Source of the DNA: Escherichia coli
GTDB taxonomy: Bacteria; Pseudomonadota; Gammaproteobacteria; Enterobacterales; Enterobacteriaceae
Length of the DNA stretch: 44,728 bases
Assembly: GCF_003334315.1 (NCBI RefSeq)
Contig: NZ_QOWR01000039.1
Strand: one strand, 5' to 3'
Shown here: positions 1 through 44,728 of the stretch, one piece after another
Layout of the letters: every line of letters begins with the position of its first letter
Numbering within the stretch: position 1 is the first letter of the stretch
The notes under the pieces: model-generated
The model's database searches: none
Told to the model about the DNA's origin: nothing
What the model saw: only the letters and a program-made list of their open reading frames with translations
Position numbers and translations under genes: made by a program

Positions 1-76
1 ACTGATGGAGATGGAAGCCACGGGAGCACCTCAAAAACACCATCATACACTAAATCAGTAAGTTGGCACCATTACC
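1..76 (-). mobile_element. IS1-family insertion sequence, left end (terminal inverted repeat plus first codons of insA); the element body lies beyond the left window edge
   Basis: Reverse complement of 1-76 reads GGTAATGGTGCCAACTTACTGATTTAGTGTATGATGGTGTTTTTGAGGTGCTCCCGTGGCTTCCATCTCCATCAGT. This is the IS1 terminal repeat (..GCCAACTTACTGAT) followed by the insA start GTG GCT TCC ATC TCC ATC (GTG at 21-19, minus strand). Recognised from memory of IS1; a few bases differ from the K-12 copy. Confidence 0.85.
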
Positions 77-527
77 TTCATGGGGATGGGCAACATGGCA
101 AGATAGGTGGGAGTCTATTCAATGGGAGGGTGATATATATAAAGATTATTTAGAAAACGAAAGCATGCAGAAGCAATTCATGAAATATTCAGGTGTCGAT
201 ATTGACCGAATGCTTAAAAAACAATTGGCAGGGCATATTGATTCGTGGGCAGTAAGATTTGTCTTTAATTGTTTTTTACAGAAAAAATTAGCTTCATACC
301 CGACTAAATCGTATATTACAAATATCGGTTCTGATGGGACAGGTACGCATCGGGGAGTTAATGAAGAATATATAGTGAATTACTCCTTAAATATTAATCT
401 GCCAACAAATTTGCTAAATGATCTATATGTAGATAAGGATATTTGGAAGCAGTTTAATTTATTTGTTAGGAAAAAATATTTTTTTCGGAGGGCTTTACTG
501 TTTATAAGAAGGAAATTTTATGCTTAA
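77..527 (+). pseudogene. 3' remnant of a putative O-antigen glycosyltransferase, truncated at its 5' side by the IS1 insertion
   Basis: The open frame runs from the IS1 boundary to the stop at 525-527. The TTG start in the ORF track (63) lies inside the IS1 inverted repeat and an in-frame stop sits at 51-53, so no native N-terminus is present. It is AT-rich and sits in the rfb cluster. The SWGWATWQDRW-type sequence looks glycosyltransferase-like, but the family was not determined. Confidence 0.55.
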
Positions 528-1631
528 AAAGCTATTAAAGAAGTTTTTCATTCGTTATGCGTATAAATCATTTAACAAAAGCGGTTCGAAAAAGGCATTA
601 TTATCATTTATCGTCCACCCCTATTTTTTCAAAACATTTAAGCATCCGAATATAATTGAGTTAGAATGTATAGTTTCTATTTTAGAAAAGATGGGTTACT
701 GTATTACGGTTGTAGATTATCGAAGAAAAAAAATTCATAAAAAATACGATTTAGTGTTGGGGTTTGGGGATTGCTTTGAATATGCTATAAATCATAACTA
801 TGGCACTAAGTTTATACTTTATTCAACAGGTTTTCCTGCTTTTATTCAAAACCAGAATGCTATCGAAGCATTTTTCCGTTTTAAACAAATGTACACTGAA
901 AAACAGAACATTGTATCTGATAAGTATATACGTTTAACTGAAAATGTTTGGCCCAGACAATTAATAGAAAGTGATGCTATTATCACTATAGGTAATGATT
1001 ATGTTAAATCATTATATGAACGATTTCACGATAAGATATATTGTATTCCATCTACAGCTTTTAAAATAATAACTCAGCAATCTACAACAATAAATTCTAT
1101 AAAAAAAATTCATTTTTGTGGTTTGGAGGGAAAGGGTGTATTCACAAGGGACTGGATTTATGTATAGCAGCAATAGCTGGCACAGAGTATAAGTTATACA
1201 TAGCAGGTCCTATAGACGATGAAATTTGTATTTTTAATGACATATTGAGTACTTATCCAGATAATTTTGAGTATCTTGGTTTTCTTTCTGTTAATACTGA
1301 AGAATTTTGCGAGGTAGTTGAGCATATCCCATTTTGTATATTGCCGTCATGTAGTGAAGCAATGGCTACCTCCATTGTGACGCTGGCTAGTAATTTCGGA
1401 ACGATTCCGTTAATTACAAAGGAATGTGGTTTTGACTTTGATAATGAAATCATAGAAATAAATTCATTAACTATTCAATCTGTTAAACAAGCATTATTTA
1501 AAGCGTCATTGTTGACTGAAGATGAAATTTATATTAGAAAATCTTCTATCAAAAGAAAATACAGTTCTTATCATAGCAATGAATCGTTTTACAGTAAATT
1601 TGAATATTCTCTAAAAGAAATACTTAGATAG
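520..1631 (+). pseudogene. GT1/GT4-type glycosyltransferase split by a frameshift in a T tract (ORFs 520-1167 and 1116-1631)
   Basis: The first ORF ends ..KKIHFCGLEGKGVF.. out of frame. The second frame reads (L)WFGGKGCIHKGLDLCI.., the typical start of the C-terminal Rossmann half of GT1 enzymes. The frames rejoin if the T5 run at 1113-1117 were T6 (cat ttt ttg tgg = HFLW). Confidence 0.7.
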
Positions 1632-1641
1632 GTAATTAACA

Positions 1642-2651
1642 GTGATCATCTATGATGGAATTATAGAAAAATTGCAGTCTGGCGGTGGTGTTACCGTAGT
1701 TTTTAATGAAATTGTCTCGAGGTTAACAGAATATAAATATATTAGCTATGACACTTGTTCTAAAATATCGATAGCTAGAAACAATATGATAAAACCATCA
1801 AGATTTTTGGAACGATATAGAGATTGTGTTATTCCTGATTACAATCCTCAAGATAAGGCTATATTTCATTCGACTTATTATAGATTACCTCATCATTTGA
1901 ACATACCAGTCATAACAACAGTTCATGATTTTACCTATGAAAAGTTCGTTGATGGTCCTGCGAAGAAGATTCATTCATGGCAAAAAAATAGAGCAATACG
2001 TCGGAGTGATATAATCATCTGTGTATCACAAAATACCGCAAATGACTTGATGAGATATTGTCCGGTAAATTCCAGTCGTATTCGTGTAATATATAATGGA
2101 GTTTCAGATGAATATTATCCTTTACCCGAAATTAATAATGTTGATTCTCAAAAAGTATTGTTTGTAGGGGCAAGAGGTGGTTATAAAAACTTTGAATTAG
2201 CAATAGATGCAGTTTCCTCTGTAGCCGGATTAGAGTTACATATAGTGGGGGGGGGGATTTAACAACACAAGAAAAAATAAAATTAGAAAGTAAATTGTCG
2301 GGTAGATATTTTTGGTTGGGTAAGCTTACAAATCAAGAGCTAAATATTGCATATAATAGTAGCTATGCGTTGCTTTATCCATCAAGTTATGAAGGTTTTG
2401 GAATCCCAATTATCGAGGCAATGCGTGCTGGTTGTCCAGTTATTGCTGCGAATTCGTCTTCAATACCTGAAGTTGCTGGCGATGCGGCAATATTAGTGGA
2501 TGATTTGAATATATCTACTTTTCGCGAAGCCCTATTAAGCATACCAGCATGTCGCAATGAATTGATCTCCGCAGGTTTCGCACAGTCTAGAAAATTTTCT
2601 TGGGAGCGCTGTTTCCAGGAAACGTTATTAGCTTATAATGAATTGCTTTAA
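1642..2651 (+). pseudogene. GT1/GT4-type glycosyltransferase split by a frameshift in a G10 homopolymer (ORFs 1642-2262 and 2295-2651)
   Basis: The N-terminal ORF ends ..LHIVGGGI*. The next frame continues DLTTQEKIKLESKLSGRYFWLGKLTNQEL..YPSSYEGFGIPIIEAMRAGCPVIA, which carries the canonical GT4 E-x7-E region. The G run at 2247-2256 is 10 nt; 11 G would give one continuous frame (VGGGDLTT). Confidence 0.75.
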
Positions 2652-2668
2652 TGTATAGTGAGATAAAA

Positions 2669-3793
2669 ATGAGCAAAAAAATCGCATTCCTCACAGGTGT
2701 TACTGGTCAAGATGGCTCTTATCTGGCCGAATTTCTTTTGGCTAAAGGTTATGAAGTTCACGGGATTAAACGTCGCGCATCTTCTTTTAATACAGAGCGA
2801 GTTGATCATATTTATCAAGCACCTCATCATAAAGACCCTAATTTCTTTCTTCATTATGGTGACTTAACAGATTCATCAAACCTGATACGTCTAATCAAAG
2901 AAATCCAACCAAACGAAGTTTATAACCTTGGCGCTCAATCTCATGTAGCGGTTTCATTCGAATCACCTGAATATACTGCTGACGTTGATGCGATGGGGAC
3001 TTTACGTCTGTTGGAGGCGATTCGTATTTGTGGGCTAGAGAAAAAAACACGTTTCTATCAGGCATCTACTTCTGAACTCTTCGGCTTAGTTCAGGAAATC
3101 CCGCAGCGAGAAACAACACCATTCTACCCTCGTTCGCCTTATGCTGTTGCGAAGATGTATGCATACTGGATTACTGTAAACTATCGTGAATCCTATGGAA
3201 TGTACGCCTGTAACGGTATTCTCTTCAACCATGAATCCCCGCGTCGTGGTGAAACATTCGTAACACGTAAAATCACTCGTGCTATTGCAAATATTTCGCA
3301 GGGAATCGAAAAATGTCTCTATCTTGGCAATATGGACTCACTGCGTGACTGGGGACATGCAAAAGATTACGTGCGTATGCAGTGGATGATGTTGCAGCAA
3401 GATCACCCAGAAGATTTTGTTATTGCAACAGGCAAACAAATTTCCGTACGTGAATTTGTTCGTATGTCCGCTAAAGAAGTAGGTCTGGAGTTAGAATTCT
3501 CCGGACAAGGTGTTGATGAAATAGCAACTGTTGTCAATAAAACATCTGACTGTGCTATTGGTGTAAGTATTGGGGATGTGATCGTTCGTGTTGATCCGCG
3601 TTATTTTCGTCCTGCAGAAGTTGAAACTCTTCTTGGTGATCCAGCAAAAGCGAAAAAAGTATTGGGTTGGGAACCAGAGATTACAGTTGAAGAGATGTGT
3701 GCAGAAATGGTTGCCAGTGATCTGGCGAAAGCAAAACAGCATGCACTTCTGAAAAGCCATGGTTACGATGTTGCAGTTTCTCTGGAGCGGTAA
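2669..3793 (+). CDS. gmd: GDP-mannose 4,6-dehydratase
   Basis: [36 protein letters not shown].. is near-collinear with E. coli Gmd. The ATG at 2669 is preferred over the ORF-track start at 2651 because it matches the Gmd N-terminus. Confidence 0.95.
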
Positions 3794-3796
3794 GGT

Positions 3797-4762
3797 ATGA
3801 CAAAAAAACGTATCTACGTTGCTGGTCACCGAGGTATGGTTGGCTCTGCTATTTGCCGTCAATTATCACTGCGTGATGATATCGAATTAGTGGTCAAAAC
3901 ACACAAAGAACTCGATCTAACCGTACAGAAGGATGTTGATGCATTTTTTGAGCAAGAGAAAATTGATCAGGTTTATCTTGCTGCTGCTAAAGTTGGTGGC
4001 ATTTATGCCAACAATACATTTCCGGCAGAATTCATCTATCAGAATCTCATGATTGAGAGTAATATTATTCATTCAGCTCACAAGGCCGGAATTCAAAAAT
4101 TACTTTTTTTAGGCTCAAGCTGTATTTATCCTAAATTCGCAGAGCAGCCGATGAACGAGTCTGCGCTTTTAACGGGCATACTTGAGCCAACTAATGAGCC
4201 ATACGCAATTGCTAAAATTGCGGGCATAAAATTATGTGAATCTTATAACCGTCAATATGGCCGTGATTATCGCAGTGTAATGCCTACTAATCTTTATGGC
4301 ATAAATGATAATTTCCACCCTGAAAACTCTCATGTTATTCCGGCACTCATGCGTAGATTCCATGAGGCAAAAGAGAGTGGTGCACCAGAAGTTATTGTCT
4401 GGGGAACCGGAACACCGATGCGTGAGTTTTTATATGTTGATGATATGGCTGCCGCATCTGTTCATGTAATGGAACTTGACGAAGCAATTTATCAACAAAA
4501 TACACAGCCTATGTTATCTCATATTAATGTTGGTACGGGTGTAGATTGTTCTATACGTGAAATGGCTGAAACAATGGCCTCTGTGGTGGGTTATCAAGGA
4601 AAAATTGTTTTTGATGTTACTAAACCTGATGGCACTCCGCGTAAACTTATGGACGTTACCCGGCTCAAAAACTTGGGCTGGCAATATCGCTATAATTTAC
4701 ATGAAGGCTTATCATTAACATATAAATGGTTTATTGAGAATATTAATTCTTTTCGGGGATAG
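3797..4762 (+). CDS. fcl: GDP-L-fucose synthase (GDP-4-keto-6-deoxymannose 3,5-epimerase/4-reductase)
   Basis: [31 protein letters not shown].. is typical Fcl/WcaG, and the gene lies immediately after gmd. Confidence 0.93.
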
Positions 4763-4764
4763 TT

Positions 4765-5226
4765 ATGAACAAGAGATTGGAACGTGAGCTATTTAAAACA
4801 ATAGTTGAGCATACTCCTCTAATCTCGATTGATCTCATAATTAGAAACGATAAAGGAGAGGCGCTGCTGGGGCAGCGCCTGAATCGCCCAGCACAAAATT
4901 ATTGGTTTGTGCCAGGAGGGCGAATTTATAAGGATGAGTCATTCGAGGTTGCATTTAAACGGATAACATTTGAAGAGTTGGGCGTTAAAATTAGTCTTAA
5001 TGACGCCTTATTTCTTGGGGTGTATGAACATTTTTACAATGATAATTTTTCTGAAGCAGAATTTTCTACACACTATGTAGTGCATGGATATGAAATCCAA
5101 CTTAATCCTCAGCAACTTCACCTACCAACGGTCCAGCATAATTCCTACAAGTGGTTTGATGTAGTAACGTTGCTTAATAGCACTATAGTTCATCAATATA
5201 CCAAAAATTATTTTATACCAAGGTAA
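4765..5226 (+). CDS. gmm: GDP-mannose mannosyl hydrolase (Nudix)
   Basis: Nudix box GGRIYKDESFEVAFKRITFEELG. Position between fcl and manC matches other fucose/colitose O-antigen clusters. Confidence 0.85.
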   Translation: MNKRLERELFKTIVEHTPLISIDLIIRNDKGEALLGQRLNRPAQNYWFVPGGRIYKDESFEVAFKRITFEELGVKISLNDALFLGVYEHFYNDNFSEAEFSTHYVVHGYEIQLNPQQLHLPTVQHNSYKWFDVVTLLNSTIVHQYTKNYFIPR

Positions 5227-5231
5227 TACAT

Positions 5232-6638
5232 ATGCTACTTCCCGTTGTCATGGCCGGTGGTTCAGGTACCAGATTATGGCCTCTTTCACGTACACTTTAT
5301 CCGAAACAATTTCTGTCTTTAAATAGTCGTTTAACCATGTTGCAAGAGACATTGCGGCGGCTTGACAAGATCGAACATAAACCCGCTTTGGTCATTTGTA
5401 ACGAATCACATCGCTTTATCGTTGCTGAACAATTGCGTAAAGAGGGTTTAAAGCATAGTGGTATTTTGCTTGAGCCTGTGGGTCGTAATACTGCGCCTGC
5501 TGTAGCACTCGCAGCACTTCAAGCTATGGTAACTGGAGATGATCCTATTCTGTTGGTTCTTGCTGCTGATCATGAAATCCAGAATGAGGATAATTTCATT
5601 GATGCAGTTCTTGCAGCCAAGAATTTTGCAGAGCAGGGTAAGCTTGTTACGTTTGGTATTGTTCCAACATCCCCAGAGACTGGCTATGGTTACATTAAGT
5701 CAGGTGAATCTTTGGATGGAAAAGGTTACAAAGTTGCGGCTTTTGTTGAAAAACCAGAGCTTCACGTAGCTCAGCGGTATATATCAGATGGCGGTTATCT
5801 TTGGAATAGTGGGATGTTTATGTTCAGAGCATCTGTATTTATCGATGAACTGAAAAAATTCCGACCAGATATTTTAGCCAGTTGCCAAAGCTCTCTGTCC
5901 TCTTCGACACAAGATTTAGATTTTATCCGTCTGGATAACTCTTCATTTTCTTGCTGTCCTGAAGAGTCGATTGATTATGCCGTTATGGAAAAAACAGCCG
6001 AAGCTGTCGTCGTTCCATTAAATGCGCAATGGAGTGATGTTGGGTCATGGTCTGCATTGTGGGAAATAAGTTCAAAAGACCAAAGCGGCAATGCCATTCG
6101 TGGTGATGTATTGGTGGAAGATGCTACAGATAGTTATCTTTATTCGCAGCATAGACTTATTGGTGCCGTGGGCGTAAAGGATTTGGTTGTTGTTGAAACG
6201 AAAGATGCCGTATTAGTTGCTCATAAAGACAAAGTTCAGCAAGTTAAAAATATTGTCGCTCAACTTAAAAAAAATAATCGAACAGAATATTTACAGCATC
6301 GGGAAATTTTTCGGCCCTGGGGCAGTCATGATACTATAGCTGAAGGGCCGCGCTTTCAAGTGAAACATGTGATTGTATTACCTGGTCACATTACCGCTAA
6401 GCAGATTCATTACCATCGTACTGAGCATTGGATTGTTGTCTCGGGGACAGCTAAAGTTCATCTTGAAGATAAGACTTATCTTGTTTCTGAAAATGAATCA
6501 ACATACATACCTGTTGGTGTTCCACATGCCATTGAAAATCCTGGCAAGATCCCACTCGAAATAATTGAGGTTAGATCAGGAGTCTACCTTGAAGAGGATG
6601 ATGTTATAAGAGTTCCTTCTTCTGGAGTAGGATACTAA
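5232..6638 (+). CDS. manC: mannose-1-phosphate guanylyltransferase (bifunctional ManC type with C-terminal cupin)
   Basis: MLLPVVMAGGSGTRLWPLSR..; the C-terminal cupin region has ..HYHRTEHWIVVSG.. Confidence 0.93.
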   Translation: MLLPVVMAGGSGTRLWPLSRTLYPKQFLSLNSRLTMLQETLRRLDKIEHKPALVICNESHRFIVAEQLRKEGLKHSGILLEPVGRNTAPAVALAALQAMVTGDDPILLVLAADHEIQNEDNFIDAVLAAKNFAEQGKLVTFGIVPTSPETGYGYIKSGESLDGKGYKVAAFVEKPELHVAQRYISDGGYLWNSGMFMFRASVFIDELKKFRPDILASCQSSLSSSTQDLDFIRLDNSSFSCCPEESIDYAVMEKTAEAVVVPLNAQWSDVGSWSALWEISSKDQSGNAIRGDVLVEDATDSYLYSQHRLIGAVGVKDLVVVETKDAVLVAHKDKVQQVKNIVAQLKKNNRTEYLQHREIFRPWGSHDTIAEGPRFQVKHVIVLPGHITAKQIHYHRTEHWIVVSGTAKVHLEDKTYLVSENESTYIPVGVPHAIENPGKIPLEIIEVRSGVYLEEDDVIRVPSSGVGY

Positions 6639-7384
6639 TGCGAATTTCTATTATCACAGCTACTTATAATAGTGAAAAAACTCTCCTTGATACATTACTT
6701 TCTCTAGAAAAGCAAACGCATCCAGATATTGAATATATAGTTGTAGATGGAGCATCGAAAGATAATACAATTAAGCTGATTAAGAGTAATTGTACAAAAG
6801 TTTCAAAAATCATTTGCGAACCCGATAAGGGCATTTATGATGCTCTGAATAAAGGTATTCAAGCAGCTTCGGGTGATGTTATTGGTTTTTTACATTCTGA
6901 TGACTTATTTGCTTATGATGATGCTATTGCAGATATAGCAAAAACATTTGAAAGTACAGGATGTGATGCTATTTATGGCGATTTGGAGTATGTTGCCCAA
7001 AATGATACGACTAAACGTATTAGATTATGGAAAAGTGGTTCATTTAGTCGTTTCAAGATGAAAGTGGGTTGGATGCCGCCACACCCATCATTTTATATGA
7101 AACGCGAATGTTATAGTCAGTTTGGTAGTTTTTCTTTAGATTATCGAATATCTGCTGATTATGACTCATTATTACGATATATTTTAAAACAACGTATTTC
7201 GATAGCATATTTACCAAAAGTCTTAGTGAAGATGCGTGTTGGTGGAATTAGCAATCGTTCAGTATCTTCAATGGTCAAGAAGTCAATGGAAGACATTCGT
7301 ATTATGAAACAGAATGGTATTATCTGGCCACTTGCTTTAGCGTATAAAAATATATCCAAACTTCCTCAATTTATTAAAAAGTAA
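6638..7384 (+). CDS. family-2 glycosyltransferase
   Basis: MRISIITATYNSEKTL..YIVVDGASKDNT..HSDD carries the GT2 signature. The start overlaps the manC stop (TAATG). Confidence 0.8.
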   Translation: MRISIITATYNSEKTLLDTLLSLEKQTHPDIEYIVVDGASKDNTIKLIKSNCTKVSKIICEPDKGIYDALNKGIQAASGDVIGFLHSDDLFAYDDAIADIAKTFESTGCDAIYGDLEYVAQNDTTKRIRLWKSGSFSRFKMKVGWMPPHPSFYMKRECYSQFGSFSLDYRISADYDSLLRYILKQRISIAYLPKVLVKMRVGGISNRSVSSMVKKSMEDIRIMKQNGIIWPLALAYKNISKLPQFIKK

Positions 7385-7389
7385 TCATC

Positions 7390-8814
7390 ATGTTAAATGT
7401 TAAAAAAATCATTAACGATAGTAATATTGCGTTCGGTACTAGTGGTGCTCGCGGTTTAGTGATCGATTTTTCCCATGATGTTTGTGCTGCGTTCACTCAT
7501 GCGTTTCTTTCTGTTATTGATGACAAATACAATTTTAATAAAGTTGCCTTAGCCATTGATAACCGCCCAAGTAGTTACGAAATTGCTCAGGCATGCGCGT
7601 ATGCTATAAAACAACATGGATTCGAGGTTGAATATCATGGTGTAATTCCGACTCCTGCATTAGCTCATTATTCGATGCAGAAAAACATTCCCTGCATAAT
7701 GGTCACAGGGAGTCATATCCCTTTTGATCGTAATGGCTTAAAATTCTACAGACCTGATGGTGAAATCACTAAAGAGGATGAGCTCGCAATTATAAATAGT
7801 GAGTATACATTTTCGCCTGTAGGTGAATTACCTCATCTTGAAACAAGCACTCAAGGTGCAGACTACTACCTCGAGCGTTATGTTTCTCTTTTTAATCCCG
7901 AGATTTTAAAGGGGAAAAGAATAGGGGTATATGAACATTCTAGTGCGGGACGTGATTTATATGCTCCTCTTTTTAATCAAATGGGTGCAGAGGTCATTTC
8001 CCTCGGTAGGAGTGATGAGTTCGTTCCGATTGATACGGAAGCAGTAAGCGATGAAGATCGTATACTTGCAAGAGAGTGGTCTAAAAAATATAATCTTGAT
8101 GCTATTTTCTCAACAGATGGCGATGGTGATCGTCCTTTAGTTGCCGATGAAAATGGTGAATGGTTAAGAGGCGATATTCTGGGACTACTTACTGCTATTG
8201 AACTTAATATCAAGGCGTTGGCTATTCCAGTGAGTTGTAATACAGCAATTGAAGAGTCTAATAAATTTGCAAGTATACAACGAACGAAAATAGGTTCTCC
8301 TTATGTAATTGCAGCATTTGCAGATCTTGCTAAGCAATTTGATTCAGTCGCTGGTTTTGAAGCTAATGGTGGTTTTCTCCTTGCCTCCGATTTACAAATT
8401 AATGGCAAGGAATTAAAATCGTTACCTACACGAGATGCTGTGTTACCAGCATTAATGCTCTTAATAGCTTCTCGCAATAGTACTATTTCTCAACTGATTA
8501 ATAATCTTCCTCAGCGATTCACTTGGTCAGATAGAGTTAAAAACTTCCCTTCAGATTCAAGTCAACAAATTATAAAAAATGCCATATCGTCACCCAATAA
8601 TTTCTTTAATAGTTTAGGTTATGAATCATTATCCTGTTCCGCTATTGATGAAACGGATGGTGCAAGATTTACTTTAAATAATGGTGATATTATACATCTC
8701 CGTCCTTCCGGTAATGCTCCAGAACTCCGTTGTTATGCTGAGGCCAGTGATGAAAATCAGGCTAAGCAATATGTTACGAATGTGCTGGGAAATATTACCT
8801 CTTTGATTTCTTGA
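7390..8814 (+). CDS. manB: phosphomannomutase (RfbK-like type)
   Basis: The N-terminus ..IAFGTSGARGLV.. and the active-site loop TGSHIPFDRNGLKF resemble Salmonella RfbK-type phosphomannomutases. It is the last gene before gnd. Confidence 0.85.
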   Translation: MLNVKKIINDSNIAFGTSGARGLVIDFSHDVCAAFTHAFLSVIDDKYNFNKVALAIDNRPSSYEIAQACAYAIKQHGFEVEYHGVIPTPALAHYSMQKNIPCIMVTGSHIPFDRNGLKFYRPDGEITKEDELAIINSEYTFSPVGELPHLETSTQGADYYLERYVSLFNPEILKGKRIGVYEHSSAGRDLYAPLFNQMGAEVISLGRSDEFVPIDTEAVSDEDRILAREWSKKYNLDAIFSTDGDGDRPLVADENGEWLRGDILGLLTAIELNIKALAIPVSCNTAIEESNKFASIQRTKIGSPYVIAAFADLAKQFDSVAGFEANGGFLLASDLQINGKELKSLPTRDAVLPALMLLIASRNSTISQLINNLPQRFTWSDRVKNFPSDSSQQIIKNAISSPNNFFNSLGYESLSCSAIDETDGARFTLNNGDIIHLRPSGNAPELRCYAEASDENQAKQYVTNVLGNITSLIS

Positions 8815-9010
8815 TGTTATAGGTTTATCTACGCTTTTATGTGTGCGTAGGTTTGATTACACGTAGATGCCGGTATACAGAATTGAAGAACGGTATTTGT
8901 TGCATTAATGAAATTCAGCACTACACACATTCGTGCAACTTGAGATAACATCTCAATCATATTCAAGTCGCGCATACATCGCGGTGAACACCCCCTGACA
9001 GGAGTAAACA

Positions 9011-10417
9011 ATGTCAAAGCAACAGATCGGCGTCGTCGGTATGGCAGTGATGGGGCGCAACCTTGCGCTCAACATCGAAAGCCGTGGTTATACCGTCTCT
9101 ATTTTCAACCGTTCCCGTGAGAAAACGGAAGAAGTGATTGCCGAAAATCCAGGCAAGAAACTGGTTCCTTACTATACGGTGAAAGAGTTTGTTGAATCTC
9201 TGGAAACGCCTCGTCGCATCCTGTTAATGGTGAAAGCAGGTGCAGGCACGGATGCTGCTATTGATTCCCTCAAACCATATCTCGATAAAGGCGACATCAT
9301 CATTGATGGTGGTAACACCTTCTTCCAGGACACCATTCGTCGTAATCGTGAGCTTTCTGCAGAAGGCTTTAACTTCATTGGTACCGGTGTTTCCGGCGGT
9401 GAAGAAGGTGCGCTGAAAGGTCCTTCCATTATGCCTGGTGGGCAGAAAGAAGCCTATGAACTGGTTGCACCGATCCTGACCAAAATCGCCGCAGTAGCTG
9501 AAGACGGTGAGCCATGCGTTACCTATATTGGTGCCGATGGTGCAGGTCATTATGTGAAGATGGTTCACAACGGTATTGAATACGGCGATATGCAGCTGAT
9601 TGCTGAAGCCTATTCTCTGCTTAAAGGTGGCTTGAACCTCACCAACGAAGAACTGGCGCAGACCTTTACCGAGTGGAATAACGGTGAACTGAGCAGCTAC
9701 CTGATCGACATCACCAAAGATATCTTCACCAAAAAAGATGAAGACGGTAACTACCTGGTTGATGTGATCCTGGATGAAGCGGCTAACAAAGGTACCGGTA
9801 AATGGACCAGCCAGAGCGCACTGGATCTCGGCGAACCGCTGTCGCTGATTACCGAGTCTGTGTTTGCACGTTATATCTCTTCTCTGAAAGATCAGCGTGT
9901 TGCCGCGTCTAAAGTTCTCACTGGCCCGAAAGCGCAGCCAGCAGGCGATAAGGCTGAGTTCATCGAGAAAGTTCGTCGTGCTCTGTATCTGGGCAAAATC
10001 GTTTCTTACGCTCAGGGCTTCTCTCAGCTGCGTGCTGCGTCTGAAGAGTACAACTGGGATCTGAACTACGGCGAAATCGCGAAGATTTTCCGTGCTGGCT
10101 GCATCATCCGTGCGCAGTTCCTGCAGAAAATCACCGATGCATATGCCGAAAATCCGCAGATCGCTAACCTGTTGCTGGCTCCTTACTTCAAGCAAATTGC
10201 CGATGACTACCAGCAGGCGCTGCGCGATGTCGTCGCTTACGCAGTACAGAACGGTATCCCGGTTCCGACCTTCGCTGCTGCGGTTGCCTATTACGATAGC
10301 TACCGTGCCGCTGTTCTGCCTGCGAACCTGATCCAGGCACAGCGTGACTATTTCGGTGCACATACTTATAAGCGCATTGATAAAGACGGTGTGTTCCATA
10401 CCGAATGGCTGGATTAA
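9011..10417 (+). CDS. gnd: 6-phosphogluconate dehydrogenase (decarboxylating)
   Basis: [30 protein letters not shown].. matches E. coli Gnd over its full length (468 aa). Confidence 0.98.
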
Positions 10418-10446
10418 TCTGATTTAAATCAATTAATCAATGCAAG

Positions 10447-10473
10447 GCCCGGAGAAACCCTCCGGGCTTTTTT
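10447..10473 (+). terminator. rho-independent terminator of gnd
   Basis: Stem GCCCGGAG (10447-10454) pairs with CTCCGGGC (10460-10467), followed by T6. Confidence 0.8.
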
Positions 10474-10665
10474 ATTATACAAAGCGGCAGGTTATGGCCT
10501 TTTTTTATAATTTATAGTTAAAAACGCGATATAATACAGCGCCGCACAGCAGGATCGCTGCCTTGACAGTTCATCTACATCAGCGTTAAAAATCCCGCAG
10601 TAGATGAAGTTGTGGTGGTGGATTAATGACCACTCTAAATGTTTAACCGGAAGAAGTCAGAGCTA

Positions 10666-11832
10666 ATGAAAATAACAATTTCAGGAACAGGTTATGTTGG
10701 TCTTTCAAATGGTATTCTGATTGCGCAAAATCACGAAGTGGTTGCACTGGATATCGTTCAGGCCAAAGTGGACATGCTTAACAAGAAGCAGTCACCGATT
10801 GTTGATAAGGAGATTGAAGAGTATCTGGCGACTAAAGATCTCAATTTCCGCGCTACGACAGATAAGTATGACGCGTATAAAAATGCCGATTACGTTATTA
10901 TTGCCACACCTACCGATTATGATCCGAAAACAAATTATTTTAATACCTCAAGCGTGGAAGCGGTCATTCGCGATGTGACAGAAATTAATCCCAACGCGGT
11001 AATGGTGATTAAATCTACAATTCCGGTAGGTTTCACCAAATCAATTAAAGAACGTCTGGGTATCGATAACCTTATTTTCTCTCCGGAATTTCTCCGTGAA
11101 GGTAAAGCCCTTTACGATAATCTCCATCCTTCACGTATTGTCATTGGTGAGCGTTCAGAACGCGCAGAACGTTTTGCTGCGTTGTTACAGGAAGGCGCGA
11201 TTAAGCAAAATATCCCTACACTGTTTACCGACTCCACTGAAGCAGAAGCGATTAAACTTTTCGCTAATACCTATCTGGCCATGCGCGTAGCATACTTTAA
11301 TGAACTGGATAGCTATGCAGAAAGTTTAGGTCTGAATACTCGCCAGATTATCGAAGGCGTTTGTCTCGATCCGCGTATTGGCAACCATTACAACAATCCG
11401 TCGTTTGGTTATGGTGGTTATTGTCTGCCGAAAGATACCAAGCAGTTATTGGCGAACTACCAGTCTGTGCCGAATAACCTGATTTCGGCAATTGTCGATG
11501 CTAACCGCACGCGTAAAGACTTTATTGCCGATGCCATTTTGTCACGCAAACCGCAAGTGGTGGGTATTTATCGTCTGATTATGAAGAGCGGGTCAGATAA
11601 CTTCCGTGCGTCTTCCATTCAGGGGATTATGAAACGTATCAAGGCGAAAGGCGTTGAAGTGATCATTTACGAACCGGTGATGAAAGAAGACTCGTTCTTC
11701 AACTCTCGGCTGGAACGTGATCTCGCCACTTTCAAACAACAAGCCGACGTCATTATTTCCAACCGTATGGCAGAAGAGCTTAAGGATGTGGCAGACAAAG
11801 TCTACACCCGCGATCTCTTTGGCAGTGACTAA
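10666..11832 (+). CDS. ugd: UDP-glucose 6-dehydrogenase
   Basis: [29 protein letters not shown].. matches E. coli Ugd. The ATG at 10666 is preferred over the ORF-track start at 10639. Confidence 0.96.
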
Positions 11833-11841
11833 CATCCTGTT

Positions 11842-11870
11842 ATCAGGGCGATTTTCGCCCTGATTCTCTT
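11842..11870 (+). terminator. putative terminator hairpin after ugd
   Basis: ATCAGGGCG (11842-11850) pairs with CGCCCTGAT (11856-11864). The T tail is weak (tctctt). Confidence 0.5.
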
Positions 11871-11978
11871 ATGTTCCCTTTGTAATAATTCATTATTTTT
11901 ATCATTTATCCTATAGCATTCATGGCGATTATCGCTAAACTATGGCGACTTAAAATTATTTCGTCCGTTAGGGTAATG

Positions 11979-12956
11979 ATGAGAGTAGAAAATAATAATG
12001 TTTCTGGGCAAAACCATGACCCGGAACAGATTGATTTGATTGATTTACTGGTGCAGTTGTGGCGCGGCAAGATGACAATTATCATCTCTGTCATTGTCGC
12101 TATTGCCCTGGCTATAGGGTATTTGGCCGTTGCCAAAGAAAAGTGGACTTCCACAGCTATCGTTACTCAACCTGATGTGGGGCAAATCGCTGGTTATACC
12201 AACGCGATGAATGTGATTTACGGTCCGGCTGTACCGAAAGTCTCCGACATTCAGGCTTCACTTATCGGACGTTACAGCACTGCATTCTCAGCATTAGCGG
12301 AAACGCTGGATAACCAGGAAGAAGCAGAAAAGCTGACCATTGAGCCTACCGTCAAAAATCAGTCATTACCTTTAGCAGTTTCTTATGTTGGTGAAACAGC
12401 TGAAGGTGCGCAGAAGCAGCTGGCGAAGTATATCCAGCAAGTTGACGACCAGGTAAACGAAGAACTGGAAAAAGACCTGAAAGACAACATCGCGCTGCGT
12501 ATGAAAAACTTGCAGGATTCTCTGAAAACTCAGGAAGTAGTCGCGCAGGAACAGAAAGATCTGCGTATCCGTCAGATTCAGGAAGCGTTGCAGTATGCGA
12601 ATCAGGCGCAGGTGACAAAGCCACAGGTTCAGCAGACTGAAGATGTGACACAAGATACGTTGTTCCTTTTGGGGAGCGAAGCGCTGGAGTCGATGATTAA
12701 GCACGAGGCGACCCGTCCGTTGGTGTTCTCACCAAACTACTATCAGACACGTCAAAACCTGCTGGATATCGAAAGCTTAAAAGTTGATGATCTTGATATT
12801 CATGCTTACCGCTATGTAATGAAACCGACGTTACCTATTCGTCGCGATAGTCCGAAAAAGGCAATCACCTTGATTCTGGCGGTGCTGCTGGGCGGCATGG
12901 TTGGTGCGGGGATTGTGCTGGGGCGTAATGCTCTACGCAATTACAACGCGAAATAA
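11979..12956 (+). CDS. wzzB: O-antigen chain-length determinant (polysaccharide co-polymerase)
   Basis: MRVENNNVSGQNHDPEQIDLIDLLVQLWRGK.. matches E. coli WzzB/Cld. The ATG at 11979 corresponds to the K-12 N-terminus; the ORF-track start at 11922 is an upstream extension. Confidence 0.93.
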   Translation: MRVENNNVSGQNHDPEQIDLIDLLVQLWRGKMTIIISVIVAIALAIGYLAVAKEKWTSTAIVTQPDVGQIAGYTNAMNVIYGPAVPKVSDIQASLIGRYSTAFSALAETLDNQEEAEKLTIEPTVKNQSLPLAVSYVGETAEGAQKQLAKYIQQVDDQVNEELEKDLKDNIALRMKNLQDSLKTQEVVAQEQKDLRIRQIQEALQYANQAQVTKPQVQQTEDVTQDTLFLLGSEALESMIKHEATRPLVFSPNYYQTRQNLLDIESLKVDDLDIHAYRYVMKPTLPIRRDSPKKAITLILAVLLGGMVGAGIVLGRNALRNYNAK

Positions 12957-12973
12957 TCTTTGCAGCATTCAAG

Positions 12974-13011
12974 AAAACGGGCAGGGTGGTGACACCTTGC
13001 CCGTTTTTTTT
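12974..13011. terminator. terminator hairpin between the convergent genes wzzB and hisI
   Basis: An 11-bp stem (12976-12986 pairing with 12995-13005, one G-T wobble) is followed by T8 on the plus strand. An A run on the left gives weaker minus-strand activity. Confidence 0.75.
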
Positions 13012-13044
13012 GCCGGATGCGACAACAATATCGCATCCGCTTAC
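13012..13044. repeat. REP-like palindromic unit
   Basis: GCCGGATGCGAcaacaataTCGCATCCGCTTAC resembles the REP consensus (GCCGGATGCG...CGCATCCGGC). Confidence 0.5.
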
Positions 13045-13052
13045 CCCGCAAC

Positions 13053-13657
13053 TCACTGATGCCGTTTACGCAGGTTCTCAATTACCGTCGTTAAATCCAG
13101 ATCCTGATCCTGCAACAGCACCAGCAGGTGATACATCAAATCAGATGCCTCGTTGGTCAGCTCAAAGCGGTCATGTACCGTCGCTGCCAGTGCGGTTTCC
13201 ACGCCTTCTTCACCTACTTTCTGCGCAATGCGTTTGGTGCCGCTGGCATACAGTTTGGCGGTGTAGGAGGTTTCCGGGTCGGCAGATTTGCGTTCGGCGA
13301 GCAGTTGTTCCAGTTGATACAGGAACAGCCATTGGTGAGCGGTGTCGCCGAAGCAGCTGCTGGTGCCTTTGTGGCAGGTTGGTCCGATAGGATTCGCCAG
13401 TACCAGTAGCGTGTCGTTGTCGCAGTCCGGCGCAATATTTACTACGTTGAGGAAATTGCCCGACGTTTCGCCTTTGGTCCACAGTCGCTGTTTAGTGCGC
13501 GAGAAGAAAGTGACTTTGCCGCTTTCGATGGTTTTGTCTAAGGCTTGCGGGTTCATATAGCCCAGCATTAACACTTCACCGGATACCGCGTGTTGCACAA
13601 TCACCGGCATAAGTCCGTCGGTTTTTTCCCAGTCCAGTTCGCGACGTTGTTGTTCTG

Positions 13658-13664
<7 letters not shown>
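13053..13664 (-). CDS. hisI: bifunctional phosphoribosyl-AMP cyclohydrolase / phosphoribosyl-ATP pyrophosphatase
   Basis: [38 protein letters not shown].. matches E. coli HisIE (203 aa). Confidence 0.97.
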
Positions 13665-15742
<2,078 letters not shown>

Positions 15743-15743
<1 letters not shown>

Positions 15744-16809
15744 TACAGCACTCCTTTCGACGACGGCAGGGTGTCGCCTTCCACGCGGATGGCCTGGCGC
15801 AGGGTGCGACCAAAGGCTTTGAACAGGCTCTCTACACGGTGGTGATCGTTTTTACCTTTAGTTTTCAGGTGTAGCGTCACGCCCATGGTGTAAGAGAGCG
15901 AACGGAAGAAGTGCTCGATCATTTCGGTGCTGAGATCGCCCACGCGTTGGTAGGTAAACTCGGCTTTATATTCCAGGTGCGGGCGACCAGAGATATCCAG
16001 CGCGCAGCGGGCAAGGCATTCGTCCATCGGTAGCACAAAACCAAAGCGGCAAATACCGCGTTTGTCTCCGAGGGCGATTTTTAGCGCTTCGCCCAGCGCC
16101 AGGCCGGTATCTTCGACGGTGTGGTGATCGTCGATATAGAGGTCGCCTTTGACGTTGATTTCCATGCGGAAACCGCCGTGGGTGGCGATCTGATCCAGCA
16201 TGTGATCAAAGAAGCCAACACCGGTGTTAATCTTGCTGCCACCTTCGCGATCCAGCCACACCTGGACGTCAATTTGCGTCTCTTTGGTGTTGCGCACTAC
16301 ATGGGCGTAACGGTCTCGTTTAGTGAGTTGCTCGCCAATCATCGGCCAGTTCAGGATTTCGCGGTCGTAGCGTAAACCATTAATGCCCATGTTTTCCGCC
16401 AGTTGAATGTCGGTCGCGCGATCGCCAATCACATAACTGTTAGCGCGATCCATCGCTTGCTCAGCCAGATAACGCTCTACCAGTTTTACTTTCGGCTTAC
16501 GGCAGTCGCACTCATCGGCGGGCAGGTGCGGACAAATCAGCACTTCATCAAACTGCACGCCTTGCGAGGTGAAGATCTGCATCATCAGGTTGTGCGGGCC
16601 ATCGAAATCCGCCTGCGGGAAACTTTGTGTTCCCAGACCATCCTGATTAGTGATCATCACCAGCTTGTAGCCCGCTTTTTGCAGCTTCAGCAGCTGTGGG
16701 ATCACGCCCGGTTCAAAGGCGAGTTTGTCAAAACGGTCCACCTGAAAATCACTCGGCGGTTCGCTAATCAGGGTTCCATCGCGATCGATAAAAAGATACT
16801 TCTGACTCA

Positions 16810-16810
<1 letters not shown>
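15743..16810 (-). CDS. hisB: bifunctional histidinol-phosphatase / imidazoleglycerol-phosphate dehydratase
   Basis: [25 protein letters not shown].. matches HisB. The ATG at 16810 overlaps the hisC stop. Confidence 0.97.
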
Positions 16811-19181
<2,371 letters not shown>

Positions 19182-19186
19182 GGCGA

Positions 19187-20086
19187 TCACTCCATCATCT
19201 TCTCAATCGGCAGGACCAGAATTGAACTGGCACCCAGCGCTTTCAGTTTTTCCATCGTTTCCCAGAACAGGGTTTCGCTACTGACCATGTGCATCGCTAC
19301 GCGCTGTTGATCACCCGCCAGCGGTAGAATAGTTGGGCGTTCGGCACCTGGCAGCAGGGCGATGACTTCATCCAGACGTTCGGTCGGTGCGTGCATCATG
19401 ATGTATTTTGATTCGCGCGCCTGGATCACACCCTGAATACGGGTCAGCAGTTTGTCGATCAGTTGCTGTTTGGATTCTTCCATTTCGCCATCGCGTTGAA
19501 TCAGGCAGGCTTTCGAGCGATAGATAACTTCGACTTCGCGCAGGCCGTTAGCTTCCAGCGTGGCACCGGTGGAAACCAGATCGCAAATCGCATCCGCCAG
19601 TCCGGCACGCGGGGCGACTTCAACAGAACCGTTCAGTAAGCAGGATTTAAAAGAGATGCCTTTCTGGTCGAGATAACGCTTGAGCAGGTGAGGATAAGAG
19701 GTGGCGATACGTTTACCGTTTAAGGAGAGCGGACCGTCCCAGGCTTCATCAACCGGTGTTGCCAGCGAAAGACGACAGCCGCCGAAATCCAGACGACGCA
19801 GGGTAAAGTAGCGTGGATCTTCACCCTGGGCGCGGCGGTTAAGCAGTTCTTCTTCCAGCACGTTTTCGCCGATAATTCCAAGGTCTACCACGCCGTCCAT
19901 TACCAGACCGGGAATGTCGTCGTCACGCACGCGCAGAATATCAATCGGCATGTTTTCTGCCATCGCGATCAGGCGCTGGGTGTGAAGATTGATTTTAATG
20001 CCACAGCGCGCCAGCAATTCGCGTGAGTCATCACTTAAACGGCCGGATTTCTGCATAGCTATGCGTAAACGAGTGTTGTCTGTCAT
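19187..20086 (-). CDS. hisG: ATP phosphoribosyltransferase
   Basis: [25 protein letters not shown].. matches HisG (299 aa). The ATG at 20086 is preferred over the ORF-track extension. Confidence 0.97.
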
Positions 20087-20131
20087 TTTCTTATTCCTCT
20101 TTAAACCTGTCTGAACCGTTATCAACCGCGC

Positions 20132-20231
20132 AATAAAAAAGCCCCCGGAAGGTGATCTTCCGGGGGCTTTCTCATGCGTTCATGCACCACTGGAAGATCT
20201 GAATGTCTTCCAGCACACATCGCCTGAAAGA
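20132..20231 (-). promoter_or_regulatory. his operon attenuator (leader RNA; terminator hairpin at 20132-20167)
   Basis: On the minus strand, GCCCCCGGAAG-atcac-CTTCCGGGGGC is followed by TTTTTTATT, immediately downstream of the His-rich leader peptide. Confidence 0.9.
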
Positions 20232-20282
20232 CTAGTCAGGATGATGGTGATGATGGTGGTGTTTAAATTGAACGCGTGTCAT
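20232..20282 (-). CDS. hisL: his operon leader peptide
   Basis: The minus strand reads ATG ACA CGC GTT CAA TTT AAA CAC CAC CAT CAT CAC CAT CAT CCT GAC TAG = MTRVQFKHHHHHHHPD, with seven consecutive His codons. Confidence 0.95.
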   Translation of the reverse strand: MTRVQFKHHHHHHHPD

Positions 20283-20320
20283 AAAAGTCTCTGTGAATGT
20301 TTATTCAACTGATGTCTTTT

Positions 20321-20350
20321 AACCTAAACCACTTTCACGTTAGAAAGCAA
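20321..20350 (-). promoter_or_regulatory. probable his operon promoter
   Basis: The minus strand has TTGCTT (20350-20345), an 18-nt spacer and TAGGTT (20326-20321). This sits upstream of hisL at the position I recall for the enterobacterial his promoter. Confidence 0.5.
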
Positions 20351-20531
20351 GGGCTTTTTTATATATTTTATGGTAATGGATTTGTTTAATGAATGAGCGG
20401 GGAAAGGAGGGCGCTAAGAGGACTGTCCTCTAAGCTGACGGCACCAAAAATAGCGAAGCCTGGATTTTCGTCTCACTGACAATACCTTGATCTACAAACT
20501 AATTAATAAATAGTTAATTAACGCCCATCAT

Positions 20532-20549
20532 TGTACAATGAACTGTACA
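20532..20549 (+). promoter_or_regulatory. YefM-YoeB operator palindromes
   Basis: Two TGTACA hexamers (20532-20537 and 20544-20549) lie just upstream of the yefM SD/ATG. TGTACA cores are the published YefM-YoeB operator motif. Confidence 0.65.
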
Positions 20550-20564
20550 AAAGAGGAGATTGAC

Positions 20565-20816
20565 ATGCGTACAATTAGCTACAGCGAAGCGCGTCAGAAT
20601 TTGTCGGCAACAATGATGAAAGCCGTTGAAGATCATGCCCCGATCCTTATTACTCGTCAGAATGGAGAGGCTTGTGTTCTGATGTCACTCGAAGAATACA
20701 ACTCGCTGGAAGAGACGGCTTATCTACTGCGCTCCCCCGCTAACGCCCGGAGATTGATGGACTCAATCGATAGCCTGAAATCAGGCAAAGGAACAGAAAA
20801 GGACATTATTGAGTGA
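20565..20816 (+). CDS. yefM: antitoxin YefM (type II TA)
   Basis: [45 protein letters not shown].. matches YefM (83 aa), with a GAGGAG SD upstream. Confidence 0.95.
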
Positions 20817-21067
20817 AACTAATCTGGTCTGAGGAATCATGGGATGATTATCTGTACTGGCAGGAAACAGATAAGCGAATTGTTAAAAAGATCAATGAAC
20901 TTATCAAAGATACCCGCAGAACGCCATTTGAAGGTAAGGGGAAGCCAGAACCCCTGAAACATAATTTGTCAGGTTTCTGGTCCCGACGCATTACAGAGGA
21001 GCACCGTCTGGTATACGCGGTTACCGACGATTCACTGCTCATTGCAGCATGTCGTTATCATTATTGA
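20813..21067 (+). CDS. yoeB: toxin YoeB (ribosome-dependent mRNA interferase)
   Basis: [33 protein letters not shown].. matches YoeB (84 aa). Its GTG start overlaps the yefM stop. Confidence 0.95.
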
Positions 21068-21071
21068 ACAG

Positions 21072-21100
21072 ATTCATTCATAGAATGAATTGTCAGTTTT
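21072..21100 (+). terminator. possible terminator hairpin after yoeB
   Basis: ATTCATTC (21072-21079) pairs with GAATGAAT (21083-21090) around a 3-nt loop. A short T4 run follows 6 nt downstream. Confidence 0.35.
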
Positions 21101-21149
21101 GATACGCTAGCGTAGCCTTATAGATCTAAGGTGTATCAGGAGATAACGG

Positions 21150-21974
21150 ATGAAAAAGGTCGCAATTGTCGGGTTAGGGTGGTTAGGCATGCCGCTGGCG
21201 ATGTCACTTTCAGCGCGAGGCTGGCAAGTCACCGGGAGTAAAACCACACAAGATGGTGTCGAAGCGTCCCGAATGAGTGGCATTGATAGCTATCTGCTTC
21301 GCATGGAGCCTGAGTTAGTTTGCGATTCTGACGATCTGGATGCCCTGATGGATGCCGATGCGCTGGTCATTACGCTTCCGGCACGTCGTAGCGGCCCCGG
21401 CGATGAGTTCTATTTACAAGCGGTACAAGAGTTAGTGGATAGCGCGCTGGCTCATCGTATTCCCCGCATTATTTTCACCAGCTCAACGTCTGTCTATGGC
21501 GACGCGCAAGGCACGGTGAAAGAAACTACCCCGCGTAATCCGGTAACCAACAGTGGAAGAGTATTAGAAGAACTCGAAGACTGGCTGCACAATTTACCCG
21601 GTACTTCGGTCGATATTCTGCGTCTTGCGGGCCTTGTCGGACCGGGACGTCATCCCGGACGCTTCTTTGCCGGAAAAACCGCGCCTGATGGTGAACATGG
21701 TGTTAATTTAGTCCATTTAGAAGATGTTATTGGCGCTATCACTCTGTTGTTACAGGCACCTAAAGGCGGACACATCTATAATATATGTGCGCCAGCTCAC
21801 CCTGCGCGTAATGTTTTCTATCCGCAGATGGCCCGTTTACTGGGGCTGGAACCTCCGCAGTTCAGAAATAGTCTGGACAGCGGCAAAGGTAAGATTATTG
21901 ATGGCAGTCGGATTTGTAATGAACTGGGATTTGAATACCAGTATCCCGATCCGCTGGTAATGCCGCTGGAGTAA
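21150..21974 (+). CDS. yeeZ: NAD(P)-binding epimerase/dehydratase-family protein YeeZ
   Basis: MKKVAIVGLGWLGMPLAMSLSARGWQVTGSKTT.. matches E. coli YeeZ (274 aa). Confidence 0.9.
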   Translation: MKKVAIVGLGWLGMPLAMSLSARGWQVTGSKTTQDGVEASRMSGIDSYLLRMEPELVCDSDDLDALMDADALVITLPARRSGPGDEFYLQAVQELVDSALAHRIPRIIFTSSTSVYGDAQGTVKETTPRNPVTNSGRVLEELEDWLHNLPGTSVDILRLAGLVGPGRHPGRFFAGKTAPDGEHGVNLVHLEDVIGAITLLLQAPKGGHIYNICAPAHPARNVFYPQMARLLGLEPPQFRNSLDSGKGKIIDGSRICNELGFEYQYPDPLVMPLE

Positions 21975-22019
21975 ACGATCACGCCAGCAGGACGCCGCAT
22001 GCACTGCAAGGGGGCGTGT

Positions 22020-22949
22020 ATGAAACCACTGCTGGATGTGTTGATGATCCTCGATGCCTTAGAAAAAGAAGGCAGTTTTGCGGCGGCGTCGGCCAAACTC
22101 TACAAGACGCCGTCCGCTCTGAGTTACACCGTTCACAAGCTGGAAAGCGACCTTAATATTCAATTGCTTGATCGTAGCGGTCACCGCGCTAAATTCACCC
22201 GTACCGGAAAAATGTTATTAGAGAAGGGGCGGGAAGTTCTGCATACCGTGCGAGAACTGGAAAAGCAGGCGATCAAACTGCATGAAGGCTGGGAAAACGA
22301 GCTGGTGATTGGCGTGGACGACACGTTTCCTTTTTCTCTGCTTGCGCCACTGATTGAAGCTTTTTATCAACATCATAGCGTGACGCGCCTGAAGTTTATC
22401 AATGGCGTACTCGGTGGTTCCTGGGATGCCCTGACTCAGGGGCGAGCGGATATTATTGTTGGCGCGATGCATGAGCCACCATCTTCCAGTGAGTTTGGTT
22501 TCTCGCGGTTGGGCGATCTGGAACAAGTCTTTGCGGTCGCGCCTCATCATCCGTTAGCCCTGGAAGAAGAACCGTTAAACCGTCGTATCATTAAGCGATA
22601 TCGGGCGATTGTGGTGGGGGATACTGCGCAGGCCGGCGCTTCTACGGCCTCACAACTTCTCGACGAACAAGAAGCCATTACCGTTTTCGATTTTAAAACC
22701 AAGCTGGAGCTGCAAATTAGCGGCCTCGGCTGCGGCTATTTACCCCGTTATCTGGCGCAACGTTTTCTCGATAGTGGCGCGTTAATCGAGAAGAAAGTGG
22801 TCGCCCAAACTCTCTTTGAACCCGTCTGGATTGGCTGGAACGAACAGACCGCAGGGCTTGCCAGCGGCTGGTGGCGAGATGAAATTTTAGCAAATAGTGC
22901 GATCGCCGGTGTTTATGCAAAATCTGATGACGGAAAATCAGCCATTTAA
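22020..22949 (+). CDS. yeeY: LysR-family transcriptional regulator YeeY
   Basis: MKPLLDVLMILDALEKEGSFAAASAKLYKTPSALSYTVHKLE.. matches YeeY (309 aa) from the ATG at 22020. Confidence 0.9.
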   Translation: MKPLLDVLMILDALEKEGSFAAASAKLYKTPSALSYTVHKLESDLNIQLLDRSGHRAKFTRTGKMLLEKGREVLHTVRELEKQAIKLHEGWENELVIGVDDTFPFSLLAPLIEAFYQHHSVTRLKFINGVLGGSWDALTQGRADIIVGAMHEPPSSSEFGFSRLGDLEQVFAVAPHHPLALEEEPLNRRIIKRYRAIVVGDTAQAGASTASQLLDEQEAITVFDFKTKLELQISGLGCGYLPRYLAQRFLDSGALIEKKVVAQTLFEPVWIGWNEQTAGLASGWWRDEILANSAIAGVYAKSDDGKSAI

Positions 22950-23035
22950 AGAAAAATTATTATGACAAGCCTCTCATTCTCTTGTCATTTCCCCCCCATT
23001 TAGGCACAATGCGCCGCTGTCAAAAAATGACTAAA

Positions 23036-23067
23036 AACCGACGTTTCATCAGCGTCGGTTATTTTTT
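23036..23067 (+). terminator. rho-independent terminator downstream of yeeY
   Basis: AACCGACG (23036-23043) pairs with CGTCGGTT (23053-23060), followed by ATTTTTT. Confidence 0.7.
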
Positions 23068-23215
23068 GCTTCAAACCAATCATTCATACCAAGAGGCCGG
23101 GCTTCGTACCGGATAGATATTTACTAAAAATCGACAGTTGTTGTCGCTGAGGAATCCAAAAAAATGGGGCAATTTTTTGCTTACGCGACGGTTATCACCG
23201 TAAAGGAGAATGACC

Positions 23216-24574
23216 ATGTCGCATAACGTTACTCCAAACACCTCTCGCGTGGAATTGCGTAAAACGCTTACGTTAGTTCCGGTTGTAATGATGGGTCTTG
23301 CCTATATGCAGCCGATGACGCTGTTTGATACTTTTGGTATCGTTTCAGGCCTCACGGATGGTCATGTGCCGACAGCCTATGCGTTCGCATTGATTGCGAT
23401 CCTGTTTACGGCTCTGAGCTACGGGAAGCTGGTTCGCCGCTATCCTTCTGCTGGCTCTGCATATACTTACGCCCAGAAATCCATTAGCCCGACTGTCGGC
23501 TTTATGGTGGGTTGGTCTTCTCTGCTCGACTATCTGTTCGCGCCGATGATCAACATTCTGCTGGCGAAAATCTATTTTGAAGCTCTGGTGCCTTCTATCC
23601 CATCGTGGATGTTTGTGGTGGCGCTGGTGGCCTTTATGACCGCCTTTAACCTGCGTAGTCTGAAATCCGTAGCGAACTTCAACACTGTAATCGTCGTGTT
23701 GCAGGTAGTGCTGATCGCGGTGATTCTGGGCATGGTTGTTTATGGCGTATTTGAAGGTGAAGGCGCTGGTACGCTGGCGAGCACTCGTCCGTTCTGGTCT
23801 GGCGATGCGCATGTTATCCCGATGATTACCGGGGCGACAATCCTGTGCTTCTCCTTTACCGGCTTTGACGGCATCAGCAATCTGTCGGAAGAAACCAAAG
23901 ATGCAGAGCGCGTGATCCCGCGTGCGATTTTCCTGACCGCGCTGATTGGCGGCATGATCTTCATCTTTGCAACTTACTTCCTGCAGCTGTACTTCCCGGA
24001 TATCTCTCGCTTTAAAGATCCGGATGCGTCACAGCCTGAAATCATGCTGTATGTTGCAGGTAAAGCATTCCAGGTTGGTGCGCTGATCTTCTCCACCATT
24101 ACCGTACTGGCGTCCGGTATGGCGGCGCATGCAGGCGTTGCGCGTCTGATGTACGTAATGGGGCGTGACGGCGTATTCCCGAAAAGCTTCTTCGGTTATG
24201 TACACCCGAAATGGCGTACTCCGGCGATGAACATCATCCTGGTTGGCGCGATTGCCTTGCTGGCAATCAACTTCGACCTGGTAATGGCTACAGCGCTGAT
24301 CAACTTTGGTGCGTTGGTGGCGTTCACCTTCGTTAACCTGTCGGTCATCTCGCAGTTCTGGATCCGTGAGAAGCGTAACAAGACGCTGAAAGATCACTTC
24401 CAGTATCTGTTCCTGCCGATGTGTGGTGCGCTGACCGTTGGTGCGCTGTGGGTTAACCTGGAAGAAAGCTCAATGGTTCTGGGTCTGATCTGGGCGGCTA
24501 TCGGTCTGATTTACCTGGCTTGCGTCACCAAGAGTTTCCGTAATCCGGTTCCGCAGTACGAAGACGTAGCGTAA
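23216..24574 (+). CDS. plaP: putrescine importer PlaP (APC family)
   Basis: [33 protein letters not shown].. matches PlaP/YeeF (452 aa). The AAGGAG SD lies 6 nt before the ATG at 23216. Confidence 0.93.
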
Positions 24575-24591
24575 TCATCTTTTGTAATAAT

Positions 24592-24629
24592 AAACCGGAG
24601 TCGAATGAATATTGGGCTCCGGTTTTTTT
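24592..24629 (+). terminator. rho-independent terminator of plaP
   Basis: AAACCGGAG (24592-24600) pairs with CTCCGGTTT (24617-24625), running into T7. Confidence 0.8.
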
Positions 24630-24752
24630 ATTCTTTTTTATCGACATCCTCATTAATAACCATTTGTTCTAATTTAGAGAATTTGGTTATTGGTCTGCAT
24701 TCCACCAGTCATGAATAATTTCCCTATTAACATTCATCTGGTTAATTAATTT

Positions 24753-25811
24753 ATGTTTTCAATGATATTAAGCGGGCTAATTTGTGGTGCTCTGCTGGGA
24801 TTTGTCATGCAGCGTGGGCGTTTTTGCCTGACTGGTGGTTTTCGCGATATGTATATCGCGAAAAATAATCGCATGTTTTATGCCCTGCTGATTGCAATTT
24901 CGGTACAAAGCGTGGGGGTTTTTGCGTTAATTCAGGCGGGCCTACTGACTTACGAAGCCGGGGCGTTCCCGTGGCTTGGTACTGTTATAGGTGGGTATAT
25001 CTTCGGGCTGGGAATTGTTCTGGCGGGTGGATGTGCCACCGGGACCTGGTATCGCGCGGGTGAGGGATTGATCGGCAGTTGGATCGCGCTTTTCACTTAT
25101 ATGGTGATGAGTGCGGTGATGCGTTCTCCACATGCCAGTGGTTTAAATCAAACCTTGCAGCACTACAGTACTGAACATAACTCTATTGCTGAGACTTTTA
25201 ATTTGTCTGTGTGGCCGTTGGTTGCCGTTTTGCTGGTGATAACGCTCTGGGTGGTGATGAAAGAGTTGAAGAAGCCAAAACTCAAAGTCGCGACCTTACC
25301 GCCGCGCCGAACCGGGATCGCTCATATTCTGTTTGAAAAACGCTGGCATCCCTTTGTCACTGCTGTACTCATCGGTTTGATTGCGCTTTTAGCCTGGCCC
25401 CTGAGTGAAGCAACCGGACGCATGTTTGGGTTAGGAATCACTTCCCCAACGGCCAATATTCTGCAATTTCTGGTCGCGGGTGACGTGAAATACATTAACT
25501 GGGGCGTTTTCCTGGTGTTAGGGATCTTCGTGGGGTCATTTATTGCAGCCAAAGCGAGCCGTGAGTTCCGCGTTCGCGCAGCTGATGCACAAACAACATT
25601 ACGTAGCGGGTTAGGTGGTGTACTGATGGGCTTCGGTGCCAGTATTGCAGGTGGTTGCTCTATCGGTAATGGACTGGTTATGACTGCAATGATGACCTGG
25701 CAGGGCTGGATTGGCCTTGTATTTATGATTCTCGGAGTCTGGACTGCGTCCTGGCTTGTGTATGTTCGACCGCAGCGTAAGGCGCGACTGGCAACTGCTG
25801 CGGCAAATTAA
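24753..25811 (+). CDS. yeeE: inner-membrane thiosulfate/sulfur-compound transporter YeeE
   Basis: MFSMILSGLICGALLGFVMQRGRFCLTGGFRD.. matches YeeE (352 aa). Confidence 0.92.
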   Translation: MFSMILSGLICGALLGFVMQRGRFCLTGGFRDMYIAKNNRMFYALLIAISVQSVGVFALIQAGLLTYEAGAFPWLGTVIGGYIFGLGIVLAGGCATGTWYRAGEGLIGSWIALFTYMVMSAVMRSPHASGLNQTLQHYSTEHNSIAETFNLSVWPLVAVLLVITLWVVMKELKKPKLKVATLPPRRTGIAHILFEKRWHPFVTAVLIGLIALLAWPLSEATGRMFGLGITSPTANILQFLVAGDVKYINWGVFLVLGIFVGSFIAAKASREFRVRAADAQTTLRSGLGGVLMGFGASIAGGCSIGNGLVMTAMMTWQGWIGLVFMILGVWTASWLVYVRPQRKARLATAAAN

Positions 25812-25824
25812 GTAAGGTGTAAAG

Positions 25825-26052
25825 ATGGCGATTAAAAAGCTGGATGTGGTGACGCAGGTCTGTCCGTTTCCACTCATAGAAGCAAAAGCAGCACTGGCAG
25901 AAATGGCCAGCGGCGATGAGTTGGTAATTGAGTTTGATTGCACCCAGGCAACAGAAGCAATCCCACAATGGGCGGCAGAAGAAGGACATGCCATCACCGA
26001 TTATCAGCAGATTGGCGATGCTGCGTGGAGCATCACCGTTCAAAAAGCCTGA
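25825..26052 (+). CDS. yeeD: TusA-like sulfurtransferase YeeD
   Basis: MAIKKLDVVTQVCPFPLIEAKAAL.. has the CPxP TusA-family motif (75 aa). Confidence 0.92.
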   Translation: MAIKKLDVVTQVCPFPLIEAKAALAEMASGDELVIEFDCTQATEAIPQWAAEEGHAITDYQQIGDAAWSITVQKA

Positions 26053-26063
26053 CCCAACATTGT

Positions 26064-26087
26064 CCTCCGCCGTATCAGCGGCGGAGG
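26064..26087. terminator. hairpin between the convergent genes yeeD and sbcB
   Basis: CCTCCGCCG (26064-26072) pairs with CGGCGGAGG (26079-26087). The flanking T tracts are poor. Confidence 0.55.
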
Positions 26088-26094
26088 CTTCAAA

Positions 26095-27522
26095 CTAGAC
26101 GATCTCTTCCGCGTACTGCCAAAGCGCTTTTAACAGCGCCACTTTTTCTTTATCGTCGGCATACTGCTGCGCCAGCATCTGAATCTCTTCTGCATAGCCT
26201 TGTAAAAACTCGGGTGTGAATACCTGGCGGCGGTGCTCCAGCCAGCGTTGCTGCTCGGCATAATCCAGCGTCCCCGGGAAGTTGCGCGCCCGATAATTGA
26301 ACAACAGTTTTTCAATTCGTTTATCAACAAAAGTGATATCCAGTGCCGGTAAATTACGTGGCTCGGTTTCCAGCACAATTTTCATTGCTGCGCGATCGGC
26401 GTCACTGAAAAAGCCGTTATAAAGCTGTGCATCCACGTTATCTGAAGGCGTAAACGGTTCGGCTTCCGCGAATATCGCCACCACTTTTTCGCGCACTTGC
26501 GGATTTTCACGCAGAATTTTTAGGTTATCGAGGCAATGCTGACGATTAATTCCCAGTCGGTCGGCATCTTCCGGGCGTAGCGTATTCGCCTGGGCCAGCA
26601 CCGGACATTTATTGATATGCACCAGCTTAACCGGAACGGCGGCGTTATCGCCAAGATCGGTTTTTGCGGTATATAAACGCTCGCGCAATGTGTCGCTATC
26701 CAGTTCCAGTAATGGCGAAATGTCTCCTGCCAAATCCACCATAATTACGGCATTGCGATTTTCTGGATGCCACGCCAGCGGTGCCACCCAGCTGGTATTG
26801 CCGCGCCATGCCCCAAACATTCCGGAAACGTGAACCAGGGGTTTCATCTGCGGAACATCAATCAACGCCATCAGTTTGTGTTTATTACGATGGGTAAAGA
26901 GATAATCAAACAGGCGTGGCTGACGCGTTTTTACCAGCTTTGCCATCGCAATAGTGGCGTACACATCAGCCATCGCATCGTGGGCGTTGCTATGTTCAAT
27001 ACCATTCGCTTTGGTTAAATGCTCAAGGCGAAAGCTCGGTAGACCGTCATCATTTTCAGGCCAGTTTATTCCTTCCGGGCGCAGGGCATAACAGGCACGC
27101 ATAACATCCAGTAAATCCCAGCGCGAGTTATCATGCTGCCAGCTCCAGGCGTAAGGATCGTAGAAATTACGATAAAAAACGTTGCGTGTGACTTCGTCGT
27201 CGAAACGCACATTGTTGTAGCCCAGAATACAGGTCTTCGGTACGTTAAAAAGCGAGTGAATACGGGCGGCAAACGCGGCTTCGTTTTCTCCTTTCGCCCG
27301 TGCTTCCTGCGGGGTAATACCGGTAATTAATACTGCTCCAGGCTGGGGCAAATAGTCATCCGCGGGCTTGCAGTAAAAGACTTCGGGTTCGCCGATGACA
27401 TTGAATTCGCTATCGGTGCGAATGGCTGCGAACTGTGCAGGGCGATCTAACGCGGGGTGCGTGCCAAAGGTTTCGTAATCGTGAAACAAAAAGGTAGATT
27501 GTTGCTTACCGTCATTCATCAT
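26095..27522 (-). CDS. sbcB: exodeoxyribonuclease I
   Basis: MMNDGKQQSTFLFHDYETFGTHPALDRPAQFAAIRTD.. matches ExoI (475 aa) from the ATG at 27522. The ORF-track start at 27594 is an upstream extension. Confidence 0.96.
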   Translation of the reverse strand: MMNDGKQQSTFLFHDYETFGTHPALDRPAQFAAIRTDSEFNVIGEPEVFYCKPADDYLPQPGAVLITGITPQEARAKGENEAAFAARIHSLFNVPKTCILGYNNVRFDDEVTRNVFYRNFYDPYAWSWQHDNSRWDLLDVMRACYALRPEGINWPENDDGLPSFRLEHLTKANGIEHSNAHDAMADVYATIAMAKLVKTRQPRLFDYLFTHRNKHKLMALIDVPQMKPLVHVSGMFGAWRGNTSWVAPLAWHPENRNAVIMVDLAGDISPLLELDSDTLRERLYTAKTDLGDNAAVPVKLVHINKCPVLAQANTLRPEDADRLGINRQHCLDNLKILRENPQVREKVVAIFAEAEPFTPSDNVDAQLYNGFFSDADRAAMKIVLETEPRNLPALDITFVDKRIEKLLFNYRARNFPGTLDYAEQQRWLEHRRQVFTPEFLQGYAEEIQMLAQQYADDKEKVALLKALWQYAEEIV

Positions 27523-27724
27523 TAGGTTAAATCCGTTATTTCTGCTGTCTGCCAGAGTATCAAATATCACCGTGCTAATCAGCTTTAGCGCCACAATTTG
27601 GCAGTTAGTGGCAACAGATCATGTCAGATAAAAATGAGAGGGTAGTCACATTTTCTTGCACTTTATTCCAGCCAGTTCATAAGTATTTCCGTAAAAAGAA
27701 CAGCTATTTGAAACTCCTGAGGGT

Positions 27725-28897
27725 TTGCTGTTGAAACGCCGTCTTATTATTGCTGCTTCTTTGTTCGTTTTTAACTTATCGTCTGGTTTTGCGGCGGAAA
27801 ACATTCCTTTTTCACCTCAGCCTCCAGAGATTCATGCCGGGTCCTGGGTACTGATGGATTACACCACCGGACAGATCCTCACCGCGGGTAATGAGCATCA
27901 ACAGCGCAATCCCGCCAGCCTGACAAAGCTGATGACGGGTTATGTCGTGGATCGCGCTATCGATAGTCATCGCATTACGCCAGACGATATTGTCACCGTG
28001 GGGCGCGATGCGTGGGCGAAAGATAATCCGGTGTTTGTCGGTTCTTCACTGATGTTTTTGAAAGAGGGCGATCGCGTATCGGTACGTGATTTAAGCCGTG
28101 GTTTAATTGTGGATTCCGGAAATGACGCTTGTGTTGCTCTGGCTGACTATATTGCCGGTGGGCAACGGCAGTTTGTTGAAATGATGAACAACTATGCCGA
28201 GAAGCTGCATCTCAAGGATACGCATTTTGAAACAGTGCATGGTCTGGATGCACCTGGCCAGCATAGCTCGGCTTATGATTTAGCTGTGCTTTCTCGCGCT
28301 ATCATCCACGGCGAGCCCGAGTTTTATCATATGTACAGTGAGAAAAGTCTCACTTGGAACGGTATCACCCAGCAAAACCGTAACGGGTTGTTGTGGGATA
28401 AAACCATGAATGTTGACGGCCTGAAAACGGGTCATACTTCTGGTGCCGGGTTTAATCTCATTGCTTCGGCTGTAGATGGGCAGCGTCGTCTCATTGCAGT
28501 GGTAATGGGGGCTGACAGTGCAAAAGGTCGTGAGGAAGAGGCAAGAAAATTACTGCGTTGGGGGCAACAAAACTTTACTACGGTGCAAATTTTGCACCGT
28601 GGGAAAAAGGTCGGAACGGAACGCATCTGGTATGGCGATAAAGAAAATATCGACCTGGGAACGGAACAAGAGTTCTGGATGGTGCTACCGAAAGCCGAAA
28701 TTCCACATATCAAAGCCAAATATACCCTTGATGGTAAAGAACTCACCGCGCCAATTAGCGCCCATCAGCGGGTAGGGGAAATTGAACTTTACGACCGTGA
28801 TAAACAGGTGGCGCACTGGCCGCTGGTTACCCTGGAATCTGTCGGGGAAGGCAGCATGTTTTCTCGCCTGAGTGATTATTTCCACCATAAGGCCTGA
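27725..28897 (+). CDS. dacD: D-alanyl-D-alanine carboxypeptidase PBP6b
   Basis: ..LLKRRLIIAASLFVFNLSSGFAAENIPFS..NPASLTKLMT.. has the SxxK motif and matches DacD. The start is non-ATG (TTG at 27725 or 27731), so the exact start is uncertain. Confidence 0.92.
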   Translation: MLLKRRLIIAASLFVFNLSSGFAAENIPFSPQPPEIHAGSWVLMDYTTGQILTAGNEHQQRNPASLTKLMTGYVVDRAIDSHRITPDDIVTVGRDAWAKDNPVFVGSSLMFLKEGDRVSVRDLSRGLIVDSGNDACVALADYIAGGQRQFVEMMNNYAEKLHLKDTHFETVHGLDAPGQHSSAYDLAVLSRAIIHGEPEFYHMYSEKSLTWNGITQQNRNGLLWDKTMNVDGLKTGHTSGAGFNLIASAVDGQRRLIAVVMGADSAKGREEEARKLLRWGQQNFTTVQILHRGKKVGTERIWYGDKENIDLGTEQEFWMVLPKAEIPHIKAKYTLDGKELTAPISAHQRVGEIELYDRDKQVAHWPLVTLESVGEGSMFSRLSDYFHHKA

Positions 28898-28981
28898 CCT
28901 TTCTTTTGCAGCAGACTGGCAGGAGTGCGAGTCTGCTCGCATAATCAACACTCATTCCTTGTGGTTTTAATTTTGCAACTA

Positions 28982-29001
28982 TACTGTATATAAAAACAGT
29001 A
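28982..29001. promoter_or_regulatory. LexA (SOS) box of sbmC
   Basis: TACTGTATATAAAAACAGTA is a near-perfect CTG-N10-CAG SOS box, 15 nt upstream of the sbmC ATG. Confidence 0.9.
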
Positions 29002-29015
29002 TCAATGGAGGCGTC

Positions 29016-29489
29016 ATGAACTACGAGATTAAGCAGGAAGATAAACGTACCGTTGCAGGTTTCCATCTCGTTGGCCCGTGGGAACAGACGGTAAAGAAAG
29101 GCTTTGAGCAGTTGATGATGTGGGTAGATAGCAAAAATATTGTGCCGAAGGAGTGGGTTGCTGTCTATTACGACAATCCAGATGAAACACCCGCCGAAAA
29201 ATTACGCTGCGACACCGTCGTGACGGTGCCGGGTTACTTTACGCTTCCCGAAAACAGTGAGGGCGTCATTCTGACAGAAATTACAGGTGGTCAGTATGCG
29301 GTGGCGGTAGCTCGTGTAGTCGGTGATGATTTTGCTAAACCCTGGTATCAGTTCTTTAATAGTCTCTTGCAGGACAGTGCTTATGAAATGTTACCAAAGC
29401 CCTGCTTCGAGGTTTATTTGAACAATGGCGCGGAAGATGGGTACTGGGATATCGAAATGTATGTTGCGGTGCAGCCAAAACATCACTAA
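29016..29489 (+). CDS. sbmC: DNA gyrase inhibitor SbmC/GyrI
   Basis: [37 protein letters not shown].. matches SbmC (157 aa). Confidence 0.95.
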
Positions 29490-29686
29490 TTTATCTCAGG
29501 GCGGTGTGTTAACGCGATGACCACTCTTTTTTTTGAAAGCGAAAAGAGTAAGATGCGCCTTTCAATTTTTTCGCTCCTGCCGGGAAATTACACTGTTCCC
29601 GGTTTGTCCGTCGGATAATTCAGAGGCGCGCCTTCTGGCCGACAGATGAGTTATGAGCGCTTTTAATCTCATTACGGAGTTTCTGC

Positions 29687-30745
29687 GTGCGTGCCGATAA
29701 GTCATTAAGCCCGTTTGAAATCCGGGTATACCGCCATTACCGCATTGTGCATGGTACTCGGGTCGCGCTGGCATTCCTGCTCACTTTTCTCATTATCCGC
29801 CTGTTTACTATCCCGGAAAGCACCTGGCCGCTGGTCACCATGGTGGTGATTATGGGGCCAATCTCGTTCTGGGGGAACGTTGTCCCTCGCGCATTCGAAC
29901 GTATTGGCGGTACGATGTTGGGGTCGATTTTAGGTCTTATCGCTCTGCAACTGGAGTTAATCTCGTTACCGCTGATGTTAGTCTGGTGCGCGGCGGCTAT
30001 GTTTCTTTGCGGTTGGCTGGCGCTGGGCAAGAAACCGTATCAAGGTTTATTGATTGGGGTGACGCTGGCAATTGTTGTTGGTTCCCCGACAGGTGAAATT
30101 AATACGGCGTTATGGCGAAGCGGCGATGTGATCCTCGGCTCTTTACTGGCAATGTTGTTTACCGGTATCTGGCCACAACGGGCGTTCATCCACTGGCGCA
30201 TTCAACTGGCAAAAAGTCTGACCGAGTATAATCGGGTCTATCAATCTGCATTCTCACCGAACTTACTCGAACGCCCGCGTCTGGAAAGCCATCTACAAAA
30301 ACTCCTGACCGATGCCGTGAAAATGCGTGGGCTGATTGCGCCCGCCAGCAAAGAAACCCGTATTCCAAAATCGATATATGAAGGTATCCAGACCATTAAT
30401 CGCAATCTGGTTTGTATGCTGGAGTTGCAAATCAATGCATACTGGGCCACGCGCCCCAGCCATTTCGTGTTATTGAACGCGCAAAAACTTCGTGATACCC
30501 AGCATATGATGCAGCAAATACTGCTGAGCCTTGTTCATGCGCTGTACGAAGGTAATCCGCAGCCGGTTTTTGCCAATACGGAAAAATTGAACGATGCTGT
30601 GGAAGAGCTGCGTCAGTTGCTGAATAACCACCATGACCTGAAGGTTGTGGAAACACCAATCTATGGTTATGTGTGGCTGAACATGGAAACGGCACATCAG
30701 CTTGAGTTGCTATCGAATCTGATTTGCCGGGCCTTGCGCAAATAA
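29687..30745 (+). CDS. yeeA: inner-membrane FUSC-like protein YeeA
   Basis: MRADKSLSPFEIRVYRHYRIVHGTRVALAFLL.. matches YeeA (352 aa), with a GTG start. Confidence 0.9.
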   Translation: MRADKSLSPFEIRVYRHYRIVHGTRVALAFLLTFLIIRLFTIPESTWPLVTMVVIMGPISFWGNVVPRAFERIGGTMLGSILGLIALQLELISLPLMLVWCAAAMFLCGWLALGKKPYQGLLIGVTLAIVVGSPTGEINTALWRSGDVILGSLLAMLFTGIWPQRAFIHWRIQLAKSLTEYNRVYQSAFSPNLLERPRLESHLQKLLTDAVKMRGLIAPASKETRIPKSIYEGIQTINRNLVCMLELQINAYWATRPSHFVLLNAQKLRDTQHMMQQILLSLVHALYEGNPQPVFANTEKLNDAVEELRQLLNNHHDLKVVETPIYGYVWLNMETAHQLELLSNLICRALRK

Positions 30746-30916
30746 TTCCTGAACTTCAGAATCATCTTGCTGCTGCTTCGATTCAGCAAGGATAAAGGGT
30801 ATGATAGTGAAAAGGGATAAAAGCATTGTCATCTGCGGCAGCTATGAGTAATGTTGGCCCTAACGAATAGCGGTTGCTTAAACGAATCCGACTCTCACAT
30901 TATCAGGGGTATAAAA

Positions 30917-31246
30917 ATGGAAACTACCAAGCCTTCATTCCAGGACGTACTGGAATTTGTTCGTCTGTTCCGTCGTAAGAACAAACTGCAACGTGAAATT
31001 CAGGACGTTGAGAAAAAGATCCGTGACAACCAGAAGCGCGTCCTGTTGCTGGACAACCTGAGCGATTACATCAAGCCAGGGATGAGCGTTGAAGCAATCC
31101 AGGGCATCATCGCCAGCATGAAAGGTGACTATGAAGATCGCGTTGACGATTACATCATCAAAAATGCCGAGCTCTCCAAAGAACGCCGCGATATCTCCAA
31201 AAAGCTGAAAGCTATGGGCGAAATGAAAAACGGCGAAGCGAAGTAA
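30917..31246 (+). CDS. yeeX: UPF0265 protein YeeX
   Basis: [39 protein letters not shown].. matches YeeX (109 aa) from the ATG at 30917. Confidence 0.93.
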
Positions 31247-31346
31247 TTCCCGTTTTATTCAATGAGGGTTGCCCGGCAACCCTCATTGCTCATTGATTCT
31301 TATCTGTGTATCACCGTCATCATTCTCATCTGAGAACCAATCGAAA

Positions 31347-31703
31347 TTAACAACAGCCTTCTTCTGTATGCAGCAAGGCAAAAAGTTCTGTAACTCCATT
31401 GTTATTAACTGCACTGGTTACTAACACGTTGTGCGCTCCAGCTTCCCGTAACCAACTTTTCACCAAAGATATTTGTTCCATGCTGGCTAAATCTGCTTTG
31501 GTTACTACTCCAATGACCGGGTGATTCATGGCCCGGTAGGGCGTTTTTACCTCTAATTCCTGCTTCAGCGCTGAGATTCCTGCTTGTTGCCGGAAAAGCA
31601 GGCACCTGCCGTCTGAACGGTATCGATCCGGAAGCGTATCTGCGCCATATTCTGAGCATACTGCCGGAATGGCCCTCCAACCGTGTTGACGAACTCCTGC
31701 CAT
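31347..31703 (-). pseudogene. yoeF: yoeF-like ORF: a C-terminal fragment of an EutP/PduV-type GTPase fused to sequence antisense to an IS66 remnant
   Basis: The C-terminal part ..HPVIGVVTKADLASMEQISLVKSWLREAGAHNVLVTSAVNNNGVTELF.. resembles the C-terminus of EutP/PduV. The first ~37 codons are simply the antisense of the IS66 transposase fragment. The position next to yeeX matches K-12 yoeF. Confidence 0.6.
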
Positions 31704-31759
31704 GGAACGTAGTTCTCACCAATAAATAAGCGTCAATACGGTGCTCCGTTGACGCTTAC
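31598..31759 (+). mobile_element. IS66-family remnant: last ~43 codons of the transposase plus the terminal inverted repeat
   Basis: The frame ending at the TAA (31727-31729) reads ..GTCRLNGIDPEAYLRHILSILPEWPSNRVDELLPWNVVLTNK*, a typical IS66 TnpC C-terminus. The sequence then ends ..CGCTTAC at 31753-31759, and IS66-family ends are GTAAGCG/CGCTTAC. The start coordinate is approximate. Confidence 0.7.
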
Positions 31760-31956
31760 TTTAATCCGTTTTCTGAGCTTAGATTTTTCTGTTCCTACCC
31801 AGACCGTGGATTTGGAATTCATTTTTTGTCAGGTCAATGCTAATCGTTAAAACGGCCATAACGCACCTCCACTGGAAGGTTTATCAGTAATATCCTACCG
31901 TTGCTTCATGGTCGGGGCGTCCATTCCATTATTATCGGTTTTCCTTTCTGTTTATA

Positions 31957-31988
31957 AATGAAAACGCCAGCTGTATTCAGGCTGGCGT
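31957..31988 (-). terminator. putative terminator of the cbeA-cbtA-yeeW transcription unit
   Basis: On the minus strand, ACGCCAGC-ctgaataca-GCTGGCGT is followed by TTTTCATTT. Confidence 0.5.
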
Positions 31989-32143
31989 CAGGGGAAATGA
32001 AGCCTGTTGAGTGAGATTCACCGGTTCTGGTGCAGAAGCTGCAGATGGCGCAGGGTAAGGACATCTTCTCTTGCCTGCTTAATACAGGACAACAGTGCTG
32101 TTTCTGTGGTTAATGGCACTATACCCTGCATCACTGCATTGTC

Positions 32144-32338
32144 TTACAGCAACTGGTGAGGGCTGGCATAAGTTGCCGGTGTTTCGGTAGAGTCACGGTC
32201 ATCCACCACGCGGAGTGAATAACCTTTTTCAGCGGCCTTATTAATCAGTTCAGTGATATTAACACCATCAATGTCAACGGCAATGTGCCCCATATCCAGC
32301 GCCTGTACGTTAACGCTGTCGGCTTCCAGTGTCATCAT
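32144..32338 (-). CDS. yeeW: CP4-44-type small protein YeeW
   Basis: MMTLEADSVNVQALDMGHIAVDIDGVNITELINKAAEKGYSLRVVDDRDSTETPATYASPHQLL is near-identical to K-12 YeeW (64 aa). Confidence 0.85.
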   Translation of the reverse strand: MMTLEADSVNVQALDMGHIAVDIDGVNITELINKAAEKGYSLRVVDDRDSTETPATYASPHQLL

Positions 32339-32708
32339 TTCGCCTCCGGATACTTACCCAGGGTAATGTTATTTACCGTTCTGTAATTGTCGCGGGTCAT
32401 CAGGCCGGTCGCCCTGCGAGCCCGGAGGATATCGATGCTGTTTATTAACTGAGAGCGGGTACAGGCGCTGAATCCCGGCTGGTCGGTAGCACCAGCGCGT
32501 ATTTTTCCACGAGAAAGTTCACCGCATCACACAGTGAAATGCCTGCCTCAATATGCTGCTCAATCACACGTTCATCGGCAAAAGGTGTGTCATTCAGTGT
32601 GAGGCCATAGTGCTGGTCCAGCAGTCGGGACAGCAGTATCTGCCAGATTTCAACAGGAGACGGGCGAGAACTGGTCGCCTGCCCGGGTAATACAGGTAAT
32701 GTTTTCAT
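32335..32708 (-). pseudogene. cbtA: cytoskeleton-binding toxin CbtA (YeeV), inactivated by a 1-nt deletion
   Basis: The first 73 aa ([73 protein letters not shown]) match CbtA, after which the frame breaks (..[14 protein letters not shown]). Inserting one base near 32488-32490 restores [51 protein letters not shown], whose stop overlaps the yeeW ATG. Confidence 0.85.
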
Positions 32709-32796
32709 ACTGAAGATTTTCCTGATATGCAGATATAAAAATGGAAAAGTGGCGTGGTGAAAACACCAGGCCGTAGCAGAAGGCTATTCTGGAGAG

Positions 32797-33165
32797 TTAA
32801 TTTTTCATTTCGGGCGTCGGATAAACAGCCAGATAAACGTAACCACAACTGCTGAGGGTATCGGCTTTGCAGGTCAGCCCTTTTGCATACAGCGTGACGG
32901 TATGCTGATGGCGGGGATTCAGTTCACCGCTGGTGAGCATGAGTTCCAGTTGTTTCATCAGCAGCGGAAAGGCCTGGTCCAGGTGGTACGCATCTGCATC
33001 GCTGAACAGGCCTCTGATACCGGCGCGGTCGGCAAGGTAATGCAACCGGTTACCCTCCTGCACCAGACGTGCCCCGAAACAGGGCGTCACGGTGCAGGGC
33101 AGCCCCCACCAGGGGCGGTCGTGATTGTCGTCGGGAAGTGTTGTCCCGGGGAGTGTGTCTGACAC
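32797..33165 (-). CDS. cbeA: antitoxin CbeA (YeeU)
   Basis: MSDTLPGTTLPDDNHDRPWWGLPCTVTPCFGARLVQEGNRLHYLADRAG.. matches CbeA (122 aa). Confidence 0.93.
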   Translation of the reverse strand: MSDTLPGTTLPDDNHDRPWWGLPCTVTPCFGARLVQEGNRLHYLADRAGIRGLFSDADAYHLDQAFPLLMKQLELMLTSGELNPRHQHTVTLYAKGLTCKADTLSSCGYVYLAVYPTPEMKN

Positions 33166-33238
33166 GATAAAATCCTTACAGAAAATCGGCTAAGAATGGT
33201 CCGGTAGTGGCGATAATTCTGCTCATCAGAATTCCCAC

Positions 33239-33460
33239 TCAGTTCAGGGTGACGCTCATCAGCCGGACATACGGACCAAAACTGTCCTTACGGCGTTCAG
33301 CAAACACGGCCAGCACACCGGGAATATCCTGCACTTCACGACCGGTATACGCTTCAGCACTGCCGTGCCAGCGGTATTTACCGGTACAGAACGGAAAAAG
33401 ACGGGATGTCGGATGTTGTTGGTGAATACGCATGGCTTCACCACGGGTGATAATTTTCAT
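33239..33460 (-). CDS. yeeT: DUF987 protein YeeT
   Basis: MKIITRGEAMRIHQQHPTSRLFPFCTGKYRWHGSAEAYTGREVQDIPG.. matches YeeT (73 aa). Confidence 0.9.
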   Translation of the reverse strand: MKIITRGEAMRIHQQHPTSRLFPFCTGKYRWHGSAEAYTGREVQDIPGVLAVFAERRKDSFGPYVRLMSVTLN

Positions 33461-33522
33461 AATGGGATACCTCTGAAGACAGAAGATAAAAGTGAAAACA
33501 GGTGTGATGTGGTTGTGAAGGG

Positions 33523-33999
33523 TTAAAGCAGACCATGTTCGGCAAAGGAGAAAACCTGGTTGCCACCGACTATCAGATGGTCCGGCACCCGGATATCCAC
33601 CAGGCCCAGTGCCTGTACCAGACGTTCCGTGATAAGGCGGTCTGCCTTACTGGGTGTGACTTCACCGGAGGGGTGATTGTGTGCCAGCACCACGGCAGCG
33701 GCATTGTGGTACAGGGCGCGTTTAATCACTTCCCGGGGATGGACTTCCGTGCGGTTGATGGTGCCGGTAAAGAGGGTTTCACCGGCAATCAGTTGATTCT
33801 GGTTATTCAGATACAGCACCCGGAATTCTTCACGCTCCAGTCCCGCCATGTTCAGAATCAGCCATTCCCGTGCTGCACGGGTGGAGGTGAAGGCCACGCC
33901 GGGTTCATGAAGATGGCGGTCCAGGGTTTTCAGGGCCCGTTGAATGAGGCTGCGCTCGCCGGGCGTCATCTCTCCGGGCAGAAAGGAAAGTTGTTGCAT
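33523..33999 (-). CDS. yeeS: RadC-like JAB-domain protein YeeS
   Basis: MQQLSFLPGEMTPGERSLIQRALKTLD..VLAHNHPSGEVTPSKAD.. has the JAMM motif HxHPSG. The ATG at 33999 is preceded by GGAGAG; the ORF-track start at 34014 has no SD. Confidence 0.88.
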   Translation of the reverse strand: MQQLSFLPGEMTPGERSLIQRALKTLDRHLHEPGVAFTSTRAAREWLILNMAGLEREEFRVLYLNNQNQLIAGETLFTGTINRTEVHPREVIKRALYHNAAAVVLAHNHPSGEVTPSKADRLITERLVQALGLVDIRVPDHLIVGGNQVFSFAEHGLL

Positions 34000-34014
34000 T
34001 GTGCTTCTCTCCAT

Positions 34015-34494
34015 TCAGTCGATGATGCGCATAATGGCGCTGCATTCCGGATGCTGCAGGGCGTAATCCCGCAACCGGTAATAATGGACCGTCATGGCAT
34101 AATTCTCCGTACGACAGGCATGATGACTGTACGTCATCAGACAGGCGGCAATACCGGCGGCTTCCGGGCTCATTTCTGCGCGGTTACCGTTCATGGCATT
34201 GAACAGTACCCATGTTTCGTCATCATCGTCATCCGGTTCGGGTGCCATAAATGCCCCGCCGTTGTTCAGGGTGTACAGATTCCAGATACCACCGCAGTAG
34301 TCTTCGCACAGACGGTCCATCCAGCCGAAGACACGGGGCTCCAGGGTCACCCACTGTGGAATGAGGCCAAAATGCTGCGGCCAGAAGCTGATGCGCTGTT
34401 CATCAGGGACGAGGCTGGCAACCAACTGAGGCGGATTATTCTCTGGTGTTGTAGCTGAATAAATTGTGGGGGTATTCTGAGAAACGGTTTTCAT
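34015..34494 (-). CDS. antirestriction protein, KlcA/ArdB family (YfjX/YafX-like)
   Basis: ..RISFWPQHFGLIPQWVTLEPRVFGWMDRLCEDYCGGIWNLYTLNNGGAFMAPE.. is typical of the YfjX/YafX antirestriction family. It occupies the usual island position upstream of the radC-like gene. Confidence 0.8.
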   Translation of the reverse strand: MKTVSQNTPTIYSATTPENNPPQLVASLVPDEQRISFWPQHFGLIPQWVTLEPRVFGWMDRLCEDYCGGIWNLYTLNNGGAFMAPEPDDDDDETWVLFNAMNGNRAEMSPEAAGIAACLMTYSHHACRTENYAMTVHYYRLRDYALQHPECSAIMRIID

Positions 34495-34575
34495 GAGATA
34501 ACTCCTTAAATAACAAATAAATGTGTGTTTTTCAGGAACGAAAGCTGAATGATTCCCTCACTCAGGGAAACGGCA

Positions 34576-35397
34576 TCAGCGCAGGCTCTCCAGCATCGTT
34601 TCTGCCATCACCCACAATGCGCGATTGAGCTTAATGTCGGTATCAATGCTGTGAATGGCCCGGGTATGGATACGTTTTCCTTTTGCACTGCGACCGGAAA
34701 TCCCGCCTTTCAGCATATTCTCCTGGATGGTCTGATATGCGCTCCACAGGTCCTTACCGTAATCCTCCCGGCGTCGCGGCGTCAGAATGTCGGCGGTGGT
34801 GACGGGCTGATGTTCGTCACCATAACGGTAAGTCAGTGCCGCCTGTGCCAGCGCCTGGCGTGCCGGTGGCGGCAGGACCAGCGATTGCATGGCATCACGC
34901 TTCTCCTCTATCCGGTCAAACACGCCCACCACCTCGTAAGCCCCTTCAATGACTCTGTCCACCACATTTCCCCGGTGCGGAACACGCACTTCCCCCAGAG
35001 ACTGACCACAGACGCAGCCGTTCTGGCAGACGAACCTGAAGTAACCCGGCAGCATCTGGTAGCTGGAGGTACCGTCATGAGAGTTGAGCAGAATAATTTC
35101 AGGGACATGTTCTCCGTTTATCTCTCCGGCCCGCCGCAGACGCAGCATGTGTTTGGTATATTCCCGGCGGCTCTGGTCGCGCACACGGGTCTGGCAGGCG
35201 AAGAACGGCTGAAAGCCTTCCCGCTGCAGATTTTCCAGGACGGTAATGGTGGGAATGTACGCATACCGTTCACTGCGGGAGGTGTGCCGGTCTTCCCCAA
35301 AAATACTGGGTACATGGCGTATCAGTTCTTCATGTGTCAGCGGACGGTCACGGCGTATCTGGTTTGCAGCATAACCAAAACGACTGGCTAATCGCAT
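34576..35397 (-). CDS. DUF932 (UPF0380) protein, YafZ/YfjQ-like
   Basis: MRLASRFGYAANQIRRDRPLTHEELIRHVPSIFGEDRHTSRSERYAYIPT.. matches the YafZ/YfjQ family and is 273 aa, the same length as those proteins. Confidence 0.85.
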   Translation of the reverse strand: MRLASRFGYAANQIRRDRPLTHEELIRHVPSIFGEDRHTSRSERYAYIPTITVLENLQREGFQPFFACQTRVRDQSRREYTKHMLRLRRAGEINGEHVPEIILLNSHDGTSSYQMLPGYFRFVCQNGCVCGQSLGEVRVPHRGNVVDRVIEGAYEVVGVFDRIEEKRDAMQSLVLPPPARQALAQAALTYRYGDEHQPVTTADILTPRRREDYGKDLWSAYQTIQENMLKGGISGRSAKGKRIHTRAIHSIDTDIKLNRALWVMAETMLESLR

Positions 35398-35442
35398 ACT
35401 TTGCTCCTTATCGGTGGTTAAGATTTACTGGTGCAATAAATG

Positions 35443-35474
35443 AAAAAAGCCGCGTCTCCCGGAGAAGACGCGGC
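35443..35474 (-). terminator. rho-independent terminator after the secreted-protein gene pair
   Basis: On the minus strand, GCCGCGTCT-tctccggg-AGACGCGGC is followed by TTTTTTC. Confidence 0.8.
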
Positions 35475-35617
35475 CTGACGGGTGAAATGAATAAGGTTTA
35501 TTGTCTGAGAGGCCTTTCACTGGCGAGCCACGCATTAAGCGGCTTTCCGGTAACAATGGCTGGGGCTGTATTTACCTTTGATATTAATAATGTGCAGAGA
35601 AACGCATGGTTTACTCC

Positions 35618-36028
35618 TTAGATTTTAAGTTTGTCCTGGGCTACAACGACAGGTTTTCCGGATGTGTCGATGACTCCTACCGTCGGTACGCCATTTTTGA
35701 TTTCGAAGAACGGTTTGTTGCTACCTGAGCACAGTTGATTGTCCCCGTATTCAATCATTTGTGCTTTCCCGGTTTTCAGGTTAACTACCGAGACAGTGTA
35801 GTCGTAGCACCAGGCACCACCACGTTCAAGCACGAAAACATAGCTGTTATCTTTATAGTTGAACTGATTCTTTGTCTGGCAATTCATACCGTCAATTTCG
35901 GTACAGGAAAACGCTTCTGTAGTATTAACGTATTTGATGTTATTTGGCAGTTTTACTTGTTTCGCAGTAGCGAAGACAGAGAACAGAATAGTTACAGCAA
36001 CGAGTAAAGTTTTGATAAAAGTTTTCAT
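35618..36028 (-). CDS. hypothetical secreted protein (136 aa, cleavable signal peptide, five Cys in the mature part)
   Basis: The N-terminus MKTFIKTLLVAVTILFSVFATA-KQ looks like a Sec signal. I recognise no family. The gene is AT-richer than the flanking island genes. Confidence 0.6.
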   Translation of the reverse strand: MKTFIKTLLVAVTILFSVFATAKQVKLPNNIKYVNTTEAFSCTEIDGMNCQTKNQFNYKDNSYVFVLERGGAWCYDYTVSVVNLKTGKAQMIEYGDNQLCSGSNKPFFEIKNGVPTVGVIDTSGKPVVVAQDKLKI

Positions 36029-36043
36029 GATAGACTCCTTAAA

Positions 36044-36532
36044 TTAGTTAAACGCAGCTACGTAGTTTTTCACCAGATACGCGAATTCATGCACGCCAAT
36101 TTCACCGAACCAAACCAGGTAGGCCGGGTCATCTAAACCAAAGTAACGGTAGCCAACAACTTCATGGGTTTTTGGGTTATAGAGTGTTACGATAAAGTCC
36201 CAGCCGCAGGTATTGGCTTTGCAACCGTCGCCCTGGAGCCAGACTGTATCGTTAATGTTTACTGGCGTGATACCTCCACCAGGGCCATCCATATAGCCGC
36301 CTTTACCGAACATGCCGCTCAGTCCGACCGGTTTTAATGCTTTGTCGATAGCGGCTTTGTAGGTAGCGTCACCTTCGTACAACTCGTACGTTGATGGACA
36401 CGCTCCAGGTTGTTCAGCCCAGGCTTCCGGGTTACAACTAAGTGCTTGTTTTACGGTAGCCGCTTCTGCGTTAAAGTTAAAGCCCGTGAACAGAACCGCC
36501 AGAAATAACATAAGGGTATGTAAACGTTTCAT
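36044..36532 (-). CDS. secreted protein with Ivy-like (inhibitor of vertebrate lysozyme) signature
   Basis: From the ATG at 36532 the protein reads MKRLHTLMLFLAVLFTGFNFNAEA-ATVKQ.. (signal peptide). The core ..VWLQGDGCKANTCGWDFIVTLYNP.. parallels the Ivy loop ..QVMSACKPHDCGSQRIAVMWSE.. (C-K-x3-C-G followed by a beta strand). The ORF track extends to 36835, but that extension crosses the upstream terminator. An alternative start at 36727 (MKLPVKLLMSLISLVSVIARA) is possible. Confidence 0.5.
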   Translation of the reverse strand: MKRLHTLMLFLAVLFTGFNFNAEAATVKQALSCNPEAWAEQPGACPSTYELYEGDATYKAAIDKALKPVGLSGMFGKGGYMDGPGGGITPVNINDTVWLQGDGCKANTCGWDFIVTLYNPKTHEVVGYRYFGLDDPAYLVWFGEIGVHEFAYLVKNYVAAFN

Positions 36533-36821
36533 TGTAAATATTCTTCCGTTGTAAATGGCGCTGGAAAATTTCTCATCAGTGAAACCTTCCGGAAGTTTCC
36601 CCCCCTTGTATGATGTATATCGCCAGTATTTTATTTCATCCCGGCTGTAATTTTTATATTCCCCGGCACGTGCAATAACGCTGACCAGAGATATAAGGCT
36701 CATTAATAACTTTACAGGTAATTTCATAATTAAATTTCCAGTGAGTGAATTGACAGGTGAGGGGTAAAACTTTCTCTCAGGTAATATATATCTGAAAATA
36801 TTTTCAATAACACCAGACAGG

Positions 36822-36847
36822 AAAAACACCACCACAGGCGGTGGCGT
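36822..36847 (-). terminator. putative terminator of the dynamin-like/patatin operon
   Basis: On the minus strand, ACGCCACC-gcctgt-GGTGGTGT (one G-U pair) is followed by TTTTC. It lies 15 nt after the patatin stop. Confidence 0.6.
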
Positions 36848-36862
36848 TTCTTTGGGGCGTCT

Positions 36863-37933
36863 TTATTTAATCCGGGCCATCGCGTTTCTCAGTGCCAAAT
36901 CTGCCTCTTCCGTTATATCCAGGCTTTTCTGCAATACCGCCTCTGACCGGGTCAGTGCCTGACGTGCTGCCAAGGGGTTCCGGATATGCTCCATCGTCAG
37001 CATCGTGTCTTCATAGCCCTGCTGACGCCAGATGTCGGTATGTGCCGATGTAAAACTGAGCAGACCGCCACTTTTGCCTTCTTCCCCTGTGTGTTTCAGC
37101 CTTTTCCGGGGACGGATTTCAAGGATTGTGGTGTCCGGAAAAGCCCGGCGATCCCATAAAGAACCGTCACTCAGATGCGTCACAATCACCATATTGCATC
37201 CGGCATCGACCAGAGGCGTTACAGGGGTATTTCCCTGCATATTTCGCCATCCTCCCATCCCACCATCACCGAACATTGTCCCCTGAACCTCACGGGGATG
37301 GAACAACAGGGGCAGTGCGGCTGACGCAAGCAGAGCCTCTTTCTGCTGTCCGCGGGGCAGACTCTGGATATGCTGAAAAACGGCGTTTTTCGTGGTTCCG
37401 GCACCCAGTTCAGCACGAATGCAGTCAATAATATCCTGTATGCCCCCTTCTGTGGGGTACAGCGACACATACAGCGGTAGCCCGTCTGCCAGAGCATCAG
37501 TATCAAGATAATGATCCATCAGCGCTGTCAGAGGCTCATCTGACAACAGCGGCTGAGCCATCGGATTGTCGAAGCCGTTGATTATCGATATATGGCGAAG
37601 AAGTATCGTAAGCAGTGCTCCTGCACGTCCGGGGATCTGGCAGAGGTTCATTGCCTGGAACAATTTTTTCAGCAATGAAAAGTAAACCGATCGGTTTACC
37701 GACAGCACCTGATTATTCCCCAGATGATCCCAGAGCGCCTCCAGGCGTACGGCAGCTTCTGACAGATCGGGAGAGGCCGCGATAATGGCACCATTGAATG
37801 CGCCAATGCTGGCCCCTGAAACCATGCTGATCTGTGTACCACACTCTGCCAGTGCCTTAACCACTCCCGCCTGATAAGCGCCCACCGCCCCGCCACCGGA
37901 CAGCACCAGCCCCGTTTTCATTTCTGTACTCAT
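36863..37933 (-). CDS. patatin-like phospholipase
   Basis: It has the oxyanion-hole motif LSGGGAVGAYQAG (aa 11-23), the nucleophile elbow G-A-S-I-G (Ser42) and the catalytic D-G-G (Asp223). The ATG overlaps the upstream stop (ATGA). Confidence 0.88.
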   Translation of the reverse strand: MSTEMKTGLVLSGGGAVGAYQAGVVKALAECGTQISMVSGASIGAFNGAIIAASPDLSEAAVRLEALWDHLGNNQVLSVNRSVYFSLLKKLFQAMNLCQIPGRAGALLTILLRHISIINGFDNPMAQPLLSDEPLTALMDHYLDTDALADGLPLYVSLYPTEGGIQDIIDCIRAELGAGTTKNAVFQHIQSLPRGQQKEALLASAALPLLFHPREVQGTMFGDGGMGGWRNMQGNTPVTPLVDAGCNMVIVTHLSDGSLWDRRAFPDTTILEIRPRKRLKHTGEEGKSGGLLSFTSAHTDIWRQQGYEDTMLTMEHIRNPLAARQALTRSEAVLQKSLDITEEADLALRNAMARIK

Positions 37934-38835
37934 GCAGCCCCCTTCTGAAATATTTCATCGACCATACTTTCAGAGAGGCGTTCTGCAGAGCAGAGGCGAG
38001 GCATGCGAACCGGTAAGTGTTCTGCAGCCTGCGTGGTTGACCAGATCACCGGATGCTGCTCTTCACTGCACCAGTCTCCCAGCCAGTTAATCGCGTCATG
38101 CCACTCGTTATCTGCCTGCTCCCGGCCCTGACCACCAAGCCAGTCCAGAGTGTTCAGACGCACGGTTGCACTACCGCCACTCTCCTGTGCCATCTGCGTT
38201 AATGCTTTATGTCTGAGAATATCCAGTAGCTGGTTAACCTGGCCTGTTTCGCTCTGACGTATCACATCACCAAACGCGCCCCAGCGAAGCTCTTCAAGTG
38301 CCACATAACAACGTCCGGCAGGGGAAAATGACGCATATCGCCCGGCGCTCCACCATGAGAATATCTGCTCAAGATGTAACTGCGCCCGCTGAACCTGGTC
38401 AACACGGTGGAGTTTTTCTTCAAGATGATTCAGTTTATGGTGAACCTGATCGGCCAGGGTGAGTAACTGCTCCCGCGTATCTGCGGAATAATGCGCCAGC
38501 CTGGCTGTATCACTGACCAGTGAACTGACCCTGTCGTTTACCCGGGTAATCGCGTAGTTTGTGGTGGCAAGTGACGTTGTCATCTCCGTCAGCCAGCGCA
38601 GGGACGCCTCAACGCCCTGTGCAAGCGACGCATTGATGGCATTCTGCCGTGCAGCGCCTTCGCCGGTCAGCCCCTCTTTTAAACGCCGGAAGAACGTGCG
38701 CTCTCCGGCCGTGCGGATATGCTCCTGTGCAACATCGATTCCGTTTGCGAAATCAACCACAAATTTTTCAGGAAGACAGGTGAGTACCTGACATACCCGG
38801 TTATCAGCAATTTGTTGAATAAATGGTGAAGTCAC
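37930..38835 (-). CDS. YjcZ/RdcB-like protein (partner of the dynamin-like GTPase)
   Basis: The 301-aa protein has a central coiled-coil-like segment (..REQLLTLADQVHHKLNHLEEKLHRVDQVQRAQLHLEQ..). Its size, position immediately after a YjdA-like GTPase and motifs such as ..GEGAARQNAINASL.. and ..ALEELRWGAFGD.. recall E. coli YjcZ (RdcB). The GTG start overlaps the upstream stop (GTGA). Confidence 0.6.
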   Translation of the reverse strand: MTSPFIQQIADNRVCQVLTCLPEKFVVDFANGIDVAQEHIRTAGERTFFRRLKEGLTGEGAARQNAINASLAQGVEASLRWLTEMTTSLATTNYAITRVNDRVSSLVSDTARLAHYSADTREQLLTLADQVHHKLNHLEEKLHRVDQVQRAQLHLEQIFSWWSAGRYASFSPAGRCYVALEELRWGAFGDVIRQSETGQVNQLLDILRHKALTQMAQESGGSATVRLNTLDWLGGQGREQADNEWHDAINWLGDWCSEEQHPVIWSTTQAAEHLPVRMPRLCSAERLSESMVDEIFQKGAA

Positions 38836-41228
38836 AGCATTGTCTCCAGCTCTTCCCTCAGCGCCTTACTGTCAGTAATGAGCTCAGGAACCCTTTCATT
38901 TAATGCCTGAAGTCGCCCGGTAAGTCGTTCCTGCGCCTGCTGATCGCGTTTATGATCTTCAGAGCTCTGAATCAGCGTGTTACGCAGTTGTTCAACTTTC
39001 TCCCTGAATGCGCAGAAAAAGGCATCGATTTCCTGGCGGACGGGCTGGTTAATATCCTGCTCAATGGATGCCTGCAGCTCCCCGAAATATGCCCGGGTCA
39101 GTGACATAACTTCCTCTCTGACCTTGTTGATATTGATCACGCTGCGACTCACATCCTCGTCATAGTTTTCCCAGCCCAGGTCACTGGTGCCAAACCATCG
39201 ACAAACGGTTCCCCATACGCCACTCTGCCGACGGCGACGGGTGACGGTCTCCGTTCTTTCCTCCATAAGCGCACTCAGATTTATTTTTACCGCGAGCCGG
39301 GTCTGTAACTGGCTGACTGCCGGAAAACTGATTTTTACGGTAAAGCCCTCATCCTCCAGGCGGGCATTGATGCGACCGGCAATGTTTTCTGTGGCGTACA
39401 GGGCCGTGCCACGAAAACCTGTTTCAATCCCGCTGACGATTTTCTCCAGCTCAGGCCGGAACTGTGCTTCAGCCTCACGGTGCAGGCTGGTCACGGTCGA
39501 TTCGATTTGCGTCATCAGTTCAAGGGCTTCCCTGCGATCACTGAATTTTATTTCGGGGCTGTCCGGGGCAAAATCTCGTTTCCTGTAATCCTCCCGGCCC
39601 TGGTTGTTGATACCGGACCATTGAGAAATTTTCCCCCATAATCCGGACTGAGACCTTCGTTGTTCTGCGTCTTCTTCCTCCAGCATTTGCTGTTCTTTGC
39701 GTTTACCGCTTCTGAAATAGTCATTCAGCTCCTCTTCCAGTGAGGTGCAGACCCCCGTCAGTAATTCCCGGGTTTTAGTATCGATCTCCTCCATGGCCAT
39801 TCTGACATCAGTGGTCATCTGCTCCTGACAGTCCGCGATTTCCCGGATATCCGCAAGCAGGCTGGTGATATGCGACTGCAGTGACTGAATGCTTTGCTGT
39901 AGCCCCTGATGGCGTAACAACAGGTATTCACTGATATTTTCTGCATTCTGCATCAGTTTTGCGGCGGCAGAGTCAACCGCCAGTGCCGCAGCTCTGGAAT
40001 GTGAGCTCTGTATGACTTCCGTTATCAGTTGATCGATAAGTGAGCCTTCCCACAGGTCTGTCGCCCCTTCAGTTGCCAGTTCACTGTCTTTACAGACGTA
40101 TTCTTTTTTCATGCAACCGAAGGCACCTCTGATAAAATCATCGACCCAGGCTTCATCAACAGGAAGGGTTCCGTTTTTCCGTAACTCATGAAGCGCACGG
40201 TTAGCCAGGTATGCCTGGCGTGAGGATCCGGGATAAACGCGGGAGGCGGGCAGCACATCGCTGTTCAGCATTGCCGGAACTTTCTGGCGTACGGCATCTG
40301 CCCCATCGCCATTGCGGTCTTTCTCATCAAATTTATTGACCAGTACAAACAGGCGGCCGGCTGATACGTCAGCAATGGCATTAAGCTCTTTACGGACGTC
40401 TTCATCCGCTTTTGAGTTCATCTGGGTGTAATCCATCACAGCCAGAACCGCAGAGGCTTTCTGCAGTTGATCCCGCATCATCACTTCCATCTGCGGTTGT
40501 CCGGCCTCATTAGGGCCGGGGGTATCCAGCAGTGTGAGTGTTCCCTGGCATGCATCCATCCCCACCAGATGGCTGAATTCCACGTCGATCACCGGCAGTT
40601 TCTGCACTTCTGCGTATTCATCAAAAGGAAATTCAGTCCCCATTGCCGCAGCAAGACGAACCAGATCGTTTAACGATGCCAGTCCGGTAAAGATTTCCTC
40701 CTCCCCGTGGTATTCATTTTTGAGCCAGCCATCATCCGTCAGAATATCCAGCAGTTCGCGGGTATCCCCGGTTTGCTGCAGGGTCTGTGCGACCTGCTGT
40801 CCTGCCGGGGTGGCGAGTTTTTCCTGCAGTGTGATTAATAAATTGCGGACAGGCTGAATATGTTCCAGATGGAGAACCGGCTCAGTTTTTCCGGGAACGT
40901 GGCGGATGAGCGTCGGTACAGAGGTCATGGGGCGGTTACGGTTAGGCAGAATTTCCTGCCCCACAATGGCGTTGATGGTGGTTGATTTGCCTGCTTTCAT
41001 CGTGCCGACAACAGCCAGCACCATCTCCCTGCGGGCGGTTTTGATTTGTTCGCCCTCCAGCTCCTCAATTCTTTTCAGTGCTTTCTGTTTATCAAAAAGC
41101 AGTCTGTTTTCGTTCTTACTGTCAGATAACACATCTGGCTCCTCAACCATTTGCCGGAGCAGATTAATGTTCAGTTGCAAAAGTCGGTCGGCTTCATCAC
41201 AAAGCAGGGCGATGTTCTTTTCGTGCAT
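38832..41228 (-). CDS. bacterial dynamin-like GTPase, CrfC/YjdA(RdcA) paralogue (798 aa)
   Basis: G1 is GTMKAGKST (aa 75-83; nt 40983-41006), G3 is DTPGPNE (aa 235-241) and G4 is NKFD (aa 298-301). The stretch MVLAVVGTMKAGKSTTINAIVGQEILPNRNRPMTSVPTLIRH is almost identical in pattern to E. coli YjdA/CrfC. The C-terminal half is long and helical. An AGGAAGG SD lies 7 nt before the ATG. Confidence 0.88.
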   Translation of the reverse strand: MHEKNIALLCDEADRLLQLNINLLRQMVEEPDVLSDSKNENRLLFDKQKALKRIEELEGEQIKTARREMVLAVVGTMKAGKSTTINAIVGQEILPNRNRPMTSVPTLIRHVPGKTEPVLHLEHIQPVRNLLITLQEKLATPAGQQVAQTLQQTGDTRELLDILTDDGWLKNEYHGEEEIFTGLASLNDLVRLAAAMGTEFPFDEYAEVQKLPVIDVEFSHLVGMDACQGTLTLLDTPGPNEAGQPQMEVMMRDQLQKASAVLAVMDYTQMNSKADEDVRKELNAIADVSAGRLFVLVNKFDEKDRNGDGADAVRQKVPAMLNSDVLPASRVYPGSSRQAYLANRALHELRKNGTLPVDEAWVDDFIRGAFGCMKKEYVCKDSELATEGATDLWEGSLIDQLITEVIQSSHSRAAALAVDSAAAKLMQNAENISEYLLLRHQGLQQSIQSLQSHITSLLADIREIADCQEQMTTDVRMAMEEIDTKTRELLTGVCTSLEEELNDYFRSGKRKEQQMLEEEDAEQRRSQSGLWGKISQWSGINNQGREDYRKRDFAPDSPEIKFSDRREALELMTQIESTVTSLHREAEAQFRPELEKIVSGIETGFRGTALYATENIAGRINARLEDEGFTVKISFPAVSQLQTRLAVKINLSALMEERTETVTRRRRQSGVWGTVCRWFGTSDLGWENYDEDVSRSVININKVREEVMSLTRAYFGELQASIEQDINQPVRQEIDAFFCAFREKVEQLRNTLIQSSEDHKRDQQAQERLTGRLQALNERVPELITDSKALREELETML

Positions 41229-41289
41229 TATTTAACCTTCCTAAGACGCATTTTCATGACAACCACGGAGGAGGTCATTTACTACAAAC

Positions 41290-41336
41290 GATCGTTTATA
41301 ACGATCGATATGATAGTAACGATCGATGTATTCTAT
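41290..41336 (-). promoter_or_regulatory. three clustered GATC (Dam) sites with an OxyR-like tetrad pattern; agn43-type phase-variation switch
   Basis: GATC occurs at 41290-41293, 41303-41306 and 41321-41324, each as CGATCG. On the minus strand the tetrads ATAG-n7-CGAT-n7-ATCA-n7-CGTT (41336 down to 41300) fit the 4-7-4-7-4-7-4 spacing of the OxyR consensus. The region lies between the predicted -10 and the dynamin-like gene, in the same place relative to yeeP as the flu regulatory region in K-12. Confidence 0.65.
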
Positions 41337-41358
41337 TAACTTGAGAAACACAACGCAA
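41330..41358 (-). promoter_or_regulatory. sigma70-type promoter of the dynamin-like operon
   Basis: The minus strand has TTGCGT (41358-41353), a 17-nt spacer and TAGAAT (41335-41330), about 100 nt upstream of the ATG at 41228. Confidence 0.6.
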
Positions 41359-41445
41359 GGGGACAACCCGGGTATGGCTGCGTTTGCATAGTGTTTTCAT
41401 GGAGTTAAAAATCTGTAACAACAGCCTGGTACATCACCACCGGGT

Positions 41446-42318
41446 TCAGAAGAAAATCCAGTTCCATACCGCGCGGGCAACAGAGACCACCGAGTCACGG
41501 ACGGCGCGCAGAACCGTGCGTGCAACAGAGGCAATGCAGACGCTCTCCGCCGTGTCAAATATCCGGTCCACCGCACCGGTAAACTGTTCACGGGCCTGAG
41601 ACCGGACAGACTCCGTGCGCAGCTCGTCCTGCAGGCGGGTCATCAGGGGACTGGCGGCATGGTCGGGAAGTGCTGTCATGAGCGCACTGACCAGCGTATC
41701 CAGTTCCCAGCCGGTGCGGGCCGATACGGCAACAACCCGATGTACGGGCCGGAACAGACGGAATACCGCCTCCGTTTTTTCGCGAATGTTCTGTGCCTGT
41801 GCGGGAGAAGGCTGAATACCGGCCATATCCCATTCATGGCAGGGCTCCGTTTTATCGGCCTGCATCACCACAAACAGTACCCGCTGATGTCCCCGGTGCA
41901 GGATGTGTCGCCAGAAATACTCATCCACAGACAGGGCACGGTCATCGGCTTTAATCAGCCACAGTACCAGGTCCAGTTCGAGCAGAATGTCACGGTACAG
42001 GGCTTCATACTCTGCATCCCTGTCCCGGCTCTCGCCCACCCCGGGCAGGTCAGTGATAACCATGCTGTGACCATGGCCATTCAGACGGAAGCGCTGCACT
42101 TCCCGGGGGCCGGCGTGAACATCACTGACCGGGGTGACCTCCCCCTGAAACAGCGCATTACAGAGTGAGGATTTACCGGCCCCGCTTTTACCCATAATGC
42201 CAGGCACGGGTTCGTGACTGGTGAGTTTGCGCAGATGTTCCAGGATGTGACGGGAAAGTGAGTAAGGCAGGGAGGAGAGCGGTTTTTCAATTGCCTCAAT
42301 GGCATCAGACGGATTCAT
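41446..42318 (-). CDS. yeeP: island-associated GTPase of the YeeP/YkfA/YfjP family
   Basis: MNPSDAIEAIEKPLSSLPYSLSRHILEHLRKLTSHEPVPGIMGKSGAGKSSLCNALF.. has a P-loop, DLPG and a divergent G4 (QADK in place of NKxD). It matches YkfA/YeeP from the ATG at 42318; the ORF-track start at 42357 adds 13 codons. Confidence 0.88.
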   Translation of the reverse strand: MNPSDAIEAIEKPLSSLPYSLSRHILEHLRKLTSHEPVPGIMGKSGAGKSSLCNALFQGEVTPVSDVHAGPREVQRFRLNGHGHSMVITDLPGVGESRDRDAEYEALYRDILLELDLVLWLIKADDRALSVDEYFWRHILHRGHQRVLFVVMQADKTEPCHEWDMAGIQPSPAQAQNIREKTEAVFRLFRPVHRVVAVSARTGWELDTLVSALMTALPDHAASPLMTRLQDELRTESVRSQAREQFTGAVDRIFDTAESVCIASVARTVLRAVRDSVVSVARAVWNWIFF

Positions 42319-42401
42319 ACATGTATTCCCGGTGAAAAAAGACAAAACCCCGCGCACCGGAAAGGTGGCGGGGGATTCACGGAAATAATATCTGTCTGAA
42401 A

Positions 42402-43565
42402 TTATCTGGAATCGATTTGGCTGTTCTGCCTGGTTGCCACCAAATCATGGTACGCCTGCTCAATCATTTCATTCAGCAGTTTTTTTGGGAGGACACCACG
42501 ACTTCGGGCAATACTTTCAAGCTGTTTGTGGATTTTTCCGGACAGTTTCAGAGGGACGGAACCATCAGCACGTTCATCACGCCTTTTTTGTTGCTCCCGG
42601 GCACTTTTCAGCTCATCAAGAAGAATCGCTTTATGCTGAATCCTGGGGGCCTGGAAGGAGACCTGCGTAAACTTCGCTCTGTTCCGTCTGGGATTACTTT
42701 CCAGTAAAAACTGTACCTGTTGCTCATTCCAGCCCTCCCAGTTATCAAACGTGGCGCAGGCAAACCAGTATTTCTGCTCCGGGGTAAGGGGATTCAGCGG
42801 GGTTCCCACACACCGGACCTGCATGGCGTTCCATAACCAGTCACACTGTTCACTGTCCCTGCTGTCCACCCACGAAAAGGGGGAGGGGTAATCATTGTTT
42901 ATGCTGGCCCATTCAGAGAATACTGAGTTGATAATCGTCCTCGTAGCCTCTGGTCCGGATTTCAGCAGGTAACTGGAGCAGAACCATATAATTTCACGGT
43001 AGATTTTATCCGGATGCACGGTGCGCATCGGCTTTTCTCTGGGACCGGCAATCTTCGGTTGCGATGGAAACCCCGTGGCAAACCGCAGATGTTCCGGGGG
43101 CATTCCTGAACGTTTTTCAGGAATGGGTGTGAGTCCTGCGTTTCTGGTCTTTTCCGCTTGTCCGGTATTGTCTCCGGCCGGAGTGTTGTCGGGAGTATCT
43201 TCCGGAGGCGAGGTGTTTTCATTAGTTGGGGGAACAACAGCAGAACTGTCCATCTCCGGAATGGGTTGAGGGGCATAATCACTGTGGTAGCCAGGGGAAA
43301 GCGTTAAGTCCCGAAGGGTGACATCAGGTTCCGGGCAGTGAGTGCCACCGGGAGTGAACGGGAGTTGTTGCTTTTGGGAGAAAAATGTATTGTGAATGCG
43401 GGTATACAGCTGGAACAGAAAAAAATAAGATGCCCGTGGTTCTTTTTTTAACCACTGTGTATATTCCTCTATGGCACCGAGCTGTTGTTTGTGCCGTTTT
43501 ACAGCATCGATATACGGACAGCTGGTGCAGATATCATCCAGTTCCTTTCCCACAATACACCTCAC
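42402..43565 (-). CDS. hypothetical island protein (about 383-387 aa) with a Pro/Thr-rich central linker; start codon uncertain (GTG at 43565 or 43553)
   Basis: This is a long ORF in the same orientation as the island genes. There is no ATG in the first ~100 codons, and the GTG at 43553 is preceded by AGGTGAGG. The central segment APQPIPEMDSSAVVPPTNENTSPPEDTPDNTPAGDNTGQAEK is low-complexity. I recognise no family. Confidence 0.55.
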   Translation of the reverse strand: MRCIVGKELDDICTSCPYIDAVKRHKQQLGAIEEYTQWLKKEPRASYFFLFQLYTRIHNTFFSQKQQLPFTPGGTHCPEPDVTLRDLTLSPGYHSDYAPQPIPEMDSSAVVPPTNENTSPPEDTPDNTPAGDNTGQAEKTRNAGLTPIPEKRSGMPPEHLRFATGFPSQPKIAGPREKPMRTVHPDKIYREIIWFCSSYLLKSGPEATRTIINSVFSEWASINNDYPSPFSWVDSRDSEQCDWLWNAMQVRCVGTPLNPLTPEQKYWFACATFDNWEGWNEQQVQFLLESNPRRNRAKFTQVSFQAPRIQHKAILLDELKSAREQQKRRDERADGSVPLKLSGKIHKQLESIARSRGVLPKKLLNEMIEQAYHDLVATRQNSQIDSR

Positions 43566-44651
43566 CTGCTTTTCTCACATTTGCAGATTTTAAAAAAGCA
43601 AACAAAAACCTCCGTACATGATGTACAGAACAATCTACCAGGTAGTGGCGTCAGAAAACCCCCGGGCCGCCTGCACTTTCCGGAATGCGCCGGTTATGAA
43701 AAACCGGAAATTCAGTCTCTGTTGTAAGATGTACCCTCTGATACTACGTTTTCTCTGTGTATTTAACTCACTGTATTTATTGTCTTTTTAAGCTTGACTG
43801 ATATTCTCCGGTCATAGTGTGCCGGATATACATCCCGTAAACTTCTCATTTTTATATAAAAATACCTGCACTCTCTTCAGCGCATCTGTCTCCTTTAAGT
43901 AAAAAATGTTTTCACGTATTGCTGTAAATTCATTTTAAATCAGTATATTACCTTGATATTGCTGTCTCCTGGTTTGATGCGTAATCGTTCTGCCTTTCTG
44001 GATGATTCTGGTGCTTCCGGGTGCATTCTCCTCTGCACATGCAACAGTTCGTCATCGCCACGCTCCCAAAAAGCATATAAAAACGAATCGAATTTGATAT
44101 TTTTTTCAATCGTTTTTCATAGGAATTTCGTAGGGTATTCTCCGCTATAACCTCCATATTTGCTGCCTTTTTCTCCATAAATCGTATGCAATATAGCCTG
44201 TCTGTCAAGACCTCTTCTCTGCTGTTGAGGAGACGATCTCATTTTTGGTCTTTTCCGGGAGAGAGGCTGTCAGATGAGCGAGCCGGATATACTGTCAGAG
44301 GTACACCCCGTAGCAGACCTGTGCTCCCATTTCCGCGATCCGGAACCAACAACACCCTACGGTTAATACCATTTGAAGCGTCAGGTACTGCAGGAAGTTC
44401 CCCCCTGCGCGGACATCGGTTCCTGCCGACATCTCACAATACGGCCAGACTGTCATGCAGTAACACCCGCATGCGGTCTGCGGTTTTAAGCGCACTCTCC
44501 CGTTTTCAGTGCACCGATAATGCGTCATAGTAAGTCTGGGGGAAGTTACGGAATGCCTGTTAAGTGGTGCCGTGGGTGGAGACAGCTTACTTTTCTACAG
44601 CAACTGCAGTCATTCAGGATGATCAGGAGATATTCTGTCAATGTCACGATC

Positions 44652-44728
44652 TAGACTGGCCCCCTGAATCTCCAGACAGTTGGTATCACTTAAGTTAGTG
44701 ATAGTCTTAATACTAGTTTTTAGACTAG
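44652..44728 (+). mobile_element. IS2-like (IS3 family) left end; the element continues beyond the right window edge
   Basis: TAGACTGGCCCCCTGAATCTCCAGACA...TCACTTAA..AGTGATAGTCTTAATACTAGTTTTTAGACTAG matches my memory of the IS2 left inverted repeat and leader, with a few internal differences. Confidence 0.65.

Follow-up and report, generated by a model that had tools for sequence, protein, structure and literature searches.

In a CP4-44-type island of Escherichia coli, an operon for a dynamin-family GTPase, a YjcZ/RdcB-like protein, a patatin-like phospholipase and two secreted proteins lies directly behind an agn43-type promoter and operator. The agn43-type switch appears to have been retained and fused to the dynamin operon by loss of the autotransporter, and we infer that the five genes are likely to be phase-variable as at agn43. 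More than a third of complete E. coli genomes have this arrangement, which probably causes the operon to switch between ON and OFF states from one cell lineage to another. The window (the whole stretch of 44,728 nucleotides that was analysed) comprises the E. coli chromosomal order his–sbcB–dacD–sbmC–yeeA–tmaR(yeeX), then the island on the minus strand; past position 44728 there are IS elements and further island genes, and the island's far end is outside the window. The features concerned are the following:

41446-42318, minus strand: yeeP-family GTPase, 290 aa, intact (Pfam MMR_HSR1/Dynamin_N); conserved left anchor of the variable segment
41330-41358, minus strand: predicted sigma-70-type promoter derived from agn43/cah regulatory sequence, with -35 TTGCGT (41358-41353), a 17-bp spacer and -10 TAGAAT (41335-41330)
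41290-41327, minus strand: agn43-type operator with three GATC sites (41324-41321, 41306-41303 and 41293-41290) and a predicted OxyR site (41327-41291)
41272-41281, minus strand: fusion junction with a short CCTxC microhomology (blastn and inspection)
38832-41228, minus strand: dynamin-family GTPase, 798 aa (Pfam Dynamin_N)
37930-38835, minus strand: YjcZ/RdcB-like protein, 301 aa (Pfam YjcZ, E=4e-70), with 4-nt gene overlaps on both sides
36863-37933, minus strand: patatin-like phospholipase, 356 aa (Pfam Patatin, 87.4 bits against a cut-off of 27.7)
36827-36843, minus strand: weak terminator-like hairpin 3' of the patatin gene, at the end of the three-gene module common to the O157 island
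36044-36532, minus strand: secreted protein of about 160 aa with a predicted Ivy fold (AF2 and Foldseek; RefSeq start at 36727)
35618-36028, minus strand: secreted cysteine-containing protein (hyp136), 136 aa, signal peptide visible in the translation
35447-35550, minus strand: right anchor, comprising the final ~50 nt of DUF905 and a strong intrinsic terminator (35476-35447), common to flu-type islands
34576-35397, minus strand: DUF932 gene (Pfam), assigned to the backbone
34015-34494, minus strand: antirestriction gene, KlcA-like (Pfam), assigned to the backbone
33523-34014, minus strand: YeeS/RadC gene (Pfam), assigned to the backbone

The backbone order yeeP … DUF932–antirestriction–RadC(YeeS)–YeeT–CbeA–CbtA–YeeW, adjoining tmaR(yeeX), is that of a CP4-44-type island, as a preliminary description of this DNA had recognised by comparison with K-12, and both Pfam content and chromosome context bear this order out. 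By blastn, the window shares 98-99% identity with flu-type islands between 35550 and 30500 and with K-12 between 33975 and 30500, and its yeeP is 95-96% identical to that of the flu-type (L003), K-12 (L002) and O157 (L004) islands. The cbtA gene is frameshifted in the window island. Natural flu-bearing islands at the same locus have the order yeeP–agn43–yeeR(838 aa)–irmA–DUF905–DUF932–antirestriction–yeeS, and DUF932, antirestriction and YeeS/RadC genes also occur across Enterobacterales. By this comparison of gene order, these three genes belong to the backbone and not to the cargo. The preliminary description rightly placed flu-yeeR at the corresponding K-12 position; its inclusion of DUF932 and the KlcA-like gene in the replacement does not hold, as both follow flu-yeeR-irmA-DUF905 in natural islands. 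K-12 lost DUF932 and the antirestriction gene through a yeeR–yeeS deletion that truncated yeeR and joined the remnant to yeeS. The idea that a B2 island (L046) shares the K-12 yoeA–yeeP' left flank was rejected, as blastn gave no such homology.

The true variable segment, as delimited by blastn comparison with a flu-type island occupying the same locus, is 35551–41442, from 3 nt past the yeeP stop codon to the last ~50 nt of DUF905, and the swapped segment of 34015-42318 proposed earlier is too wide. Homology to flu-type and K-12 islands ends at 41443, and homology to the flu-type island L003 resumes at 35550. The terminator beyond it is a 13-pair hairpin followed by a T-run, and the same hairpin lies 3' of DUF905 in five islands (L003, L004, L007, L046 and L047). 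The same flanks (hyp383–yeeP on one side, DUF905-3'–DUF932 on the other) enclose either Ag43–YeeR–IrmA or the dynamin cargo, and flu-yeeR-irmA has been reported as one transcription unit (PMC6480617). Because the variable segment starts after the yeeP stop codon and ends before the shared terminator, it is the body of one transcription unit, which in CP4-44-type islands runs from the yeeP stop codon to the DUF905 terminator with an exchangeable body. Judged from the islands compared, this unit starts with the agn43-type promoter and three-GATC OxyR/Dam operator and can hold an Ag43/Cah autotransporter and, after it, one of two modules: yeeR–irmA–DUF905, or dynamin-like–RdcB-like–patatin with or without the two secreted proteins.

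The preliminary description had instead regarded the slot after yeeP as a recombination hot spot, at which flu-yeeR of K-12 is replaced by a seven-gene cargo including DUF932 and KlcA. The interval after the yeeP-family GTPase is indeed variable: alternative contents lie between the same flanks, other Enterobacterales carry different contents there, and the cargo also turns up in other species and in islands located elsewhere. However, E. coli shows only a handful of recurring modules, a small repertoire and not an open-ended one, DUF932 and KlcA are backbone, and K-12 itself is a deletion derivative. Nor is this a clean exchange of flu for the GTPase operon, since O157 and other islands have both Ag43/Cah and the dynamin operon, the latter lying downstream in the yeeR-irmA position; the operon is therefore an alternative to yeeR-irmA, not to flu. 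The hot-spot idea was to be given up if the window form were the majority, and this is partly the case: the window-type state is the commonest at the locus (2149/5426 complete E. coli genomes), against 530 with intact flu-yeeR-irmA-DUF905. Taken together, the hot-spot account is unlikely. K-12 CP4-44 is a decayed minority form, and the K-12-centred picture of CP4-44 is corrected by the flu-bearing natural islands and this census.

The similarity to the flu leader noticed in the preliminary description is real: it extends over the promoter and all three GATCs as far as about 41281. What had been missed is its implication, a phase-variation switch retained ahead of new cargo. The -10 TAGAAT is identical in alignments of K-12 agn43, O157 and flu-type islands and lies ~6 nt upstream of the first GATC, and from the K-12 isrC/flu 5' end the transcription start is predicted near 41324. 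The -35 TTGCGT is weak (3/6 consensus matches), hence the promoter is not listed by a consensus promoter scan, whose sole match (41339-41310) overlaps the switch; no alternative promoter is predicted in the 96-nt dynamin leader. The GATC spacing is 18+13 bp, as opposed to 19+13 at agn43: GATC-I and GATC-II are 19 bp apart in every Ag43-linked switch sampled and 18 bp apart in the fused switch. An OxyR-consensus match overlapping the GATCs scores 16/20, a value reached by 0/2000 shuffles, compared with 14/20 for the K-12 agn43 operator, a consensus match being distinct from evidence of binding. Apart from this operator downstream of yeeP, no intergenic region of the window contains a cluster of three GATCs; such clusters also lie upstream of yeeP at several loci, where they fall within coding sequence and were set aside as probably due to chance. 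An Rfam search over 34000-44728 at E≤1 gave no match, and the isrC/flu leader is gone. Literature searches yielded no usable methylome evidence for the switch locus downstream of yeeP and no paper linking an agn43-type switch to a dynamin operon.

The upstream side of the junction shows homology to the intergenic sequence between yeeP and cah in the O157 island, and the downstream side to O157 sequence lying 44 nt before the start codon of the dynamin gene. Apart from a 3123-bp cah segment (cah leader, cah and 66 nt) that the window lacks and the two-gene unit of 1.2 kb, the window and the O157 island are collinear; their homology stops at 36778. As a result of the fusion, ~10 nt separate the third GATC from the point where the 5' untranslated region of the dynamin operon begins. 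O157 islands and metagenome contigs hold switch–Ag43/Cah–dynamin arrays, and Ag43–dynamin–RdcB–patatin–hyp227–hyp136 arrays also exist in the latter. Among the 120 metagenome contigs that bear a switch, the dynamin gene directly follows the 50-nt form in every case, while the 51-nt form, where the contig is long enough, always precedes an Ag43-family gene, except in two contigs that are not from E. coli and encode small secreted proteins; the scan pattern required the GATCs, and these 120 loci are uninformative on GATC conservation. Searches by way of patatin homologues supplied few unbiased upstream regions, too few for that purpose. Because the O157 and metagenome arrays keep the order switch–Ag43/Cah–dynamin, the window looks like an autotransporter-deleted derivative of such an array, and the fusion would have arisen by a 3.1-kb microhomology deletion. 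That the autotransporter was deleted here and not inserted elsewhere is suggested by parsimony and by the 4-nt microhomology. Copies from B2, a serX island, E. albertii and MP1 all have an identical junction, which points to a single fusion allele that has reached several island loci as well as E. albertii. This junction was found in 1979/5426 complete genomes, and the fused allele is carried by about 36-40% of complete E. coli genomes. Carriers of the dynamin operon include O157:H7, O104:H4 and ST131; the cargo is also found in serX islands and E. albertii, and strain MP1, judged from gene neighbors, probably carries it in its pheU island as well.

If the fused switch operates as at agn43, OxyR bound to unmethylated GATCs would block transcription (OFF), and Dam methylation of the three GATCs would exclude OxyR (ON). 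Both states would be inherited, and the genes from the dynamin-like gene through that of the 136-aa protein would be expressed in a sub-lineage of cells only, with the trio co-expressed with a periplasmic Ivy-fold protein. The weak -35, the 18-bp GATC-I/GATC-II spacing and the marginal invariance of the GATCs count against such a bistable switch. Alternatively, the switch may be a silent relic of the deleted autotransporter, with the operon constitutive or transcribed from another promoter and the conservation reflecting recent spread of the allele. The weak -35 is in keeping with a relic, as are the apparently single origin of the fused allele, whose junction is the same everywhere, and its low divergence (nearly all 161-nt junction matches are ≥95% identical). 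Six copies were retrieved independently and without reference to GATC; they differ at 23/223 columns, and both promoter hexamers and the GATC sites (24 positions) are unchanged in all of them. Over the whole region this is not significant (P=0.063) and only marginally exceeds the expectation from recent common ancestry; within the promoter-operator region, chosen post hoc, P=0.006. In contrast to what a relic would show, variation is concentrated in the operator spacers and never falls in hexamers or GATCs, the OxyR-consensus match is better than that of agn43 itself, and the leader lacks a predicted alternative promoter. The expression difference in MP1 described below, which is all-or-none, also speaks against a relic, and a silent switch is decidedly improbable.

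The three proteins encoded first behind the switch are of recognizable families. The dynamin-like protein is 33% identical over its full length to K-12 RdcA/CrfC (YjdA), with a conserved P-loop, and scores 556 bits with the NCBIfam CrfC model, below the cut-off of 1146; by these measures it would be a paralogue of the core RdcA, not an orthologue. The YjcZ/RdcB-like protein is 30% identical to K-12 RdcB. The patatin motifs GGGxxG, GxSxG and DGG are present, read from the translation as SGGGAVG, GASIG and DGG. On the most plausible reading, the operon would encode a membrane-acting module in which the GTPase pair controls the phospholipase, possibly with an anti-phage role. Three distant genera were sampled, Pseudomonas, Vibrio and Pectobacterium, and each has a dynamin–YjcZ–patatin trio; neighbors of the trio are BrxR/WYL and an integrase (Pseudomonas), WYL and BREX (Vibrio) or type I R-M (E. 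coli serX island). One distant trio lies in an apparent lambdoid prophage. The triple-GATC switch upstream of the dynamin gene is absent from these distant trios, the prophage copy included. Searching PADLOC-DB v2 with ten proteins gave no real defence-system match; the weak local matches are LeoBC at ~E=1e-4 over the P-loop and a CBASS-type phospholipase at E=8e-5 over the N-terminal motif.

In RNA-seq of strain MP1, five operon genes are the strongest difference between sibling lineages (PMC12922286). Four of the five carry the RefSeq annotations hypothetical, patatin, RdcB-like and dynamin-like, and the fifth, 19700, is taken as the 136-aa gene by position. All five sit directly behind the same fused switch, and the difference is all-or-none, begins exactly at the switch and excludes yeeP. 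This pattern would fit phase ON versus OFF; colony-to-colony bias of a comparable kind is documented for agn43 (PMC3764049), and the MP1 data come from two colonies per strain, the signal of the second copy being partly affected by multi-mapping reads (PMC12922286). The difference could be true prophage-dependent regulation instead, and the view of the MP1 authors, an inducible anti-phage or stress module under prophage-encoded or other trans factors under which the GATC/OxyR sites would have no bistable role, is favored by up-regulation that tracks Kapi1 prophage carriage (PMC12922286), by the WYL/BrxR-type regulators and BREX beside homologous trios in Vibrio and Pseudomonas and by the distant trio in an apparent prophage, but the same authors found the regulation independent of the lytic-lysogenic decision and the same in both media (PMC12922286), Escherichia islands carry the agn43 switch instead of a regulator gene beside the trio and no PADLOC defence model matches, which leaves this the least probable of the alternatives.

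The two-gene unit for secreted proteins is AT-richer than its surroundings, as the preliminary description stated (GC 0.43 vs 0.52-0.59). The RefSeq version of the first gene (36044-36727) includes an in-frame N-terminal extension, and most homologues begin at MKRLHTLM. The AF2 model (pLDDT 81.5) has Ivy structures as its top 8 Foldseek PDB matches (E down to 3.6e-4, probability 0.99-1.0, target-normalised TM 0.60-0.72), the next match having E>1. Sequence matches to Ivy are weak (~20% identity); Pfam Ivy does not match the window protein and gives 16.9 bits, below the cut-off of 21, for a Klebsiella homologue. The structural model assigns the protein the fold of the lysozyme inhibitor Ivy. 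The second protein, hyp136, has no Pfam, NCBIfam or PDB sequence match, and its AF2 model (pLDDT 63.8) gave no meaningful Foldseek match; a Klebsiella homologue occupies the same slot.

To our knowledge, few OxyR/Dam epigenetic switches are known (agn43, gtr and opvAB), all controlling surface structures. If the fused switch works as predicted, the mechanism extends to a cytoplasmic or membrane enzyme system in roughly 2000/5426 complete E. coli genomes. Comparison of locked-ON and locked-OFF cells would then give a handle on the function of the uncharacterised trio, and clone-to-clone 'regulation' of the operon genes may really be phase state, which calls for caution in comparisons between clones. 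More tentatively, and with somewhat more doubt than belief, the stretch after yeeP may be a portable bistable platform re-used for at least three unrelated cargos, the dynamin operon being a bet-hedged membrane-acting (possibly abortive-infection) module in more than a third of E. coli and the 'prophage-induced dynamin defence' signal of MP1 a phase-state artefact. The three cargos would be the Ag43/Cah adhesins, the dynamin-like/RdcB-like/patatin proteins with the Ivy-fold protein, and small secreted protein pairs in other Enterobacteriaceae. If the platform reading is true, heritable expression in a subpopulation would amount to bet-hedging of a costly defence or envelope module.

Several known systems resemble parts of this arrangement. 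The core RdcA–RdcB (YjdA/CrfC–YjcZ) GTPase pair, which activates the diguanylate cyclase DgcE (PMC6510439, PMC13463826), is likewise encoded by two overlapping genes, alignable to the window pair over their full length with conserved GTPase motifs. However, the core pair has no patatin gene, whereas the island pair is always followed by one and is an island-borne paralogue below the equivalog cut-off. Dynamin-like anti-phage systems (Eleos/LeoA–LeoBC and B. subtilis DynA, cited in PMC12922286) also place a dynamin-family GTPase on mobile islands, but here the partners are YjcZ and patatin, and the LeoBC match is at the level of the P-loop only. Ivy, the periplasmic inhibitor of vertebrate lysozyme (PDB 1GPQ, 1XS0, 1UUZ, 4PS6), shares with the window protein a signal peptide, a similar size, the predicted fold and a disulfide-bounded C-x4-C loop; unlike the CKPHDCG loop of Ivy, the CKANTCG loop of the window protein lacks the inhibitory His. 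The flu–yeeR–irmA module of CP4-44/GI-pheV-type islands has the same flanks, switch and terminator and is known to be modular and recombination-prone (PMC6480617, PMC11537424); neither paper describes the dynamin/RdcB/patatin alternative or the switch fusion.

The closest relative of the switch is that of agn43 (flu) in E. coli K-12, an OxyR/Dam phase-variation switch reportedly described by Haagmans and van der Woude in 2000 and by Wallecha et al. in 2002. Both lie directly after yeeP and have an identical -10, three GATCs just downstream of the start and an OxyR-consensus match spanning them. In contrast to agn43, the window copy, for which the switch role is a prediction, precedes a cytoplasmic GTPase/phospholipase operon and not an autotransporter, and the ~200-nt leader with a terminator (isrC region) is deleted. 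The Salmonella gtr and opvAB switches (PMC2909390, PMC4856963) similarly place horizontally acquired operons under bistability by OxyR and GATC methylation, although their four GATCs and four OxyR half-sites lie upstream of the promoter, they follow an activation/repression logic and they share no sequence homology with the agn43-type module of the window. This precedent implies that the OxyR/Dam type of switch can serve non-adhesin cargo.

The arrangement at the tmaR locus of this Escherichia coli contig is a common one built of known parts. The apparent novelty, judging from the sequence, is an agn43-type epigenetic switch directly heading an operon for dynamin-like, RdcB-like and patatin proteins; no paper placing such a switch ahead of this operon was found in the literature searched. 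Megablast of 30500-44728 recovers near-identical stretches in many complete genomes, identifying the E. coli chromosome as the source of the window. The best match is annotated his–yefM/yoeB–yeeZ–…–sbcB–dacD–sbmC–yeeA–tmaR, followed by the island on the opposite strand. Ahead of the his operon, positions 1-9000 form a long stretch of low GC (0.30-0.43), probably the O-antigen/gnd region. The preliminary description is partly confirmed: its descriptive part stands and its interpretation is partly supported. Pfam bears out every gene it named, the two secreted genes do form an AT-richer unit (GC 0.43 vs. 0.52-0.59 in their surroundings), and flu-yeeR is indeed the K-12 occupant of the slot, K-12 reading yeeP'–isrC–flu–yeeR–yeeS at the same place.

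Features of the island (Pfam assignments) and of its predicted promoter
33523-34014, minus strand, RadC/YeeS
34015-34494, minus strand, antirestriction
34576-35397, minus strand, DUF932
35618-36028 and 36044-36727, minus strand, two genes of no Pfam family, each with a signal peptide
36863-37933, minus strand, patatin
37930-38835, minus strand, YjcZ/RdcB-like
38832-41228, minus strand, dynamin-family
41335-41330, minus strand, -10 hexamer TAGAAT, 17-bp spacer from the -35
41358-41353, minus strand, -35 hexamer TTGCGT, 17-bp spacer to the -10
41446-42318, minus strand, yeeP-type GTPase

Elsewhere in the island, the toxin gene of the CbtA/CbeA pair, cbtA, is frameshifted (32445-32708 plus some 100 nt downstream) and is a pseudogene in the RefSeq annotation of an identical strain; cbeA is intact. 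A gene for a 383-aa protein upstream of yeeP (42402-43553) has no match in Pfam, NCBIfam or PADLOC and neighbors yeeP with either cargo type in metagenome contigs.

A natural flu strain carries the island yeeP–agn43–yeeR(838 aa)–irmA–DUF905–DUF932–antirestriction–yeeS–… at the same tmaR locus (L003), and a second example was found; in L003 a YfjI-family gene replaces that of the 383-aa protein. Homology between the window and L003 runs from 42416 to 41443, ending 3 nt beyond the yeeP stop, and is back from 35550 onward, within the last ~50 nt of DUF905. The variable segment, by this alignment 35551-41442, is narrower than the 34015-42318 first proposed. Homology to K-12 returns only at 33975, because K-12 is without half of yeeR, irmA, DUF905, DUF932 and the antirestriction gene, a loss remarked before (PMC6480617). 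The K-12 'yeeR' is truncated by a deletion of about 3.35 kb (K-12 island L002 14780-16755 vs. L003 9994-15323) that removes these genes with the yeeR 3' half and joins the yeeR remnant to yeeS; K-12 is therefore poorly suited as the reference for islands of this family. DUF932 and the KlcA-like gene, previously counted as cargo, are present in the flu-bearing island and absent from K-12 by loss, and a YeeP scan of one genome per species finds both in the same position throughout Enterobacterales; they are therefore backbone. Just within the backbone on the right is a strong terminator hairpin (35476-35447); flu-type, O157-type, B2, serX and E. ruysiae islands have it too, after DUF905. In the flu form, flu–yeeR–irmA is reportedly a single transcript (PMC6480617). 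Given the conserved 5' control region and this common hairpin, the exchange thus concerns the body of a single transcription unit between the two.

The slot had been read with flu-yeeR as the standard form and the window form as the replacement, a direction that the counts do not support. Chromosomal flank plus cargo (probe 28000-39500) occurs in 2149 of 5426 genomes, including O157:H7 and O104:H4, and intact flu–yeeR–irmA–DUF905 with flank (equivalent probe) in 530; the rest, judging from rows spread over the listing plus examples, are mostly K-12-like deletion forms and empty sites. In this collection, which is admittedly biased, the window form thus outnumbers every other state at the tmaR locus and is in the majority among genomes bearing an island; a substantial minority has flu-yeeR, of which K-12 is a decayed version. 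The operon is found anywhere in the genome in 2711 of the 5426, and a 161-nt probe for the fusion junction matches 1979 of them at 2205 places, up to 3 per genome.

The origin of the fusion is suggested by the O157:H7 island at tRNA-Ser, with the order yeeP–switch–cah–dynamin–RdcB–patatin–DUF932…. Alignment of the window to this island falls into two blocks (42449→41281 at 96% and 41272→36778 at 98% identity), with a short CCTxC microhomology at their join; the 3123 bp absent from the window comprise the cah leader, cah and 66 nt beyond it. A pattern scan of metagenome contigs yielded 120 switch loci. Behind a 51-nt switch (GATC spacing 19+13), an Ag43-family gene comes next wherever the downstream sequence is long enough, except in two non-E. 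coli contigs. After it, the switch-bearing contigs carry YeeR–IrmA–DUF905, DUF905 alone, DUF932, or dynamin–RdcB–patatin with or without the two secreted genes, and two of them (L106, L141) hold arrays of Ag43 with all five operon genes. Behind a 50-nt switch (spacing 18+13; 34 contigs, 8 sequence variants), the dynamin gene is directly next in all. In the simplest reading, we infer that the place behind the autotransporter can be taken by either yeeR–irmA or the dynamin operon, and that a single deletion removed the autotransporter from a switch–Ag43/Cah–dynamin array, which would have fused the switch to the operon. The junction is identical base for base in five copies that differ in strain background or locus (the window, a B2 strain at the tmaR locus, a serX island, E. 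albertii and strain MP1).

The spacer between yeeP and the dynamin gene is 217 bp and parts from the K-12 sequence directly after the yeeP stop. Similarity returns over a short block, TAATAGAATACATCGATCGTTACTATCATATCGATCGTTATAAACGATCG, which comprises the agn43 promoter -10 together with the OxyR/Dam operator and its three GATC sites. With the K-12 isrC 5' end as a guide, transcripts would begin near 41324. Against the Toledano OxyR consensus, the top match, a predicted site, covers all three GATCs and scores 16/20 (K-12 agn43, 14/20), a score reached by 0 of 2000 shuffles; the switch is also the sole intergenic triple-GATC cluster in the 44.7-kb window. Conservation gives indirect evidence that the fused switch works: in six copies selected without regard to GATC, 23 of the 223 intergenic columns differ, and the 24 hexamer/GATC positions are all constant (P=0.063 for the region as a whole; P=0.006 within the promoter-operator stretch, where variation is densest, a region chosen post hoc). 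In the agn43 and cah leaders (L002 11440-11530; O157 island L004 7215-7372), a perfect hairpin and T-run, the isrC terminator, stands just before the ribosome-binding site. This leader terminator is gone from the window, and Rfam gives no match in its fused-switch region. Because the fusion deletes the attenuator, the dynamin operon would answer to the switch alone.

The fusion gives a specific, easily tested prediction and a different reading of a published data set. The expression evidence is likewise indirect: in RNA-seq of MP1 sibling lineages with and without the Kapi1 prophage, the operon differs in both media, independently of lytic or lysogenic state (PMC12922286, 2026). RefSeq genes 19705-19720 of MP1 encode the hypothetical, patatin, RdcB-like and dynamin-like proteins, and the adjoining 19725 is yeeP; by its position, 19700 should be the gene of the 136-aa protein. 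The fused switch and its junction recur in MP1 within the 217 bp that separate yeeP from the dynamin gene. The set of differing genes therefore begins at the switch and, provided that 19700 is what its position suggests, stops short of DUF932, as expected from the terminator. Ag43, OxyR, Dam and phase variation go unmentioned by the authors (PMC12922286), and the literature searched holds no methylome or OxyR-binding data for the fused switch. At agn43, sibling lineages fixed in different ON/OFF states are a recognized pitfall (PMC3764049), and we consider this the likelier explanation of the MP1 difference.

The claim of a recombination hot spot is supported in that the slot is variable and alternative cargos exist; E. 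coli draws on a handful of modules that recur. Beyond Escherichia, the interval from yeeP to DUF932 is empty, or encodes a WYL/HTH regulator with a YfjS/YafY lipoprotein, IrmA, DUF905 and several small secreted proteins, or has a different 3.7-kb set including a YagK/YfjJ gene; in Klebsiella it contains homologues of both window secreted genes. Two contigs from a non-E. coli enterobacterium (YeeP about 60% identical; L101 1365-2547 and L150, reverse strand, 10271-11452) carry an agn43-type three-GATC switch, two small secreted proteins and DUF932 without an autotransporter, by sequence a third cargo type behind the same switch. One of these proteins resembles the C-terminal half of a Klebsiella protein with an Ivy-like N-terminal half.

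The dynamin–YjcZ–patatin trio, with overlapping genes, is kept in three other genera: in Pseudomonas it adjoins BrxR/WYL, an integrase, a yeeP-like GTPase and RadC; in Vibrio WYL lies upstream and BREX nearby; in Pectobacterium it directly follows RadC–CbeA–CbtA–DUF4942. The GATC switch is absent at all three. A defense role is plausible for the trio and is unsupported by PADLOC. An E. coli contig (L178 1677-7646), probably from a lambdoid prophage because a phage antiterminator-Q gene fragment lies at its end, has a distantly related dynamin–YjcZ–(IS110)–patatin trio whose patatin is 64% identical, then an unrelated 160-aa secreted protein, and no GATC switch. The operon's GTPase/YjcZ pair is a full-length paralogue of core RdcA/RdcB (33% and 30% identity), the dynamin-like protein scoring under the NCBIfam equivalog cut-off. 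At the membrane, DgcE is activated by the core pair, a sensor of GTP/(p)ppGpp (PMC13463826). A patatin-like lipase, apparently active from its sequence, always comes next after the GTPase/YjcZ pair, which by analogy may gate it. The RefSeq 227-aa hypothetical protein (36044-36727) has two successive signal-peptide-like segments, and most homologues are about 160 aa and start MKRLHTLM; the first secreted gene most likely encodes an about 160-aa product from 36532 (36044-36532). The only PDB structures that its model (pLDDT 81.5) matches are Ivy lysozyme inhibitors; the predicted fold of the mature domain is that of Ivy, its loop reading CKANTCG in contrast to the CKPHDCG of Ivy.

Follow-up and report, generated by a model that had tools for sequence, protein, structure and literature searches.

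The 227-aa "hypothetical protein" annotated on a CP4-44-type island of Escherichia coli conceals a 162-aa protein with a predicted Ivy fold. Together with an adjoining gene for a 136-aa protein, this protein is encoded by a small minus-strand unit located between two terminators. With a probability of roughly 0.6, we consider the locus to be a decayed module of the jumbo-phage type, encoding an Ivy-fold inhibitor of a peptidoglycan enzyme along with its 136-aa partner and the stump of a further gene. The window analyzed here comprises 44,728 nucleotides (contig NZ_QOWR01000039.1 of assembly GCF_003334315.1). An Ivy-like CKANTC fold has already been described at this locus, termed hypo_04657, in a 2024 preprint (10.1101/2024.04.20.590424), in which the protein was presented as two-domain and membrane-anchored, a description that was shaped by the 227-aa annotation. 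The corrected gene model sets the mature protein at residues 25-162, places the published CRISPRi guide within the gene stump, where it is polar on two genes, and links the gene pair to an uncharacterized exported-protein module of SPN3US-like jumbo phages.

Organization of the two-gene unit

The unit (35477-36826) has a GC content of 43.1%, whereas the neighboring patatin, YjcZ, and dynamin genes range from 52-54% and the DUF932 gene reaches 56.7%. This agrees with the AT-richer two-gene unit proposed in the first-pass annotation, all of whose listed features were found where it had placed them (Table 1). Both of the terminators it described were likewise confirmed by a scan for stems and T-runs and by folding energy. 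The terminator separating the unit from the patatin gene, whose stop codon precedes it at 36863, forms an extended hairpin of -15.8 kcal/mol with a T-run reaching approximately 36817, and the region as a whole contains 7 terminator-like sites compared to 1.8 expected from shuffled sequences. Neither strict nor lenient scans detected a convincing sigma-70 promoter upstream of either ATG (best score 8/12). A search of positions 35000-37200 returned no Rfam matches at E<=1, and thus no known RNA element accounts for the spacers. The Ivy-like and 136-aa genes are probably co-transcribed, since only 15 nt separate them. At least 80% of a 1.7-kb region around the unit is present in 1,879 of 5,426 complete E. 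coli genomes and the stump region in 2,250 of the same 5,426 (stump-bearing allele ~40%), while some genomes have IS elements within the unit. Downstream of the 136-aa gene, an 8-codon stump was identified by alignment with L006 (MRFICALAFF...) and L010.

Table 1. Sequence features of the two-gene unit and its borders.
Feature	Position	Strand	Details
Intrinsic terminator	36827..36843	-	3' of patatin gene; 7-bp stem, 5 GC pairs, TTTTT tail
Spacer 5' of stump	36728..36826	-	First ~90 nt near-identical in relatives with intact 180-aa gene
Open reading frame	36044-36835	-	Contains ATG 36727 and ATG 36532
5' stump of separate 180-aa exported-protein gene	36533..36727	-	65 codons; in-frame fusion
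CRISPRi protospacer and CGG PAM for hypo_04657	36644..36666	+	Guide from supplement of 10.1101/2024.04.20.590424
Ivy-fold gene, 162 aa	36044..36532	-	Start MKRL (conserved ancestral start); stop TAA 36044-36046
Predicted Sec-type signal peptide, 24 residues	36461..36532	-	Cleavage between AEA and A (-3/-1 rule)
Predicted disulfide-closed loop C104-K-A-N-T-C109	36206..36223	-	Aligned by HMMER to CKPHDC of 1gpq/1xs0
Shine-Dalgarno AAGGAG of 136-aa gene	36035..36040	-	Duplex -8.7 kcal/mol
136-aa 4-Cys beta-rich protein, predicted to be exported	35618..36028	-	phrog_8968; SPN3US gp182 homologue
8-codon stump (MRFSAHY, stop) of next module gene	35584..35607	-	129-aa family, phrog_5248; own GGAG
Strong intrinsic terminator closing the unit	35447..35476	-	13-bp stem, 8 GC pairs, -24.5 kcal/mol

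A divergent member of the Ivy family

Signal peptides were called by inspection and a hydropathy scan for three N-termini, those of the two proteins and of the frame upstream of the Ivy-like gene. The Ivy-like protein begins with MKRLHTLMLFLAVLFTGFNFNAEA ahead of AT, in which MKR is followed by a 15-residue hydrophobic core and the predicted cleavage site. In fused-frame numbering, its hydropathy peak spans residues 69-75, and the N-terminal helix has low pLDDT in the structural model. As the first-pass annotation had suggested, both proteins of the unit are thus putative Sec substrates.

The AF2 model of the Ivy-like protein (pLDDT 76) displays the antiparallel beta sheet with packed helices that is typical of Ivy. 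A Foldseek search of this model against the PDB yielded Ivy structures as all 8 top matches (E down to 3.8e-5, TM 0.61-0.74), while the first match after these has an E-value of 1.7. Ivy proteins were also the sole PDB matches obtained with phmmer, with loop aligned upon loop. A family profile search of 1.8 billion proteins recovered 56 representatives. In an alignment of 28 distant relatives with 3 members of the protein's own family (A3), 26 of the 31 sequences match Pfam Ivy (PF08816, best E 7.6e-12), and the resulting profile matches PDB Ivy with an E-value of 2.3e-12. Additionally, genes on Klebsiella plasmids that bear the annotation "Ivy family c-type lysozyme inhibitor" were retrieved by tblastn (33% identity, E 2e-10). 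Direct searches with the protein itself gave no Ivy match in Pfam at E<=1 and a score of 13.5 bits (E 0.048) with the NCBIfam Ivy model NF007443, below its cutoff of 180. This sub-threshold match was the only family hit for either small protein in Pfam, NCBIfam, or PADLOC; the Pfam HMMs for PliC/MliC, PliG, and PliI matched neither at E<=1, nor did the defence models of PADLOC-DB v2 at E<=0.01. Consequently, the initial assignment to the Ivy family holds for the predicted fold, the loop position, and transitive sequence homology, but not for a direct HMM match; membership is visible only through the structural model and intermediate relatives. The Ivy portion of the gene has dN/dS values of 0.10-0.27, and a sliding-window analysis around the loop for an arms-race signal found no window above 0.45. 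One allele family (P0004, 213 aa, 364 members) is C-terminally truncated.

The C-K-x3-C-G loop with its ensuing beta strand, which had been noticed from sequence, corresponds to CKANTCG at residues 104-110 and a modeled strand at residues 112-119. Both loop cysteines are near-invariant in the superfamily alignment, forming a C-x4-C motif at the Ivy-equivalent position, and N and T occupy the positions of the Ivy His and Asp. Among close alleles, the loop reads CKANAC, CKSNAC, CKSDAC, or CKAHAC, with a His in only 2 of 11, whereas the His at loop position 4 is kept in 23 of 28 distant relatives. A passage of PMC4262234, citing Abergel 2007, describes the Ivy loop as essential for inhibition and the His and Asp of CKPHDC (or CExxDxC) as required. 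Given that both of these residues are absent, it cannot be taken for granted that the window protein inhibits vertebrate lysozyme. It differs from the established Ivy proteins of E. coli (YkfE, PDB 1gpq/1xs0) and P. aeruginosa (Ivyp1/PA3902, PDB 1uuz/4ps6) in further respects as well, as it is just 16-20% identical to them and has an extra invariant N-terminal Cys pair (C33, C45). Furthermore, ivy is a core chromosomal gene, whereas the window-type gene is carried by a mobile island and by jumbo phages.

The upstream extension as the stump of a deleted gene

Upstream of the MKRL start, no stop codon interrupts the frame between ATG 36727 and ATG 36532, and RefSeq annotates the whole as a 227-aa ORF (WP_032187468.1) with its own signal-peptide-like N-terminus (MKLPVKLLMSLISLVSVIARA ahead of GE). 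The first-pass annotation had offered two explanations for these tandem signals, an unusual N-terminal extension or the absorption of a small upstream gene. The second is largely borne out, being more exactly a 5' stump fused by deletion, and the first was not supported. The stump is colinear with the 180-aa protein of L003, sharing 49% identity over residues 1-63 (E 4e-18), and an intact gene of 180 or 185 codons is present in related islands. DNA alignment reveals a deletion of ~0.7 kb that joins the stump to the Ivy-like gene. A tblastn search of deposited phage genomes with the 180-aa protein yielded no match. In an O146 allele, a TGG to TGA change creates a stop codon in the stump, with the downstream Ivy ORF intact. 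Nonsynonymous and synonymous changes in the stump number 12:2, 16:2, and 6:0, which yields dN/dS values not below 1 and a pattern incompatible with an omega of 0.17 (P ~1e-6). Judging from these substitutions, the stump shows no purifying selection, and the sequence comparisons identify the 65 codons as a non-functional 5' remnant of the deleted 180-aa neighbor, in frame by chance.

Pairing with the Shine-Dalgarno sequence is weak at both candidate ATGs of the window allele (-3.3 and -3.5 kcal/mol), compared to -5.7 to -8.2 kcal/mol for the native site of the Ivy-like gene in intact relatives. The difference arises because most of the native site was lost with the deletion. With both sites weak, these energies do not discriminate between the two starts. 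Even so, the 227-aa RefSeq model most likely has the wrong start; translation would begin at ATG 36532 and give rise to a periplasmic protein with an Ivy fold. It is improbable that the genuine product is the 227-aa protein as annotated, an Ivy domain preceded by a functional extension or a membrane anchor. In its favor, most of the 2,250 genomes carrying the stump have an uninterrupted frame, the internal ATG has no stronger a Shine-Dalgarno sequence than the upstream one, and an effective CRISPRi guide within the extension implies that transcription passes through it. However, an open frame is to be expected by chance, due to a synonymous divergence of only 0-0.05, and the extension is colinear with the 5' end of another gene, evolves without evident constraint, and has a nonsense allele. 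Moreover, all phage alleles and many island alleles begin at MKRL, and in the fused product, once the first signal peptide has been cleaved, the second hydrophobic segment would presumably act as a stop-transfer sequence, leaving the Ivy domain in the cytoplasm.

The 136-aa partner and its jumbo-phage relatives

The 136-aa protein, which also has a signal-peptide-like N-terminus (MKTFIKTLLVAVTILFSVFATA ahead of KQ), had been considered an orphan, but jumbo phages encode its homologues. It matches phrog_8968 over its full length (E 2.6e-45, residues 1-131 against positions 1-133 of a 135-position profile) and is 37% identical to gp182 of the Salmonella jumbo phage SPN3US (E 2e-17). Its gene has dN/dS values of 0.12-0.31 and adjoins the Ivy-like gene in every examined locus that retains it. 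The protein would therefore seem to be an exported, disulfide-bonded, beta-rich member of the phage paralogue family gp181/gp182/gp183 that is co-inherited with the Ivy-like protein.

The intact array, found in jumbo-phage genomes of ~220 kb, has the order YfjT, 130 aa, Ivy-like (160 aa), 136 aa, and 129 aa. Phrog matches exist for the 136-, 128-, and 129-aa proteins, and the Ivy-like, 136-aa, and 129-aa genes occur together on IMG/VR viral contigs of 220-225 kb. Phage loci with an Ivy-like gene have a GC content of 43.5-44.9%, compared to the 43.1% of the unit, and the SMC-like neighbor of the module is 60-71% identical to jumbo-phage proteins. Homologues of the module genes are also encoded by SPN3US and Erwinia jumbo phages, with synteny across gp180-186. 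Within gp180-gp183 and the Erwinia Seoulvirus equivalents, which form a syntenic module of small exported proteins all annotated as hypothetical, gp182 is the homologue of the 136-aa protein, while gp180 and gp183 correspond to the 128/130-aa and 129-aa families, respectively. As in the module, 158-, 202-, and SMC-like genes follow. The slot of the Ivy-like gene is instead filled by gp181, which was considered as a hidden Ivy homologue and rejected (BLASTP E 2), as it is a 4-Cys paralogue of gp182/gp183 and has no Ivy fold. A tblastn search of deposited phage genomes with the Ivy-like protein yielded no match, hence its phage link rests upon the IMG/VR contigs and jumbo-phage-like "plasmid" records. 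From this synteny, the island unit appears to be the remnant of a module otherwise found in giant phages, with two of its genes surviving intact, and probably represents a decayed fragment of a small set of Sec-exported proteins related to those of SPN3US-like phages.

Proposed function and alternative explanations

By analogy with Ivy, the protein most likely acts in the periplasm to inhibit an enzyme that cleaves peptidoglycan, possibly one encoded by a phage. Ivy proteins inhibit lytic transglycosylases as well (PMC3660660, PMC10139938). In our proposed mechanism, the disulfide-constrained CKANTC loop would enter the active-site cleft and block a lysozyme or lytic transglycosylase, as Ivy does. 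A phage enzyme or another enzyme of the bacterial world would be a likelier target than vertebrate lysozyme, because the His and Asp used against c-type lysozymes are missing from the loop and because the module has its home in phages. Superinfection exclusion or an anti-phage role would be our leading guess.

This guess can be compared with a phenotype. Upon CRISPRi knockdown of hypo_04657, the efficiency of plating of T7 on E. coli O121 was reported to be ~1, compared to 0 in the control, although many unrelated knockdowns in the same validation list also gave values of ~1 (10.1101/2024.04.20.590424). The guide has a single exact match in the window; this site falls within the stump and lies 112 nt ahead of the MKRL ATG, and the knockdown is polar on both the Ivy-like and 136-aa genes. 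When the virion transglycosylase (gp16) of T7 is inactive, infection is merely delayed, and thus inhibition of gp16 is not an obvious cause of a complete block. We view as tentative, and on balance somewhat doubtful, the stronger proposal that the Ivy-fold protein, perhaps with its 4-Cys partner, is an entry blocker of jumbo-phage origin, domesticated by E. coli on a widespread island, and a major determinant of T7 non-permissiveness in O121 and similar strains. Such a blocker would serve in defence or superinfection exclusion and neutralize the enzyme with which incoming virions cut peptidoglycan, or act upon another envelope step. If the T7 phenotype is on-target, the locus would constitute a periplasmic inhibitor-based phage barrier, of which few examples are known, and would offer an initial way into the function of these jumbo-phage genes. 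Should it be off-target, the locus would be ordinary, partly decayed mobile-element cargo.

Several other readings compete with this proposal. In one of them, the protein would be an ordinary inhibitor of the Ivy type that acts on the c-type lysozyme of vertebrates and aids E. coli in its animal hosts, which would be consistent with the Ivy fold, the equivalent C-x4-C loop with its Lys kept, the occurrence of His at the canonical position in some alleles (CKAHAC), and the abundance of the unit among human and animal E. coli (the 1,879 genomes above). Nonetheless, E. coli already carries a chromosomal ivy gene and the intact form of the module is found in jumbo phages. In the window allele, moreover, N and T replace the His and Asp that are essential to Ivy according to the passage of PMC4262234. 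Overall, a vertebrate target seems unlikely.

We find it harder still to envisage a regulator of the cell's own lytic transglycosylases or a self-protection factor against the dynamin/YjcZ/patatin operon. MltB is a target of Ivy proteins, and in vitro E. coli Ivy has partial inhibitory activity against both MltA and MltB (PMC10139938, PMC3660660), and the unit follows the patatin operon in all E. coli islands examined. However, a terminator and a GC difference of ~10 points separate the two, no such operon occurs in the ~12-kb phage regions examined around the module, and patatin is a lipid hydrolase rather than a peptidoglycan glycosidase, for which an Ivy fold is no obvious antidote. The functional tie to a "lipase module" suggested in the first-pass annotation accordingly found no support. 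The least probable reading, to which we give very little credence, is that both genes are inert cargo heading for decay like their neighbors. The flanking module genes are indeed truncated or deleted, the P0004 alleles lack their C-terminus, IS elements have entered the unit in some genomes, and the native Shine-Dalgarno sequence was damaged by the deletion. Set against this, both ORFs have been preserved intact among alleles whose dS reaches >1, with dN/dS values of 0.1-0.3, and a knockdown phenotype has been reported (10.1101/2024.04.20.590424).

Relationship to other inhibitors

The closest functional model for phage-directed inhibition is Spackle (gp61.3) of T4, a phage-encoded, disulfide-bonded periplasmic protein bearing a signal peptide, which inhibits the tail lysozyme gp5 and causes superinfection exclusion (PMC7677548). 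Spackle has an unrelated alpha-helical fold, acts allosterically, and its activity is experimentally proven, whereas the window protein is known from sequence and a model; an entry blocker of the Ivy type would represent a similar strategy that evolved independently on another scaffold, with a re-tooled loop lacking the His. PliC/MliC, PliG, and PliI are likewise small exported beta-rich proteins, and they act by way of a loop that enters the active site of lysozyme (PMC7677548).

Among annotated proteins, the closest relatives are the Klebsiella plasmid Ivy proteins (WP_228706714.1, 312 aa; P0088, P0089), with 33% identity over 96% of the protein. They share the N-terminal Cys pair and an island context that includes GTPase, WYL, and DUF905 genes, whereas their loops read CEANNC and CEAHNC rather than CKANTC. 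They also possess an extra C-terminal 4-Cys domain of ~150 aa. A Rosetta-stone reading, in which this domain would be a fused copy of the 136-aa partner, was rejected as unproven, as the two have no significant likeness (BLASTP E 2, hhalign probability 0.2-0.4%). Comparison of the same domain with the 129-aa family yielded a weak hint of similarity (11% probability, E 0.003).

Results

The locus represents a known family in divergent form, and its Ivy-like fold has already been noted in a preprint. New are a corrected gene model, in which the long reading frame is a stump fusion and translation probably starts at 36532, the recognition that the neighbouring genes on either side have decayed, and the assignment of both genes to a jumbo-phage module. 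The observations of the first-pass annotation are confirmed, while its interpretation was partly right. As it had described, an AT-rich unit (35477-36826) lies between two terminators, both recovered by a terminator scan, with a GC content of 43.1% versus 52-57% in the flanking genes, and the signal-peptide-like N-termini, the CKANTCG loop and the tandem-signal reading frame are all present. RefSeq calls two hypothetical proteins in the unit, WP_032187468.1 (227 aa, from ATG 36727) and WP_000846713.1 (136 aa), and an Rfam search of the unit region gave no match. Colinearity of the window with E. coli strain Combat11I9 extends from gnd/ugd across the his operon and sbcB-yeeA into a CP4-44-type island. 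The 1.7 kb around the unit is 100% identical in many E. coli chromosomes, and at least 80% of this region occurs in 1,879 of 5,426 complete E. coli genomes. On the O-antigen cluster side, the first ~9 kb (1-9000) have no match to the otherwise colinear reference, consistent with a different O-serotype cluster adjoining gnd/ugd, and 8996-11832 on the gnd/ugd side is only 90% identical to it.

Features of the island segment carrying the two-gene unit
Feature	Position	Strand	Remarks
Dynamin-family GTPase gene	38832-41228	-	
YjcZ/RdcB-family gene	37930-38835	-	
Patatin-like phospholipase gene	36863-37933	-	followed by the unit
Intrinsic terminator	36843-36827	-	folding energy -15.8 kcal/mol
Stump upstream of the Ivy-like ATG	36533-36727	-	65 codons
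Ivy-like gene	36044-36532	-	162 aa, MKRL start
136-aa gene	35618-36028	-	
8-codon stump MRFSAHY*	35584-35607	-	GGAG-N6-ATG just beyond the 136-aa stop
Intrinsic terminator, stronger	35476-35447	-	folding energy -24.5 kcal/mol
DUF932 gene	34576-35397	-	followed by antirestriction, RadC/YeeS, YeeT and CbeA/CbtA genes

The suggestion of an Ivy-like lysozyme inhibitor stands on fold search, loop alignment, intermediate profiles and tblastn, but not on direct HMM searches: Pfam gave no match, and the NCBIfam Ivy HMM scored 13.5 bits against a cutoff of 180. When compared by phmmer with all PDB sequences, the protein matched two entries only, both E. coli Ivy and both weakly (E 1.3), the alignment placing CKANTCG (residues 104-110 of 162) on CKPHDCG. 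The predicted fold is likewise Ivy-like, as an AlphaFold2 model (pLDDT 76, pTM 0.73, built from an 11-sequence alignment) had Ivy structures as its top eight Foldseek matches (E 3.8e-5 to 0.03, target-normalised TM 0.61-0.74) and a ninth match at E 1.7. A search with the close-family profile retrieved only 56 representatives from 1.84 billion proteins, and a joint profile of 28 distant relatives and three family members, 26 of these 31 sequences matching Pfam Ivy, retrieved PDB Ivy at E 2.3e-12. A tblastn search matched Klebsiella plasmid genes that carry the annotation "Ivy family c-type lysozyme inhibitor", covering 96% of the protein at 33% identity (E 2e-10). Since model, profiles, phmmer and tblastn all point to Ivy alone despite the failed direct HMMs, the protein is a divergent member of the Ivy superfamily. 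Its nearest annotated relatives, on Klebsiella sp. plasmid NZ_CP017451.1 (locus L018, 4998-5936), are 312-aa proteins joining an Ivy domain to a ~150-aa C-terminal domain with four Cys, for which no convincing match to any module family was obtained; their genes are flanked by GTPase/WYL genes and a DUF905 gene, in an island backbone of the same kind as that of the window.

Inhibition of c-type lysozymes cannot be assumed, because the loop differs from CKPHDC. Where PMC4262234 discusses the loop, citing Abergel et al. 2007, inhibition is said to require CKPHDC, which is strictly conserved in 30 members of the family, and a CExxDxC variant is given for five. Most distant relatives keep C-x-x-H-[ND]-C, whereas the island and phage subfamily has CK[AS][NHD][AT]C (CKANTC in the window). 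No part of the gene has dN/dS above 1. A common allele of the Ivy-like ORF (protein group P0004, 213 aa, 364 member sequences) breaks off near the C-terminus and continues as unrelated sequence past residue ~187, and some genomes (hits H1 and H26) carry IS3 or IS1 within the matched region; in a share of E. coli lineages, the gene therefore appears to be inactive.

The 136-aa gene begins 15 nt past the Ivy-like stop behind AAGGAG (-8.7 kcal/mol), a spacing suggesting that the two are co-transcribed, and wherever it is kept, it has the Ivy-like gene directly before it; island variants of the L003 type lack it. Its product had been considered an orphan, yet it matches phrog_8968 over its full length (E 2.6e-45) and has homologues with 35-37% identity in Salmonella, Erwinia and Escherichia jumbo phages. 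Profile comparison makes it a paralogue of a 129-aa family (96% probability) and of gp181 of the Salmonella jumbo phage SPN3US (92%), all three being putative exported proteins with four similarly spaced Cys. The model is all-beta (pLDDT 69), and a structure search with it found no informative neighbour. The MRFSAHY* stump is the start of the 129-aa gene, which reads MRFICALAFF... in the intact module.

The complete array (YfjT-like, 128/130-aa, Ivy-like 160/161-aa, 136-aa and 129-aa genes, then 158-aa, 202-aa and SbcC/SMC-like genes) is found in metagenomic contigs, in two ~222-kb "plasmids" and in 220-225-kb IMG/VR viral contigs. The two "plasmids", NZ_CP134650.1 (Enterobacter ludwigii "plasmid unnamed1", 222 kb, locus L017) and NZ_CP173450.1 (E. 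coli, 222 kb), are filed as non-mobilizable, and nearly every gene is hypothetical in the 27-kb stretch examined; from their gene content, they look like jumbo-phage genomes. Erwinia and Salmonella jumbo phages have proteins 60-71% identical to the SbcC/SMC-like protein, and the module is syntenic with SPN3US gp180-gp186, in which gp182 is the 136-aa homologue, except that gp181 occupies the slot of the Ivy-like gene. Among the deposited phage genomes searched by tblastn, none has the Ivy-like gene or the 180-aa gene described below. The island unit and the phage module share ancestry, and composition favours, without proving, transfer from phage to island (43.5-44.9% GC in phage loci with the Ivy-like gene, in agreement with 43.1% in the unit). 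Upstream of the module, phage loci (L006, 559-3874; L012, 2809-5385) carry four tandem paralogous genes (185-383 aa) whose products end in a common motif (…GW..V...G.QLLF.A…), with no Pfam family recorded.

Discussion

Three N-termini in the unit and the upstream frame have basic n-regions, hydrophobic cores of 12-15 residues and A-x-A sites, and appear Sec-signal-like by inspection and hydropathy scan. Two of them lie in the 227-aa frame, which could reflect either an unusual N-terminal extension or an absorbed upstream gene. Ivy-like homologues are either 223-227 aa long, with the extension, or 160-161 aa long, from the MKRL start. Island loci L003 and L015 have, after the patatin gene, an intact gene for an exported protein of 180 or 185 aa, then a decayed remnant of the 128-aa gene and finally the Ivy-like gene. 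The 65-residue extension is colinear with residues 1-63 of the 180-aa protein (49% identity, E 4e-18; 46% to the 185-aa form), and DNA alignment places a ~0.7-kb deletion from codon ~63 of that gene to just before the Ivy-like ATG. The absorbed gene is therefore a 5' stump, whereas a functional extension is at odds with the lack of purifying selection: an E. coli O146 allele has a TGG to TGA stop in the stump and an intact Ivy-like ORF downstream, nonsynonymous to synonymous changes in the stump are 12:2, 16:2, 6:0 and 5:0, and this pattern is compatible with neutrality (P 0.14) but not with an omega of 0.17 (P about 1e-6). By comparison, dN/dS is 0.10-0.27 for the Ivy-like ORF and 0.12-0.31 for the 136-aa ORF, at dS up to >1. 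That the frame is open in most of the 2,250 genomes carrying the stump is expected from recent common ancestry (synonymous divergence 0-0.05) and is no sign of selection.

In phage loci, the MKRL ATG lies 17-18 nt past the preceding stop behind a good Shine-Dalgarno sequence, and pairing in intact relatives is -5.7 to -8.2 kcal/mol. In the window, ATG 36727 and ATG 36532 both pair weakly with the anti-Shine-Dalgarno (-3.3 and -3.5 kcal/mol); the deletion damaged the native signal. The likelier gene model is a true start at 36532 and a 227-aa ORF created by stump fusion, although the pairing energies do not discriminate between the two starts in this allele. A product from 36727 would presumably have its first signal peptide cleaved and its second hydrophobic segment acting as stop-transfer, stranding the Ivy domain in the cytoplasm. 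Divergence changes sharply at the deletion junction (36533-36727 versus 36044-36532): near-identical stumps (dS 0-0.05) precede Ivy-like and 136-aa genes with a dS of 0.8-1.2 between alleles, implying that recombination has exchanged the two-gene cassette on the downstream side of a junction that stayed fixed. The frame-broken remnant of the 128-aa gene in L003 (5640-6000, …HPLAVGNYTAVDFFHSAELIGRITLNRSAE*), which separates the intact 180-aa gene from the Ivy-like gene, shows stepwise module decay across lineages.

The PHAGEPACK preprint (10.1101/2024.04.20.590424) described E. coli O121 hypo_04657 as Ivy-like with CKANTC replacing CKPHDC, proposed a phage-lysozyme inhibitor and reported that CRISPRi knockdown improves T7 plating, with EOPs of 1.09, 1.5 and 1.0 relative to permissive BW25113 and 0 for the O121 control. 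Its validation guide (GCTGTAATTTTTATATTCCC, CGG PAM) has a single exact match in the window, at 36644-36666, identifying the same locus. This site lies within the stump, where it encodes G-E-Y-K-N-Y-S, 112 nt upstream of the MKRL ATG, and the guide pairs with the non-template strand, so that transcription of both downstream genes is expected to be blocked. As an indication of an anti-phage role the phenotype is only suggestive, since the knockdown is polar on both genes and without complementation, and the same table lists EOPs of ~1 for many unrelated knockdowns as well. An on-target effect would also mean that the pair is transcribed from a start upstream of 36666, through the stump, and would give the locus greater significance. 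The preprint (Fig. 5B text) reverses the order of the ORF, placing the Ivy part N-terminally and a helical "transmembrane" domain C-terminally; the helical part is the two signal peptides, at the N-terminus, and the Ivy domain is C-terminal.

The best-supported mechanism is that the Ivy-fold protein would block a peptidoglycan glycosidase in the periplasm via its disulfide loop. Ivy proteins inhibit both c-type lysozymes and bacterial lytic transglycosylases (PMC3660660, PMC10139938), and T4 Spackle is a phage-exported periplasmic inhibitor of the virion lysozyme that excludes superinfection (PMC7677548). That the module has its home in phages, that the loop is altered and that a knockdown phenotype is reported all make a phage or bacterial-world target more likely than vertebrate lysozyme. 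T7 gp16 uses a lytic-transglycosylase domain at entry, and since its loss only delays infection, a complete block would not be accounted for by gp16 as sole target. A candidate cognate target is encoded by the ~220-kb phage itself, which has a gene for an SLT-domain lytic transglycosylase ~6 kb downstream from the module (L012, 14407-14483; L017, 20159-20845).

The proposed link to the neighbouring lipase module comes down to adjacency: a terminator and a ~10-point GC difference separate the two, and phages carry the module without such an operon in the examined regions. PADLOC has no model for either small protein. The three-gene operon itself (36863-41228, minus strand) encodes a dynamin-family GTPase (CrfC/YjdA-like, 798 aa), a YjcZ/RdcB-family protein and a patatin-like phospholipase, and resembles the K-12 yjdA-yjcZ pair, of which it seems to be a paralogue carried on the island and extended by a lipase. 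Its PADLOC matches are weak (LeoBC of the Eleos/dynamin system, E 8.6e-5; phospholipase effectors, E 8.4e-5), and it may be an uncharacterised defence system.

Follow-up and report, generated by a model that had tools for sequence, protein, structure and literature searches.

The locus considered here raises the question of how an operon headed by a dynamin-like GTPase gene is controlled when it stands directly behind a yeeP-like gene, in the place where Escherichia coli K-12 carries flu, the gene of antigen 43 (Ag43). Ag43 is the textbook example of Dam-dependent epigenetic phase variation, and to our knowledge no other OxyR/Dam target of its type has been recognised in E. coli. In the stretch of E. 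coli DNA that was analysed (44,728 nt, hereafter the window), the short gap between the two genes contains three GATC sites behind a promoter-like element. We consider it likely, from its sequence and by analogy with agn43, that this gap is a complete but diverged agn43-type Dam/OxyR epigenetic switch which would drive the five-gene dynamin/RdcB/patatin operon.

All genes at the switch locus lie on the minus strand. The conserved gene upstream of the switch (41446..42357) is a 303-aa ORF with matches to Pfam MMR_HSR1 (8.8e-13) and also to Dynamin_N; it is annotated as 'GTPase family protein' in an identical region of NZ_CP033884, and its 3' end aligns almost perfectly with that of K-12 yeeP. 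Between this ORF (42357..41446) and the 798-aa dynamin ORF (41228..38832) there are exactly 217 nt, the length given in the preliminary description of this DNA, and the intergenic region so defined (41229..41445) carries the switch. The first gene 3' of it encodes a Dynamin_N protein (2.8e-18), annotated as 'dynamin family protein' in NZ_CP033884, and neither the ORF list nor the annotation contains an Ag43-family autotransporter in between. The ribosome binding site of the dynamin gene, AGGAAGG at 41236..41242, is identical in the gap between cah and the dynamin gene of O157. The operon continues with an RdcB/YjcZ-family gene that overlaps the dynamin stop (37930..38835; 301 aa; Pfam YjcZ 4.1e-70), a patatin-like phospholipase gene (36863..37933; 356 aa; Pfam Patatin 1.8e-24) and two ORFs without family match, at 36044..36835 and 35618..36028 (136 aa), both annotated as hypothetical in NZ_CP033884; the equivalent of the fourth ORF is co-regulated with the operon in strain MP1. 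A strong intrinsic-terminator-like hairpin, with a 13-bp stem and a T run at 35447..35476, is the likely end of the five-gene unit.

The gap had been said to contain a good sigma70 promoter. The two hexamers are present, TTGCGT at 41353..41358 (positions -34 to -29) and, 17 nt further, TAGAAT at 41330..41335 (positions -11 to -6), but 'good' is too strong, since the -35 hexamer agrees with TTGACA at 3 of 6 positions; a consensus promoter scan of the gap did not call the pair. The promoter is credible because it is positionally homologous to the flu promoter of K-12 (TTGTCC-17-TAGAAT), TTGCGT being the counterpart of TTGTCC, and both TAGAAT and its 5-nt distance to the first GATC are the same in K-12 flu and in O157 cah. 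When a terminator-free alternative promoter was sought in the gap none was found, and TTGCGT-17-TAGAAT is the sole plausible promoter directly ahead of the dynamin-like operon. In K-12 flu the leader RNA IsrC is annotated as beginning with the G of GATC-I, and by homology transcription is predicted to start here at 41324, the corresponding G; RNA-seq of strain MP1 places the operon start only as somewhere within the gap. The predicted leader of the five-gene unit is 96 nt long and folds with -25.7 kcal/mol (z=-2.6). A separate role for this fold was considered and dropped, the main hairpin being the palindromic GATC-II/III operator itself.

Directly past the -10 hexamer lie the three Dam sites, GATC-I at 41321..41324, GATC-II at 41303..41306 and GATC-III at 41290..41293, each inside CGATCG as first described. 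In the 44.7-kb window CGATCG occurs at only 10 sites, of which 3 are at the switch. The -10 hexamer is 5 nt ahead of GATC-I, and the distances are 18 nt from GATC-I to GATC-II and 13 nt from GATC-II to GATC-III. The four-tetrad pattern noticed earlier is real as well, with ATCG, CTAT, ATCG and CGAT following one another in 11-nt steps. In silico, the 37-mer from 41327 to 41291 (-3 to +34; ATCGATCGTTACTAT-CATATCG-ATCGTTATAAACGAT), which begins 2 nt past TAGAAT and has all three GATCs inside, agrees with the OxyR consensus ATAGnTnnnAnCTAT-N7-ATAGnTnnnAnCTAT at 16 of 20 positions; this is the best score in the window, the runner-up reaching 14, and the functional site of K-12 flu in the same register reaches 14 of 20. 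We infer that this predicted OxyR tetramer site would bind OxyR in a methylation-sensitive manner. The half-site register (CTAT-N7-ATCG) is preserved in the window allele. GATC-I is 1 nt nearer to GATC-II than in all Ag43-linked alleles examined, which gives it an altered position in OxyR half-site 1.

The relationship to the known switch was assessed by alignment of the gap with the K-12 yeeP-flu region, and a significant local similarity was obtained. The K-12 flu switch core has a single match in the window, at 41289-41345, with 77.6% identity over 58 nt (E=1.7e-6 for the whole window), and the yeeP-cah gap of O157 is 74.7% identical to the window gap over 170 nt (E=2e-24). The K-12 annotation confirms that flu is the gene next after yeeP. 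The earlier impression that the sequence looks the same as in K-12 holds as far as homology is concerned, but the similarity is just 77.6% over 58 nt, and GATC-I and GATC-II are 18 and not 19 nt apart. In both cases yeeP lies upstream, three GATCs sit in one OxyR tetramer site directly past the -10, GATC-II and GATC-III are 13 nt apart, and the two switches can be aligned from about -36 to +36. They differ in the context of GATC-I, which is CGATCA in K-12 and CGATCG in the window, in the better match of the window to the OxyR consensus, and in the stretch from the yeeP stop to the -35, which is unrelated in sequence. The flu leader of about 220 nt, the IsrC/IS102 RNA (Rfam RF00124), scores 252.6 bits in K-12 and 20 bits in the window, under the 46-bit gathering threshold, and is thus absent here; a search of the gap for known RNA families gave none. 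The cargo in K-12 is an autotransporter adhesin, whereas here it is a cytoplasmic or membrane GTPase-phospholipase operon.

The spacing of 18/13 is found in all window-type copies without an indel and, in this analysis, only ahead of the dynamin operon. The spacing of 19/13 occurs in K-12 flu, O157 cah, GABEEC132 Ag43, S. flexneri and E. ruysiae. The K-12 switch has not been kept in place, as the preliminary description supposed; the window carries a distinct 18/13 allele, preceded by a stretch of its own from the yeeP stop to the -35. The order yeeP, switch, cargo is common to Escherichia, Shigella, Citrobacter and Enterobacter, and the Citrobacter and Enterobacter copies also show the -10, the 5-nt distance and the GATC-II/III unit, features required by the pattern with which these copies were retrieved. 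Judged by its sequence, the window element is truly homologous to the agn43/flu Dam-OxyR switch; it has diverged, but no part between the -35 and the end of the OxyR site is missing.

It had further been proposed that the gene under the switch was exchanged. The comparison with other islands contradicts this, since the dynamin/RdcB/patatin operon is the usual 3' neighbour of Ag43/Cah elsewhere, and the window is merely without the 3.1-kb autotransporter segment. About 22% of copies have yeeP, the switch, Ag43/Cah and the dynamin operon in this order. Relative to O157:H7 TR01, 3,115 nt are absent in the window type, comprising the leader RNA, the autotransporter and 66 nt. The junction is at CCT, 41272..41274 on the minus strand (+51 to +53); up to this point the sequence is homologous to the yeeP-Ag43/Cah gap and beyond it to the Ag43/Cah-dynamin gap. 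Alignment shows an identical junction in four diverged lineages. As the segment is absent and the junction lies at +51, the whole promoter-operator is fused to an operon that normally trails Ag43. The gap between cah and the dynamin gene in O157 contains nothing that resembles a promoter or a terminator, and for this reason the dynamin operon of O157 is probably already dependent on the switch. The islands of O157:H7 type share with the window the island module, the downstream operon (dynamin about 95% identical), homology over the first approximately 170 nt of the gap and identity over the final 45 nt ahead of the dynamin ATG, which in O157 form the end of the cah-dynamin gap. They differ in what lies between +51 of the switch and -45 of the dynamin gene, where they have a leader that includes a terminator-like hairpin, then cah, then 66 nt, and in their 19/13 switch allele. 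A chimeric-query search for a direct ancestor, that is, an 18/13 allele ahead of an autotransporter, returned none, the best matches being TR01-like at about 91%. The idea that O157:H7 strains lost cah recently, or more than once, was rejected, because FRIK2533 has the old window-type allele and not a freshly deleted TR01 gap. A degenerate second switch in the cah-dynamin gap was also considered; it rested on one MAFFT placement and was dropped as too weak.

Of 5426 complete E. coli genomes, 1986 (about 37%) have the 217-nt gap of the window type, at 2206 places, and 2470 have the dynamin gene, in 2890 copies. The Ag43/Cah-linked type was found in at least 636 records, and the two types cover almost all of the 2890 dynamin copies. 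The dynamin/RdcB/patatin operon alone behind the switch occurs in up to three copies per genome. Across 113 metagenomic copies, representing 46 alleles, neither the -35 nor the -10 hexamer shows any change (0 of 12 positions). Among the GATC bases 1 of 12 positions varies, and this is a singleton, as against 15 of 32 (47%) for the other operator positions, a difference that reaches only p=0.03 in a Fisher test on phylogenetically related copies. GATC-I and GATC-II are invariant in the 113 copies, the flanking C of the CGATCG at GATC-II being changed to T in 12 copies, and at GATC-III a single copy out of 115 has T in place of G. Within the predicted OxyR site 4 of the 20 consensus-specified positions vary, compared with 8 of the 17 N positions. 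This pattern of conservation may be read as selection on the functional bases, namely the hexamers and the GATCs. In CFT073 and in the aspV island of MP1 yeeP is truncated and the gap is nonetheless conserved. The gap lies at about 2,027,253-2,027,469 of NZ_CP058222 in CFT073, at 4,067,355-4,067,571 and 3,686,782-3,686,998 of NZ_CP139039 in MP1, and at 39,364-39,580 of NZ_CP033884 in strain 50579417.

By analogy with agn43, OxyR would bind when the three GATCs are unmethylated, block the promoter and shield the sites from Dam, which would result in a heritable OFF state. Methylation of the GATCs by Dam after replication would exclude OxyR and allow the promoter to fire, giving a heritable ON state. 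The switch, which at +51 passes into the 45 nt that precede the dynamin gene, would drive the five-gene unit via the 96-nt leader. The operon would then probably be ON in only part of the population, and we infer its phase variation with good support from the features described above.

An RNA-seq study of strain MP1 (2026; GSE301058) bears on this point. Two clonal derivatives differed most strongly in a five-gene operon; the effect was strong, independent of the medium and upward in the lysogen, and the authors gave no explanation for it (PMC12922286). We located this cluster and found that its first gene is the dynamin gene. The gap ahead of it is likewise 217 nt long, agrees with that of the window at 95% of positions (10 differences in 217) and has the same promoter and GATC spacing. 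The yeeP-like gene of MP1 is frameshifted and lies outside the five co-regulated genes listed in that paper, which mentions no prophage-encoded methyltransferase as the cause of the effect (PMC12922286). Each of the two copies of the operon in MP1 carries the switch. Up-regulation was reported for both, with a multi-mapping flag on the second (PMC12922286). A trans-acting cause would explain this joint change no less well than two phase switches acting independently. The promoter of hyxRAB is known to be phase-variable. The hyxRAB genes also belong to the set that is up in the lysogen (PMC12922286), and their change together with the operon would be the expected look of clonal phase-state differences (cf. 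PMC3764049).

Other explanations of the gap have to be weighed against the epigenetic switch. A purely accidental resemblance of the GATC/OxyR-like pattern, unrelated to agn43, may be considered as effectively refuted. Of 200 windows simulated with a Markov model, 3 (about 1.5%) contained an OxyR score of at least 16, and the window itself contains one other cluster of three GATCs within 35 bp, at 16187-16204 inside an ORF; however, the significant alignment with the regulatory regions of flu and cah, at the corresponding place after the same upstream gene, and the arrangement of yeeP, switch and cargo that spans several genera are not those of a coincidence. It is quite improbable, too, that the promoter-operator is a silent relic of the deleted autotransporter locus and that the operon is read mainly from yeeP or from farther upstream. 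The weak -35 hexamer, the missing call in the consensus scan and the position of yeeP, on the same strand and just 217 nt upstream, would suit such a relic, but in MP1 the co-regulated set starts at the dynamin gene and excludes the frameshifted yeeP-like gene, while in CFT073 and the aspV island of MP1 the gap is conserved beside a truncated yeeP. Moreover, the hexamers are invariant in the 113 copies, and the gap yielded no terminator-free alternative promoter.

An agn43-derived promoter that is OxyR-repressible or constitutive, but not bistable, is an unlikely explanation, though the most probable of the rivals. Here the 1-nt shift and the loss of the long leader would have altered the competition between Dam and OxyR, and the operon would be expressed uniformly. 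The 18/13 spacing is indeed unique to the window allele, and the two MP1 copies shift together, as would suit a trans-regulatory cause. On the other hand, the OxyR half-site register is intact and the consensus match is better than that of K-12, and the retention of the three GATCs amid strong polymorphism nearby would be hard to explain were methylation irrelevant. Wallecha et al. (2002) reportedly found that a 101-nt promoter-operator fragment of agn43 suffices for phase variation, and the equivalent of this fragment lies intact upstream of the +51 junction.

If the gap is the Dam/OxyR switch that we favour, the mechanism itself would be known, and its cargo, prevalence and modularity would be new. 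A wider interpretation, which we put forward tentatively and with slightly more doubt than confidence, is that the switch is a portable epigenetic promoter cassette of yeeP islands (CP4-44-like), not private to Ag43, which drives any cargo that follows, whether Ag43/Cah plus the dynamin operon, dynamin/RdcB/patatin alone, or the small unknown ORFs of Citrobacter and Enterobacter. The operon would be a bet-hedged module of membrane remodelling or lipolysis, perhaps with a part in defence or in biofilms, and the polymorphic non-GATC bases of the operator would tune switching between lineages. If this is true, the 'prophage-induced' up-regulation of the MP1 dynamin operon would be a phase-state or switch-mediated effect. 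Should the switch indeed drive the operon in about 37% of complete E. coli genomes, a widespread operon of unknown function, with CFT073, O157:H7 and ST131 among its carriers, would be ON in a subpopulation only. Erratic transcriptomes and proteomes of clonal derivatives, as in the MP1 lysogen study, would find an explanation, and the dam and oxyR phenotypes of pathogenic strains would gain another target. The operon's regular linkage to Ag43 and its own RdcB-like gene are hints of a function in aggregation or in biofilm physiology, an idea that rivals phage defence. Membership in a known defence system was dropped, since PADLOC gave only marginal matches to LeoBC and to a phospholipase effector; of the anti-phage system Eleos (LeoA/LeoBC) it detected no LeoA, and the LeoBC matches were weak and partial (1.2e-5 and 8.6e-5, over about 60-85 residues). 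Our literature search found no paper linking the dynamin/RdcB/patatin operon to Dam or OxyR, and the locus is not mentioned in the methylome papers or in the paper on a UPEC dam mutant.

Among other known systems, Salmonella/P22 gtr and opvAB likewise combine competition of Dam and OxyR at GATCs in OxyR half-sites with heritable ON and OFF states, as we propose by analogy for the window, and they too place a non-adhesin cargo under an OxyR-Dam switch (PMC2909390, PMC4856963). They differ in that their OxyR half-sites, three or four in number, lie upstream of the promoter and are occupied alternatively for activation or for repression, and in their four GATCs arranged in pairs, whereas the window switch has, as agn43, a single repressor-type site past the -10 and shares no sequence homology with them. 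As regards the cargo, RdcA/RdcB (YjdA/YjcZ), the GTPase partner system of DgcE in K-12, shows the same succession of a dynamin-like GTPase gene and a YjcZ/RdcB-family gene. This core RdcAB pair has about 30% amino-acid identity to the products of the window operon (PMC12922286), which in turn is island-borne, includes a patatin-like phospholipase and two unknown ORFs, and is placed behind the switch.

Every gene in the yeeP-dynamin part of the window lies on the minus strand. The yeeP-like GTPase ORF (42357..41446) is separated by a gap of 217 nt (41445..41229, read on the minus strand) from an ORF of 798 aa (41228..38832) carrying the Pfam domain Dynamin_N, which is followed by a YjcZ/RdcB-family ORF (Pfam YjcZ, 38835..37930), a patatin-like phospholipase ORF (Pfam Patatin, 37933..36863) and two ORFs without a family match (36835..36044 and 36028..35618). 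This five-gene unit probably ends at a strong terminator-like hairpin (35476..35447). A weak one is found directly 3' of the patatin gene (36827-36843, minus strand), thus read-through into the last two ORFs may be partial. The 387-aa ORF upstream of yeeP (42402-43565, minus) gave no Pfam or PADLOC match, and in NZ_CP033884, where the region is identical, its annotation reads hypothetical. In case of the operon, PADLOC returned LeoBC and phospholipase-effector matches which were marginal only, and its assignment as a recognised Eleos system was therefore rejected.

The features noted in the gap by the preliminary description, i.e. promoter hexamers, three GATC sites within CGATCG and an OxyR-like pattern, could be confirmed in the sequence. 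On the minus strand the -35 hexamer TTGCGT (41358-41353) is followed after a 17-nt spacer by the -10 hexamer TAGAAT (41335-41330), and 5 nt further by GATC-I (41324-41321), GATC-II (41306-41303) and GATC-III (41293-41290), which represent 3 of the 10 CGATCG hexamers in the 44.7-kb window. The designation as a good sigma70 promoter was correct as to the hexamers and their spacing but overstated, since the -35 is weak (3/6 consensus positions) and a consensus promoter scan of the window did not call the pair. The predicted OxyR site, a 37-mer at 41327-41291, agrees with the consensus ATAGnTnnnAnCTAT-N7-ATAGnTnnnAnCTAT (PMC2909390) at 16 of the 20 specified positions. This was the best score in the window (the runner-up reached 14), and a score of at least 16 was obtained in 3 of 200 simulated windows. 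Elsewhere in the window, three GATCs fall within 35 bp at one place only (16187-16207); this cluster is inside an ORF (15743..16813, minus), and no OxyR-like match scoring at least 13 was seen there.

The transcription start of agn43 (flu) is the G of the first GATC, and the footprint of OxyR(C199S) at this gene extends from -16 to +42; a 101-nt agn43 region was reportedly found by Wallecha and coworkers in 2002 to be enough for phase variation. The K-12 annotation bears out that flu is the gene next after yeeP, and its leader is annotated as the sRNA IsrC. Three papers concur on the general Dam/OxyR mechanism of such switches (PMC2909390, PMC4872104, PMC3764049). The gap had been said to look the same as its K-12 counterpart. 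Alignment of the two regions supported this for the switch block, while the rest proved dissimilar: the 3' ends of yeeP are almost identical, the similarity vanishes just past the stop codon and resumes only from about the -35 to slightly beyond GATC-III. When the 96-nt K-12 core was compared with the whole window by blastn, a single significant match was obtained (41289-41345, 77.6% over 58 nt, E=1.7e-6). Common to both are the TAGAAT hexamer 5 nt from GATC-I, the 17-nt spacer from a TTG-type -35, the unit GATCGTT-N5-CGATC and, by homology, the start site, since the K-12 leader is annotated from the G of GATC-I and the start in the window is predicted there. The distance from GATC-I to GATC-II is 18 nt in the window and 19 nt in K-12; the missing base sits between GATC-I and the CTAT of OxyR half-site 1, and the half-site register CTAT-N7-ATCG is retained. 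The match to the OxyR consensus is 16/20 in the window as compared with 14/20 in K-12. The Rfam model of the leader RNA (IS102/IsrC) scored 252.6 bits in K-12 and 20 bits in the window, thus this leader is absent from the latter. Leaders of the Ag43/Cah type (IsrC/IS102 RNA) end in a strong terminator-like hairpin (12-bp stem and T run) ahead of the autotransporter start codon (L003 6313-6340 in O157:H7 strain TR01; flu leader of K-12, L001 5316-5519), which suggests attenuation; this hairpin is lost in the window-type leader. As judged from the sequence, the gap element is a genuine, complete and conserved promoter-operator of the agn43 Dam/OxyR type, a distinct 18/13 allele (GATC-I to -II/GATC-II to -III distances), which would directly control the dynamin/RdcB/patatin operon.

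Metagenome contigs were scanned for exact matches to a 28-nt anchor, located 3' of the junction between switch and operon so that the query left the operator free to vary. The scan yielded 120 loci, and all of the 116 with enough upstream sequence were of the window type. Among 113 indel-free copies (46 alleles), none of the 12 positions of the -35 and -10 hexamers and one of the 12 GATC positions (a singleton) varied, as compared with 15 of the 32 other operator positions (window 41285-41329) and 17 of the 87 positions of the gap's upstream part. The difference between the GATC bases and the remaining operator had a Fisher p of 0.03, a modest statistic for related copies. Within the OxyR 37-mer 4 of the 20 consensus-specified positions (three singletons) varied versus 8 of the 17 N positions, and 107 of 115 copies scored 16/20. 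Hexamers, Dam sites and OxyR contact positions that stay constant amid unusual polymorphism are what a working switch would predict. Variation is concentrated in the operator around the GATCs (15/32 versus 17/87 upstream), which might reflect tuning of switching rates or recombination between alleles. In two copies (L117, ~1040-1125; L037, ~2280-2365) an 18-nt deletion between direct CGATCGTTA repeats takes out one GATC and one OxyR half-site (TAGAATGCATCGATCGTTATAAACGATCG), and two GATCs and one half-site remain; we would expect these alleles to be locked variants of the switch. In the L053 and L111 copies CGATCGATATGATAGT is present just past GATC-III in place of CGATCGTTTGTAGT; this segment corresponds to the GATC-I/II spacer (ACTATCATATCG) in reverse complement, thus the operator palindrome is extended.

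It had been proposed that the gene behind the switch was exchanged, which was not borne out. TR01, reached through the weakest ecoli_genomes match to the gap, has the order GTPase (yeeP), switch, cah (which codes for an Ag43-family autotransporter), 110-nt gap, dynamin, RdcB. The window gap is 74.7% identical over 170 nt to the yeeP-cah gap of this strain, from the yeeP stop to slightly beyond GATC-III, and its final 45 nt, the RBS included, are identical to those of the cah-dynamin gap; the two homologies join at a common CCT (41274-41272, +51). What the window lacks are 3,115 nt of TR01, made up of cah, its leader including the terminator-like hairpin, and 66 nt. Since the operon usually follows Ag43/Cah and the window type merely lacks the autotransporter segment, a swap of cargo did not take place. 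The TR01 cah-dynamin gap was free of promoter-like and terminator-like sites, thus the operon is probably co-transcribed with cah and would in this way already be under the switch. Among 5,426 complete E. coli genomes the 5' end of the dynamin gene was present in 2,470 (2,890 places), the window-type 217-nt gap in 1,986 (2,206 places) and the Ag43/Cah-to-dynamin junction in at least 635 (at least 636 records), so that the two types cover nearly all dynamin copies. The identical junction and 18/13 spacing were found in the window, O157:H7 FRIK2533, 2014C-3061, CFT073 and both copies of the commensal E. coli MP1, and their presence in diverged copies points to an old event that happened once rather than repeatedly. 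When the window-type switch was joined to the cah leader and this chimera used as query, no genome was found pairing the 18/13 allele with an autotransporter. Deletion is a more parsimonious origin than insertion, because the same switch precedes Ag43 genes with no dynamin operon behind them, for example in K-12.

The pattern with which one genome per species was scanned required the hexamer and GATC elements, thus their conservation in the cross-species matches is by construction. The same promoter-operator follows a yeeP-like GTPase and precedes autotransporters in E. coli, S. flexneri and E. ruysiae, and stands before two small ORFs (154 and 157 aa, no Pfam match) and a DUF932 gene in Citrobacter amalonaticus, C. 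braakii and Enterobacter wuhouensis. The C. amalonaticus locus (L007 4897-7017; likewise L012 and L013) comprises the yeeP-like GTPase, a 19/13 switch of the agn43 type, both small ORFs and DUF932, a third kind of cargo behind this switch, outside Escherichia. The varied genes indicate that the yeeP-switch pairing is conserved and the cargo is variable. Yersinia similis (L008 688-733) has an element of TAGAAT and three GATCs with 18/13 spacing, but a GTPase gene is lacking on its upstream side, and no long ORF on the same strand directly follows it.

A 2026 RNA-seq study compared MP1 with and without prophage Kapi1 and reported the dynamin gene cluster as up in the lysogen regardless of the medium (PMC12922286). 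We traced this cluster to NZ_CP139039 (RS19720 dynamin, RS19715 RdcB-family, RS19710 patatin, then two small ORFs). All five genes shift together in MP1. The 217-nt gap is 95% identical to that of the window (10/217 nt differ), with hexamers, GATCs and junction alike. Since RS19725 upstream, a frameshifted yeeP-like GTPase, is outside the up-regulated set and the switch-bearing gap precedes RS19720, the differential transcription begins in the gap. The same set contains hyxRAB, for which the authors cite Bateman and Seed 2012 (PMC12922286). Exactly the MP1 result would be expected if bottlenecks of single colonies had separated the two strains and each had become fixed in a different phase state. 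The hyxRAB promoter is a known phase-variable invertible element. The agn43 literature cautions about this clonal phase-state pitfall (PMC3764049). The up-regulation may also have come from a trans-acting effect on the switch or from an unrelated regulator: MP1 carries two operon copies with both switches intact (L005 6484-12355, L138 46999-50000; NZ_CP139039), and the second, on PAI-aspV, was likewise reported as up, but this value was flagged for multi-mapping (PMC12922286). Phase-variable expression of the dynamin operon is the best-supported mechanism, and we consider it reasonably probable on the grounds of homology, of the pattern of conservation and of a single transcriptome, which is circumstantial.

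In K-12 the diguanylate cyclase DgcE is activated by RdcA/RdcB (PMC6510439), to which the proteins of the island show no more than ~30% identity (PMC12922286). A role in phage defence, as proposed by the authors of PMC12922286, is speculative, and so is a biofilm or aggregation role, an idea drawn from the operon's linkage to Ag43 and from its RdcB-like gene. A dynamin-family protein has been detected in a UPEC proteome under the accession of the CFT073 copy.

The interpretation given in the preliminary description holds, by homology and conservation, as to an agn43-type promoter-operator before the operon, and has to be modified in that the allele is a distinct 18/13 one and the autotransporter is absent, with no exchange. 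In the literature searched no description of an agn43-type switch on a dynamin/RdcB/patatin operon was found. The kind of switch is already known; the present one is notable for how often it occurs, for a cargo other than an adhesin and for the modularity that it brings to light.
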